NCBI RefSeq assembly: GCF_018350175.1 | Contig: NC_058368.1 | Coordinates: 84,198,001-84,262,000, forward strand | Length of the DNA: 64,000 nt | Direction: 5' to 3' | Source of the DNA: Felis catus | Lineage: Eukaryota | Shown here: positions 1 through 64,000 of the stretch, in pieces | How positions within the stretch are numbered: the first letter of the stretch is position 1 | How the letters are laid out: the number at the start of each line of letters is the position of its first letter | The notes under the pieces: generated by a model | Told to the model about the DNA's origin: nothing | What the model saw: the letters and a program-made list of their open reading frames with translations, nothing else | Database searches by the model: none | Position numbers and translations under genes: made by a program

Positions 1-454
1 ATGATCAGTAAAGAAGTGACAATACACTTTCTGCATGGTCCAATACTAGGTTAATTTCCCAATTTCTATCTGAATAGTACATGTCCTTCTTATTACGAAT
101 ATATACTTTCCTCCTACTCAGGAAAATGGTAAAAACTTCTGCAGATTTCAGAATCACATAATTCAAAAATTAAGTGCTTAATCATGGAGTTTTGGTAATA
201 GCAATAATGGTAGTGATGATGAAAACCAGAACTGAGGGGCCATCCTCTTCATAGCCAATAGCTCAAGGTCCATTCCAGCAGATCATGATATGACATGTTC
301 CCAAGTCTCAAATTCTGCTATAGGAAGAAGTTGTGTACTCTTCTCCTCCCCTCTCCTGTGCTTTCTTCCCCTCTTCTCTCTTCTCCTGACAGATAGCTCC
401 CTCTAAACCTTGTAGGGATAGCCAGTACTTGATCCTGTATCAGCCTTTGCTGTA

Positions 455-797
455 CATGGTGGTCAGTCTCTAGGATGTCCTGAAATAGCTCCCATCTCCT
501 AGTATTCATATCCTTGTGTAGTCTTCTCCCATGTTGTACCAAAGTTGATCTATGCAACCAAGACGATATGACAGAAGTGAAGAAATGTCACTTCTGAGAT
601 TAGATTACTTTAAAACTGCAGTATCTCCTTCCTCCTTCCCTCTCCTCCTCTTCTCCCTCTCTCTGTCATCACTTGTTCTGGGGGAAGCTAGCTGATACAT
701 GAGGACATCCAGGCAGCCCAGAGAGAGACCCATGTCAACAGGAACCAAGCCTGACAACCACATGGGACTAATGATGCAGCAATAGATAGCTAATACA
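455..797 (+). mobile_element. Old MaLR solo LTR (MLT1F-like), internally deleted
   Basis: Resembles recalled MLT1F consensus (cagaagtga..tgtcacttctgagattag..ctgggggaagc) and ends in the MaLR terminus gcaatagatagctaataca. Confidence 0.7.
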
Positions 798-849
798 GCT
801 ATACCCTTTGATAAAATGAACACCAAAAACCCTGAGGATATATCCATAC

Positions 850-981
850 CTATGCCAATAACTTCCACACACTTTGTCTCTGTACCAGTGCAGGTAAGAA
901 GAACTGGGTCACAGGAAATGTCATGCACATTGTAGCAGGCAGAACATTTAATTCCATTGGGTTTTGAGGACTTCCGAGGCA
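850..981 (-). pseudogene. Isolated 132-bp phase-1/phase-1 exon of a RoBo-1-like (LYPD8-cluster) LY6/uPAR gene, first half of LU domain 2; probably a gene remnant
   Basis: Acceptor tttctttcttcatttag| at 982-983 and donor |gtatgg at 849. Open frame (V)PRKSSKPNGIKCSACYNVHDISCDPVLLTCTGTETKCVEVIGI(G) has the PNG-x-x-C-x-x-C and C-T-G-x-x-T-x-C-V spacing of recalled rat RoBo-1 and parallels LYPD8 exon 43425-43562. No upstream exons found; the last exon would lie before position 1. Confidence 0.75.
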
Positions 982-1116
982 CTAAATGAAGAAAGAAAAT
1001 TTTCATTTTAAGGACAGGAAAAAAGGAGCTGAGAGCATTATTACCACCCACGGTTATTCCAGGATTCCTCTACCCAAAATCAAAATGATTTAAAATTAGG
1101 ATACCATGGAGGGTGC

Positions 1117-1138
1117 GGGGGGGGGGGGGGGGGGGGGG
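1117..1138 (+). repeat. G22 homopolymer
   Basis: 22 consecutive G after ggagggtgc. Confidence 0.95.
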
Positions 1139-1287
1139 AGAAGTATTAAGTGGGAATATATAGCCAAAAATAATCTTACAGAAATCTGGTTTATCTGCTT
1201 CTTTCATGAGATGGCCCTCTCTGCCCTGGCTGAAGAAAAAAATGCTTACATAATAGAAGATAATTTGTGATTTAAAAACTACTATTG

Positions 1288-2466
1288 AAGAATTATATGG
1301 TTTCAGATTTCACATTTAAGACCTTAATATATTTTTAGTTTATTTTTCTGTATGGTATAAAAGAGTGATCCAGTTTCATTCTTTTGCATGCAACTGTCCA
1401 GTTTTCCCAGCACATTTTTTTGAGAGACTGCTTTTTCCCCATTGTAAATTCTTGCCTTCTTTGTCATAGATTAATTGACCACATAAGTGTGGGCTTATTT
1501 CTCAGCTGTCTATTCTGTTCCATTGATCTATGTGTCTGGGATTTTTGTTTTGTTTTGTTTTTTGGGTTTTTTTCTGTTTGTTTGCTTTGTTTTGTTTTTC
1601 CAGTACCATACTGTTTTGATCACTGCAGCTATGTAGTGTATCTTGAAATCTGGGATTATGATATTTCCAGCTTTATTTCTTCTCAAGATTGCTTTGGCTA
1701 CTCAGAGTCTTTTGTGGTACAAATCTTAGTATTATTTGCTCTAGTTCTGTGAAAGATGTTGTGTTTTTATAGGGATTGCATATCTGTAGATTGCTTTGGG
1801 TAGTATGGACATTTTTTTTTTAATTTTTTTTTTCAATGTTTATTTTTGGGACAGAGAGAGACAGAGCATGAACGGGGGAGGGGCAGAGAGAGAGGGAGAC
1901 ACAGAATCGGAAACAGGCTCCAGGCTCTGAGCCATCAGCCCAGAGCCTGACGCGGGGCTCGAACTCACGGACCGCGAGATCGTGACCTGGCTGAAGTCGG
2001 ACGCTTAACCGACTGCGCCACCCAGGCGCCCCATGGACATTTTAACAATATTGGTTTCTTCCAGTCCATGAGCAAACATAGGAAATAATGTCTTTGACAT
2101 CAGCTATAGAAACATTTTCTATATATGTCTCCTGAGCAAAGGAAACAAAAGCTAAAATAAACTTGGGACCTCGCCAAAATTAAAAGCTTTTGCACAACAA
2201 AGAAAAGCATCAACAAAATAAACAAGCAACCTACTAAATGAGTGAAGATATTTGCGTATTATATATCCAATAAGGGGTTTATATTCAAAATATATAAAAA
2301 ACTTACACAAGTCAATACCAAAAAATCCACAAATAATCCAATTAAAAAATGAGCAGGGGACCTGAATAGACATTTTTCCAGAAAAGATACAGATGACCAA
2401 CAGACACATAAAAAGATGCTCAACATTGCTAACATCAGGAAAATGCAAATTAAAACCATAATGAGT
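1288..2466. mobile_element. L1 ORF2 fragment with 5' inversion: minus segment ~1288-2072, plus segment ~2073-2466; 3' end missing
   Basis: L1 ORF2 3'-region sequence on the minus strand switches to plus at ..ccatgagc|aaacatagg, then stops at the SINE at 2467. Confidence 0.8.
1816..2032 (-). mobile_element. Young felid SINEC (tRNA-derived) with 11-bp TSD
   Basis: GGGGCGCCTGGGTGG head, CT tract and A tail on minus; TSD atggacatttt at 1805-1815 and 2033-2043; CpGs intact. Confidence 0.95.
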
Positions 2467-2684
2467 GGGGCGCCTGGGTGGCACAGTCGGTTAAGCGTCC
2501 GACTTCAGCCAGGTCACGATCTCGCGGTCCGTGAGTTCGAGCCCCGCGTCAGGCTCTGGGCTGATGGCTCAGAGCCTGGAGCCTGTTTCCGATTCTGTGT
2601 CTCCCTCTCTCTCTGCCCCTCCCCTGTTCATGCTCTGTCTCTCTCTGTCCCAAAAATAAATAAACGTTGAAAAAAAAAATTAAA
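2467..2684 (+). mobile_element. Young felid SINEC without matching TSDs
   Basis: Complete SINE; left flank aaaaccataatgagt differs from right flank aaagactggggagcg. Confidence 0.95.
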
Positions 2685-3009
2685 GACTGGGGAGCGGTTG
2701 GAGGTCACCTATCTTTTCCTTCCTGAAAACAGGTTTTCAGGAAATGACAAAACCTAATTTCACACTCTGAATTCCAGGTCTCATTTTCTATAAGTAACCA
2801 TGAGCTACTTTGTCTCAGAGACAAAAACATATAAATGAAGCCTGTCCAAGAATCACCTTCAACTTCAATCCAAGTTTCTCCTGCTCAGCCTTTGTCACAA
2901 CCTCAAGATGAAAGATTAAAATGTTATGTGTTTCTTTCTTTGAAGAGATGAAAAGGGCTATTTTGCAGAGAGCCTGGCTTAACACAATGACAACAAGTTT
3001 TGAAGCAAG

Positions 3010-3150
3010 GCATTTCCCAGCTCTGTGGCCAAGTGTTGTGTGAACCTGGGCACAAGGTTTCACTATTCAGAGCCTCAGTTTCCTACTCTGCAGGGAAATA
3101 GTGATGCCTGCTTTGCAGGGTGGAAGTGAAGGCTTAAGGAGAGTGTGAAA
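3010..3150. mobile_element. MIR fragment
   Basis: Degenerate MIR core (tcccagctctg..gtgtgaacctgggc..agagcctcagtttcc). Confidence 0.55.
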
Positions 3151-6100
3151 TGACCATCACTGTGTAAACACAATGGACTTTGCCTCTGTCCACATCAGAA
3201 ACGTGTAAACAAAAATGTGCAGGTGTTGTTTGAATTTGAAAGAACAAGAGACAATGGGCCTATGGACTTGTTTAAATGTTGTATGTATGTCAATGTGGAT
3301 ATGAACGTCTGAGAGCCAAATCATAAGACAAGTGCATTCCATGTTTTCCCTCTGCCATCTCAACCCACCAGACATCTGACAGATGAACAGACACCCAAAA
3401 GCTCCCAGTGGTTTAGACTATGGGTCTGAGAGGTGCAATACAGGGTCCTCTCATGTGTGGATAGGAAGAAACATTGCATCTTTCTTTCCCTATCCTATAA
3501 CTGAAATGTAGTTTTTCTTTCCAAAAATGGAGTCCACAAACCACAGAAAAACCACCAACCCTTAGAAATTATTGAGGTTTTCCCATCATGTGACATCTGC
3601 AGATATATTCTTTGCCCTTATCAAGTACTTTCAGATTATGTCCTTATCAGTCCCCTGCAAGGGCCTGGTGACTGATGCATTCATAAAGAACCACATCTGT
3701 TCTATTCCGTACATTAGAGGAGTCTTCTAAGTGTATTCAATACAATTGTAATTTTATAAGGTTTGATTTTTCTCATGAGAAGGGGTTCATAGGTTCTACC
3801 ATCCTTCCTGGGTCACATATTATGGGAACCAGTGTTGCCACCCCACTTCTGTAAGTAGCAAAAGCACCAACTTCCTCTGAAACAGAACTTTGTATCCATG
3901 TCTCCAGGTCCATGAGGGAAGTATAGCCCAAGGCTATACATTTATAGTTCTCAGCCCTTTCTCCTAGTACTACCTGCCCATGAACTCCTGACCAGCTGAG
4001 GTGGCTGGAGATACAGGTGGTTTCTGGCAGGGATATGAGGCCAGGAGGTCAAACATACAGTGTGGACTTGGTCAAGATGTTCTCTAGTTTAATCCAAGTA
4101 TCTGTTGTCATCTAATGACACTAGTCATCCATCCCACCTGACTCACGGCATGCATGGTCTAGGACTTGAAGTGCAGGCTAGGCTCAGGAAATGATGTTCA
4201 GATGGAATGAGCCAGGTTTGTCTTCACTGATGGAGAGCTGTGAAGCCATCACTCGTCTACATGGAGTATAGAACATTAACATAGGGGCTGGGACCACCCA
4301 ACTCTGTGCCAACTTCCTGCTTCTCAGGGCAGGTCCTCAGTAAACCCTTCAGGGCTGTGGTTACTACAGGAAGCTGCCAGAGTGCCACTCAGAGGACACC
4401 ATTCCTGGAGGAAAGAGAAATAGTGAGAACACCTAAAGCATGGGAGTGTCTGAGGTTATGCCTTTTAGTTATGTCTCCCACCCACCTTCTACCTTCAGAA
4501 GTTCCCCCACAGAACCCCTTGCAGTGACCCCACTCTCTTAGATCAGTTTTGCTTATTCTTGTAACCAGAAACAACATTCTGTACCATGCCTGAAATAAAA
4601 ACCATGTCATGAGGAATTATCCCCATCCCGTCAGCCCAATTCCTGGTCACAGTTCTGAGAAGAACCCGCTCTTTTTTCTCCCTGACATTGCCTGAGGGAC
4701 AATGGGAAGGGAATAGAGAGGACTGTGGCTAAGCACACACACCTGGGAACCACTCACCAGCTTCTCTGGCTATCCATTCTCCCTCTGTAAAGTAGGGATA
4801 AGAACTGACCCCACTTCATAGATTTCTTTTCTGTGAGAGTAACGTGAGTCTACCTATACTCTCTGAGAAAAGCTCCTAACATCAGCACTAACTAGCATCT
4901 CTGTGTTCATGTATTTACTTTGGAAGATAAGGTAGCATTCCTTATGGAGCATTTGCTTCCTAACTAGGTTTCTGGACTCCAGGGATCAAAGACTCCATAC
5001 CCAGACCAGCTGGATACTGGGCTATAGAGCAGCCTCTCACAAGGCCAGTCAGGAGAGGTGGCAGCCCCTTTCTATAGACATGCAGTGGTCTTGCCCTGTG
5101 TCCTGAGACAACTTTAGGCTAGAAGAGAATCTTGGATGAACCCTAAGAAGTCTCTTCTTGGAATGGAGTCCTTCTCTTGTGAGACTTCCTCTGGTCAGAG
5201 GAATCTGACACCTGATCCATGAGTCTTCAGTGGGTTGAGTTAAATTGGGGGCAGTGGTATGCCCATCACAGGAAGTACCTAATATGCCAGGAAGCCAGGG
5301 CTGAGCCCCATGATGACTGGGTAAAGTGCCAATGTTCATACAGAATTCATAGAGGGAGCCTCTCTTCCCTTATAAGTCTGAGCACTCAAAAAGGGAATGG
5401 GCACAGTTACCATGCCTCATTCATAATAGTGGACCCTAATAGAGGGCTGGAAAGGAGTGGAAGAAGGAACAGAGCAATGTGGACCAGCCTAGTCAGAGCA
5501 GCTGATCCAGGTTGGGGAGACCCTCTATCTTCTGAGCCCAAAATAACATCCTTTTTGTTCAGCCAGGGTCTATCACCCAGTCCCTGGTCAAGGCTTTGCG
5601 ATTTGGGTCAGAAATGCCCTGGGCAAGTGGAGACAGAAGCAACAGAAGGATGGGGCTTCTGACAACAGAAGGTACAGGGAGAATGAGTAGGCATTGTTTC
5701 AGGAAAAGGAACAGATTTAGGACAAAGCAAACATCCTGTCCATGCTCCTTGTTTCTAGGTATTCTGCGCTACTTGAGAACATTGGATGTAACCAGAAGGC
5801 ATAGGACATCTCCTCACCTCTCTTGATCCTATTTTAGCGTGTGATGCCTCAGAGGTTTATTTGCTGCAGTGTGTGACCTTCTATGGAGAATTACCCCCTG
5901 GACCCAGGCCTACTTTACTCCCTGACTACTGTATTTGGTCAGGCAGTATGGACATGGTGTGGGCACAGAAATGAAGAAAAAAATGCCCACTGCTTTCATG
6001 GCAGTAACTTGGCAGGAGCCACAGGGCAAATGGCAACTAGGTCAGACCCATTATCCCATACATGGGAGGCCATTGTCATGGTCAAATGAGATGTAAACAC

Positions 6101-6679
6101 AACACTCAGCCGCTGAATGATCTCCTCACTGGCCTGCCCTTTCTCACCTTTACTGCCTTCACTCTCAGTTTTTATTCTCTGGCTTCTCCTTTTCTCAGTT
6201 TTTGGGGACCTCCAAGGTGGCATCTGCTATCTTGATTAAAAAAAAAAAAAACTAAAGAATGCATTAAGGGCTCAGAGAGGAGGCCAGCTTTGTGGAGCAG
6301 CTGGCACCTACTAAGAGATAAGGTGAAAGTTTCCACACAGTCAACATTCCAGCCAGAGAGTGGAGGACAGAGAGGTCTAGCACTGCCACCTGGGGCCTAT
6401 TTGACTTTGTACTTACTGGAGTCATCCAGGGTACTTTGTCACTTATGTTTCTTTTGGTGCCAAGAGGACTGTCCTTAGGACCCCTACCTCTGCCTGCTGG
6501 CCATGATGTTAGAATGCCCATTTCCTGGTCACACAGCTGGTCATGAGTAGGGTAGGAATGGGAGGCCCAAGTACAGGTGTAACTCATCTCTCACCACTCC
6601 CTGAGGAGTACAGTATTGAGAGAGGTCAGAGACCACCTTACTCCCTGGTCTAAAGGCTTCCAGGGCCAATGTGGGCTTT

Positions 6680-6870
6680 CATCCTCGTTCTGCTGTATGA
6701 CCCTTGTCTAGTGACTCAAACTCTCCTTCCTCAGTTTCCCCAGTTATAAAATGAGGATAAGATGGGAGTAATCACATGGAGTAGTTGTAAGGTTTTTCAT
6801 GAGTTAACATATATATAGCGCTTAGAGCAAACAGTGCCTGGCCCAAGGAAGCTCTCACCAAGAATTGCTG
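6680..6870. mobile_element. MIR fragment
   Basis: cctcagtttccccagttataaaatgaggataa..agcgcttagagcaaacagtgcctggc resembles the MIR core and tail. Confidence 0.6.
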
Positions 6871-7964
6871 CCATTGTTATCATTTATTATCAACTGTGTG
6901 CCTGAATTTCTAGGCAACAGTGAATGGGCACAGACCTTATCTGCAAAGAGGGAACGTAAGAGAGAAAAAGTACAGGGAACAGGTGTAGAGGCCCCCTAGA
7001 TATGAGGAGAATGCTCACCCAGCCCAAGCATTACACATGGTTGGCTAAGCTTGGTGCATTCTGGGGGTTGGGGGGGGCGGGAGACAGAGAGAGACATGGA
7101 CCCAACTGGACCAAATTCCTGCTTTCAGGTGCCATGTTCCTGGGACAGCACCAGCATAAAGCATGTGCATATAGGGCCCCTGAGTCAGAAACTCTATTAA
7201 TTTCCCACAGGTGGAAAGAGCAGTGAGCCTTACCTGGGGTCCATGAAGCCTAATGAGGCCCTCCACCATAAAGGAATCAAGAAGGCACCCAGGAAAGTTT
7301 CTGTCCACTGTGAGCCCAAGAATGTCCAGTGGCCAGGATGAGATGCAGGCAGCACTGAGACCAGACAGCCTCTGGGGGAGGCCAGAGTTAACCCAGGAGG
7401 GGATAGTGTCACTTTCATCATCCAGAATGTAAATCTATGGTTTCCTCATCTGGGTGAAGTGGTTGAAGTGGGGACTCTTGTGGGTGGAGGTACCTTTGGG
7501 CCAGATGCAAGAGCTTAGAGAGTGCAGACGGCAGAGCCAGACTCAGGTGAAGCATTGTGGGGACAGTGTGGTCTGCAAAAGGCTTTGCCCCATCTCCACA
7601 GTCCTCCCTCATCTACCATTTTTCCTTCTCTCCTTTTATGACTCAGGCATATGGGGATTCACCTGCAGGTTCTAAACAATGGCCTCTACTCCTCAGAAAC
7701 TGAAAGCCAAGTATTAACACGTTACATTCAGGTCAAGGCAGAGACCAAGTTCTAAAGGGTTTCACTTTTGTTCAAATCCTTTGATCATGTAAATACTAAC
7801 ACTTATATTTTTCCTAACAGTTTGTGAGATATATATATTTTTTCATATATATGATATATATTTTTCATATATAAAGATATGAATCTTTTTTCATATTACT
7901 GTTATATGGCTCAGCATTTATTACTTAACATTCAATTTGGGAGAACTTTTTTTCTCATTAAAAT

Positions 7965-8850
7965 ACTTTTTTAATTTAATTTCAAGTTAGTTAACATATA
8001 GTGTAGTATTGATTTCAGGAGTAGAATTTAGTGATTCATCACTTTCATATAACACCCAGTGTGCATCCCAACAATTGCCCTCCTTAATGCCCATCACCCA
8101 TTTAGCCCATCCCCCCCATCCACTTCCCTCCAACAACCCTCAGTTTGCTCTCTGTATTTAAGAACCTCTTATGGTTTGTCTCTCCCTCTGTTTTTATTTT
8201 TTCCTTTTCTTCCCCTGTGTTCATCTGTTTTGTTTCTTAAAGTCCACATATGAATGAAATCACATGATATTTGTCTTTCTCTGACTGACTTATTTCACTT
8301 AGCATAATACACTCAAATTCCATCCACTGTGTTGCAAATGGAAAGATTTCATTCTTTTTGATCACTGAGTAATATTCCATTGTATGTATGTACCATTTTT
8401 TCTTTATCCATTCATCAGTCAATGGATATTTAGGCTCTTTCCATAATTTGGCTATTGTTGATAGTGCTACTATAAACATTGGGGTGCATTACCCCCTTTG
8501 AATCAGCACCTTTGTATCCTTTGTATAGTTACCTAGTAGTGCAATTGCTGGATCATAGAGGATTTCTATGCCTAAATTTTTGAGGAACCTCCATACTGTT
8601 TTCCAGAGTGGCTGCACTAGTTTTCATTGCCACTAACAATGTACAATGGTTTCCCTTTATCCACATTTGCACCAACATCTGTTGTTTCTTGGATTGTTAA
8701 CTTTAGCCATTCTGACAGGTGTAAGTTGGCATCTCATTGTGGTTTTGATTTGTATTTCCCTGATTCAGAGTGATGTTGAGCACCTTTTCATGTGTATCTT
8801 AGCCATCTGGATATCTTCTTTGGAAAAGTGTCTATTCATGTCTTCTTCCC
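7965..8850 (-). mobile_element. 5'-truncated carnivore L1 (ORF2 C-terminus and 3' UTR)
   Basis: Poly-T at ~7965; ORF 8237-8479 reads as L1 ORF2 C-terminus ([24 protein letters not shown]). Confidence 0.9.
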
Positions 8851-9010
8851 CTTCACTAGACTATTTGGGTTTTAATTGTTACATAGACAAATCTTGTACC
8901 TCCCTTTCTGTGAGCTCCATGTGGTGGGATTTCCATCTACTTTGTTTACTCTTGCGCTCTCAGCACTTTTAATGCTAGTAGCTAGTCCTAGTTGGTGAAT
9001 GATTGTTCTT

Positions 9011-9617
9011 TTTTTTTTAATTTTTTAATTTTTTTTTTAAATTTACATCCAAGTTAGTTACTATATAGTGCAACAATGATTTCAGGGGTAGATTCCTTAA
9101 TGCCCCTTGCCCATTTAGCCCATCTCCCCTCCCACAACCCCTCCAGTAACCCTCTGTTTTTTCTCTATATTTAAGAGTCTATTGGGGTGCCTGGGTGGTG
9201 CAGTCGGTTAAGCGTCCGACTTCAGCCAGGTCACGATCTCGCGGTCCGTGAGTTCGAGCCCCGCGTCAGGCTCTGGGCTGATGGCTCAGAGCCTGGAGCC
9301 TGTTTCCGATTCTGTGTCTCCCTCTCTCTCTGCCCCTCCCCCGTTCATGCTCTGTCTCTCTCTGTCCCAAAAATAAATAAACGTTGAAAAAAAAAATTAA
9401 AAAAAAAAAAGTCTATTATGTTTTGTCACCCTCCTTGTTTTTATATTATTTTTGCTTCCCTTTCCTTGTGTTTATCTGTTCTGTGTCTTAAAGTCCTCAT
9501 ATATTTGTCTTTCTCTGACTGACTACTTTTGCTTAGCATAATACTCTCTAGTTCCATCCATGTAGTTGCAAATGGCAAGATTTCATTCTTTTTTGATTGT
9601 ATATATATATATATATG

Positions 9618-9655
<38 letters not shown>

Positions 9656-10103
9656 ACATCTTCTTTATCCATTCATCTATTGATGGACATTTGGGCTCTT
9701 TCTACTCTTTCCATACTTTGGCTATTGTTGGTAGTGCTGCTACAAACATTGGGGTGTATGTGTGCCTTCGAAACAGCATAACTGTATCCCTTGTATGAAT
9801 ACCTAGTAGTGCAATTCCTGGGTCGTAGGATAGTTCTATTTTCAATTTTTTGAGGAACTTCCATACTGTTTGCCAGAGTGGCTACACAGTTTGCATTCCC
9901 ACCAGCAGTGAAAAAGACATCCTCTTTCTCTGCATCCTCGCCAACGTCTCTTGTTGCCTGAGTTGTTAATGTTAGCCATTCTGACAGGTGTGAGGTGGTA
10001 TCTCATTGTGGTTTTGATTTGTATTTCCCTGATGATGAGTGATGTTGAGCATTTTTTCATGTGTCAGTTGGCCATCTGGATGTCTTCTTTGGAGAAGCGT
10101 CTA
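9011..10103 (-). mobile_element. 5'-truncated L1 with 17-bp TSD; contains a SINE and a (TA)n tract
   Basis: TSD ggtgaatgattgttctt at 8994-9010 and 10104-10120; ORF2 C-terminal peptides in ORFs 9441-9659 and 9842-10060. Confidence 0.93.
9184..9410 (+). mobile_element. Young felid SINEC inserted in L1 3' UTR
   Basis: Full SINE; gtctatt duplicated on both flanks. Confidence 0.95.
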
Positions 10104-10878
10104 GGTGAATGATTGTTCTTGATCTAAGAACACCATTTTTTTTAAAGAAAATATTTCATACCTCTTATATAACTTTTAAAATGTATGGGAAACAACATGT
10201 GATGATAGAATTCACCTTTACGGGCCACATTTCTTGAGTTTAGCCCCCTTTTTTGTGCTTTAATATACTTTGATATTTCTCTAAAAGAAGTATAAAATAC
10301 AATCAGTATCCTGAATCAAAAGAGCTGATATTACTTCTTTGGCATTCTAAGTAGACTTTTGACTAACTAGAACCTGGGCTGTACCCACTGTAGACATGAC
10401 CCAGGCTTCCACTTAACCTGACAGCATCATAAACACAGAGCTGCTCAGCTCCAAAGTACTCCATGGCCATCTCCAGCCTGAACTTCCTCAGGAAACACCT
10501 TTCCACACCTCTGATAGCTAGGTTTCTCATATGGTGAAGCAAACACACAAATATAAAATCAATCTCTTTTATTTGGATTCTGGAATATCTAAACAAGCAG
10601 GTGCCATCCAATTCCTGATGGACTCCAAAAAACCTCAGATACTGCATAGGAAGACTTCCTTCCACAAAGATATAAATAAGCAGAGGCAACACACACTTCC
10701 ACATGCATTCACACACAGGCACATTCACACTCAAATATTCATATACATTTAGAAGATAAAATAGAAGTCCTTGAGGAAGTCAGGGCAAATGGGCCTTATG
10801 AAACAGGAAAACTTCATGAAATAAGAAAAAAACCAAAAGCAATAATGAGGTGTAGAAATTGTTAAAAATATATATAGG

Positions 10879-10950
10879 GAGGGCACATTTTGGGATGAGC
10901 GCTGGGTGTTGTATGGAAACCAATTTGACAATAAATTTCATATTAAAAAA
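10879..10950 (+). mobile_element. Very short felid L1 3'-end insertion, followed by (TA)n to ~11020
   Basis: ttttgggatgagcgctgggtgttgtatggaaaccaatttgacaataaatttcatatt closely matches the 3' end of the full-length L1 at ~21030-21090. Confidence 0.85.
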
Positions 10951-10966
10951 TATATATATGTATATG

Positions 10967-11022
<56 letters not shown>

Positions 11023-11163
11023 AAAGAGGGTGAGATGAAGTATGGGAGCAGAGGGTTGAGAACAAGGGGTGTGGGAACAGAGGGAAGGAAATAGATATCA
11101 GGATCACCAACCTCACCTCACTATCATTCTTGACCACACCACCAGCAAAGTGATTGGGAAAAA

Positions 11164-13465
11164 GGAAAATGCTTGTCTGAAAACATAAATATTTCCACCA
11201 AAGCTAGTATTGCCCACTGAATGAATAGGTCCAATCAGGTAAGGTGTAAATGGTCCAAAACACCAAGTCAATTTTCAGGTTTCATGTGTCCTAAACAAAA
11301 TGTCCTAAAGCACCTGAGGTTGTGGTAGCCAGAAGCATGTTACAGGTGACAATATCCTAGATACCCTTCAGGAGAGTAACCTATTTATGGAATAAACCCA
11401 AATGTCTCAATTGACTTTGAAATTTCTGGTCTACAAAATCACATACATTCTCTTAACCTGAACTTGTAGTCCCAGAATGCTGAACACTATAGATGAGAAG
11501 GAAATAGAAAAATGGAAGTAGAACTTGAATGTGCAACATCAGTGATAAACAACTACAAAGTGGTCAGTCCTGTGGTGAATTTTTTTTTTCTCAACATGAG
11601 CCATAGGCAACACCATTTCAAGTTCTCTGATGCATTAATATTTTTAGAATGTTCAGTACTATAATCTGGATTTCATTGAAGCAAGTAAGGAATCTAGCCT
11701 TTGAAATTCCAGATTCAATCCCATTATAGTAACCTCAGCCCCAAATATCTCAACTAGCCGTAATGTCCCTACATATTTGTACATGGATGGTGTCCCTCCA
11801 TCTATATTACCAGTCTGCAAGGTAATTTGACCTCTATTCAGCACAGCTGTGTAGATCTAGCAGCATTCTAGCTGGTGTTTCAGTTTAATTTCATGCACCT
11901 CAACAAGCCCATCCACTTTCCAGGCTTGTCCTGCATCTAACCCAGCAATCCAACAGCCAGAGCAGCAAGGCCACCAACTCACTAGTCCACAACTACCAAC
12001 AGTTTATCCATCTGGTAGCTCACAGTCATCATGTATTAGCCAATATAGCATTCAGAATATTTCAACAGAACCTCAAAAAACTAATTGAAATCAAACTTAA
12101 ACCCCTACTGAGAAATATTTCTTCAAAATAGCATTTACCCGGCTTTGAACCTCCAGCACCTCCTCCTTCATTAACAGCCAAACTATAATAGAAATCAGTG
12201 CATGATTACATGTCCCCCAAATACTAATGCGGCAATGTCCTACAGTGAACATAGTATATATATCAAAGACACCAAGAAGATGAACAAATCATGCAGAGTC
12301 AGCCTTCATTTCTCATATCTACAAATCTTGGAGCATCTGCTGCCTCCAAAAGTATGACCAGGCAAGTGATTATATACTCCGCTTTTATTTGTTACCACTC
12401 TGCCAAATATAAAGTAATAGGCAACAGCTCTGCCAAGTCTCCTCAAGCAGTGGTCTTTCATCTCAACAAAATATCCATTCAAAATTTTCAGGTATATAAT
12501 ATAAAATTTCACTAAATGGGTGTCGTCATTTTTTGAACTTTCAAATCTCCTAACCTTCCTGACTGTTGTATAGACATAGTGCATTCAGCAGCTCATGGAT
12601 CCAACTTTCAAACATGAGAATAGAATAACAGAAGTGTAGAGAGTGAGCATTATTGGTTGTTATAGGCTGAATTATGTTTTCTAAAAAATCAGATTCTGAA
12701 GACCTAAACTCATTGCTGATTACCCCAAAATATGACTATATTTGGAGATAGGGCCTTTAAAAGGATAATTAGGTTAAAATGAGGTCATTAGTGAGGCCCC
12801 TAATTCAATATGACTGGTGTCTTTATAAGAAGAAGAGATTAGGACACAGTTATAGAGAGAAGATCATATGATGATACAAGGAGAGCGGTCTCAGAAGAAA
12901 GGAACTGTCCAATCAGTTCTTTGATCTCACATTTCTAGTTTATGGTACTTTACTATGGCATCCCTAGCAAACTAATACATTGGTAGATTAAAAAAAAAAA
13001 AAGAATAGAATAGCTTCAAAGAGAACTTAAGATTTTAAAAAAGTTCTGGATAAGCTAAAATCTAGAGTCAATGAAAGAAAGAATAGGCTAAATGGAATAT
13101 GTTTGAAAAAAATAAAATTTCATGTCACAAAGACTTGCTGTAGTGGTAAAGCTACACCACACAACTCCAGATTGACACTGGATACCTCAAGCAGAGACTG
13201 GATTTTTCAAATCTCAAGACCACATTTTAATCCCCATGACAAGTTTGAATTTGTAGGTTCTGTGCCACCAAAACCCAAAGAAAAAAGACTGAGCATACAA
13301 CCATAGAAGACTCAAGCCATAGATGAGCAAAGGGATTCATTGAAATTGTGCTGTGTCTACCTATTTGCCCACCCACTCTCAGTTAATTTTGAGCAGTGAG
13401 AACTGCCAAGGAATTTCTGAGCCAAAAGGCTCAATATATTCTCTGAACCCACATTCAAAGCTTAG
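11164..13465 (+). pseudogene. TAB2: TAB2 processed pseudogene, highly decayed, interrupted by an LTR at 12658-12979; ATG remnant 11250, stop 13418-13420
   Basis: Collinear, intronless peptides match recalled TAB2: PEVVVARSMLQ (CUE domain), [59 protein letters not shown] (ORF 12291), ALLV..LQRELKI..LDKLKSRVNE, RPHFNP..FVGSVPPKPK (ORF 13103) and EQ*ELPRNF* (NZF end). Many stops and frameshifts. Confidence 0.92.
12658..12979 (+). mobile_element. MaLR solo LTR (MLT1A-like) with 5-bp TSD
   Basis: Starts tgttataggctgaatt, ends ctagcaaactaataca; TSD ttggt at 12653-12657 and 12980-12984. Confidence 0.88.
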
Positions 13466-14915
13466 GAGGAGTGACATCATCACCATGGCAGAATGAGAGT
13501 TTCTATTTTCCCCACAAAGAATGCTGATTTTAACAATCACCCACAAAAAGAATGCTTTTGTACAATCTGATAGTCTAGAAGAGAAGTTCCAGCACACAAT
13601 TGGAGCCAAAAATATCTACAATTAGATGCTTTGAAGAGGTTAAGAAGAACAGTTTCACCTTGGGGATTAAGGAGTGCACTTGTGATGAGTACTGAGTGAT
13701 GTATAGAACTGTTGAATCACTATATTGTATATCTGAAACTAATATAACATGGTATGTTAGCTAACTGGAACTTTTTTAATGTGAAAAAAAAAATCTAAAC
13801 ACACACACACACACTCAAGAACAGTTTCAGAACAGTTTCACTTTACCCACATCATCCATCTCCCAATGGCACAGTGCCATGAGAGAACTGTTCTTTCTAC
13901 CACAGGGAATGTGACAGTGTGTCAGTGAGTACCTAGCTTCCCCAGTTATGAAGATGCTGCCCAAGAGGCCCAACTATTTCTTACTCTATCCAGAATACTG
14001 AATCACAAACTTAAAGATAGTGGGCAATGAATAGCTGGAAAAACAGAGCAAGGGCATGGAATAAAATGTATCAAGTGAAATGCAAATCCTACTAACCCAA
14101 ACTCCATAAAGAAGCCTGCCCACAAGCTACTGAGGATCCCTCCAACTGGCCCATGAGCACTCCAACACACTCTGTGCCTCCCTTACATATCCATTCACTC
14201 CATGATTGATATCTTGTGCATCCCTCAGATGGTTAAGGGGCAGAACTTGGCCAAAAGTTAGTAGGCATACATGGAAAGCCAACACAACTGTGTTGGATAA
14301 AGGACAAAAACCTGAAAATTCAACACCACCCTAGGAAGTGAGCAAATGGAAGGTTGTCAGCACTGTCTGGGTATTGCAGGATCAAGAGGAGGCATAAAAT
14401 CTTAAGAGAGTCATCATAAAATGAAACAAAAAGTGTCTATAGATGTATCCACAGAAAAGATCTGAGAAATCCCTATAAGCCCTAACAGAACTAAAGAAAG
14501 GTGTTTTTCTTCAGAAACCAGTCAGTAAACAGTGGAGGAGATCATTTTTTTTAATGCAAATAAAACAACACAAAATGTTAAGGAACTTACTTAAAAAAAA
14601 CAAAAACAGAAAAAGACACAATAACAAAAATGAGAACTATAGAGAACTACTATGTTACCTACTACAGAGAAAGAACAGAACTACTATGTTATCTATGAAT
14701 AACATAGATGCAAAAACTCTTCAACAAAATATTAGCAGGCCGAATCCAGCAATACATTAAAAAAAAAAATCATTCACTGCAATCAAGTGGGATTTATTCC
14801 AGAGATGCAAATGTGGTGGTGTTATCTACAAATCAATCAACATGATACATCATATTAGCAAGAGAAAGTATGAAAACCATCTAATCAACTCAAGATGCCA
14901 AAAAAGCATTTGACA
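13465..14915 (+). mobile_element. Older L1, left part: putative 5' region joined to an ORF2 RT segment by an internal deletion
   Basis: 14690-14915 is L1 RT (SMNNIDAKTL..QVGFIP..DAKKAFD) and continues at 21133 after the nested L1. Assignment of 13465-14600 to an L1 5' region is weaker. Confidence 0.65.
13661..13816 (+). mobile_element. Short carnivore L1 3'-end insertion with TSD and (CA)n tail
   Basis: ggagtgcacttgtgatgagtactgagtgatgtat..ctgaaactaatataac; TSD aagaacagtttca at 13645-13657 and 13817-13829. Confidence 0.75.
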
Positions 14916-17900
14916 GGGAGAGGTTTTGGGGAAGATGGCAGCATAGGAGGACGCTGGGCTCACCGCGTCCTGCAGATCACTTAGATTCCAACCACACCTG
15001 CCTAAATAACCCAGAAAATCGCCAGAAGACTAGCAAAATGGATTCTCCAGAGCCAAGCATAGACAAGAGGTCCACGGAAGAGGGTAGGAAGGGTGGAGAG
15101 GTGGTGCATGCTACACAGACTGGAGGGAGAGAGCCGGGGTGGAGGGGCAGCCCGCCAGCAAAGCAGAGCCCCCGAGTCTGGCTTCCAAAAACGGAGGGGT
15201 CGGATGGAGTGTGTTCTGACAGCAAGTGGGACTTAACATCTGGAAGGTTGTAAGTTAACAGATCTGCTTGGAGAACGGGAGGGCTGGAGGACAACGGGAG
15301 GGAGAGTTGTTGAGCTCCGGACAACAGAGCACAGGTTTGCAGGGAACAATGGCGCTTGCCAGTGCCATCTCCCTCGCCCATCCCCCAGCCAAAATCCCAA
15401 AGGGAACCATTTCCTGTCAGGGAATATGCTTGCACCACGCAAACACCCAATGCTGCGCTTCTGTGGATCCATTCCTCCAGCGTTCTGACTCCCTTCCATT
15501 GCCTCAGGGCCCCTCCCAGAGCAGATCTCTGAAGGAAAAGTGAGCTGAGCCTGCCCTTCCCACCCCTGTACACATTGCCGATCCACCCCAGCTAATAAGC
15601 CAGATCCCCAGCACTACAAGCCTGGCAGTGTGCAAGGAGCCCAGATGGGGCACACCACCCTACAGTGAATCCCGCCCCTAGGAGAGGGGAAGAGAAGGTA
15701 CATACCAGTCTGACTGTGGCCCCAGCTGTGAGCTGGGGGCACACATCAGGTCTGACTGCGGCCCCACCCACCAACACAAGGTATTCAAGACAGCACGGGG
15801 AAATGCCCTGCAGTTCCTCAACACTCCAGGGACTATCCAAAATGAGGAAATGGAAGAATTCCCCTCAAAAAAACATCCAGGAAATAACAACAGCTAACGA
15901 ACTGATCAAAAATGATTTAAACAATATAACAGAAAGTGAATTTAGAATAATAGTCATAAAATTAATTGCTGGGCTTCAAAACAGTATAAAGGACAGCAGA
16001 GAATCCATTGCTACAGAGATCAAGGGACTAAGGAACAGCCAGGAGGAGATAAAAAATGCTATTAATGAGCTGCAAAATAAAATGGAGACAACCACAGCTC
16101 AGATTGAAGAGGCAGAGGAGGGAATAGGTGAACTAGAAGATAAAATTATGGAAGAAGAAGAAGTTGAGAAAAAGAGAGATAAAAAAATCCAGGAGTATGA
16201 GGGGAAAATTAGAGAACTAAGTGATGCATGAAAGAGAAATAATCTATGCATAATTGGTATTCCAGAGGAAAAAGAGAGAGGGAAAGGTGCTGAAGGTGTA
16301 CTTGAAGAAATAATAGCTGAGAACTTCCCTGAACTGGGGAAGGAAAAAGGCATGGAAATCCAAGAGAACTCCCTTCAGATGTAACTTGAATCAATCTTCT
16401 GCACGACATATCATAGTGAAACTGGCAAAATACAAGGATAAAGGGAAAATTCTAAAAGCAGCTAGGGATCAACATGCTCTAACATATAAAGGTAGACCGA
16501 TAAGACTCTTCACAGATTTTTCTACTGAAACTTGGCAGGCCAGAAAGGAATGGCAGGAAATCTTCATTGTGATGAACAGAAAAAATAGGCAGCCAAGAAT
16601 CCTCTATCCAGCAAATCTGTCATTTAGAACAGAAGGAGAGATAAAGGTCTTCCCAAACAAACAAAAACTGAAGGAATTTGTCACCACTAAACCAGCCCTA
16701 CAAGACATCCTAAGGGGGATCCTGTGAGACAAAGTACCAGAGACATCGCTACAAACATGAAACCTACAGACATCACAATGACTCTAAACCCATATCTTTC
16801 TATAATAACACTGAATGTAAATGGACTAAATGCACCAACCAAAAGGCATAGGGTCTCAGAATGGATTAAAAAAAAAAAAGACCCATCTATTTGCTGTCTA
16901 CAAAAGACTCATTTTAATTTTTTTTTCAACGTTTATTTATTTTTTTTGGGACAGAGAGAGACAGAGCATGAACGGGGGAGTGACAAAGAGAGAGAGAGAC
17001 ACAGAATCGGAAACAGGCTCCAGGCTCTGAGCCATCAGCCCAGAGCCTGAGGCGGGGCTCGAACTCCCAGACCGCGAGATCGTGACCTGGCTGAAGTCAG
17101 ACGCTTAACCGACTGTGCCACCCAGGCGCCCCAAGACTCATTTTAGACCTAAGGACACTTTCAGATTGAAAGTGAGGGGATGGAGAACTATTTATCAAGT
17201 TACTGGAAGTCAAAAGAAAGCTGGAGTAGCCATACTTATATCAGACAAACTAGACTTTAAAGGCTGTAACAAGAGATAAAGAAGGGCATTATATAATAAT
17301 TACAGAGTCTATCCATCAAGAAGAACTAACAATTATAAATGTCTATGCGCCGAATATGGGAGCCCCCAAATATATAAAACAATTACTCATAAACAGAAGC
17401 AACCTTATTGATAAGAATGTGGTAATTGCAGGGGACTTTAATACCCCCCTTAGAACAATGGATAGATCATCTAGACACATGGTCAATAAAGAAACAAGGG
17501 CCCTGAGTGATACATTGGATCAGATGGACTTGACAGATATATTTAGAACTCTGCATCCCAAAGCAACAGAATATACTTTCTTGTCAAGTGCACATGCAAC
17601 ATTCTCCAAGATAGATCACATACTGGGCCACAAAACAGTCCTTAATAAGTATACAAGAATTGAGATCATACTATGCATATTTTCAGACCACAATGCCATG
17701 AAGCTTGAAATCAGCCACAGGAAAAAGTCTGGAAAACCTCCAAAAGCATGGAGGTTAAAGAACATCCTACTAAAGAATGAATGGGTCAACCAGGCAATTA
17801 GAGAAGAAATTAAAAAATATATGGAAACAAACGAAAATGAAAATACAACAATCCAAACGCTTTGGGATGTAGCAAAGGCAGTCCTGAGAGGAAAATACAT

Positions 17901-20900
17901 TGCAATCTAGATCATCTCAAGAAACAAGAAAAATCCCAAATAAAAAATCTAAAAACACACCTAAAGGAAATAGAAGCAGAGCAGCAAAGACACCCCAAAC
18001 GCAGCAGAAGAAGAGAAATAATAAAGATCAGAGCAGAAATGAACAATATAGAATCTAAAAAAAAAAAAACAAAACGGTAGAGCAGATCAATGAAACCAAG
18101 AGATGGTTTTTTGAAAAAATAAACAAAATTGATAAACCTCTATCCAGGCTTCTCAAAAAGAAAAGGGAGATGACCCAAATAGATAAAATCATGAATGAAA
18201 ATGGAATTATGACAACCAGTCCCTCAGAGATACAAGCAATTATCAGAGAATACTATAAAAAATCATATGCCAACAAACTGGACAACCTGGAAGAAATGAA
18301 AAATTCCTAACATCCACACGCTTCCAAAACTCAATCAGGAGGAAATAGAAAGCTTGAACAAACCTGTAACCAGCGAAGAAATTGAATCAGTTATCAAAAA
18401 TCTCCCAACAAATAAGAGTCCAGGACCAGATGGCTTCCCTGGGGACTTCCACCAGACATTTAAAGCAGAGATAATACCTATCCTTCTCAAGCTATTCCAA
18501 AAATAGAAAGGGAATGAAAACTTCCAGACTCATTCTATGATGCCAGTATTACTTTGATTCCTAAACCAGACAGAGACCCAGTAAAAAAAAGAGAATTACA
18601 GGCCAATATCCCTGATGAATATGGATGCAGAAATTCTCAATAAGATACTAGCAAATCAAATTCAACAGCTTATAAAAAGAATTATTCACCATGATCAAGT
18701 GGGATTCATTCCTGGGATGCAGGGCTGGTTCAACACTCGCAAATCAATCAATGTGATTTGATCACATGTGATTGATCAATGTGATCAATCCATCACATGA
18801 ATAAAATAAAAGATAAGAACCATATGATCCTGTCCATCGATGCAGAAAAAATATTTGACTAAATTCAGCATCCTTTCTTAATAAAAACCCTCGAGAAAGT
18901 CGGGATAGAAGAAACATACTTAAACATCATAAAAGCCGTTTATGAAAAGCCCACAGCTAATATCACCCTCAATAGGGAAAAACTGAGAGTTTCCCCCTGA
19001 AATCAGGAACACGACAGGGATGTCCACCCTCACCGATGTTGTTTAACATAGTGTTGGAAGTGCTAGCATCAGCAATCAGACAACAAAAGGAAATCAAAGG
19101 CATCAAAATTGGCAAAGATGAAGTCAAGCTTTTGCTTTTTGCAGATGACATGATATTATACATGGAAATTCTGACAGACTCCACCAAAAGTCTGCTAGAA
19201 CAGATACATGAATTCAGCAAAGTTGCAGGGTACAAAATCAATGTACAGAAATAAGTTGCATTCTTATACACTAATAATGAAGCAACAGAAAGACAAATAA
19301 AGAAAATGATCCCATTCACAATTGCACCAAGAAGCATAAAATACCTAGAAATAAATCTAACCAAAGATGTACAAGATCTGTATGCTGAAAACTATAGAAA
19401 CCTTATGAAGGAAATTGAAGAAGATATAAAGAAATGGAAAAACATTCCACGCTCATGGGTTGGAAGAATAAATATTGTTAAAATGTCAATACTACACAAA
19501 GCTATCTACATGTTCAATGCAATCTCAATCAAAATTGCACCAGCATTCTTCTCAAAGCTATAACAAGCAATCCTAAAATTCATATGGAACCACAAAAGGC
19601 CCTGAAGAGCCAACGTAATTTTGAAGAAGAAGACCAAAGCAGGAGGCATCACAATCCTAGACTTTAGTGTCTACTACAAAGCTGTAAGCATCAAGACAGC
19701 ATGGTAGTGGCACAAAAACAGACACATAGACCAATGGAATAGAATAGAAACCCCAGAACTAGACCCACAAACGTATGGCCAACTCATTTTTGACAAAGCA
19801 GGAAAGAACATCCAATGGAAAAAAGACAGTCTCTTTAACAAATGGTGCTGGGAGAACCGGACAGCAACATGCAGAAGGTTGAAACTAGACCACTTTCTCA
19901 CACCATTCACAAAAATAAACTCAAAATGGATAAAGGACCTAAATGTGAGACAGGAAACCATCAAAACCCTAGAGGAGAAAGCAGGAAAAGACCTCTCTGA
20001 CCTCAGTCGTAGCAATCTCTTACTCGACACATCTCCAAAGGCAAGGGAATTAAAAGCAAAAATGAACTATTGGGACCTCATGAAGATAAAAAGCTTCTGC
20101 ACTGCAAAGGAAACAACCAACAAAACTAAAAGGCAACCAACGGAATGGGAAAAGATATTCGCAAATGACATATCGGACAAAGGGCTAGTATCCAAAATTT
20201 ATTAAGAGCTCACCAAACTCCACACCCAAAAAACAAATAATCCAGTGAAGAAATGGGTAGAAAACATGAATAGACACTTTTCTAAAGAAGACACCCATAT
20301 GGCCAACAGGCACATGAAAAGATGCTCAACATCGCTCCTCATCAGGGAAATACAAATCAAAACCACACTCAGATATCACCTCATGCCAGTCAGAGTGGCC
20401 AAAATGAACAAATCAGGAGACTATATATGCTGGCGAGGATGTGGACAAACGGGAACCCTCTTGCATTGTTGGTGCGAATGCAAATTGGTGCAGCCACTCT
20501 GGAAAGCAGTGTGGAGGTTCCTCAGAAAATTAAAACTAGACTTACCCTATGACCCAGCAATAGCACTGCTAGGAATTTACCCATGGGATACAGGAATACT
20601 GATGCATAGGGGCACTTGTACCCCAATGTTTATAGCAGCACTCTCAACAATAGCCAAATTATGGAAAGAGCCTAAATGTCCATCAACTGATGAATGGGTA
20701 AAGAAATTGTGGTTTATATATACAATGGAGTACTATGTGGCAATGAGAAAGAATGAAATATGGCCCTTTGTAGCAACGTGGATGGAGCTGGAGAGTGTGA
20801 TGCTAAGTGAAATAAGCCATACAGAGAAAGACAGATACCATATGGTTTCACTCTTATGTGGATCCTGAGAAACTTAACAGAAACCCATGGGGGAGGGGAA

Positions 20901-21116
20901 GGGAAAAAAAGAGGTTAGAGTGGGAGAGAGCCAAAGCATAAGAGACTCGTAAAAACTGAGAACAAACTGAGGGTTGATGGGGGTAGGAGGGAGGAGAGGG
21001 TAGTTCATGGGCATTGAAGAGGACATCTTTTGCGATGAGCACTTAATATTGTATGGAAACAAATTTGACAATAAATTTCATATATTAAAAAAAAAGAAAT
21101 TGGATTTATAATTTTA
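14916..21116 (+). mobile_element. Full-length, inactivated felid L1: 5' UTR, ORF1 ~15842-16727, ORF2 ~16778-20868, 3' UTR and poly-A; 16-bp TSD
   Basis: TSD aaaaaagcatttgaca at 14900-14915 and 21117-21132. ORF1 coiled-coil and RPRILYPA-like motifs; EN motifs GDFN and SDH; RT FADD (ORF 19036); C-terminal HCW-x-C region. Broken by stops, frameshifts and a SINE. Confidence 0.96.
16916..17132 (-). mobile_element. Young felid SINEC inserted in the L1 endonuclease region
   Basis: TSD aagactcatttt at 16904-16915 and 17133-17144. Confidence 0.95.
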
Positions 21117-21132
21117 AAAAAAGCATTTGACA

Positions 21133-22308
21133 AAGTACAGCAATCATTCATGATAAAATTTCTCAACAACTATGTTTAGAGATAACACACTTCAGCATAA
21201 TAAAGGCTATATATGAAAAACCCACAGCTAACGTTATATTCAATGGGAAAAATTGAGAGTTTTTCATCTAAGATCATGGACAAGACAAGGATGTCCACCA
21301 TCACCACTTTTATTCAACGTAGTATTGGAAGTCCTAGCCACAAAAATAAGACAACAAAAAGAAATTAAAAACATCCAACTTGGTGAAAAAGAAGTAAAAC
21401 TTTCACAAAATGCATATAACATGCTATTGCATATAGAAAATCCAAATGACTCCACCAAAAAATAGTAAAATTCGTAAATTAATTCAGTAAAGTTGCAGGG
21501 ATAAAAAATTAATATCTAAAAGTGTGTTGTGTTTCCACAACATAATAATTAAGTAACAGAAAGAAAAAATAAGAAAGCAATTTATTCACAACTGCACCAA
21601 AAAGAATTAAATACCTAGGAATAATATAATCAAGGAGGTGAAAAACCTGTACTCAGAAAGCTATAAAACTTTGACAAAAACAATTAAAGATGACACAAAC
21701 AAATGGAAAAATATTCTATGCTTGTGAATGAGCAAAGTAAGTATTGTTCAAATGTACATACTTCCCAAAGCAATCTACATATTTAATCCAACTCCTATAA
21801 AATTATTAACAATATTTTTCACAAAAATAAAACAAGTAATCCTAAGATTGTAATGAAACAACAAAAGCCCCTGAATAGCCACAGCAATCTTGAAGAAGAA
21901 CAAAGCTGAAGGTATCAGATTTCCAAATTTTAAGATATATTATAAAGCTGTAGTAATCAAAACAGTATGGTACTGGCACAAAAATAGACACATAGATCAA
22001 TGAAACAAAATAGAGAGCCCAGAAATAAACCCACAATTATATGGTCAATTAATCTAATAAATAGGAGGAAAGAATATACAATGAGAAAAAAGACTTCAAC
22101 AAATGGTGGTGGGATGACTGGAAAGCTATTTGTAAAAGAATGAAACTGGACCCTATGCCATCCACAAAAATAAACTCAAAATGGATCAAACTCCTAAATG
22201 TGAAACCTGAAACCATAAAACTTCTAGTAAACATAAGCAGTAATTTCTTTGACATTGGCCATAGAAACATTTTTCTACATGCCACTTCCAAAAAAAAGAA
22301 AAAAGAAA

Positions 22309-22366
<58 letters not shown>

Positions 22367-23083
22367 ATTGGGACTACACCAAAATAAAAACCTTTTGCAC
22401 AGCAAAGGAAACCATGAGCAAAATGAAAAGGCAACGTACTGAGGGGAGGAAGATATCATTAGCATTATCAAATGATATATTTGATAATGAATTAATATTT
22501 AAAGTATATAAAGAGCTTATGCAACTCAACACCAAAACAAAACAAAACAAAGCAAAACCCCTAATAATCTGATTAAAAATGGGCAGAGGACCTGAATAAA
22601 CATTTTTCCAAAGAAGACATAAAGATGACCAACAGACACATGAAAAGATGCTCAACATCATTAGGTAAATGCAAATTAAAACCAGAATATATCACTTTAC
22701 ACCTGTCAGATGGCTAAATTAAAAAAACAAAAAACAAAACAAAAACAAAAACAAGAAATAACAAGTGTCGATGAGGAACTGGAGAAAAATGAACCCCCAT
22801 GCACTCATGGTGGGAATGCAAATTGGTACATCCACTGTGGAAAACCATATGTGGTTTCCTCAAAAAAATTAAAAAAGCACTACTGTATGATCCAATAATT
22901 CTACTATTGGATGTTTACCCAAAGAAAACTAAAACACTAATTTGAAGAGACATATGCACCTCTATGTTTATTGCTGCATTATTTATAATATGGAAGCCAC
23001 CCACACGTACAGTGATAGAAAATAAATAAGTGGCATATGCATACAATGGAATATGACTCAGACATAAAATGAATGAGATCTTG
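21133..23083 (+). mobile_element. Older L1, right part (ORF2 RT to C-terminus); includes (GAAA)n at ~22290-22366
   Basis: [20 protein letters not shown] in ORF 21253; interrupted by the SCOC retrocopy, with a short continuation at ~25424-25470. Confidence 0.88.
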
Positions 23084-24212
23084 GCTAATCTCTGCCACTC
23101 CCAACACCTACAATGGCAGACCATTTGTCAAGGATTTTGTATCCAAAGCCAATAAGTTTTTACCCAAAATGATTGCTGACACGGATGCAGTTGATGCTAA
23201 AAATCAGGTGGAACTGGAAGAAAAAACATGACTTATTAAGCAAGTGTTGAAACTTCAATACATACTTGAAGATGTCTGCAAGAATAGATGCAGTTAAAGA
23301 AGAAATCTGAAGCTAAAATCAGAAAACCAAGTTCTTGAACGATATATAGAAAACTTCATGTCAGCTTTTAGTGTATTTCAAACTGACCCCCCCAAAAAAA
23401 ATTTAAAAAAAAAAAAGTAAGGGATTAACATTCCTTTGTTTTATGGAATTGGTGCTGATCTTTTTTTCTTTAAAACATGGATAGATTCAAGAAAGTTATA
23501 GTACTTTTGTTTGTGGCTTAACTGAATATTTATGAAGATAATGTCAGATCTAGGTAAAATTAAGAGAATAACAGAAGACTTCCTTGAACTTGTGTATTAT
23601 ATGTTAGTCTATGAAAACATGCAAATGTATTGTAGAGATTTTATAATTAGAAATGCATGCATTTATGAAACTTGAAAATTAATGTTTTATGAAATTTTTG
23701 TTAATTTATACGTTTAACATTGTCTTTTACTACAGGTATAATAAAAGATACAAGAAAATAATCACTGTGTTGTGAAAGTGACCAAAATCATGCACTGAAC
23801 ACACAGCTTTATGTATCCTGTCCATCATGTTGTGCCTCTTCTCCATTTGCTTTTTCCTTCCCTTTTCCCCGCCCCTAAGGAAAAAATTGATTTCACACTA
23901 GTAAAAGTAATTTTAATAGTTAATCATCTGTGAGAGTAAACTCAGTTTGAATTCTTGAAACTTAACCAAAATAAGATACTTTCTCAGTTAGGACTTGTCA
24001 TAGTTAGTAATAGAATTGTTGGTTTCTCTTTAATTAATTGCAAATAGAGGCTCTACATATGAAGATTTTTCTTTGCAAAAGTTTTGCACAAAATAACCCA
24101 CTTGGTATCTGAAAAGATGAGCTCTGGTTATGTTTGAAATAGGAAATTTTAAGAAAAATAGAAATTGGATGGGGAAAGTACTGGCAAACAGTAGTCACCA
24201 ACTCCATATGTT

Positions 24213-24412
24213 GTTTAACTTTTTTTTAAGTTTATTTATTTATTTTGAGGGAGAAGGGGCACAGACAGAAAGAGGAAGAGAGAATCCCAACCAGGCTCTG
24301 CCCTGTCAGTGCAGAGCCCACAGTGGCGCTTGAACTCATGAACCATGAGATCGTGACCTGAGCTGAAATTAATAATATGACACTTAACTGACTGAGCCAC
24401 TCAGGTACTTCC
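24213..24412 (-). mobile_element. Older SINEC in SCOC 3' UTR
   Basis: Diverged SINEC body on minus (gaaccatgagatcgtgacctgagctgaa..ctgagccactcagg). Confidence 0.85.
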
Positions 24413-24572
24413 CAAATGTTTTTATCTCAGATTTGTGTGAAATATGGAACAGATGAGATCTTTAGGAATATATATGTGAAAGTAGTCTAAATTTGACTAA
24501 CCTTATGTAAACTATACCTAGAAGAAAACACTTACAAAGAGTTTAGTCTCAAGGTTTATTTGTGGTACCCAG

Positions 24573-24936
24573 TGTTAGGATGTCCCTTGAAGGGGACGGC
24601 CCTCTCACCAGCCCGCCAGAAGAAACATTGCCAGCGCGCGGGAAGAAACTGAAGGGCAACCAATCACTGAGCTCCAGCACAACCCAATGGAGAGCCCCGC
24701 ACGAGAGAAAGACCCACAGGAGCCTAAACCCGGAACTACTACAGCTTAAAAACCCTACCCCACCATACCCGGGGGCGACTTGGCGACTTCCCTGACTTCT
24801 CTCTCTCTCTCTCTCTCCCTCTCCCTGAGTCACGGAACCTCCCCCGAGACCTTAGTTCCCAAATAAAGCCTTTGACTGCTAAATTTTTTTAGCCTCTGAC
24901 TCCTATCTTTACCCTGACTTACGCCTGACCCTAACA
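24573..24936 (+). mobile_element. Solo ERV LTR (364 bp) with 5-bp TSD
   Basis: TGTTAGG..CCTAACA 7-bp terminal inverted repeat; TSD cccag at 24568-24572 and 24937-24941; AATAAA at 24862-24867; retained CpGs. Confidence 0.9.
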
Positions 24937-25477
24937 CCCAGCAGATCAACTTTTGCAAAATTCCTTTAGAATGTATTAGTATCAGAATCATTAATAAAAT
25001 AGGAGAGTTTTATACGTATACTAATTGATATTTTCTCAGTATTTTATTTCACTACATCTCCCAGAATTGCCTGTACACCTAAGTACTTGCTTTGGACCGT
25101 TGTAGTCACTTTTTGATAGTTTCTAAAAATTTAGTTTGTAGACTCTATTTGGTAAGAAAATTAGTATCAGAAGTATCATTAAGATGTTAAATAGGAAAAG
25201 AAATACACTAATGTAGTTTGGGTTACTACATTTGGGCTGCTTTTAATCAGAATAATCTTATGTTTGTATTAGCATAAGGTTCAATGTAGCTTTAGTTCTA
25301 TGAATATAATAGTTATGCTGCAAACATTTTGCATTCCTTTTGTGATCTAATTTATAAACATTTAAAATTGTGTTGCAGTTTTGCTTTGCTATTTAATAAA
25401 AAGCTGTCTCATCAAAAAAAAGTAATAAAATGAAAACGTCTTGCCATTTGGAGTAACATGGATGAAACTAATGCGCA

Positions 25478-25965
25478 GGAAACCTTGAAAAAGAAGACCA
25501 AAGTTGAAGGAAGCGTAACAATTCCAAATTTCAAAGGTGTAGTACTATATTACAAAGTTGTACTAATTGAAACAGTAGTACCAGCACAAAAGTAGGCATA
25601 TAGAACAATAAAACAGTATAGAAAACCCAGAAGTAAACCCACAATTACATGGTCAATTAATCTTTGACAAAGCAGGAATGAATATCCGATGAGAAAAAGA
25701 TAGTCTCTTTAGCAAATGGTGTTGGGAAAACTAGACAACAAAATGCAAAGGAATAAAACTGGACCACTTTCTTACAGCATACACAAACATAAATTCTAAA
25801 TGGATTAAAGACCTAAATTTAAGAACTGAAACCATAAAAATCCTAGAAGAGAACACAGGCAGTAATTTCTTTGACATCAGCCAAACTACCTCTTCTAGCT
25901 ACACCTCCATAGTCAAGGGAAATAAAAGCAAAAATAAACTATTGGTGCTACATCAAAATAAAAAG
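25478..25965 (+). mobile_element. L1 ORF2 3'-region fragment
   Basis: Typical L1 text (ggtcaattaatctttgacaaagcagg..aaatggtgttgggaaaac..tggattaaagacctaaat). Confidence 0.8.
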
Positions 25966-26429
25966 TTTTTTTTTAATCACATTAATTTTATTTTTTTCTT
26001 TTCAAATTTGTTTTTAAATTCTATTTAGTTACCATACAGTGCAGTAGTGGCTTCAGGGGTAGAATTTAGTGATTCATCACTTACATACAATACCCAGTGC
26101 TCATCATAACAAGTGCCCTCTTTAATACCCATCACCCATCTAGACCATCCCCCACCCACATCCCTCCATCAAGCCTCAGTTTGTTCTCTATCTTTAAGAG
26201 ACTCTTATGGTTTCCCTCTCTCTTTTCTCCCCTCTTCCCACATGTTCATGTTTTGTTTCTTAAATTCCACATATGAATGAAATCCTATGGTATTTGTCTT
26301 TTCCTGACTCACTTATTTTACTGAGCATAATACATTCTAGCTCCATCCACATTATTGCAAATGGCAAGATTACAGTCTTTTTGAGAGCAGAATAATATTC
26401 TTTTGTGTATATATGCCACATCTTTTTAA

Positions 26430-27040
26430 TGTGGGACCGAAGGAATTTAACAAAAATCCCCTACCCCTGGACAAGCAGAGCAAGACTAACTCCATTTTGT
26501 GCTACACCCACCATCTTATGTATAACCCCCACATGACCTACTTATTGCTTAAGACACTCCCCCACCCTAGTCAAGCCGCTGAGCACACCCTTACTGGAAA
26601 CCGGCTCATATAGGAATGGCGAACCCCTAACCGCCAAAGAATGTAAACCCCGCCTTTTGCCTGCCAAACTTGTGCACCAATTCTTAAACCCTGCCTTTTG
26701 CCTGCCAAACTTGCGCGCCAATTCTGACGAGAGTGATAGGTTAGTTACTAGCCTATCAGTAAACAGTAAACAGTAAACAGTTACTATAGGGTAAATTGTA
26801 ATTCAATTGGCCATCTGCATGTGGACTGACATGACTATGCAACTTTCTGTGTGTGTTACAATCTCATTGGCCACCGACCCCTATAAAACTGCTACACCTC
26901 TTAACCTAGGGGTCCAAGTCCCTGCTCCGCTATGTTGGGTATACTTGGGCCCAAGCTCGAGCTTGCAAATAAACCCTCGTGCGTTTGCATCGGTATCAGC
27001 TCCTTGGTGGTCTCTCGGATTCAAAATTGGGGGCATTACA
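26430..27040 (+). mobile_element. Solo ERV1/gammaretrovirus-like LTR (611 bp) with 5-bp TSD
   Basis: TG..CA termini; TSD tttaa at 26425-26429 and 27041-27045; TATAAAA at 26882-26888 after two ATTGG boxes; AATAAA near 26968 followed by a U5-like ttgcatc..tggtctctc tract. Confidence 0.9.
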
Positions 27041-28560
27041 TTTAATTCATTCATCAGTTGATGGAAATTTGGGCTCTCTACATAGTTTGACTATTGTTGA
27101 TAATGCTGCTATAACACCAGAGTGCATGCACCCCTTTGAATCTGTAATTTTGTATCCTTTGGGGAAATATCTAGCAGTGCAATTACTGAATCATAAGATA
27201 GTTCTATTTTTAAATTTTTGAGGAACCTCTATACTGTTTTCCAAAGTGGCTGCACCAGTTTGCATTCCCACCAGCAGTTCAAGAGGGTTCCTCCTTCTCT
27301 GCATCCTCACCAAAATCTGTGGTTTCTGGTGATAATTTTAGCCATTCTGACAGGAGTGAGGTGGCATCTCATCGTGGGTTTGATTTGTACTTCCCTGTTA
27401 ATAAGTGAGGTAGAGCATCTTTTTATGTATCTATTGCCATTTGGATGTCGTCTTTGGAAAAATGTCTATTAATGTCTCCTGCAAATTTCTTAACGGGATT
27501 ATTTGTTTTCTGAGTGTTGAGTTTGATAAGTTCTTTATAGATTTTGGATACTAACCCTTTATCAGATATGTTATTTGCATATATCTTCTCCAACTCCATA
27601 GGGTGATTTTTTACTTTTGTTTATTGTTTCCTTTGCCGTGAAGAAGTTTTTTATCTTAATGAAGTCCCATTAGTTCATGTTTGCTTTTGTTTCCCTTGCT
27701 TCTGGTAATGTGCCTAGGAAGAAGTTGCTACAGCCAGGGATAAAGAGGTTGCTCCCTGTGTTCTCCTCTAGGGTTTTTAGGGTTTCCTGTCTCTCACTTA
27801 GGTTTTTCATCCACTTAGAGTTTATGTTAGTGTATGCTGTAACAAAGTAGTCCATGTTTATTCTTCTGTATGTTGCTGTTCAATTTTCCCAGCACCATTT
27901 TCTGAAGACTGTATTTTTGCATTGGATATTCTTTCTTGCTTTGTCAAAGATGAGTTGACCATACAATTTTGTAGATCCATTTCTGGGTTTTCCATTCTGT
28001 CCCAATTGATCTGTGTTTCCGTTTTTGTGCCAGTATCATACTACCTTGATGGCTATAGCTTTGTAATATAGCTTAAAGTCTGGAATCATGATACCTCCAG
28101 CTTTGCTTTTCTTTTTCAGGATTGCTTTTGTCATTTTTTCAAGGTCTTTTGTGGTTTCATAGAAATTTTAGAATTATTTCTAGCCCTGTGAAAATTGCTT
28201 CTGGTATTTTGATAGGGATTGCATGAAATGTCTAGATTGCTTTGACTAATATAAACATTTTAACAAGGTTTGCTCTTCCAATCCAAGAGCATAGAATGTT
28301 TTTCCATTTTTTTTTGTGTCTTCTTCTATATCTTTCATAAGTGTTTTATAGCTTTCAGAGTACAGATCTTTACCTCTTTGGCTAGCTTTATTCCTAAGAA
28401 TCTTGTGGGTTTTGGTATAGTTACAAATGGGATCGATTTCTTGATTTCTTTTTCCCCTGTTTTGTTGTTGGTGTATAGAAATGCAACATATTTCTACATA
28501 TTGATTTATATCCTGCAACTATGCTGAATTTGCATACTAGTTGTAGAAATTTTTTGGTGG

Positions 28561-28781
28561 AGGTGCACCTGGGTGGCTCAGTAGGTTAAGCATCCGACTT
28601 CGGCTCAGGTCATGATCTCACGGTTTGTGGGTTCAAGCCCCATGTTGGGCTCTGTGCTGACAGCTCGGAGCCTGGAGCCTGCTTCACATTCTGTATCTCC
28701 ATCTCTCTCTGCCCCTCCCCTGCTCACACTCTGTCTCTCTGTCTCAAAAATAAGCATTAAAATTAAAACAAAAAAGAAAAA
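28561..28781 (+). mobile_element. SINEC
   Basis: cacctgggtggctcag head, CT tract, A tail. Confidence 0.9.
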
Positions 28782-30539
28782 CTTTGATGTAGTCTTTTCA
28801 GGTTTTCTACATAGAGTATGATGTCATCTGTAAATAGTGAAAGTTTGATTTTTTTCCTTGCTGATTTGGATGACTTTCATTTCTTTGTGTTGTCTGATTG
28901 CTGACCTGAGACTTCCAGGACTATGCTGAATAATAATGGTGAGAGCAAGCATCCTAGTCTTGTTCCTGACTAGAGGGAAAAGACTCTAAGTTTTTCCCCA
29001 TTGAGGATGATATTAACTGTGGGTTTTTTGTATATGGCCCTTATGATGTTGATGTATGTTCCATCTATTCCTACTTTGTTGAGGGTTTTTTAAAAAAATG
29101 GATGCTGTATTTTGTCAAATGTTTTTTTTTCTGCATCTATTGACAAGATTATATGGTTCTTATCCTTTCTTTTATTAATGTCATGTATCACATTGATTGA
29201 TTTGTGAATATTGAACTAACCCTTCAGCCCAGGAATAAATACCACTTCATTGTGCTGAATAATTCTTTTAATGTACTCTTTAATTCAATTTTCTAGTATC
29301 TTGAGAATTTTTGCATCCATGTCATCAGGGATATTGGTCTGTAATTTTCCTTTTTAGTGGGGTCTTCTGCTGTTTGAATCAAGGTAATGCTGACTTTGTA
29401 GAATGAGTTCAGAAATTTTCCTTCAATTTCTTTTTCTGGAACAATTTGAGAAGAATAGGTACTAACTCTTCTTTAAATTTCTGGTAGAATTCCCCCTGGG
29501 AAGCTATCTGGCTTTGGACTTTTGTTTGTTGGGAGATTTTTGATTACCGATTCAGTTTCTTTGCTAGTTTCTTTGCTCAAATTTCCTATTTCTTCTTGTT
29601 TCAGTTTTGGTAGTTTGTGAATTTCTAGGAATTTGTCCATTTCTTCCAGATTGCCCGGTTTGTTGGCATATAATTTTTCAAAATATTCTCTTATAATAGT
29701 TTATATTTCTGTGATGTTGGTTGTGATCTCTCCCTTTTCATTCACAATTTTATTTATTCGCATCTTTTCCTTTTCTTTTTGATAAGTCTGGCTAGATGTT
29801 GTATTAATTCTTTTGAAGAACCAACTCTTAGTTTCGTTGTTCTGTTCTACCATTTTTTGTTTGTTTGGTTGGTTGGTTTTTGTTTTTGTTTTTGTTTTTG
29901 CTCTAATTTTTATTATTTCCCTTTTGCTGCTGGCTTTAGGCTTTATTTGCTCTTCCTTTTCTGTCTCCTTAAAGTGTAAGGTTAGGTTGTATATCTGAGA
30001 TTTTTCTTGCTTCTTGAATTGAGACTGTATGGCAATATACTTCCTTCTTAGGACTGCTTTTGCTGCAGGCCAAAGATTTTGGATGTTATGTTTTCATTTT
30101 CGTTTGCTTCAATGTATATTTTATTGCTTGTTTAACTTCCAGTTTAATCCATTCATTCTTCAGTAGGATGTTCTTTAATCGCCAGGTTTTTGTGATCTTT
30201 CTAAATATTTTCTTGTGGTTAACTTCAAGTTTCATAGTCTTGTTATCTGAAAATATGCATGCTATGATCTCGATCTTTTTGTATCTCTTGAGGGCTGATT
30301 GATGACCCTAGTATGTGATCTATTCTGGAGAATATCCTCTTTTCCTTGAAAAGAATGTGTCTTCTTCTGCTTTAGGATGAAATGTTCTGAATATATCTGT
30401 TAAGTTCACCTGGTCCAATGTGTCTTTCAAAGCCATCGTCTCGTTCTTGATTTTCTGCTTGGATTTTCTGATCTGTCCACTGTTGTTAGTGGGGTATTTA
30501 AGTCTCCTACTATTATTGTATTATTACCAATTAGTTTCA

Positions 30540-30742
30540 ATTTTTTTTAATCTTTATTTGTTTTTGAGAGAGAGAGAGATTGAGCAGAGGAGGAACAGAG
30601 AGAGGGAGACACAGAATCCAAAGCAGGCTCCAGGCTCTGAGCTGTCACCACAGAGCTCGACACAGGGCTCGAACTCATGAACCATGAGCTTATGACTTGA
30701 GCCAAAGTTGGATGCTGAACCCACTGAGCCACCCAGCCTCCC
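30540..30742 (-). mobile_element. SINEC
   Basis: SINEC body on minus strand. Confidence 0.9.
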
Positions 30743-30920
30743 CTCTTTCTTTAAGTATGTTATTAATTACTTATATCTTTGGGTTCTACTGAGTTGGGGG
30801 CATAAATATTTACAATTGTTAGATGCTCTTGATGGATAGATCCCTTAATTATGATATAATGCCCTTCTTCATCTCTTGTTACAGTCTTTGGTTTAAAATG
30901 TAGTTTGTCTTTAAAAAAGC

Positions 30921-31119
30921 GGGGGTGTTTGGGTGACTCAATCACTTAAGCATCTGACTCTTGATTTCAGTTCAGGTCATGATCTTACAGTTTGTGAGTT
31001 CAAGCCCCATACTGGGATCTGTGCTGCCTGCTTGGTATTCTATCTCTCCCTCTCTCGCCCCTTCCCCACTCATGATTTCTCTCTCTCTCTCAAAATAAAT
31101 AAAGAGACATTTAAAAAAT
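30921..31119 (+). mobile_element. SINEC (older)
   Basis: Diverged head, ttgatttcagttcaggtcatgatct body, CT tract, AATAAA tail. Confidence 0.85.
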
Positions 31120-32964
31120 ACACTCTAGTTTTTCTGATATAAGTATAGCTACTCTGGCTTTCTTTTCACATCCATTTGCATGATAGGTGGTTCTGCCTCC
31201 CCTCACTTTCAATTTGCAGGTATCTCTAGGTCTAAAATGACTCTCTTGTAGGCAGCATATAGATGGGTCTTTTTTTTAATAATCTATTCTGACATCCTGT
31301 GTCTTTTGATTAGTGAATTAGTGCATTTACATTCAGAGTGATTATTGAGAGATATGAATTTAGTGTCATTGTGTTACCTGTAAAACTAGTGTGTCTGGTG
31401 AGGTTTTGTATTCCTTTCTAGTCTTTGTTGCTCTTTTCCCCCACTCAAAGATGGATATTTTTTGCAGGACTAGTTTAGTAATAACAAACTCCATTATTTT
31501 TTGTTTTTTGGGAAACTCTATATTACCTTCCATTTTGAAATACTGCTTTGCTGGATAAAGTATTCTTGGCTGCATTTTTTTTTTCCCATTCAGCATGCTG
31601 AATATATCCTGCCATTCCCTTCTGATGTGCCAAGTGTCTGTGAACAGAACTTTTGTGAACCTAATCTATCTTCCCTTGTAGGTTAAGGACTTTTCCCCCC
31701 CCTTACTGCTTTCATAATTCTTTCCTTGTCCATGTATTTTTGTGAATTTAACTATGATATGTCTAGGTGATGGCTAACTTTTTTTCTAATTTAATGGGAG
31801 CTCTCTGTGCTTTTTGGATTTTGATACCTGTTTTCTTCCTCAGATTGGAGAAGTTTCTTGCTATAATTTGCTCGAATAAACTTTTTCCCCTTTCTCTCCA
31901 TTTTATGGGAGTACCTATAATATGAATGTTATGCTTTAAGGATTTGCTGAGTTCCTTAAATCTACATTTGTGATCCTATACCTTTCTTTCCCTCTTCTTT
32001 TCATCTTTGTTTTTTTTTCCACAGACAAATCCACAGAAAACAATCCCTTCAGCATAACTTGAAGTTGGAGAATGTCAAAACTAATTTGACAATAAATTGT
32101 AATTAATAATTAAAAAAAAAAAAACTTCAAAAGAATTGTAAACCAAAATGGAAAAATCACCAAATCTCAGGACAAAATCTCTTACTACTACCCCACCCCC
32201 ACTTAACCCTTATCTTCCCACAATTATTTATGGAAAGCAAAGCAGGTGGCAAAAAAAAAAAAAAAAAAAAATCCAGGGAAGAGAGAAAAGAGTAGCTGAC
32301 AATGAGGCCTAAGATTCCTCTGAAACAACTACTAGAAAGACTGAAAGTCCTAAGTCTGACAATACTTAAAATAGTATCCAGGTAGATCTATTATATATCA
32401 TACTAGAATAGAAGTATGAGTCCATGAAATTAGACAAGAAAAATCAATTAGATGCCTAAGAATGGATAAAGAAGTAAAATGTTATAAGCATAAAGGTAAG
32501 TTCTGAAAAATAATGTCATTTTAAAAGAAAAAATACAGGTATTCTGTTTTTTCTTCTCTGACAAAATAAATTATAGTTTTCACAGCCTCCTCTTAAGAAT
32601 TATGTGAATCATTTCCATTCTACTTTCTTTTACAAATCTCAAACTAGGAAACTGAAATTGGTATGTGAATTTAAGTAAATCACTTAAACACAGATTATAG
32701 ATTATTATAGATTATAGACCAAAATGATAACATGTCAGAGTACCTGCCCTTCCAAATGTATTCAGAAAAGAATGAAAGTCAAACTTTTGAACTCAAGACT
32801 TTCAAACAATTTTATATTAATTAATACTAATTTTAAAAAGAAAACATACACAAAACCAAAAGTAACTGAAAAATAGGGAGAAAATATTTGCAACATATGC
32901 CACAGACATAGTCCTCATAATATAAAGAACTCTTAAAATTGAGGAACACAGAATTTTTTTTTTA

Positions 32965-34900
32965 ATTATCTAAATTGGAAAGGAAAAAGTAAAATTCTTT
33001 ATTCACAGGTAGAGTTTTATCCACAGGTAGAAAATTCTTAAAAATCCACACACACAAAAATAGAGCTGATAAATGAATTCAGCAAAACTTCAAGATGCAA
33101 GATCCACACACAAAAATTAGCAGTATTTCTTTGCGCTAACAATGAGCAATCCCAAAAAGAAATTAAGAGAGAAATTCCATTTACAATTATATCAAAACTA
33201 TCTGTAAACTTGGTAATAAACTTAGGCAAGTAGCACAAGACTTGTACATTGCTGGAAAAAAAGTTAAAGAAGGCCTAAATAAATGAAAAGATATCTCAGA
33301 TTTATGAATTAGAACACAACATGGTTAAGATAGCAAGAACCTCAAAGTGATCTACAGATTCAGTGTGCCACCACAGCCTATTTTTGTAGAAATGGAAAAT
33401 CCAACCCTAAAATTCTTCTGGGATTGCAAGAGAACCAGAATAGCCAAATAATCTTTAAAAAAAAAAAAAAAAAGAAAGGAAAGGAAAAACAAATATGGAG
33501 GACTCACTCACTACCCAAAACTTACTGCAAAGCTACTACTTACCGACACTTATTACAGAACTTACTACAAATTAAAACAACGTGGTACTGGCATACAACA
33601 GACATATGGATCAATGTATTAGAATTGAAAGTCCAGAAATATGCTCATATATCTTTATTCACTTGATTTTTAACAAGACCATTCAATGGAGAAAGAATAG
33701 TCTTTTCAACAAATGGTGCTGGAATCACATTATACTCATATACAAAAGAATAAAGTTGGACCTCTACCTCACACATACACAAAAATTAACTCAAAATGGA
33801 TCAAAAACCTAAATATGATAGTTAAACTATAAAACTCTTAGAAGAAAACTTAGAAGTAAATCTTCATAGCTGTGGATTTGCCAATGGTTTCTTAAATATG
33901 ACATCAAAAGCATAAGCAATAAAACAAAGAGTTGAAGAATTGTACTTCATCAAAATTAAAACTTTCTGCACATCAAGGACTCTTCCAAGAAACTAAAAAT
34001 ACAAATCACAGAATGGGAGAAACTATTTGGAAATCACACATCTGATGATAGTCTAATATTCAGAATATATAAAGAACTTTTACAATGCAACAACAAAAAG
34101 GGGGGAAGCACTTTAAAAATGAGCAAAGGAGTTGAATAGAAATTTCTCCAAAGAAGATACTAAATGGTGACAAAAATCTCCAAGTATCATTAATCTTTAG
34201 GTAAATGCAAATCAACAACAATGACATATCACTCCACACCCATTAATGTGGCCATAATAAAAATAAATAAATAACAATGTTTTCTTGAAATCTTATATAT
34301 TGCTGGTAGGAATGTAAAATAGTGCAATTGTTGTGGGAAAAAATTTGGAAAGTCCTCAATAACTGAATTACCATATGACCCAGAAATTCCACTTTTAGGT
34401 GTATATACCTAAAAGGATTGAAAACAAGTGTTCAAACAAAAATCTGTACATAAATGTGCACAGTAGCATTGGCACAATATTCAAAAGGTAGGAAAAACCC
34501 AAATTCCTATCAACAGATGAGTGGATAGACAAAATGTGGTATACCTGTACATTAAAATATTCTTCAACCATTAAAAACAATGAAATACAGATATATGCTA
34601 CAACATAGGCGAACCTTGAAAATATTAATACCAAATGAGTGAAATCAGATATAAAAGGCTACATGTTAAATGACTCCACTGATATTAAATATTCAGAATA
34701 AACAAATCTATAGAGACAGAAAGTAGAAAGTAGATTGGTGTTTGCCAAGGGCTAGGGGAAGAGAGGAAGGGCAATGACTGCTTACTGGGTATGGGATTTC
34801 TTTTGAGAATGATGAAGGTATTCTAGAACTAGTTATCAGTGATGGTTGCACAACACTGTTTATGTACTCAATGCCACTAGCTAAAATGGTTAACTTTTTA
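32965..34900 (+). mobile_element. Old L1M fragment (ORF2 3' half and 3' UTR)
   Basis: Decayed ORF2 peptides ([22 protein letters not shown] in ORFs 33424/33582) and an L1M-type 3' UTR. Confidence 0.8.
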
Positions 34901-34924
34901 AGTTTTATTAATGTAAAGCTCTTA

Positions 34925-35035
34925 AGAGAAGCCTAGTTGGCTCAATCAGTAGAACATCTGACTCTCAATCTCAGGGTCATGAGTTCCAGCCCACGCTGAG
35001 CATGAAATCTACTTTAAAAAATACAAAAAACAAAA
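34925..35035 (+). mobile_element. Short tRNA-like SINEC with 12-bp TSD
   Basis: tggctcaatcagtagaacatctgactctcaatctcagggtcatgagttccagccc then A tail; TSD gtaaagctctta at 34913-34924 and 35036-35047. Confidence 0.85.
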
Positions 35036-37585
35036 GTAAAGCTCTTACATGTGGGATATTATTCATATATCCATGTAGGACAATGAGTTCTGGAAAAAAA
35101 AAACTATAAGATTTTCATTTTAAATTGGTTAGAAAAATACATTTACTCTACTCATTTTTTAAAAAGGCAATTACTCTACATTTCCTAAAGCCTCCTTTTT
35201 GTTAAAAGATTATTAGAAATGTTCAATATTATAATATTAAATGCTTATTAGTAATATTTAATGTTTAGTACCTGCTCAGGCTGTGGAACTTAGTATCCAA
35301 TTGTGTATTATTTCATCAGTTGTTTATTTAATGCTCAATTATATTATAATATAATTTTATTAATTTATATCTAACCATTTTATAAAGATTGAATGAAGTA
35401 AAATATGTTATACTTTTGTAAATTTAAATTTGCAAGACACACTACTGATATGATTACAGTGTTTGTTTCTGCACCTATTAAATCAAAATGAAAAAAAATG
35501 AAGGACCAAGAACTGAAATTCAATGGAAAAATAAGGAAAAGACATTAACAGACAAAATATGTAAGATGTATATAAAATCCTTGTAGCCTTTAAACACGTG
35601 AAAAAATATTCATACTCCATAATTAGAGAAATGCAAATTAAAACATCACTTGGGAATGGGTTACAATTTTCTTCAGCAAAATTCTTCTAACTGGTCACTC
35701 TTCTTCCATGAAGAGTGTTTCTTCCTGAAACACTGTACTTGAAGCCTTATATCTTTTAGCAACTTTGCTAGTGGCAGCACTTTGGAGGACACCAGAATCT
35801 TTGGAATCGACCCAAATAGCTGGTCTCTGTAGCCTAAAAGCAACCATCCCTGAGCCCACTATCCACCACCCCACCTCCCACCCCCAAGACATCCTTACCC
35901 TCAAACTTCCTCTGGTGCTCAGATCTACAGTCACACCTGGATACTTAAGACCCTTGCAGAACGTCTCAAGACCATTATCACTCTCACATCCTCTTGGGGT
36001 TTATTCACTCATCCAGTTAGAAATGGAATTGATGAGATTTACAGTGATTAGTGGTTTTAGCTTTAGTTCAGGTAATATTTTAGATCAAGAAGTATTTGGA
36101 GTTTTGGTTCAGATCATAATTCAACCGAGAGATGCAATATCCAGCCCACAAAGAAAACTCCAAACCTTCCTGCTGTCTTCCCAGCTAAGACACTGAGTAG
36201 GTGGAAGGGTCGGGTGGAAATGGTCCCCTGACTTTCCTCTTCCATGGGGCGAGTTGTTGCTGGGAATAGCTGACCACCCCACCCCAAGCCATTGCTTTGT
36301 GTCCAGGTAGTTAATAACTGCTCAATTTGATGGAATGTGAGCAAAGGATCTGCCCTGTCACTTCCTGGAGGGGACAGTGGAGTTACAAGTGGATGCGTGG
36401 GGCTGGAGTCGAATGGACTACAGGGATACTGGCAGAACTCAGGGGGTGGGGGTAACACTTGTATTTTTACTGGAATAGTGGGCATGTTTATCAAAACTCA
36501 TCAGTCTGCACACATGCATTTTATCATATGTAAATGATACCTGAATAAAGCTGATTCTAAATAAAATAGCCTGAGCTAAAAAGCTTTACAAACTAAAAAG
36601 TACAATGGAAAGAAAAGGAAGCCATTTGTGATCAGTCCAGCTGTACAGTGTAAGTGTAGAATTCTGTGGAGCTCCTCAGCCATAAGGACTTATCCTGGAG
36701 CCTAGGCTAGGACTAAGGAAGAATTGGCAGCAAAGGGCTTTATCCCAGTGGTAAGTCCAAGACCTAGCCCAGACGAGAGGGGTCTGGAGTTAAGCATGGA
36801 CAACCAGGAAAAATAAGGTAGACATTGAGCAGGAGTTGTGCTCAGCTCTCTTCCCTACTCTGGGTGAGGAGTCAGGAACCATCAGTGCAAACAGAAGTGC
36901 ATTTCTAGGGTATTAATTACTCTCAATTAAAGCAGGATAGCAGAGCATCTGCCTGGGCAGGTCTCCACTACTTCTCCATTTAATCTCCCTCCCTGTCCTG
37001 TTTTTTTGCTGTCTTTCCACATGACCCTGAGGTCTGGGAGAGCCTCCCAGAATGGAAACCTAACCCCACTCCTATTCATGTGCTCATGCTATGGCTCCAC
37101 GCAGTCTTGGTCTAATGCCAGAGTCTTTCCAACATGCAGAGACCTCCTGCGATCTGGCCCTCTCACCCTCCAGCCACCTCCCCAATTCTCAGCATCCTGG
37201 TTTCCATTCCTGTGTGACACTTTATAGTTCACCAAAAATACCACTGCTTCCTCACATCAATGCTGAGCATGGGGAATTCCAGGAGGTTCTAAGAGCAGAT
37301 CAGCTCTGGTGGTGCCCTTGGCTGCCTGGATTAGACAGCCATAGGGGGATGCAGATGAGCCTTCTTACAGTCCATGGGGCCATGGTGTCAGCAGCCATGA
37401 AGTGTGTGGGGAGGGGGTGAGATGAGAGAAGGAATCCTGAGACATGGAGGTAGTGAGGTCAGCATGCTTTGAGGGAAGTGGGCCAGGTATGTGCCTTCTA
37501 CATCACCATTTCTGATTGTCCCCTCTCTCCCTAGATCATGTGGAAGAGCCACTTTCAAACTAGAGTCACTTATTAATGTCTAATA

Positions 37586-37801
37586 GGGGCACCTGGGTGG
37601 CTCAGTTGGTTAAACATCCGACTTTGGTTCAGGTCATGATCTCATGGTCCATGAGTTTGAGCCCCACGTCAGGATCTATGTTATCAGTTCAGAGCCTGGA
37701 GCCTGCTTCGGATTCTGTGTCTCCCTCTCTCTCTCTCTCTCTGCCCCTCCCCATTCACGCTCTTTCTCTCTCTCTCAAAAAATGAATAAATGTTAAAAAA
37801 A
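37586..37801 (+). mobile_element. SINEC with 16-bp TSD
   Basis: TSD ttattaatgtctaata at 37570-37585 and 37802-37817. Confidence 0.93.
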
Positions 37802-38429
37802 TTATTAATGTCTAATATTTACTCATTGCCAAGATGAACTATGTTGGCAGCTCTCACAAACCAATGTGACAGGCATTATCACTATCCCTGCAGTTCAAGT
37901 AGGAAACTGAGGCACAGAAAGGTGAGATCTGTTGCTCAGTGTTCTAGGGCTGAAATCTGAAGCCATACTCTGGTTCTATAGACCATGTCCTTTATCTTTG
38001 AGTCATACTGCCTCTGAGACAGAGACTTTGAGGTGCCTGTGGATAAACTACTTCCTCTCATGACATGTGACTTACTTCTGGCCAATATTATGAGCATAAG
38101 TGTTGGATGCAACTGCCAGGTCTGGCCCCTGGAGCATACTGTGTGGCTCTCTAAGCTCTCTCTCTCTCTTTCTTAACTTGTCAGCCAGATAGATGCAGAA
38201 CACTTCACTGAGATCCCAAGAAGTTCCATGGGGGAACCATGGGGCAAAAGTATCCTGGGTTCTTCCTCACTCTCAGAGGATAGCTTCCCAGGATGTCTGC
38301 CTAGTCAGAAACATCTGTACAAGTTTAAGTAACTGAGAAACAAACTGTGGTTATTAAATTCCTTTGTATTAAACATATTTTTGACTAAGACCTATTTGTT
38401 ATAGCAGCACAACTTAGCCTATTATTAAT

Positions 38430-38950
38430 GGCAAAGGTAAGAAATCTGGCAGATACTATCTCAACCAAGCAATTAAGGTTAACACCAACTGTGATACAAC
38501 ACATCAACATCATATACCTCCCAATAAGATGAACTGAGAAAGACACAATATTTCTGTGGCATTCTTGCCAAAAATGTGTAACTTCAATCTTATGATGAGA
38601 AAACTTCAGACAAGTTTAAATTGAAGGACATTATGAAAAATAACTTTCCAGTAAAGGAAAAACTCCAGAACTGTCACAGTGTGTAGGAGCCTGAGGAGAC
38701 ATAGCAATTAAATGCAAAGAATTGGATCCTGGGCCAGAAAAAAGGACATTAGTGAAAATTGGTGAAATGCAAAGGTCTATTACTTAGCAATATTGTGTTA
38801 ATGCTAACTTCCTAATTTCAGTAATTATAGCATGTTATGTAAGATGTAAACATAAGAGGAAGGTGGATGAAGGGAGTGCTAGAATTATCTGTGTTGTTTT
38901 ACAACTTTTTGGTAAGACTAAAGTTATCTCAAAATAAAAAAAATAAAATA
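38430..38950 (+). mobile_element. Ancient L1MC-type 3' UTR fragment
   Basis: Resembles recalled L1MC 3' ends; ends in an A-rich tail at ~38930-38950. Confidence 0.6.
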
Positions 38951-39726
38951 AATACACGAATAAGAATGTGGTGATGAGCTACTGCCATATGGTAGCTTTG
39001 CTCTTGATACATTGTCATCAAGCCTGGACAATCAAGACCCACATTGGTTTATATACCTTCAAAAAATTTTTATTACAGAAAACTCCATTCTTCCAAGTCT
39101 GTTTCAAGGCCCACCTTATTTATTAAACTTGGACTTCTGTGTCTATTGGATTGAATACCTTTCTTGTTCCTTGGGTATCTGATATGGAGTCAAAAACTCT
39201 GTCTTTCATTGTAGGTTCTCGAGAAGAGGGACTGGGGCTCCGTAGCTACATTCCATTCTGTGAAGGCTATGAAACATCTGGTCACCTGGAGCACCAACAG
39301 CATTATGTCTCTGCCTGTGAGGTTAGGCAGGGGAGTCTGCCATGCTTCAGCATCTCCTCTGCACCCCTCTTTGGGCCCTGTGGACAATGTCACTGTGGGC
39401 CTGTGACCAGATCAAGGACCATAACTGAAGAGCCAGATATCAGTCCTAGGGTTAACACAGGGCATTACAGGCATGACTGTGTGCAGGTGGGGATGGTGGC
39501 ATGTCAGTCCCCAGAAGTGCAGGGCTTTAGGCAGAAAATGCCAATAAGGTGAAAGGGTCTGTTTCTCAGAAGCAAGATGAGCAGATTAGGGAGGTCCTGG
39601 GAGCCCACACACTAAGGTGCACAGGTTTCAAATGCAAGAAACTGGGTTGTGGTGCTGGACAGCAGCTGAAAGGAAGCCCATCCCAGAGCACATCAGGACA
39701 GATTTGGCCAGCCAGTGAACCAGTGC

Positions 39727-39732
39727 TTTAAT
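39727..39732 (-). terminator. LYPD8: LYPD8 polyadenylation signal (ATTAAA)
   Basis: ATTAAA on minus ~110 nt after the stop codon, followed by GT/T-rich sequence. Confidence 0.7.
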
Positions 39733-39841
39733 AATGGAGAAAAATGTGGCTGTCACAGGGCTTTGCATGGAAGGCTGTGACTGCTATTTACTGAGCAGTT
39801 AACAGGGGAAGGGTGAGGCATTTGAGGGCGGCAATTGAATC

Positions 39842-40131
39842 TCAGAGTAGCAGCCTCAGCAGAAGGAGGCTGGCAAAGGCTGCAGGGGTGAAAGAGACTT
39901 TGGACCCCATATCTGGGGTGGTGGGCTCATTGGAGATGGGTGTTGAGGAGCTGCCAACAGGAGGGGTGGTCAAGGTTGCATTGGGAATGGCGGTTGAGGA
40001 GGTGTTGGCACTGTCTACACACTCAAACTTTCGGAAGATGACTCCTCCAATTGTCCGGTTCTCAGAAGATAGGAACTGACAGGTAGAGTTACTGATGTTG
40101 GAACAGCCTTTCAGCACAAGCGTCTTAGACT
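39842..40131 (-). CDS. LYPD8: LYPD8 last coding exon (290 nt incl. stop): end of LU domain 2, Ser/Thr/Pro stalk, GPI signal
   Basis: Acceptor ccattgcattcacag|AGTCTAAG; TGA at 39842-39844. Confidence 0.92.
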
Positions 40132-43100
40132 CTGTGAATGCAATGGAGACAGTAAGGACTTCACCTCCCTTTTTTTGCTTCTTCCACAGGTCTCTCAGCA
40201 ACCTGAAACCTGTTTTAAATCTAAAACAAGAGCTTAGAGGAAGGACCTAGGATCAAGAACACCAAATGGAGGGGCGCCTGGGTGGCTCAGTCAGTTAAGT
40301 GTCTGACTCTTGATGTTGGGTAAGGTCATGGTCTCATAGTTTGTGAGTTCCAGTCCTGCATCAGGCTCTCCACCAACAACACAGAGCCTGCTTCAGATCC
40401 TCTTTCTCCCTTTCTCTCTGCCTCTCCCTCTCTCTGCCTCTGCGCTCTCTCTCTCTCTCTCTCTCTTTCAAAATAAATGAACATTAAAAAAACAAAATAA
40501 CACCAAATGGTAATAGAAGAGGGGCCACATAGGTCAGAACACAGACTCCCACCTAACTCCAGAAGAAACTGAAGCTCCAGAAGGTGGATGCAAGCCTGAG
40601 CTCACAGAAATGAGCCTGGGACTCAAATCTCCAGTGTTTACTTGAGGAGCTGACAGGTGACAAAATCCAGGGATGGGCTCATCCCCTCTGCTCTCAGTCC
40701 AGGAAGGTCTTCTCCCAGACTCCCCTCCTCCAGGTTCTGCTTTCCATCCCCACTTTTCTTTAGACCTGAGTTCTCTCTGCCTGAATTTTCTCTAAGAAAA
40801 CTAGAGGTGATCTTAATTCTAAATCTGAATTATATTGTATTTAACCCTGTTAAAGGTGCAAGTCCTAGGAAAAGGCCAAGGGAATTTGCAAAGAAGATGT
40901 TGTTGTGATTGCAACTACCATTATTGAATTCATAGTATGTGCCAGTATTGCTCTAATGGCTACAACTTAAACAGCTCTGGGGAACAGACAGTTCACAGGG
41001 GAGGAAAAACCTGGAAGGGACTAGCTACTTATCTGAAGAAGGGCTACAAACTTGCTTTGAGAAGGAAGGAAAACTCTCCAAATCCCTTTGAAGAAAACAA
41101 TGACTTACTTTTCTATAGAAAATAGCAGTGCTGGAGATTGAATTAGAGTGAGCTACAAAAATGTGTTGCTTGGCACATGTCTACAGTATTGGGGAGGGGG
41201 GAAAGTGGGCAAAAATAAACAAACAAAAAAACACCCCTACATGTATGGCCACTTTGATCTGTCTGGCCTTCAGATTAAGTCAAATACTATGGATTAAAAA
41301 AAAATCTATCCTTGGCACCAAAAGATACCTGGGAACAAGCTGAGTGGAAAGAGAAATTCTTTCTGATGTTGTTGTTATCTTTAGACATAGTTTAGAATTA
41401 AACATCAGAACTGTGTTTAAATCCTAGGGATTTTTAATTTTTTTTTGAAAATCCTTATATCACTAAATGAGAGAAGTCAATGTGAAAAGGCTACATACTA
41501 TATGATTCCAAATATATGATATTCTGATAAAAGCAAAATTATGGGGAGAGTACAAAGATCTGAGGTTTCCAGGGGTAAGAGATTAATAGAGGATTTTTAG
41601 GGCAGTGAAACTACTGTGTGTGATGCTATAATGGTAGATACATGTCATTATACATTTGTCAAAATCTATGGAATATGCAACACAAACAGTGAATCCTAAT
41701 GTAAACCTTGGACTCTGGGTAATAATGATGTGTCAATGTAGGTTCATAGATTACAACAAATGTTCGATTTTGGTGTGGAATGTTGATAGCAGGGGGAGTC
41801 TATGTATGTGTGGGAACACATATGGGGTATGTGGAAATCTCTTTACCTTTTTCTCAATTTTTCTGTAAACCTAAAACTCTTCTAAAAAATCTTTAAAAAA
41901 GTAAAAAATAGTTTCAAGATACATGTGATGTTTGACCCAACTGAAAAATCTGCAATTACATGTAAACATGGATTTCCAATACTATAATTGCCATTAACAA
42001 AAGTTGAAATTAAATTGTACTTGAGTGTTGGTGTTCTTAAACTATTTTTATTCTGAGCCGTATTGTGACGGAGACTCACTGGCTGTTCTAATTTTAGCTT
42101 CATGTCTCTTCCTTTCCTGCTGGGCCACCACTAGACACCATTAGAATGCATTTCCACCCTCCAATGCAGTTTGGGTTCTGGCCAACAGAATGTGAGAAAG
42201 TGACTCATGCACCTCCAGACCTTGCCTATAAAAACCTGCCTGCCTGGGTTCCTGGGTTGCTCAGTAGGTTCATGAGTTTGAGCCCCCCATGGGGCTCTCT
42301 GCTGTCAGTGGGGGGCCCACTTTGGATCCCCTGTCTCCCTCTCTCTGCCTCTCTCTCTCTCTCTTTCTCAAACATAAACATTAAAAAAAAAAAAGACTTT
42401 CCTGACTTCCTCCACTCCTTCTCTTTCCCCCACCTATTGGTGAGATTCAAAGAATATAGCAGGCAGCTGCCAAGTCCTGGGTAGGTGGGAACCAGAGCCT
42501 CGAGATGGAAGAAACACAGGCCCCAAACTCTGCAATCAACTGCCATATGAGCAAAAAATAAACATCTGTTACATTGAGCCAGAGGATTTAGAGGTTGCTT
42601 TTTAACAGTAATAAACATAACCTAACTAATAAATGTATTATTCCTTAAATACTTGGGTATAGTATTAGCTTTGTATTTTATAATGGTTAACTTGTGGGGC
42701 TCCTGGGTGGCTCAATCAGTTTAGAGTCAGACTCTTGGTTTCAGCTCAGGTAATGATCTCATGGTTTGTGAATTCAAACCCCACATCAGGCTTTGTGCTG
42801 ACAGCAGAGAACCTTCTTGGAATTCTCTCTCTCCCTCTCTCTCTGACCCTCTCTTACTCTCTCTCTTCCTCTCTAAATAAATAAATAAATAAATAATAAA
42901 TAAATAAATAATTAACTTGTATTTCATAATGGTTAATATCAAATTAATTCTATAGAAAAAAAAGCAAATTGTTGGCTCTTAAACCCAATCTAACTCTTTC
43001 AGTCAGGTGATCCATGTTGTCATAAGCCGACACTTCTCAGTGACAAGTAGAGAGAAAAGTGTTAAGTATTAAAAGGAAATAAAAGCAAACACACACCCCC

Positions 43101-46100
43101 ACAGAACAACCCAACCTAGTAAAGAAATAAATGCCAGGAATGACATGATCCACTTAAACAGGCCTGGCTTGATTATAAGCCACAGTAGAACAAGGTTCAA
43201 GAGGTGGACAGCCCAGAAGGAATGGTTCTGGACTAAGGTGGCAGAAATAGCAACCAGCTCAAGGCTACATTAACAGCCTCACTATCTCAAAGACATTCTG
43301 ACCTTGTCTTTTTATCCTACTAACATCCCCCAGCCTTCTTTTGTTAACCTAGAACTTATTACCCAACACTTGATATGTTTTCAACTCAAGTCTCATAAAA
43401 GGAAATTAAAACCCCAAGACGTACCAGTCTTAAATTCTGCAACTAGACTAACACACCGTTCTTCTTTATAACATTTCCTGGATTTCACACTACAGGAAGT
43501 TTCATTAGATCCATAACATGCAAGACACTCTGTGTTGTTGGACATATCTTCCTGTAGAGGAGCTGGGAAGAATAAGAGTAATTTAGAACAGTGTTAAAAC
43601 ACAGAACATGGTACTGCCTTGTACTGAAGGAGACAAGCAAGCAAATATGCTGGCCAGAGAGAACTTGAGAATGGGCAATTGCATGAAGACACTAATCATC
43701 CCAGCCGAATAGTTACATATCCCCCCAAAACAGTTATAGCACACAACCCCACACACTTGCCCTTACAAACCATTCAGTCTTTAAGAACTATGGTCAGTGG
43801 TTGTGTTGGGCTGAGAAGAAAACCAACCGATGCCAACATTAGCCAGCTATGCTGAACACGCCAATAAGTGTATAGATGTTACTAAATCTTTCTCTGAATA
43901 GGGGTACCTGGGTGGCTCAGTCAGTTAAACATCCAATTTCGGCTCAGGTCATGATCTCACAGTGAGTTTGAGTCCTGTGTTGGGCACTGTGCTGACAGCT
44001 CAGAGTCTGGAGGCTGCTTCAGATTCTGTGTGTGTGTCTCTCTCTCTGCCCCTCCCCAACTCGTGCTCTGTCTCCCTTGCTCTCTCTAAATATATATATC
44101 TTTCTCTCTGCCTCTCTCTCTCTCTCTGTTCCTCTCCCCCCAAAATAAATAAAACTTTAAATAAATAAATATTTCTCTGAATAAATGAACACATGCCATT
44201 ACTTACCAAAATTATACTGAGACCCAGTTCTGCTATTAATGAGCTATGCTAGAACTATGACCAATTAACCTTGCCTTTGTGGCTATGTTTTCTTCTCCTT
44301 GAAAAGAGAGCTTTGGTAGGAGGGGCATCTGGGTGGCTCAGTCAGTTAAGTATCCTACTCTTGATTTCAGTTCAGGTCAGGATCTCATGGTTCATGAGTT
44401 CAAGCCCCACATTGGGCTCTGCACTGACAGCAAGGAGCCTGCTTGAGATTCTCTCTCCCTCTCCATCTGTTCCTCTCCTGCTCTTTCTCTCTCAAAAATA
44501 AATAAACACTAAAAAGAGAGAGAGCTTTGTATGGACCAACAGTTGTCAAATTATGGTCCAAGAACTACTGGGAATCACCCAAGAATCTTTCAGGGAGTCC
44601 ACAAGGTCAAAAACATTTTCATGATAATACTAAGATGTTCGTTGCCTCTTTCACTCTATTTCTCTCATGAATGTACAGTGGAGTTTTTGAGAGGTTACAT
44701 GACATGAGAGATTGCAACAGATTAAATAAATGCACAAGCAAATCTGAGAACCCAGTTGTCTTCTATTAAGCCAGAAACCAAAGATGTTTGAGAAAATATG
44801 TAACAATGCCACTTTTCTTACTAAACATTATGTTTTGTTTTGGAAGATAGCTTTTTTCTATTTAAAAGTGTTATTAATGTTCACATGTGGGTTTATTATT
44901 TTTTAGGAAGCTCAATAAAGATTTTTAAAATTTCTTTTGGACATTTTTTTAATTTTTAAAATTTCTAATACAGTAAATACTGATCATATGGATCACATAA
45001 ATCAAAGTTCTCTGGAGTTCGCCATAATTTTTAATACCTACAGTCTTAAAATAGGGCCTGAAACCACATTTTAGAACTACTAATAAGCATCTAATTCCAT
45101 CCAGTTAGACAGACAGTCTAATTCTGTCTGTACTTGGAAAAGAGGAAAGCATGAGAGTAGTGGTGGTTTTCCCATTTTCCTGTAATTGTTGTAATTGTTG
45201 TAAGTCAGCTATTTATATTACTTAGATATGTACTGAAGTTCTTGGACCTGAGATGTACCCCAGAGAGTGAGAACCACAGGTGGCAAAGGAAGGGACAGGG
45301 CCAGGTAGACAGAGGGAGGATGGCACATTGCCAGCACCCACCTAGAGCATCACTGGTGTCATTACACTCCTTCCCTTGGCAACACTGGCTTGTAAAGTGA
45401 AAACGTTCTTCACCAGACACGTGGACAGTGAAAGCTTCAACCATGTCTCTTCCTTCCCTGCAGTTCTCTGCAGAGCAGGCCTTATCCTGATATAATGCAA
45501 TGGCTGCCGCTGCACAAAGACAAACACACAATATCATCCCTGGGTGCTGAAGCTTCAGAGAGGGCAGAGACCCTGAATAGTGACTGCTTCAGGAAACAGT
45601 AGAAACATATCCTCAGTTCAATGTGATTTCAGAGACACTTGGGAGAGTTTCCTGCAAAAAGAAAAAATTTTCCCCATGAGGTAGTTCCTTCCTTTTCCAG
45701 GAGACTAGCAGAGGTGCAGGCTAAACTTCAGGACAAAGACTGATGAGGAGCTTGAAAATGGTAGTTCGGGCCAATATTCCAGAGTGCACTTATCAGTCTT
45801 AGCATCTTGAAAAATAGCCAAGCAGATCTGATGGTCCTAAGTGCAATCTGATGTTAAACCTGAATACAGTCAAGCTTTTAGATCAGAGCTATCTGATATG
45901 GTAGTTAGCAGCTATATGTGGCTATTTAAAATTCAGCTCTTCAGTCATATAACCACATTTCAAGTGGCCAATAACTACATGAGGCTACTATATAAGACAG
46001 CATTGGTGTAAACTTTTCCATTATTGAAGAAAGTTCTACTGAGCAGCATGGATCCAATTTATAGGAAAATACCAGAAATAGGGGAAGAAAGAAATGACAC

Positions 46101-47885
46101 CACAAAGAAGCAATTAACCAAAGCCAGAATATGAGACAAATATAGGACAAATGGTCCAGTTTCTCCAACAAATCAGTGGGATTGAACAACAACAACAAAA
46201 TGATGATTGATTCCTGTTATAAAACAAATTGGACATATTAGATCTGACAGCAAAATACAGTGTGAGGATTTTGTTTATATATAAATTTTAATACATTAAC
46301 TATAACACAACATCTGAAACAATTGGGACATTTTTAAGATGTCCTGGCTACTACAGAAAATTAAAGAATTCCAGCTAATTTTCTTAGGTATATAAAGGTA
46401 TGGTAGTTACATAAAGAGAAAAAAAAAGTCCTTATCAGAGATGAATAGTGAAGTATTTTTAGGTGAAATTACATGATATCTAAGTTTTAAAATACCATTG
46501 CATGGGCACCTGGGTGGCCCAGTTGGTTAAGCATCCAATTTTGGCTTAGGTCATGATCTTATGGTTCATTAGTTCAAGCCCCACATCAGACTCTGTTCTG
46601 GCAGCTCGGAGTTTGCTTGGGATTCTGTCCCTGCCCCCATCTCTTTCTGCCCCTCCCCCACTTTCTCTCTGTCTCTCTCTTTCTCAAAAAAAAATAAGTA
46701 AATTTTAAAACAAAAGAAAAAATAAATTTCAAAAAATAAATAAAATATTATTACAAAAAAAGGCAAAATGTTGATAATTATTGACACAGGATAGTAGTTA
46801 CATGGCAATGCATTATATTCTTCTTCTTGCTTTTGTGCATATTTGAAAATGCCCATAATAAAAAGTTAAAAATAAATCTAAGTGCTCTGAGAGAGAGGTA
46901 ACAATCATGCCAGGAAAACACCCTGGGAGAGAGTATGAGTGAAAGTATGTTGGATCTGGAACAGGAATGAGCACTGAAACAGAGAAAATTGGGGAGGAAA
47001 AATGGAAGAATGCAAGCACCCAGAGCAAAGTTCCTGCTTTGCAGTTTACTAAGAGGTTCCCCTGCTTCTCACATCCACTAATTCAGGTACAGAATGAGAT
47101 TTCAGTCAAGAGCAGCCATTCCAAAAAGCCACAAGGGCTTGTCTGTTTGCTCCTGCATTTTCATCTGACTTCTGAATTTTGCTTCTTCTGGAAGGCATAT
47201 TCATGAGCCCATCTCTCTTTGCACAGCTGGGCCTTTCCTCAGCCTTCCTTTCTTCCCTGGCCACCCTCTCCAGCTCCTGCCCCATGCAAATCCCAGAAAT
47301 GGGGGTTATAGCATCCCAGACTCACCTAGAGAAGAGTTGGCCAAGAAACTGGTACAGCTGACATTGGCACTTGAGGGACACCCAGTGATGCTGCTGTTGA
47401 CACAGGAGTTTGTCAATGAATTACACTGCACACAACTCAGGGATTCTGGGGAGACAAGATGTCCAACATTGTCAACATTCAGGAGACACTTATAGAGTGT
47501 ACTATGGACAAAACACCACATCCATCTCAAGCTAAAGGAATAGCTGGGAGGTATCCCTTCCCTCTGGCATCCCCCAGACTTGAGGCTGTGAGATATAGCC
47601 ACCCCCATTAGTTTCTCTCCACTGTCCACCATTTCCCACTGGGAATAACCACAGCACAGAGCTCCAGCTCCACTGACACCAGTGTGCACAAAGAGGTCTC
47701 CCATTATCCACTGACCAGACTTTGACATGAGAGGCCACATGAGAGAACCCCAGAGCACCAAGAACAGAAGACCTTGATGAGGTGTGAAAAGAGGTCTTTA
47801 TTCCCAAACGGTGTCATTGTTTTCCCTCACCTACAGCTGTTACCACAAGTGCCGCGATGATACAGGTAAGGAGGATGCCTTTCAT
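39842..47885 (-). CDS. LYPD8: LY6/PLAUR domain-containing protein 8; join complement(47831-47885, 47326-47445, 45342-45509, 43425-43562, 39842-40131) = 771 nt, 256 aa
   Basis: All introns are GT-AG, phase 1, and the joined frame is open. Protein: MKGILLTCIIAALVVTAV-ESLSCVQCNS..CSAENC..AFTVHVSGEERFHFTSQCCQGKECNDTSDAL..CLACYGSNETSC..CYKEERCVSLVAEFKT-ESKTLVLKGCSNISNSTCQFLSSENRTIGGVIFRKFEC..GSKVSFTPAAFASLLLLRLLL. Closely matches recalled human LYPD8; signal peptide, 10+8 Cys LU domains, hydrophobic GPI tail. Confidence 0.96.
40271..40498 (+). mobile_element. SINEC in LYPD8 intron, antisense to gene
   Basis: TSD aacaccaaatgg at 40258-40269 and 40499-40510. Confidence 0.92.
41455..41900 (+). mobile_element. 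Ancient L1MC-type 3' UTR fragment
   Basis: aaaaggctacatactatatgattcc..gtgaatcctaatgtaaac..gatgtgtcaatgtaggttcat..ctaaaactcttctaaaaaat. Confidence 0.75.
42246..42393 (+). mobile_element. Internally deleted SINEC inside an old MaLR-like LTR (~42100-42635)
   Basis: SINE head joined directly to the mid-body; flanks resemble MLT1 (ttctggccaacagaatgtgag; aaataaacatctgttacattgagcc). Confidence 0.7.
42696..42911 (+). mobile_element. SINEC, antisense to LYPD8
   Basis: ttaacttgt duplicated on both flanks; (AAAT)n tail. Confidence 0.9.
43425..43562 (-). CDS. LYPD8: LYPD8 coding exon 4 (138 nt)
   Basis: ttattcttcccag|CTCCT..AAGACTG|gtacgt; encodes APLQEDMSNNTECLACYGSNETSCSVKSRKCYKEERCVSLVAEFKT. Confidence 0.95.
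43901..44171 (+). mobile_element. SINEC with duplicated CT tract, antisense to LYPD8
   Basis: tttctctgaata duplicated on both flanks. Confidence 0.9.
44322..44515 (+). mobile_element. SINEC, antisense to LYPD8
   Basis: gagagctttg duplicated on both flanks. Confidence 0.9.
44536..45080. mobile_element. hAT-Charlie non-autonomous DNA transposon (MER119-like)
   Basis: ctttcagggagtccacaaggtcaaaa..ataatactaaga..tgtacagtggagtttt..tgtcttctattaagccaga; degenerate terminal inverted ends (..ttttagaactact). Confidence 0.7.
45342..45509 (-). CDS. LYPD8: LYPD8 coding exon 3 (168 nt)
   Basis: tttgtctttgtgcag|CGGCAG..GCTCTAG|gtgggt; contains CSAENC and CCQGKECN. Confidence 0.95.
   Translation of the reverse strand, partial: RQPLHYIRIRPALQRTAGKEETWLKLSLSTCLVKNVFTLQASVAKGRSVMTPVML
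45883..46047. mobile_element. MER3-like hAT MITE
   Basis: atgtggctatttaaa..cacatttcaagt..tttccattattgaagaaagttcta. A similar copy lies at ~48820-48990. Confidence 0.6.
46504..46760 (+). mobile_element. SINEC, antisense to LYPD8
   Basis: gggcacctgggtggcccag head; long A-rich tail. Confidence 0.88.
47326..47445 (-). CDS. LYPD8: LYPD8 coding exon 2 (120 nt)
   Basis: cttgtctccccag|AATCCCTG..TCTCTAG|gtgagt; encodes ESLSCVQCNSLTNSCVNSSITGCPSSANVSCTSFLANSSL. Confidence 0.96.
47831..47885 (-). CDS. LYPD8: LYPD8 signal-peptide coding part of exon 47831-47940
   Basis: Acceptor tttgtgtctcttcag| at 47941-47942; Kozak agcaccATG at 47883-47885; MKGILLTCIIAALVVTAV; donor G|gtgagg. Confidence 0.95.
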
Positions 47886-50136
47886 GGTGCTGGATCTGGT
47901 GTCTCACAAGGACAAGGACTGTGGCTGTACAGCTCTAAGCCTGAAGAGACACAAATAAGGAAGTCTGGGGTCTTGGAACATCCCCTAATTGTAATCATAC
48001 TTTGATAAGCCCAGCACACAGCCCATCCTTGTGAAAGAAAGAGTCAGCATTCTTAGCTGTGAGCACAGATTTGTGATGCAGTTTCTATGCTGTCCTTTTA
48101 TGTGCATCAGTCTGGGATTTCCCCAATCCTGGATGCCTGCAGAAACATCTACACACAGATACAAAACGCAGCCTGTGCATTTCCTACGGAGCCACTTCAG
48201 GTACAAGATGGGCAAGCAGAAGATTGCCAGCCCCACTGGGAATGGGATCCAAGAAGAAAGCTGGGCTTTCCTGTCCCAGAGCATAATGTAATCCTCTAGC
48301 TAATATCTGGCCTCATACACATAATTGAGGGGCTTACCGTTGTCATCACCACCCCAGTGGGCAGACACCTATTGAGAACTTTATTCTGAGCATTCTGTGT
48401 TCTTTAATTCATGTAATGCCTCCACCCTAGCAGACAGGTACTATTATTAACATCGCCCTCATTTCGTAGGGAAAATCAAGTCCCAGAGAGGTTAAATAAA
48501 TCACTCAAAGTCAAGGTCACATTCTTGGGAGGTGATAGAGCTGGGGTTAGCTAAGGCCCCTAACCACCACCCACACTGCCTCAAACTCATGTGAGTACCA
48601 GAGCCCCAGGCCTGAACACAATCAGCCTACAGGACTGAACCAGAGGCTCCAGCACACCAGTCTTTCTGTATCCACCAATCATCTGATAGCTACAGTTTCT
48701 CTGTATTCATTAGGATCCTGAATCAGAGCTCCCAGAATTTCATCTTGCCCATGTATCAAAGGAGCAAGGAGGGAAGTATCTGGCTCTGCACGGAGTCCTT
48801 CCTGATTGTTAGCTCATTTACCCTATAAACAGTAGCCACAAGCTGCATGTGGCTATTTGAATTTAGATTCATTGAAATGTTGAAAAAAAAAACAACATTC
48901 TGTTTCTCAGTCACCTGGCTAGTGACCACTTATTGGCCAGCACAACTTTGGAACATTTCCTTCATCACAGAAAGTCTCAGCTCACAATGTTGCTTATTGC
49001 TCTGCTCAGCAGGTGGCAAACTTATAGACAGAGATAATGAATGCTGCCCAAATTCACCCAGCTTGTTAGGCCAAAATTGGGACTTCATTCTGCATCCTTT
49101 AAGCTCCAAAGCTGAGTTGCACCATGATAGGGAGAACTGACCTTCACCTGGGAGCTGCAGCCTACCTCTCACCTCTCACCTTTCCACACTACATACATGT
49201 ACACACCACACACACCACTTCAACTATGATCTCTTAGTTGACTTATTAGGGGTTGGTGAAAATGAAGAGAAACTAGTTCAGTCAGGGGAGGCAGATGGGT
49301 CCATATATTATCTAATGGCCACAAAATATAAAAAAAAAAAAAAAAAAGGAGAAAAATTACGTATGTCTAATTTGAAGCTTGTGGCAGATGTTCTCTTCAT
49401 TGCACCCTGCATGTGCCCATGCCCGATGACCCCTCCAGGCTTCAGGAACCCCAGTAGGGAGAGAGGCTCATGGGGGTGAGCCTCCTGGGAAGGGTCTTCT
49501 CAAGCCTTGTGAGTGTGGAAGAGGATGGAAAGGGAGGTAAAGAGATGAGTGTAAAGAGGCCATAGCAGCCATGCCTGGTACATAAATTGCTTCTCCTTGT
49601 GGCATAAACATGATTATTAGCCTCATTTTTGTAGGGAAATAAAGGAGGCCCAGAGAGATCAGGATCCAGTCCAGGGACACATGGCAGAGAGTCAGAGTCT
49701 GGAGTGGTGAGAACTTGGGCCCTGCTTGCCACCTCTGAAGACAGTGAGGTGGAGGTTGGGAAAGGGAGCCTCATATGGAAAATGTGAACACGCAGCATCT
49801 AAAAAAACCCTTTGCAAGGTACTTCCTTCCACTCATTCTATAATTGGATATTTTCAATAGCCTGAGAGGGTTCTACCACAATTGCTTTCATTTTATACAT
49901 AGGCAAGCAGAGTTCAGAGCAGGTATGAAAAGGACAAAGCACATACCATGAGCAAACCCCACAATGCACACATCTCTCCTCACCAGCCTTCCCTTTCCTG
50001 AGTGTTGCTAAAGAAGCCAGAGCTATGAGAATGCCCTGGACTACAACCACCCCCACAATGCCCTTCCCTTGGTTTCAGCTCCTCTCAAGGTGAGACACCC
50101 TCCCCCCACCCCCACAGCTTGGCTTCAGCCCCTCAC

Positions 50137-50188
50137 CTTCAGAGTCTGTCCTGGAGACTGCCCACAGAAGGTGGATCCCAGCAGAGGA
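50137..50188 (-). other. LYPD8: Putative non-coding first exon of LYPD8 (start approximate)
   Basis: Strong donor GAAG|gtgagg at 50136; begins ~25-30 nt downstream of a TATA box. Confidence 0.65.
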
Positions 50189-50211
50189 TTAGAGCAGGTG
50201 TGTGAAGGGCC

Positions 50212-50218
50212 TTATATA
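50212..50218 (-). promoter_or_regulatory. LYPD8: TATA box (TATATAA) of LYPD8
   Basis: gcTATATAAggccc on minus, correctly spaced from the putative first exon. Confidence 0.65.
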
Positions 50219-50999
50219 GCAGGTGACTACACAATCAGAAACCACAGCTGCCTGCAGGGAGGGGCTTCTGGGTCAGGCTGGACTCTGCCCAGCCACAGGG
50301 CCACAGGGAGCTTAATCCTTTGGCAGCTGTGCAGTTGGTCAACTATCTGAGGCCTCCAGAATTTGAGTGCAACTTTGGTTAAGGCCTGCCTTTGGCAAAG
50401 CATGCAAGAAGTAAGATGTGTCTCAGGCATGGTCTTATGTTGGCTGTGGCCCACAGAATGGATTACAGTATCTGTTAATAAGTCACAAGCCTCACATTAT
50501 ACCAGCTTGATAAAGCAGTCACCTTGATTAGCCCATTTACAGATAAGGAAATGAAGGCACAGGAGAGAAACATAAGAGACTTGCCCAAGATCACACAGCT
50601 CAGGCAGAGTCAGAACTCAGAATCAGGCCACATAGAGTCCATGCAGCTTAGGAAAGGGGAGTCAGGCCCCATGGGGCCTCAATAAGTCTCAGAGTCCTTT
50701 AGCCAAGATGAGGGCAAACCCACTGTGCAACCTCACAGGGTAGAGGGGTCACGAAGCCCTTGCTTGCAGCATGTCCTACATGCCTGTGTGAGGGGCCCAC
50801 AAGCATTTCTGCTGCCAGCACCAACACTCGAATTCATCCAGCCTCACCATCAGGGAAGCCACTATTGATAAGAACCTGGGTCAGCACCTCCCAGCAGCCT
50901 CACATTGTGCCATCGATGCTCCTGGCATTGAGAATAAACTGGAGTTACCTGCTCTTTTCTTCTTTCTGCTGTCCCTGCCACCTCAAGACGCATATGCAT

Positions 51000-51106
51000 G
51001 CACATTCATGCACACACTGACATACACACAAACTCAGACATATATTCACACACATCATAAACCACAGACACACACACACAAATATCCATACACACACACA
51101 TACACA

Positions 51107-51154
<48 letters not shown>

Positions 51155-51155
51155 A
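51000..51155. repeat. Imperfect (CA)n microsatellite
   Basis: Direct reading; pure run ~51112-51152. Confidence 0.95.
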
Positions 51156-51221
51156 CATCACACCAACATCCCCAGCCTTCAGTTAAACTTGGAGTTCCCC
51201 GTTCTTGAAAATATCTCTTTG

Positions 51222-51447
51222 TTTTTTAAAAAAAAGTATGTATGTATGTATGTATGTATGTATTTATTTTGAGAGAAAGAGAGAGTGTGAGCCAGGGAGG
51301 AGCAGAAAGAGAGAGAGACAGAGGATCCCAAGCCTTGACCCAGGGCTCCAACTTCAGATGGGGGGCTCCATCTCACAAACCATGAAAACATGACCTGAAC
51401 CAAAATCAAGAGTCAGATGCTTAACTGACTGAGCACCCAGGCATCCT
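51222..51447 (-). mobile_element. Older SINEC with (TATG)n tail
   Basis: SINEC body on minus; tgaaaata on both flanks. Confidence 0.85.
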
Positions 51448-54400
51448 GAAAATACTACTTATCCATTTGACCTACTCTGTCACTCAGCTTTCCCTCCTTT
51501 TCCCAAGCTCATGTTTTCATTCAACAAACATTTTTTTTTTTTTTTGCACTATGCATCAGGTCTGCTCCAAGCATTTGGGAGGTATCTGAGCAAAGAGACA
51601 GAGACTGCCCTCCTTGAGTGTAGTCATGAATGTGAAACAGAAAACATAAAGTGATAAACAAGCAAATTACAGAGTAGATTAGAATGTGGTGACTGCTCTG
51701 ACGAAAAGACAGAGAAAAGCAAAAGCAAAGGTGAAGGACCAAGCATGCTGGGGAACACAGGATTCAATTTTAAATAAGGAGGTCTGCATTGGTCTCATGA
51801 AGAAGGTGAAATTTGGGTCATTTTTGTAAGCAGAGCCTCTGACCTTCCCTTGTTTTCTCTTGCTCTCTCCTACCCTCAGGATGGCTATAACAGCATTTTC
51901 CTAAACAAAGGTAAGTCCCTCCCTAACAGAATTTGTTATGTCTTCACTCCAGCCACCTGGGACACCCCATTAGGAGAGGTGGTAGCAGGAGTAGCCAATG
52001 GGATGTGGTGAAAGAAAAGGCCTATGCATTGGACTTTTCCCAGCCTAAGATGGGGGATTTGAAAGGCACAATAACAGCCCCAGGGACCACTCTGTTAACA
52101 CACTGAAAACTGACAGGAGAATCAGGCTAATCTACATTAATCCTTCTCAGAAGGCACCAGATCCCCAGGAAAATGGGCCAAAGGCAACTAGGAAGGTCTG
52201 GATCTGAATGCAGTCTTTGCCTTTCTTGCCACATAAGTTACTTATTAATCTGCCTCACTGGGCCTGAGTTCCCCAACTATAAAATGGGAACATCAGACCT
52301 CAAAGAAATGCTTGTTTGTTATTTATTTCCTTCTTCATTCCTCACCCCATCCCATTGTGTTGTTTCTAATGTCATATAACAACAATGACATGGGAGGTGG
52401 GGGTTGATCTTGAGTGATTTGGTTGCAGCCCTGGAGCTCAGCTGTACACAGCCATTCACAGCAGTCCTGGATTTGCCCTACCCAAGGTCTAGACAGTATA
52501 TAGATGGGTATCATAAACCCCCTTGACAGATAAGGATGCTGAGCCCCAAAGAGGCCTCTCTGTTAGGCCTTCAGACACCTGGGCCAATATTCTTTCCACT
52601 CCAACACAGCTCATGTAGGGCCAGCCTCGGCCCCAGGGTTGGGAACATTGACCCACCTTCCCTCCTCCCATTCTATTCAATAGTCAGCATGGAACTATCA
52701 GAACTAAAAAGCTGGAATCAGTCACGAAACATTATAAAAACGCACGCCCTAAAGCAGACACTCCTTCTGACTAGCCAAGAAGTCCAGGGACCCAAGAGAA
52801 GAAAGACCTCAACACATAATCTAACTTTTGCTCCTAAATTAAGGACACTGGGCATGCCTCAGGCACCCTTGTTCTATTATCACCTTAGAAGAGAACAAAG
52901 CTGGCTGTCCTCATGACCATTCAGCAGGGGTAAGCTAAAACTCACCCAGATATTGGAGAGCTTCTCTGGGGTGTGAACCTGAAAGCCATGTGGAAAATGG
53001 GTTTCCTAAACTATCAACGAAGCTTGACGATGAGTTCTCAGAGAAGTGCACTCCATTTTAGAATAAATTTGCAGAGGTAGGCAGGGTCAGGGCAGGACAT
53101 CCAGAACAGAAACTCCAATAGGGATCTAAGCCAAAAACTCAGCTAAATGTCCTTCACACATGTTCCACCTGCTCTCCATCTGTGTTTGCTTCAGGGAACT
53201 TTCATTGCCTGGCTTGTTCCTCCAGCTTGAAAACGTGAAAATGAGCTAAAATCATTAAATTATTCTTCCAAGTATTCCTGATCTGCAGACACCACTCAGG
53301 GAAAATGGGAATGCTCTAAGAGATAGGCCTCCCCAATAGTCCATGCCCTGTGCAAGATAACAATCCCTGAGTCTTGGGTTCCCCATCTGTCAAATGGAGA
53401 CAGCAATACCACCTACTTCTTAAGAGCTGTTCTGAGGCTTAAAGGAAATCACTGACATTCTGTATGTACTTATCATGTTGAAAGGGCTCCAAAAATGATG
53501 CTTCCCACTGCTGTCACTTTATGAGCTTACACCAGTGACATCATAGCCCGGGAGAATACACAAAGCCACACAGAGCAGGGGCTAAGATGAAGCCTGACCT
53601 CAGAGTGCTCCTCTGTCACTTACCAATTGATTGAGCTTAAACAGTTCGTTTAAGACTCATTCTCTGAGTCTTGGTTTCTTCACCTGAAAGAAAGGGACAT
53701 CCACAATACCCAATGTGTTACAAAGATTAAGAGGAAAGCCATGATGCTTTTTGCACAATGCATACACTATCATAAATCTAGCCCAAGAACATGTGGCTAT
53801 TATCATTAATTTAGTCACTCAAAGTTTACCTGGTCTTCCTTTGTGGCAGGCAACCTGTCTAGTACTAAATAAATAATTATCTCAGGAAATTTTCAACAAG
53901 ACCATTTCCCAATAGACTCCTGGCTCTAAATCAAGGCCTTTTGAAAGAATTGTTGCATCCAACATTATATAAAATCAGTTTGTTTGCATGATCTACTCTT
54001 GTGGACCTCCACTGGACTGATGAGGAAAACAAAACCCAACAGACAGGCCTGGCTTGACACCTGGCTACACCACTTATCAGGTCTGTAAACTTGTTTAAAA
54101 TTCTCAGCATCTCCATCAAAACAAAAGGAGAAAAATGTCTATTTCACACAGATACTGACTCACATAGTGGCTGACACACAAAAAGCACTAAATTAAAATG
54201 GATGCCCTTTTCCCCAAATCCTTTTTCTGACAATTAAGACCTAAATGTCCTCATTTATTCAAGAAAATATATGTTAGTGCCTTTATGCCAAGCTCTGGAT
54301 AGTGGGAATACAAAGCCCTTGCCCTCCCTAAGATTTAAGCTGATAACAACTACAAACAAACAAGAAAACATTTTTTTAATACAAGTAAACAGGCAAATAA

Positions 54401-56304
54401 AGATAATTGCAAATCGAAGACTTGAGATGGAAACAAAATGGTAGCTGAGATAGGAAAGAATTGGGTTAAGTCAGGGAGACATCTCTGATAAGTGAGAAAG
54501 AACCATGCAAAGGCAAGGAGGTCAGATGGCTCCCAGAAGAGGACAAAAAGCATGATCAAAAAAGGGCTCTTTGGTGAAAGACATGCCTTGTTTAAGGGAC
54601 TGAGCAGAGGAACACCAGTTTATGGAAGAATCACAAGGTTAGTATTCACCCCCTCCTGAGCTCACTTCAATATTTTATGTTGGTTCTTACAAGAAGCTTA
54701 GATTAGGTGCAAAGAGCACTAGACTTGTTGGCAGGATATGGGTGTTCAAAGTTAGTTTTGTAATTTACTAGCTATTATGTTAACTTTTCTCCATGAATCA
54801 CAACTTCCTTATCTATAAGATGGTAAAATTAGTAATAACTACCGAGAAGAAAATGGATGGTGACCTCCCGCCCTCATCTACAAAACATAAAGAGAAATAA
54901 TTCTCCACTGACTACATCATTTCTAACAAATGAGGTAGGTGAGCCAGACTAACAAACATCCCTTAAACATCATGCCAAGGTTATTGCGTCCATGTGGAAT
55001 AGAGTCAAAGTCATGTTGACAGGAAGATGTGCTTTCTTTATATAAGACTGAATTACATTGTCTTGGGAAGAATATTAACACCCACTTTTGCCCTCTGAGT
55101 AATGAGTGAGGTAAACTGCAGGTACTTCCACTATTGAGGAGTCTGAACTGGATCTGTTTACCTACCTCCCTTCTCATCCTTCCACTCTTCAGAACCAGAA
55201 ACGCTGGACAGAAAATGGCCTCCATTAGCAGCTGTTCAGAGCCCAAAGTGATGGTACTGGGGAGACTCCTGAAAGAAACAAAGCATGAGGTAGTTCATGT
55301 CTCTTGGTATTCAGTGGAGTTGAATTTCTCTGGAGAATGGGAAGTGGGGAAAGAAAGTAGAAGAGTGGAGCCTTCATTAAAAGAGAAAGAGGTATGGAAA
55401 TTAGGGAGAGGTGAGGAGAGATAGACACAGAAGAAAAAAGGATAATTCAGGACCTTCCTTCCCTCCTTCTGCCTCCTCTGTGAGGCCCAGGACAAAAGTG
55501 AGTTGACTCAGGATCTTTCTAGATGTAGCTCTCTGCTGCTTCCCACCAATCTGTCACAGAATACTCCTCCACCAATAGGCAAAACTGGCCAATTTCATTA
55601 AAGTGTGATAAATAGTTTCCAATCACTCTGATGGTGATAGTGATGACAAATGATAGTGCTGTTTTGTAGTGTGTATGTTTTTCTTTTACTATACTTTCTT
55701 TTAAAAAATAAAATATAGAAACCCTATGGAAGTTCCAGATGTTTGTTTGAGAGTCTAGGACATGAAACTCATTCTTCTGTTCAGCCAACATGTTCTAAAA
55801 ACAGCATCTAGAATGGAGAAGAGTTAGGAAAGACTGTCAGGACTAAAGGAAGGGGAAAAAAAGTACAAAGGCAGCTGAAAACAGACAAGTCATGAGACTA
55901 TCTCCTGTAGCTTGCTTCCAAGGCTGTGTCTATTAACTCATGGGTATAAGGACAGGATTTCCATGTCCTTGTGACTCATTCAAATGGAATGTTTATTTAG
56001 GAATATGATACCATTTAAGACATATTAAATGAGCTATTAAAGGATGAAACTATGAAAAGTCTATATTGATGTTGGTGACAATAATAGTGTATGGAACATA
56101 AAGCTGGTTTCTATTTCTGGTTCTCATGGGCTGCGCGACTTTGTCCCATGTCATCCCCCTTTTTGTACCCCAGGAAAGTACTATAAGTGAAGAATTCAGT
56201 CTAGTTTCAAGTGTATTATTCTAACAGAGCTAACCATTCTGGGGCTTCAGACCCCAGAGTTCAAGTCTTTTCTCTGAATTCAAATGCAGTCATTAAGATT
56301 AAGA

Positions 56305-58232
56305 AGATGGGAAAAGTTAAGATGGTAGAGTAGGAGGAGGACCCTATGCTTGCCTTATCACTTTAACATAGCTAGATAAATATCAAATCATTCTGAACAC
56401 ACAAGAAATCAATCTTAGAACTGAGAGACAAGACTCTACAACAAGAGGGAGAGAAGAGGCTACATTGTGGAAGGTTAGTAGGTGTAGAGATGTGATTTTG
56501 GGGAGAAAAGGGTTGTGGCTGCTATGGAGGGGAAGGACTCCTGATCATGGACAGAGGAGAAAGAAAGAGACAGAGAGAGACAGAGAGACAGAGAGAAGTG
56601 CACAGAGGATTGCACAGAAAAAACACTTTCCCAAAATCATTGTTTAGGAAAACTAGAAGGGCTGATTAGCATGAGGCTTTACAGCCAGTAAAGCTCAAAG
56701 ACTGACATTTCAAGTCTGCCATGGCTGGGTGGAACCTAGAGGGTGCATTGGTGCTCCTGTGGAAAAGGAAGGTAAAGGCCTGGGAGCAGAAAAGGCAATT
56801 TGAGGGTACCTTGGGACACACTAGAAGACAAGTTACCCCCTTATTGGAACACATCTGGGAGAGGTGGCACTGCCTCTAAGGGGGCAAAAGAGCTGTTATG
56901 TGTTATTGTACTGCCCAGTCCCTTAGCATAGGGGCAGAGACACCTGCTGGGGGCAGCTAACCTGGACACTGGGTTTTTGCTGCATATTATACACCAAGAT
57001 CCTGCTAGATGGTATGACTGCTCTTCTGGGACAAATACACACTAGCCCCAGCAGAGCAACACCTTCACCAGAGGATCAGCATGGGGTCTGGGCCAGGTCC
57101 CTAAATTTGGAGTTTGAAACACAGTCAGCATGCCTGAGATAAAACACAGTTGTACTATGCTTCCATGTGGGCAGATTGCCTGTACATAGAGTGAAGGCAG
57201 GCATCTGGGACATTAGGGAAGAAAATTCAGTCTTCTATAAGGGCTTCCCAAACAGCAGCATGCACCAACTCCCCTCTCCAGGAACAAGGAAGAGAGCTGT
57301 TACCATTTTTCTCTTCTGTCCATCAGCATGAACTGACATCAGGGAGCAACACAGCACTAATAGTGGAGGCCTGAGCTGCCTACACCATATCCCACCCCCT
57401 GCATTCTGCAGGTGCTAAAGCAAGTGTGTCTGAGAAAAAGAGCAATGGTCCCCTCCACAAGAAGACCAGCAACCCCCCCCACACACACACACCAAGTCTA
57501 CTGACCATAAAGTGCTACAAAGTTTCAGCTCTAGTCAAAATAGGATTAGAACTCTTTCAACAAGCAAATAAGAGCATACATAGTTAAAACTCACCACACA
57601 CTATCCACAGGAGACAAGGAGAAAACCTACAGAGGCCTAACTGAGGAAAAGAGCAACCAAAACACAGCACAGAGTGCACACAGCATACACCAGCATACAC
57701 CAGAAACATTTCCTGAAATGCCAGGTCCTGGACAGTATAAGACTCTTCTTAACAAAGTCATTACTCTCAGGAGCAGGAAACAAAATGGGATTTCCTAACA
57801 CAGAGAAGAAGACAGAAACCTAGACAAATGCCAAGAGGAAGGAATACATCCCAAAAGAAAGGACAAGCGGAGGGCATGGCCAGGGATCAAATAAAAACAG
57901 ATATAAGTAATATGCCTGAGCCAGAATTTAACAACAATCATAGGTGTACTTAGGTGGTTCAGTTGGTTAAGCATCAGACTTCAGCCCAGGTCATGATCTC
58001 ACAGTTTGAGTTTGAACTCCACTACAGGCTTTGCATTGACAATGTGGAGACTGATTGGTATTCTCTCTCCCTCTCTCTCTGCCCCTTCCCCATGCATGCT
58101 CTCTCTCTCTCAAAATAAATAAATAAACTTAAAAAATACAAAAAAATATAAACAACAACCATAAGGATATATAGAAGACTTCAGGGAGTTCCTTATGGCA
58201 GAGATAAAAGACATAAAAACTAGTCAGGCCAA
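56305..58232 (+). mobile_element. Older carnivore L1 5' region and start of ORF1, cut by the antisense L1 at 58235; contains a SINEC at ~57943-58150
   Basis: aagatgg..gagtaggaggaggaccct L1-like start; ORF1-like start near 57828 (MPRGRNTSQKK) followed by ..PEPEF.. and ..MAEIKDIKTSQAK. Confidence 0.7.
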
Positions 58233-58234
58233 AA

Positions 58235-61200
58235 TTTAATTTAATTTAATTTAATTTAATTTAATTTAATTTAGTTTATTAATTAATTTAATTTAATTTA
58301 ATTTAATTTTTTTATTTTAATATAATCTATTGTCAAATTGGCTAACATACAATGTGTATAGTGTGCTCTTGGCTTTGGTGCTCATCCCAACAGGTGCCCT
58401 CCACAATACCCATCACGTATGTTCCACTCTCCCCCACACCCATCAATCCTCTGTGTGTTCTCTGTATTCAAGAGTCTCTTATGGTTTGCCTCCCTCCCTC
58501 TCAGTTTGTAACTATTTTTCCCCTTCTCTCCCCCATAGTCTTCTGTTAAGTTTTTCAAGTTCCACATATGAGTAAAAACATATGATATGTGTATTTCACT
58601 GACTGACTTATTTCACTTAGCATAATACCTTCTACTTCCACACACACTGCTGCAAATGTCCAGATTGCATTCTTTCTCATTGCCAAGTAGTATTCCATTG
58701 CATATATAAACCACATTTTCTTTACCCATTCATCATTTGATGGATATTTAGGCTCTTTCCATAATTTGGCTATTGTTGAAAGTGCTGCTATAAACATTGG
58801 GGTACATGTGCCTCTATGCATCAGCACTCCTATATTCTTTGGGTAGATTTGTAGCAGTGTTATTGCTGGGTCATAGTGGAATTCTATTTTTAATTTTTTG
58901 AGGAACCTCCACACTGTTTTCAGGAGCAGCTACACCAATTTGCATTCCCACCAACAGTGTAAGAGGGTTTCCATTTCTCCAAATTCTGGCCAGCATCCGT
59001 TGTTTACTGAGTTGTTGATTTTAGCCACTCTGACCAGTGTGAGGTGATATCTCAGTGTGGTTTTGATTTGTATTTCCCTGATGATGAGTGACACTGAGCA
59101 TGGTTTCATATGTCTGATGGCCATCTGGATGCCTTCTTTGGAAAAGTGTCTAGTCATGTCTTCTGCCCATTTCTCCACTGGATTATTTGGTTTTTTTTTT
59201 TTGGATGTTGAGTTTGGTAAATTCTTTATGGATTTCGGATACTAATCTTTTATCCAATATGTCATTTGCAAATATATTTTCCCATTATGTCTGTTGCCTT
59301 TTGGTTTTGTTGATTGCTTCCTTCACAGTGCAGAAGCTTTTTATCTTCATGAGGTCCTAATAGTTCATTTTTGCTTTTAAGTCCCTTGCCTTTGGAGATG
59401 TGTCAAGCAAGAAATTGCTGCAGCTGAGGTAAAAAAGTTGTTTGCTTTCCCCTCTAGGGTTTTGATTGTTTCCTGTCTCACATTTAGGTCCTTCATCCAT
59501 TTTGAGTTTATTTTTTATTATGGTGTAAGAAAGTGGTTTAGTTTCATATCTTCTGCATGTTGCTGTCCAGTTCTCCCAACACCATTGTTAAAGAGACTGT
59601 CTTTTTTCCATTGGATACTCTTTCCTGCTTTATTAAAGATTAGTTTGCCATACTTTTGTGGGTCCAATTCTGGAGTCTCTATTCTATTCCATTGGTCTAT
59701 GTGTCTGTTTTTGTGCCAATACCATGCTGTCTTGATGATTACAGCTTTGTAGTAGAGGCTAAAGTCTGGGATTGTGATGCCTCCCGCTTTGGGTCTTCTC
59801 TTTCAATATTACTTTGGCTTTTTGGGGTCTTTTATGGTTCCATACAAATTTTAGGACTGTTTGTTCTAACTTTGAGAAGGATACTGGTGCAATTTTGATT
59901 GGGATTGCATTGAATGTGTAGATTGCTTTGGGTACTATTGACATTTTAAAATATTTACTCTTCCAATTCATGAGCCTGAAATGTTTTTTCCATTTCTTTA
60001 TGTCTTTCTCAATTTCCTTTATAAGTTTTCTAAAGTTTTCAGCATACAGATCTTTTACATCTTTGGTTAAGTTCATTCCTAGGTATTTTATAGTTCTTGG
60101 TGTGATTGTAAATAGGATCGATTTCTTGATTTCTCTGTTACTTTATTATTGGTGTATAGAAATGGAACTAAATTCTGTACCTTGATTTTGTATCCTGCAA
60201 CTTTGCTGAATATATGTGTGAGTTCTAGCAGCTTTTTGGTAGAGTATTTTGCTTTTTCAATGTAGAGTATCATGTCATCTGAGAAAAGTGAAAGTTTGAC
60301 TTCTTCTTTGCCAATTTTGATGTCTTTTATTTCACTTTGTTGTCTGCTGATGCTGCGACTTCCAAAACTCTGAAACAACAATGGTGAGAATGGACACCCC
60401 TGTCATGTTTCTGATCTCACAGGGAAAGCTCTCAGTTTTTCCGCATTGAGGATGATATTAGCAGTGCGCTTTTCATCTATGGCTTTTATTATGTTTAGGT
60501 ATGTTCCTTCTATTCTGACTTTCTGTGGGGGGGGCGGTTATGAAGAAAGGATGCTGTATTTTGTTAAATGCTTTTTTCTGCATCTATTGACAGGATCATT
60601 TGGTTCTTATCTTTTCTTTTATTAATGTGATGTGTCACATTGATTAATTTGTGAATATTGAACCAGCTCTGCAGCTCAGGATGAATCCCACTTGATCATG
60701 GTGAAAAATTATTTTTATATGCTGTTGAATTTGCTTTGCTAGTATCTTGTTGAGAATTTTTGCATCCATTTTCATCAGGGATATTGGCCTGTAATTCTCC
60801 TTTTTCGTGGGGTCTCTGTCTGGTTTGGGAATCAAGATAATGCTGGCTTCGTAGAATGAGTCTGGAAGCTTTCCTTCTGTTTCTATTTTTTGGAACAGCT
60901 TGAAAAGGATATTATTAACTCTGCTTTAAATGTCTGGTAGAATTCCCCAGGGAAGCCGTCTGGTCCAGGACTCTTATTCATTGGGCGATTTTGGATAACA
61001 GGTTCCATATCTTTCTTGTTATTGGTCTGTTTAAATTTTCTATTTCTTCCCCTTTGAGTTTTGGTAGTGTGTGGGTGTCTAGAAATTTGTCCATTTCTTC
61101 CAGGTTGTCCAGTTTGTTGGCATATAATTTTTCATCGTATTTTCTGATATTTGTTTATATTTCTGAGGAATTATTTGCAATAAGTCCATTTTCATTCGGG

Positions 61201-64000
61201 ATTTTATTTCGTTTGATCCTCTCTATTTTCTGTTTGAGAAGTCTGGCTAGGGGGTTATCAATTTTGTTTATTTTTTCAAAAAAAACCCCACATCTCTTGC
61301 TTTCATCGATCTGTTCTCCTGTTTTTGTTTATTCTTTGATTCTATATTGTTTATTTCTGCTCTGATCTTTATTATTTCTCTTCTTCTGCTGGCCTTGGGG
61401 TTTCTTTGCTGTTCTGCTTCTAGTTCCCTTAGATGTGCTGCTAGAGTTTGTGTTTGGGATTTTTCTTGTTTCTTGAGAAAGGCCTGGATTGCAACGTATT
61501 TTCCTCTTAGGACTGCCTTTGCTGCATCCCAAAGCATTTGTACTGTCATGTTTTCATTTTAATTTGTTTCCATATATGTTTTAATTCTTCCTTAATTGCC
61601 TGGTTGACCAATCCATTCTTTAGTAGAATGTTCTGTAACCTCCATGCATTTGGAGGTTTTGTAAACCTTTTCCTGTGTTTGATTTCAAGTTTAATAGCAT
61701 TGTGATCTGAAAACATGCATGATCTCAATTCTTTCAAATTTATTGAGGGCTGTTTTATGACCCAGTATGTGATCTATCTTGGAGAATGTTCCATGTGCAC
61801 TCAAGAAGAATGTGTATTCTGCTGCTTTAGAATGAAAAGCTCTGAATACATCTCTCAAGTCCATCTGGTCCAGTGTGTCATTCAGGGCCATTGTTTCTTT
61901 ATTGATTTTCTATCTATGTTATATGCCCATTGTTGTAAGTGGAGTATTAAAGTCCCCTGCAATTACTACCTTGTTACAAATAAGATTGCTATGTTTGTGA
62001 TTTATGGTTTTATATATTTGGGTGCTTCTGAATTTGGTGCATAGACATTTATAATTGCTAGCTCTTCTTGATGAATAGACCCCATAATTATGATATAATG
62101 CCCTTCTTCATCTCTTGTTACAACCTTTAGTTTCAAATATAGTTTGTATGATATAAGTATGGCTACTCCAGCTTTCTTTTGACTTCCAGTAGCATGATAG
62201 ATGATTCCCCACCCTCTCACTTTCAATCTGAAGGTGTTCTTGGGTCTAAAATGGATCTCTTGTAGATATCAAATAGATGTGTCTTATTTTTTTTTATCCA
62301 TTCAGATACCCTATATCTTTTGACTGGAGCATTTAGTCCATTTAGATTCAGTGTTATTATTTAAAGATATGGGTTTAGAGTCATTGTGTTATCTGTAGGT
62401 TTCATGCTTGTAATGATGTCTCTGGTCCTTTGTGGTCCTTGCAATGTTCCATCCTCAGGATTTCTTGTAAGGCTGGTTTATTGGTGATGAATTCCTTCAG
62501 TTTTTGTTTGTCTTGGAAAACATTTATCTATCCTTCTATTCTGAGTGACAGCCATGCTAGATAAAGGATCCTTGGCTGAATATTTTTCCTATTCACAACA
62601 TTGAATATTTTCTGCCACTCCCTTCTGGACTGCCATCGGTCTACTACTCCCCTTATGTGTATAACCTTGTAAGTTAAGGCCCATTTGTCCCTAGCTGCTC
62701 TCAGAATTCTCTTTATCTGTATTTTGCCAGGTTCACTATGATATGTCATGCAAAAGATCGATTCTTTTTATGTATGAAGAGCATTCTCTGTACCTCCTGC
62801 ATTTTGATGTCTGTTTCCTTCCCCAGATTGGGGAAGTTCTTAGTTATGATTTGTTCAAGTATACTTTCCATCCTTTTCTCTCTCTTTCTACTTCCAGAAC
62901 TCCTATGATATGGATATTATTACATTTCATTGAATCACATAGTTCTCTAATTCTCATCTCATGGTCCAGAATTTTTTTCTCTCTCTTTTTCTCACCTTTC
63001 TCTTTTTTCATAATTTTATCTTCTATTTTGCTTAATCCCCCCCTGCCTCTTCAATACTCACTGTGATGGCAGCTAGTTTATTTTGCCCCTCATTTACAGC
63101 ATTTTTATTTTTTTTTATTTTTATTTTTTTTTTAATTTTTTTTTCAACGTTTATTTATTTTTGGGACAGAGAGAGACAGAGCATGAATGGGGGAGGGGCA
63201 GAGAGAGAGGGAGACACAAAATCGGAAACAGGCTCCAGGCTCTGAGCCATCAGCCCAGAGCCTGACGCGGGGCTCGAACTCACGGACCGCGAGATCGTGA
63301 CCTGGCTGAAGTCGGACGCTTAACCGACTGCGCCACCCAGGCGCCCCAGCATTTTTAATTCATCATGACTATTTTTTAGTTCCTTGATCTCTGCAGCTAT
63401 AGATTCTCTACTGTCTTCTATTCCTTTTCAAACCCAGCTATTAATCTTATGACTATTATACTGAATTCTTATTTAGTTATATTGTTTATATCTGTTTTGA
63501 TCAATTCTTTAGCTATCATTTCTTCCTGGAATTTCTTTTGAAGAGAATTCTTCCATTTCATCATTCTGGCTAGTTTTCTTTCTCTTGTGTGTTTTAAAAG
63601 CTTTTTATGTACCCTGCACCTGTGAGCACTACTATATTAAAGAGGGGTCATACACTGTCCAGGATCTGGCCATTCAAGAGGTGTTTTTGGAGAATGTTAC
63701 TTGCTCTCTTTTGTTGTGACTTTGTTTGCTTTATCTCCCTACTCTTACTGATGTTTTGGACCCTCCATCAGGTGTGTTTTGATTTGTTCATTGAAGCAGC
63801 TCTGGAAAGGAAAACAAGCAAATAAAGCCAAAACAAACAAATAATAAAAATTTAAAAACAAAAACAAAAAACAAAAAACACCAGCTACAACTCAACCACA
63901 GGGTGGGGGTGGTGTTAATGGAAGGGGCCTTGTCCCATACAAACAGAGAAATGACAAGGGTAGGGAAAAAGAAAAGAAAAGAAACTTCACCAGACAGAGA
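58235..64000 (-). mobile_element. Near full-length inactivated felid L1; 5' end runs out of the window; (TTAAA)n tail at ~58235-58310
   Basis: ORF2 peptides in order on minus (EN ORFs 62002/61691, [13 protein letters not shown] in ORF 60088, C-terminus ORF 58555); ORF1 QPRILY in ORF 62528; ORF1 start near 63560. Confidence 0.95.
63108..63347 (-). mobile_element. Young felid SINEC inserted in L1 ORF1
   Basis: TSD agcattttta at 63098-63107 and 63348-63357; CpGs intact. Confidence 0.95.

Follow-up and report, generated by a model that had tools for sequence, protein, structure and literature searches.

A probable SINE-mediated deletion in a RoBo-1-like LU gene downstream of LYPD8 in the cat

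Within the window, by which we mean the whole 64,000-nt stretch of cat DNA that was analysed, the exon at 981-850 on the minus strand is, by sequence comparison, exon 4 of a single-copy eutherian LU gene of the RoBo-1-like type, situated downstream of LYPD8 and on the same strand. The locus is best read as a young pseudogene in which exon 4 has not yet decayed. Its disabling lesion is the loss of the start codon, signal peptide and domain 1, and the upstream joins contain no ATG in the LU frame. Exon 4 is present and exons 1-3 are absent; the upstream exon ends lie at 4059 and 11381, and a SINE without a target-site duplication (TSD) cuts off an L1. We consider it likely that the exons were lost through recombination between two SINEs, an event of roughly the last 5 Myr, and that the young pseudogene is what remains. 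The features on which this account draws are as follows.

850..981, minus strand: coding exon 4 of the RoBo-1-like gene (first half of LU domain 2), phase 1-1, with Q>R and P>S relative to Panthera
982..1296, minus strand: 3' end of intron 3, a flank conserved with caniform genomic read-through ORFs (79% amino acid identity over 1051-782)
1297..2466, plus strand: old L1 with a 5' inversion (1297-2073 inverted, ~2085-2466 sense), which stops at the SINE without its poly(A) tail and ~700 nt of 3' end
1819..2032, minus strand: young SINE with an intact TSD, inserted in the inverted L1 arm and serving as internal control
2467..2684, plus strand: young SINEC_Fc1-type SINE, the putative deletion junction, with no TSD and followed by non-L1 DNA
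4111..4059, minus strand: 3' end of an upstream exon of 5' UTR type that is retained (match to 4058), with donor CT/GTATGT at 4059/4058; matches the N-terminal extension of star-nosed mole P0036
11444..11381, minus strand: 3' end of another exon-like stretch retained upstream, with a weak donor AG/GTTACT at 11381/11380; matches the N-terminal extension of meerkat P0012
47885..39842, minus strand: LYPD8, an intact 256-aa model with exons 47885-47831, 47445-47326, 45509-45342 (acceptor assumed), 43562-43425 and 40131-39842; a neighbour, not a remnant

The surviving exon and its gene family

A sequence-only reading of this DNA had described a 132-nt exon with clean splice sites, an open frame and five LU-spaced cysteines, assigned it to a RoBo-1-like LU paralog and placed it on the strand of LYPD8; on all of these points it was correct. 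The exon is preceded by a polypyrimidine tract and AG at 983-982 and followed by GT at 849-848. Phase 1 is open (PRKSSKPNGIKCSACYNVHDISCDPVLLTCTGTETKCVEVIGI), with cysteines at residues 12, 15, 23, 30 and 37 that show the LU spacing of the first half of the domain and align with those of the orthologs. Altogether 42 of its 44 residues are those of the intact 199-aa lion/tiger protein (95% over 44 aa against lion/jaguar by tblastn), and the tblastn identity of 95% to Panthera/Leopardus compares with 29% to the LYPD8 exon. When the 43-residue exon 4 peptide was used as a protein query, four candidates came up, every one of them RoBo-1-like or a read-through of exon 4 (E 9e-20 to 4e-17), so the resemblance is not due to chance. 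Against Pfam UPAR_LY6 the exon alone reaches 16.1 bits (E 0.016), short of the gathering score of 24.8, as would be expected of half a domain; the full ortholog P0003 scores 33.6 bits. In a tree of 31 rows, built from 43 columns only, exon 4 pairs with Lynx (95/81) inside the starred feliform clade (98/95). A small cat as source agrees with this grouping and with the young SINEC_Fc-type elements.

The exon had also been called undamaged. Its frame and splice sites are indeed intact; each of the two differences from Panthera, however, alters a residue. The Q>R change is common to lynx and frequent in primates. Position 13, the site of P>S, is Pro in 100 and Ser in none of the 104 homologs that could be aligned (of 110, and not independent of one another), and the change suggests relaxed constraint. 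Two residue changes are seen where 0.1-2 would be expected over 1-10 Myr. Under neutrality, the chance that exon 4 would carry no stop, frameshift or splice lesion is 0.98-0.64 over the same period, given an assumed indel ratio of 0.12 and assumed rates of 1-2.2e-9 per site per year. Intactness thus calls for no explanation of its own, contrary to the earlier premise: it is what neutral survival predicts, and no selection is needed to account for it.

Comparison with carnivore RoBo-1-like genes (Panthera, Neofelis, Suricata, bears, otter; XP_042760991.1, XP_042814320.1, XP_029798757.1), which encode 199-aa proteins with Pfam UPAR_LY6, shows both what is shared and what is missing. The cat locus has an exon 4 peptide 84-95% identical to theirs with equal exon boundaries, and keeps the intron flanks and upstream exon ends. 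Unlike them, it is without the signal exon and both domain-1 exons, and no protein is expected from it.

All 19 members of the four clusters that hold the closest relatives of exon 4 were inspected. They include 199-aa proteins from lion/jaguar, tiger/clouded leopard, meerkat and bears and partial models from Geoffroy's cat, leopard, snow leopard and Iberian lynx, with neither a Felis protein nor a LYPD8 fusion protein among the 19. Proteins of puma, cheetah, leopard-cat and other lynxes are likewise absent from these clusters, so that the missing cat protein is not specific to the cat lesion. With a full-length query, 42 of 90 candidates were relatives (anteater, moles, bats, pig, whales, primates, rabbits and rodents), as were 6 of the 9 short candidates, and no Felis protein appeared in these protein searches either. 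Since relatives span anteater to rodents, the gene is widespread in eutherians and not specific to rodents.

The gene is probably LYPD9, a name suggested by its position and the human gap; none of the relatives recovered in the protein searches carries that name. The great-ape RoBo-1-like cluster has 12 members, 11 of them named and none human, and human LYPD9P is catalogued as a pseudogene (PMC10159366). Mouse Lypd9 (4930504O13Rik) is placed in the Lypd8 band (PMC4839075), and is described as testis-expressed with a pseudogene as its syntenic human counterpart (PMC6842137). The case for mouse Lypd9 and human LYPD9P as counterparts draws on the Lypd8 band in mouse and on the human gap in the great-ape cluster. 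The mouse locus differs in holding several paralogs, and mouse LYPD9 is predicted to be GPI-anchored whereas the carnivore proteins have no such tail.

The hydrophobic C-terminal tail seen in the pig and primate proteins (P0104, P0027) is missing from the carnivore orthologs (P0003, P0009, P0017, P0021), which end at about residue 199, and a switch from a GPI-anchored to a secreted protein in Carnivora is likely, going by these models. Among the canid proteins (P0026, P0047, P0081-P0087, P0039), the dog, dingo and jackal models have no 5' exons, and a cysteine that is otherwise conserved is replaced in them (C>H or C>R). In the raccoon-dog model a piece of L1 stands where exon 4 should be, and at least two sequence types of the RoBo-1-like gene are present in dog. 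The gene seems to have been broken independently in canids, to judge from these predicted proteins.

The missing exons and their upstream bracket

Exon-wise tblastn of five orthologs (25 queries) against both strands of the whole window returned a match at ortholog level (84-95%) for exon 4 only, exons 1 and 3 matching just the paralogous exons of LYPD8 (26-52%) or short chance pieces. In a codon-aware scan, which counts the fewest base changes per codon, the best scores of exons 1, 2, 3 and 5 from two orthologs fell within the shuffled range; exon 4, as control, scored 2 and 4 versus 48-54. Ten-residue pieces, which tolerate frameshifts, gave the same picture in 982-4058: all 11 pieces of exons 1-3 need 7-11 base changes and all four control pieces of exon 4 need 0-1. 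Degenerate copies of exons 1-3 gave nothing above chance in tblastn, profile HMM (47 sequences) or codon-aware scans of the window, and no remnant of the signal-exon acceptor or Kozak sequence was found, the best candidate having 4 mismatches of 20. Exon 5 is not in 1-849 by tblastn or codon-aware scan and is expected left of the window. The absence of signal and domain-1 exons, noted by eye in the sequence-only reading, is confirmed by the agreement of tblastn and codon-aware scans over both strands of the whole window, and a TBLASTN comparison of the kind that it proposed, run here with five orthologs against the window, yields an LU-family match for the peptide and no intact signal or domain-1 exons.

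Two plus-strand matches were set aside as below ortholog level. One, at 54945-55070, is a weak profile match to the RoBo-1-like exon 3/4 junction region (E 0.005) that is interrupted by a stop; the other, near 56110 and within 56087-56140, is a brief 'MGCAT' match to exon 5 with E above 1.9. Either they are due to chance or a very old LU remnant lies here, upstream of LYPD8 on the opposite strand.

The loss is bracketed by two upstream exon ends. The N-terminal extension of the meerkat model matches 11444-11381 with 9 changes in 21 codons, a level at which none of 300 shuffles scored 16 or below (best shuffle 17). That of the star-nosed mole matches 4111-4058 with 10 changes in 18 codons, where none of 1000 shuffles scored 10 or below (best shuffle 11); over 16 codons the match is weaker, with 5 of 1000 shuffles equally good, and it was drawn from 219 scanned pieces. 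On sequence similarity we regard the star-nosed-mole match as good, not certain. The GT donor at 4059/4058 sits exactly at the junction predicted by all four extended models inspected, two codons before the signal Met. Together, the two brackets place the lost exons within 982-4058. The novel N-termini of dog models have no match in the window, nor do the primate and hamster extensions, and no Pfam family was found in the six frames of 11031-12600. Joining either upstream exon (donor at 11381 or 4059) to 981 gives no ATG in the LU frame, so no LU protein is expected from the locus. An inversion carrying exons 1-3 to the left of the window was set aside as unlikely because all surviving pieces, exon 4 as well as the ends of the upstream exons, keep a collinear order on a single strand.

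The SINE junction and accounts of the loss

An L1 insertion that is 5'-inverted by twin priming must end in its 3' UTR and poly(A). At the position of 2466, the five other L1 copies that extend this far run on as L1; the copy at 1297-2466 does not, and the DNA after 2684 has no L1 match within the window. A survey of SINEs in the window gave 16 matches, and 14 were examined after two short partial ones were dropped. A TSD of 11-14 nt flanks four of the five young SINEs, 2467-2684 being the sole young copy without one. A missing TSD is weak evidence by itself, since a TSD was called in five of the nine older SINEs and no call could be made for the other four. An endonuclease-type TT/AAAA lies 15 nt before the 5' end of the SINE at 2467-2684, where the lost duplication would begin; sites of this type occupy 320 of 9115 window positions (3.5%) and 42 of 340 in the L1 piece (12%).

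This 218-nt SINE is 94-98% like the other copies in the window. It differs from the young consensus at 2 of 183 positions, both CpG, within a range of 0-9 of 183 among young copies, and no subfamily switch is visible inside it. The subtype IIB/SINEC_Fc1 has been dated to about the last 5 Myr (PMC4084570). The young consensus has G at the A-box site taken as the IIB/SINEC_Fc1 marker, an assignment resting on the text of that paper and not its figure, and in the SINE at 2467-2684 the marker site is one of the two CpG changes.

Other candidate junctions in 982-11380 were set aside: flank duplications are present both at the L1 of 9040-10104 and at the L1 tail of 10879-11025, and the older piece at 7947-8873, which has none, lies upstream of the 4059 bracket.

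Some further repeats were noted. The SINEs at 1819-2032 and 2467-2684 are 97% identical, inverted and 434 nt apart, about 840 nt upstream of the exon 4 acceptor; inverted SINE pairs can form RNA hairpins and are often unstable. A run of 22 G stands at 1117-1138 (plus strand), 135 nt upstream of the exon 4 acceptor. Long decayed L1 copies at 15600-21093 (plus) and 58378-63700 (minus) are 83% alike across 3.9 kb, and both contain a young SINE.

In the sequence of events that we propose, two co-oriented young SINEs would have been present at the outset, one in the L1 of intron 3 and the other in the intron before the signal exon. Recombination between them would remove the 3' end of the L1, the signal exon and both domain-1 exons and leave one hybrid SINE, an event that may date to roughly the last 5 Myr; a transcript from the gene's own upstream exons would then splice directly to 981. 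Exon 3 persists in the Lynx pardinus and Leopardus geoffroyi models. The recent loss of the gene's 5' half, one of the two possibilities that the earlier reading had raised, is thereby supported, with the TSD-less SINE as the candidate breakpoint. Alu recombination-mediated deletion (ARMD) is reported to have removed start-codon exons, for example in chimpanzee NBR2 and HTR3D, with deletion sizes of 0.1-32 kb (PMC2041999). The cat locus resembles ARMD in the single residual SINE at the junction, the loss of coding exons including the start codon and an adequate size range. It differs in that a carnivore tRNA-derived SINE rather than an Alu is involved, and the pre-deletion allele is a reconstruction.

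An assembly error is one alternative: the animal may carry an intact gene from which the assembler dropped exons 1-3 by jumping between co-oriented young SINEs. The close likeness of the 218-nt junction repeat to other copies in the window, together with the intact frame and splice sites of exon 4, would fit such a mis-join. We nevertheless consider it improbable, given that the 64 kb contain no N, suggesting a long-read assembly that spans such repeats, that the clusters inspected in full hold no Felis protein with exons 1-3 in spite of several annotated cat assemblies, and that P>S falls at a near-invariant site. A real deletion could also have arisen from a single SINE insertion with loss of target DNA, or from an unrelated adjacent break, with the same young pseudogene as outcome. 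A single insertion likewise yields one TSD-less SINE, and AAAG, compatible with a nick site, follows the tail of the copy at 2467-2684; however, this SINE is full length, its endonuclease-type site 15 nt before the 5' end has a chance of 3.5-12%, and all four intact young copies start their TSD at the equivalent position. We give little credence to this origin.

More room has to be left for the proposal that in small cats the gene had died, or was dying, before the deletion, which then cut an existing pseudogene; this is compatible with SINE recombination, and we regard it as a tentative possibility, short of an even chance. Felid models of 199 aa occur in Pantherinae only, the Leopardus model begins inside exon 3, and that of Lynx pardinus is incomplete, carrying further changes and a gap of one residue. 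Since other small cats (puma, cheetah and leopard-cat in the clusters) also lack annotated proteins, the gene may have been failing before the deletion, and it looks broken in canids and has no human member in the great-ape cluster. However, Panthera pardus and P. uncia have partial models too, although those of their congeners are full length, so a partial model can reflect poor annotation.

LYPD8 read-through and the meaning of the loss

The sequence-only reading had raised the possibility that exon 4 is reached by read-through splicing from LYPD8. In the form weighed here, exon 4 is kept because the LYPD8 donor at 45342 (or 43425) is spliced to 981, giving a secreted chimera of LYPD8 domain 1 and RoBo domain 2. 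The two genes are in tandem on the same strand and both joins are open, as had been predicted for 45342, but every LU exon in the window is phase 1-1 and the in-frame fit is therefore uninformative. The carnivore orthologs end without a hydrophobic tail, as a secreted product would, and human read-through fusions extend over distances that include the 44 kb needed here, half of them being under 26 kb and three quarters under 54 kb (PMC3041646). Against this, LYPD8 carries a stop of its own as well as poly(A) signals at 39732, 39124 and 39074, and on the way from the LYPD8 donor to 981 there are 108 acceptor-like sites. Human read-through fusions use the last donor in 54% of cases and donors upstream of the last-but-one exon in 25% (PMC3041646), and the commonest pattern would here add an unpaired half-domain. 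The resemblance to human read-through chimeras is that of tandem same-strand neighbours with compatible phase at a distance in range (PMC3041646); the proposed cat join would differ by skipping two LYPD8 exons as well as the poly(A) sites. No chimeric protein is found among the relatives in the protein searches (the nearest 19 cluster members and the wider searches), intactness needs no selection, and P>S suggests relaxed constraint. We judge it very improbable that read-through explains the exon, and just as improbable that capture by LYPD8 after SINE-mediated loss has produced a new secreted, tail-less two-domain LU protein in the cat gut in the last few million years. A function for the chimera is unlikely, with trace-level splicing possible. 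Of 24 sequencing runs listed as possibly holding exon 4, 20 contain all of only three sampled words and three are on record as RNA, which is not evidence of expression. In LYPD8 itself, the second domain-1 exon has two in-frame candidate acceptors 30 nt apart (45539 and 45509), and three LYPD8 exons scored nothing in the Pfam UPAR_LY6 scan.

Our literature search found no paper on the cat locus, though supplements of the cited papers and structural-variant tables for the cat could list the deletion. The finding opens no long-standing question. It is best read, on the window's sequence, as a recent gene loss of an ordinary kind whose scar is unusually clear, a case of exon loss by SINE recombination in a carnivore. 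If that reading is true, it would show how an LU gene that has received little study was lost in the cat lineage, by a clear mechanism and at a datable time, and its junction could be typed by one PCR. The finding would carry greater weight if the chimera proved real, and a deletion polymorphic among cats would constitute a natural knockout. If LYPD9P is orthologous as well, the cat would be a third lineage, along with human LYPD9P and the broken canid models, in which the gene appears dispensable.

Follow-up and report, generated by a model that had tools for sequence, protein, structure and literature searches.

A full-length, very young CanSINE at positions 2466..2684 (plus strand) of a 64-kb stretch of the domestic cat genome, referred to here as the window, marks the junction of a deletion that has removed the 3' end of the L1 element in which it lies and the exons encoding residues 1–111 of a RoBo-1-like gene. 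The feature is real, and the core inference of the first-pass annotation, made from the DNA letters, was right. Recombination between two SINEs in direct orientation is the best mechanism for the deletion, and judged on the sequence we would give it about an even chance of being the true one. The mechanism proposed earlier is plausible, and the event is a new instance of a known process, while the accompanying view that a gut-barrier gene was recently lost was overstated. The deletion call rests on protein models and L1 anatomy rather than on aligned outgroup DNA.

A young SINE with mismatched flanks

Five near-identical, full-length young SINEs are present in the window, at 2466, 9183, 63348, 2033 and 17133; they share 94–98% identity with the query SINE, the next best match standing at 82%. 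Exact TSDs of 8, 10, 11 and 13 bp surround four of the five, whereas no exact TSD was found around the junction SINE at 2466–2684, where allowing one mismatch retrieved only a 6-mer 82 nt off. This search of all five elements bears out the earlier observation that the other four have matched flanks and this one does not. Neither the candidate left TSD (2452–2465) nor the right flank (2682–2694) has a second copy in the 64-kb window. The junction SINE differs from the five-copy consensus at only 2 of 212 positions, both of them CpG, so that decay can be excluded as the cause of its missing TSD. Among older SINEs used as controls the strict search found no TSD in 6 of 11, and 5 of 11 remained without one when a mismatch was allowed (a 6-mer chance match being counted as a miss); because TSDs are missed in about half of the older elements, their absence is informative only for a young copy.

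On the left, the junction resembles the 5' end of an ordinary insertion. The flank is L1 ORF2, which stays 80% identical to another L1 copy as far as base 2465, and it contains an endonuclease-type site, TT/AAAA at 2450–2455, which lies 14 nt before the junction and is followed by an orphan left TSD candidate of 14–15 bp (site and candidate together 2450..2466, plus strand). The description of this flank as a normal endonuclease site inside L1 ORF2 therefore held. The strict TT/AAAA motif is expected 7–20 nt before a random break in L1 sequence with a chance of 0.02–0.10, looser endonuclease motifs occur there by chance in 10–24% of cases, and the strict motif is present in two of the four control SINEs; the argument from the motif is modest, at roughly 4–10 fold. 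On the right, the tail of the SINE consists of only 3 A after TT, compared to 4 to 12 in the control SINEs, and the flank opens with AAAG directly after it.

A reading of chimerism from the substitutions within the SINE was dropped, since with just two CpG changes from the consensus, and no diagnostic switch point among them, chimerism is unreadable; the 'chimeric' status given to the element earlier may be presumed but was not itself observed. The element presumably belongs to feliform CanSINE subtype IIB (SINEC_Fc1). According to PMC4084570, the youngest feliform CanSINE subtype arose within about 5 million years. CanSINE tail structure is treated in PMC9599045, in a way that has no bearing on the verdict here. 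In all four TSD-bearing young SINEs (9183, 63348, 2033 and 17133) the last base of the TSD is the element-initial T, and in three older SINEs (37586, 43901 and 57953) it is the element-initial A, a pattern which suggests a one-base microhomology at the 5' junction.

The truncated host L1

The host L1 is old (66–75% identity to other copies) and twin-primed, i.e. 5'-inverted. It comprises an inverted 5' piece of ORF2 (1289..2073, minus strand), interrupted by a young SINE, and a sense piece (2071..2465, plus strand) broken off at 2465, the left deletion breakpoint; positions 1289 and 2071 correspond to neighbouring bases, 22225 and 22226, in a second L1 of the window. A putative 5' TSD copy of this L1, presumed to play that role, lies at 1274..1287 (plus strand) after TT/AAAA, and its motif occurs once in the window. 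Twin-priming anatomy implies that the element once had a 3' end. In three other L1 copies 725–786 bp follow the matching site, and the host L1 now lacks at least 725 bp of its 3' end; neither a 3' poly(A) end nor a second TSD was found for it in the window, and their loss is in itself a deletion signal. From 2685 to 7900 L1 similarity is absent, the sole internal matches being a 69-bp dispersed piece and simple repeats, in agreement with the first-pass statement that the right flank is unrelated and the L1 does not resume.

An L1 ORF2 piece was also seen in the raccoon dog model P0038, where it is spliced in after the exon for aa 62–111, in an intron equivalent to that holding the host L1. Its identification with the host L1 insertion is unsupported, the piece being 67–77% identical to other L1 copies compared to 54% to the host.

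What remains of the RoBo-1-like gene

A single coding exon survives to the left of the L1, at 850..981 on the minus strand, with intact splice sites. It encodes residues 112–155, the first half of the second LU domain, and matches 'protein RoBo-1-like', with 41 of 43 residues (95%) identical to Panthera and Leopardus models. The cat exon carries Q114R, in common with Iberian lynx, and a private P125S, at a site that does not otherwise vary across a 13-row alignment. The last exon of the gene lies outside the window. The RoBo-1-like protein has 199 aa in lion, tiger, jaguar, clouded leopard, meerkat, bears and otter, and at full length it matches Pfam UPAR_LY6 (PF00021).

Residues 1–111 of the 199-aa orthologue, encoded by exons for aa 1–25, 26–61 and 62–111, were not found in the 64 kb by tblastn, nor were their exons found by codon-aware alignment over 984–14600. 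Exon HMMs also failed to recover them: those for two of the three segments match distant LYPD8 exons and the third matches nothing. A candidate signal-peptide exon at 4329–4355 (7 of 9 residues) was rejected, as its score is 23.2, the shuffle maximum being 22.7, and the similarity breaks off immediately. In the bear-like read-through ORF P0135 the exon for aa 62–111 is preceded by about 330 nt and followed by 156 nt, and this flanking intron has no tblastn match in the window; its two flanks reach 24 and 26 bits, compared to shuffle maxima of 24 and 22 (12 shuffles), whereas a control intron beside the surviving exon reaches 51 bits in the same codon-aware alignment. The flanking intron of this exon is missing as well. 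An intact ORF for a signal peptide and two LU domains is absent here, aa 1–111 being gone, and a secreted protein with two LU domains can no longer be made from the remnant.

Three models extended at the N terminus give independent anchors for the 5' end of the gene, all of them right of the junction and on the same strand as the gene. The N-terminal extension of a star-nosed mole model matches 4059..4111 (minus strand, 22.9 bits), a presumed 5' noncoding exon with a GTATGT donor at its end; none of 500 whole-window shuffles reaches this score, by a thin margin (maximum 22.2). Upstream of it, at 4284..4353 (minus strand), the 5' extension of the rodent-like model P0131 picks out a conserved noncoding stretch at 44.4 bits, compared to a shuffle maximum of 23.2 (12 shuffles), with a core of 32.6 bits reached in 0 of 500. 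On this evidence the two matches may represent a noncoding exon and a promoter element, respectively. A meerkat upstream extension matches 11385..11444 (minus strand, 46.5 bits, 0 of 500), either as a far-upstream exon or as a model artefact, and serves as a synteny anchor. The N-terminal extensions of P0114, P0032, P0048, P0050, P0051 and the dog model P0046 gave no convincing match in the window.

The left breakpoint lies in the L1 upstream of the surviving exon, within the intron before the gene's third LU exon. If the presumed exon is read correctly, the right breakpoint, at about 2682–2685, would fall 1.4 kb beyond the donor, within intron 1, and 2682..4058 (minus strand) would be the surviving 5' part of that intron, in which no start-codon exon is left. 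The annotation had the deleted interval holding the L1 3' end and the upstream LU exons, as the absence of residues 1–111 from the 64 kb and the anchors to the right of the junction support; it had also called the paralog 'decapitated', which does not fit, since the presumed promoter and 5' noncoding exon survive and the loss is internal, the gene having been gutted and its start codon removed. At least about 1.5 kb was lost, a floor made up of the missing L1 end, the three exons and the known intron flanks, and as LYPD8 introns here measure about 0.4–3.3 kb, a loss of several kb is likely.

A metagenome scan for host-derived contigs by protein alignment gave 32 pattern matches with 0 confirmed, and one using the right-flank motif gave 0 matches. 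Of 10 ORFs close to the junction that were looked up by exact match, none was found, not even the two positive controls over the surviving exon, so that the look-up was uninformative.

Synteny with LYPD8

Upstream of the broken gene, and on the same strand, lie the intact coding exons of LYPD8 (39842..47885, minus strand). Its five exon segments show 0 differences from Felis catus XP_019685551.2 and at least one from each of 14 other felid proteins, all of them with V121 in place of the cat's M, among the 15 listed of the 27 members of this cluster. The accessions of LYPD8 and RoBo-1-like follow one another in snow leopard, and contig adjacency of the two genes is supported in jaguar, leopard, Geoffroy's cat, meerkat, badger and polar bear. 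The model P0134 consists of an LYPD8-like and a RoBo-1-like part fused in tandem, which is consistent with adjacency of both genes on one strand in another mammal. On inspection by eye, 50137–50220 (minus strand) is likely to be the noncoding first exon of LYPD8; it has a TATA-like box and lies 2.2 kb upstream of the start-codon exon, a layout that parallels the one inferred for the broken RoBo-1-like gene.

Timing of the deletion and state of the gene in other cats

The exon for aa 62–111 is present in the Iberian lynx model and its 3' part in the Geoffroy's cat model, from which it follows that the deletion is younger than the split of Felis from the Leopardus and Lynx lineages. These lineages separated about 7–8 million years ago. 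A date after the split fits both the youth of the SINE and the age of at most about 5 million years for the feliform subtype to which it is presumed to belong.

Whether a working gene was lost in this event is a different matter. Full-length RoBo-1-like models were found in none of the 10 non-cat Felinae with a listed LYPD8, compared to 4 of 6 Pantherinae (Fisher p = 0.008, on annotation evidence). The Geoffroy's cat model has 119 aa and uses an internal Met as its start; that of the Iberian lynx is partial, with 136 aa, lies on a separate contig and has a one-residue deletion. Models in leopard, snow leopard and canids are also truncated. The lack of a full-length model in 10 small cats means that the gene was perhaps dead before the deletion, and while it is suggestive only that it was already failing in small cats, a working gene was probably not lost by the deletion event alone. 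As regards the earlier claim of a recent felid gene loss, the role of the deletion as its cause is doubtful.

A stronger version would have the deletion itself inactivate a functional gene, on the line leading to the domestic cat and no more than a few million years ago; the inverted SINE pair described below would have triggered a break, mended by repair between two direct copies, and undeleted two-SINE alleles would persist in some cats or wild Felis. We consider this distinctly improbable. If true, it would provide a dated, possibly still segregating knockout of a protein of the LYPD8 cluster, and the first worked example of SINE-pair instability leading to gene loss in a carnivore.

Proposed recombination between two SINEs and the alternatives

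In the favoured sequence of events, two young CanSINEs would have inserted in like orientation, one of them at the TT/AAAA site within the L1, the other in intron 1. They would then have recombined via unequal crossover or single-strand annealing. The product would be one SINE, with its 5' flank derived from the left element and its 3' flank from the right. In the Felis lineage a deletion of at least about 1.5 kb, and probably several kb, would have fused the L1 point to the intron-1 point, removing the L1 3' end, the signal-peptide/start-codon exon and the exons of the whole first LU domain. More speculatively, the initiating break may have come from the near-identical SINE in inverted orientation on the left (1811..2033, minus strand, 11-bp TSD), which forms a head-to-head pair with the junction SINE (1839–2033 and 2466–2660, 195-nt arms, 99% complementary, 432 nt apart). 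Inverted pairs of this kind are described in PMC3215922 as depleted in primates and linked to deletions, so that the present pair is a possible trigger; for Alu the configuration is reported to be unstable.

Recombination is favoured by the left junction, with its resemblance to an ordinary insertion 5' end, and by the record in primates, where deletions through recombination are far commoner than those mediated by insertion: 492 are reported in human and 663 in chimpanzee (PMC2041999), compared to 33 insertion-mediated deletions in the two species together, averaging under 300 bp and amounting to about 9 kb (PMC3543922). The density of young SINEs, with four copies within 15 kb, also counts in its favour. 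The primate prior is weakened by the requirement that both partners were very young or that the crossover was confined to an element end; counted against recombination, too, are the lack of a diagnostic switch point in the element, the report that about 68% of chimpanzee recombination deletions are under 1 kb (PMC2041999) and the short tail of the SINE, which fits a break inside the tail equally well. From the letters alone, recombination is inseparable from a deletion that accompanied the SINE's insertion or one that began in its A-tail.

If the deletion accompanied insertion, only a single SINE ever existed, reverse-transcribed from a nick in intron 1 with its 5' end joined to a distant point in the L1. 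We hold this to be unlikely, if the foremost of the alternatives. A single young element suffices for it, and it predicts a TSD-less, A-tailed element at an endonuclease site; here the tail is present, the TSD is absent and AAAG follows right after the tail. The nick site on the right is unreadable, because the bases 5' of it would have been deleted. Insertion-associated deletions can range from kb to Mb (PMC4859970), but those that became fixed are few and small, being the 33 events and about 9 kb cited above (PMC3543922), and the TT/AAAA found 14 nt before the 5' junction would have to be a coincidence, with the chance of 0.02–0.10 already given.

That site is accounted for, together with the very short tail, if one normal TSD-flanked SINE sat in the L1 and was later cut back, within its A-rich tail, by a deletion reaching to a short and likewise A-rich microhomology in intron 1, with loss of the right TSD, the end of the L1 and the exons. 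A plausible source of the break would be the neighbouring pair of inverted SINEs (PMC3215922), but the break must then have fallen within about 15 nt of the tail end, and we regard this account as somewhat less probable again.

An assembly collapse or mis-join between two near-identical SINEs, in an animal that retains the exons, would yield identical sequence, and is very unlikely. A repeat of 220 bp is short enough for long reads and most read pairs to cross it, and the TSDs were kept at the other four young SINEs. The 19 members of four exon-holding clusters include no Felis catus RoBo-1-like protein, though cat LYPD8 is annotated, which speaks only weakly against a collapse because the protein is missing from other small cats too. 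Least probable is that the SINE junction removed L1 sequence only, the exons having been lost elsewhere in 982–4058 or persisting as an intact copy at another locus: the left edge of the L1, at about 1289, does offer a second discontinuity, but this locus is identified as the orthologous one by its promoter-side anchors, by synteny with LYPD8 and by the conserved intron adjoining the surviving exon, the L1 is old while Geoffroy's cat and Iberian lynx retain the aa 62–111 exon or its 3' part, and the SINE junction is the only young discontinuity found.

Comparison with known systems

Recombination between two SINEs would make this event comparable to the ARMD-type deletions, with which it shares a single SINE without matching TSDs at the deletion, missing host DNA (as judged from protein models), the possibility of exon loss and a size inside the reported range of 111 bp to 32 kb. 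It differs in that the element is a carnivore CanSINE and extremely young, with the two-element ancestor and crossover window presumed only. Deletions associated with Alu, L1 and SVA insertion, as described in PMC4859970 and PMC3543922, are similar in that a TSD-less, A-tailed element replaces host DNA; here, unlike there, the 5' flank has a normal-looking nick site and a TSD-length spacer, neither of which such insertions need.

A young SINE also marks the loss of coding sequence in one lineage at human CMAH, where an exon was lost at an AluY. CMAH has a known function and phenotype, whereas the RoBo-1-like gene has neither and may have been inactive beforehand. Closer in kind are the LYPD9-type two-LU genes beside LYPD8, which have in common with it the family (UPAR_LY6), the neighbour and the strand, and which have repeatedly been broken in mammals. 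Unlike them, the carnivoran models lack a hydrophobic C-terminal tail, and one-to-one orthology with human LYPD9P or a particular mouse paralogue could at most be presumed. A hydrophobic GPI-type tail was seen in dolphin, pig, bat, primate, beaver and rabbit models, and is absent from six full-length carnivoran models (P0002, P0007, P0008, P0013, P0016 and P0020), which end at 199 aa; the early stop common to these six points either to a secreted form or to early decay.

We take mouse 4930504O13Rik/Lypd9, 2210407C18Rik and Gm12253 to be members of an LYPD8-type cluster. Mouse Lypd8 and Lypd9 are both placed at 11 B1.3 (PMC4839075), and LYPD9P, on human chromosome 1, is given as a pseudogene (PMC10159366). 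Testis is the listed site of expression for Lypd9 (PMC6842137, PMC4839075), stomach for 2210407C18Rik and many organs for Gm12253 (PMC6842137). An antibacterial role in the gut has been shown for LYPD8 (PMC5725809) and proposed for mouse Lypd8l (PMC10945560). The 'gut-barrier' label applied earlier to the deleted gene is thus documented, in PMC5725809, for its neighbour and does not carry over to the gene itself. A literature search for the original RoBo-1 work gave nothing relevant.

No report of this event, or of RoBo-1-like loss in cats, was found among the listings of open-literature searches; supplementary variant tables of cat genome papers may list it. The junction gives the Felis lineage a specific structural marker that can be checked, and it is a candidate for exon loss driven by a CanSINE, a kind of event that has been catalogued in primates. 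Its biological weight is limited, the gene having no known function and looking broken in canids, humans and perhaps most small cats; the weight would be greater if the gene proved intact in sister lineages or if the deletion varied among cats.

Other features of the window

Self-alignment and inspection by eye showed a dense L1 cluster at about 14640–34900 and another at about 56300–63900. The former region holds a near-full-length broken L1 (about 14917–21090) nested in an older L1, and two LTR-like inserts were noted by eye at about 24560–24950 and 26430–27040. At about 23080–23750, inside an L1, lies a frameshifted retrocopy of a gene for a short coiled-coil protein, with an A-rich tail, of which the segment 23304–23402 matches Pfam DUF2205 (E 5e-08).
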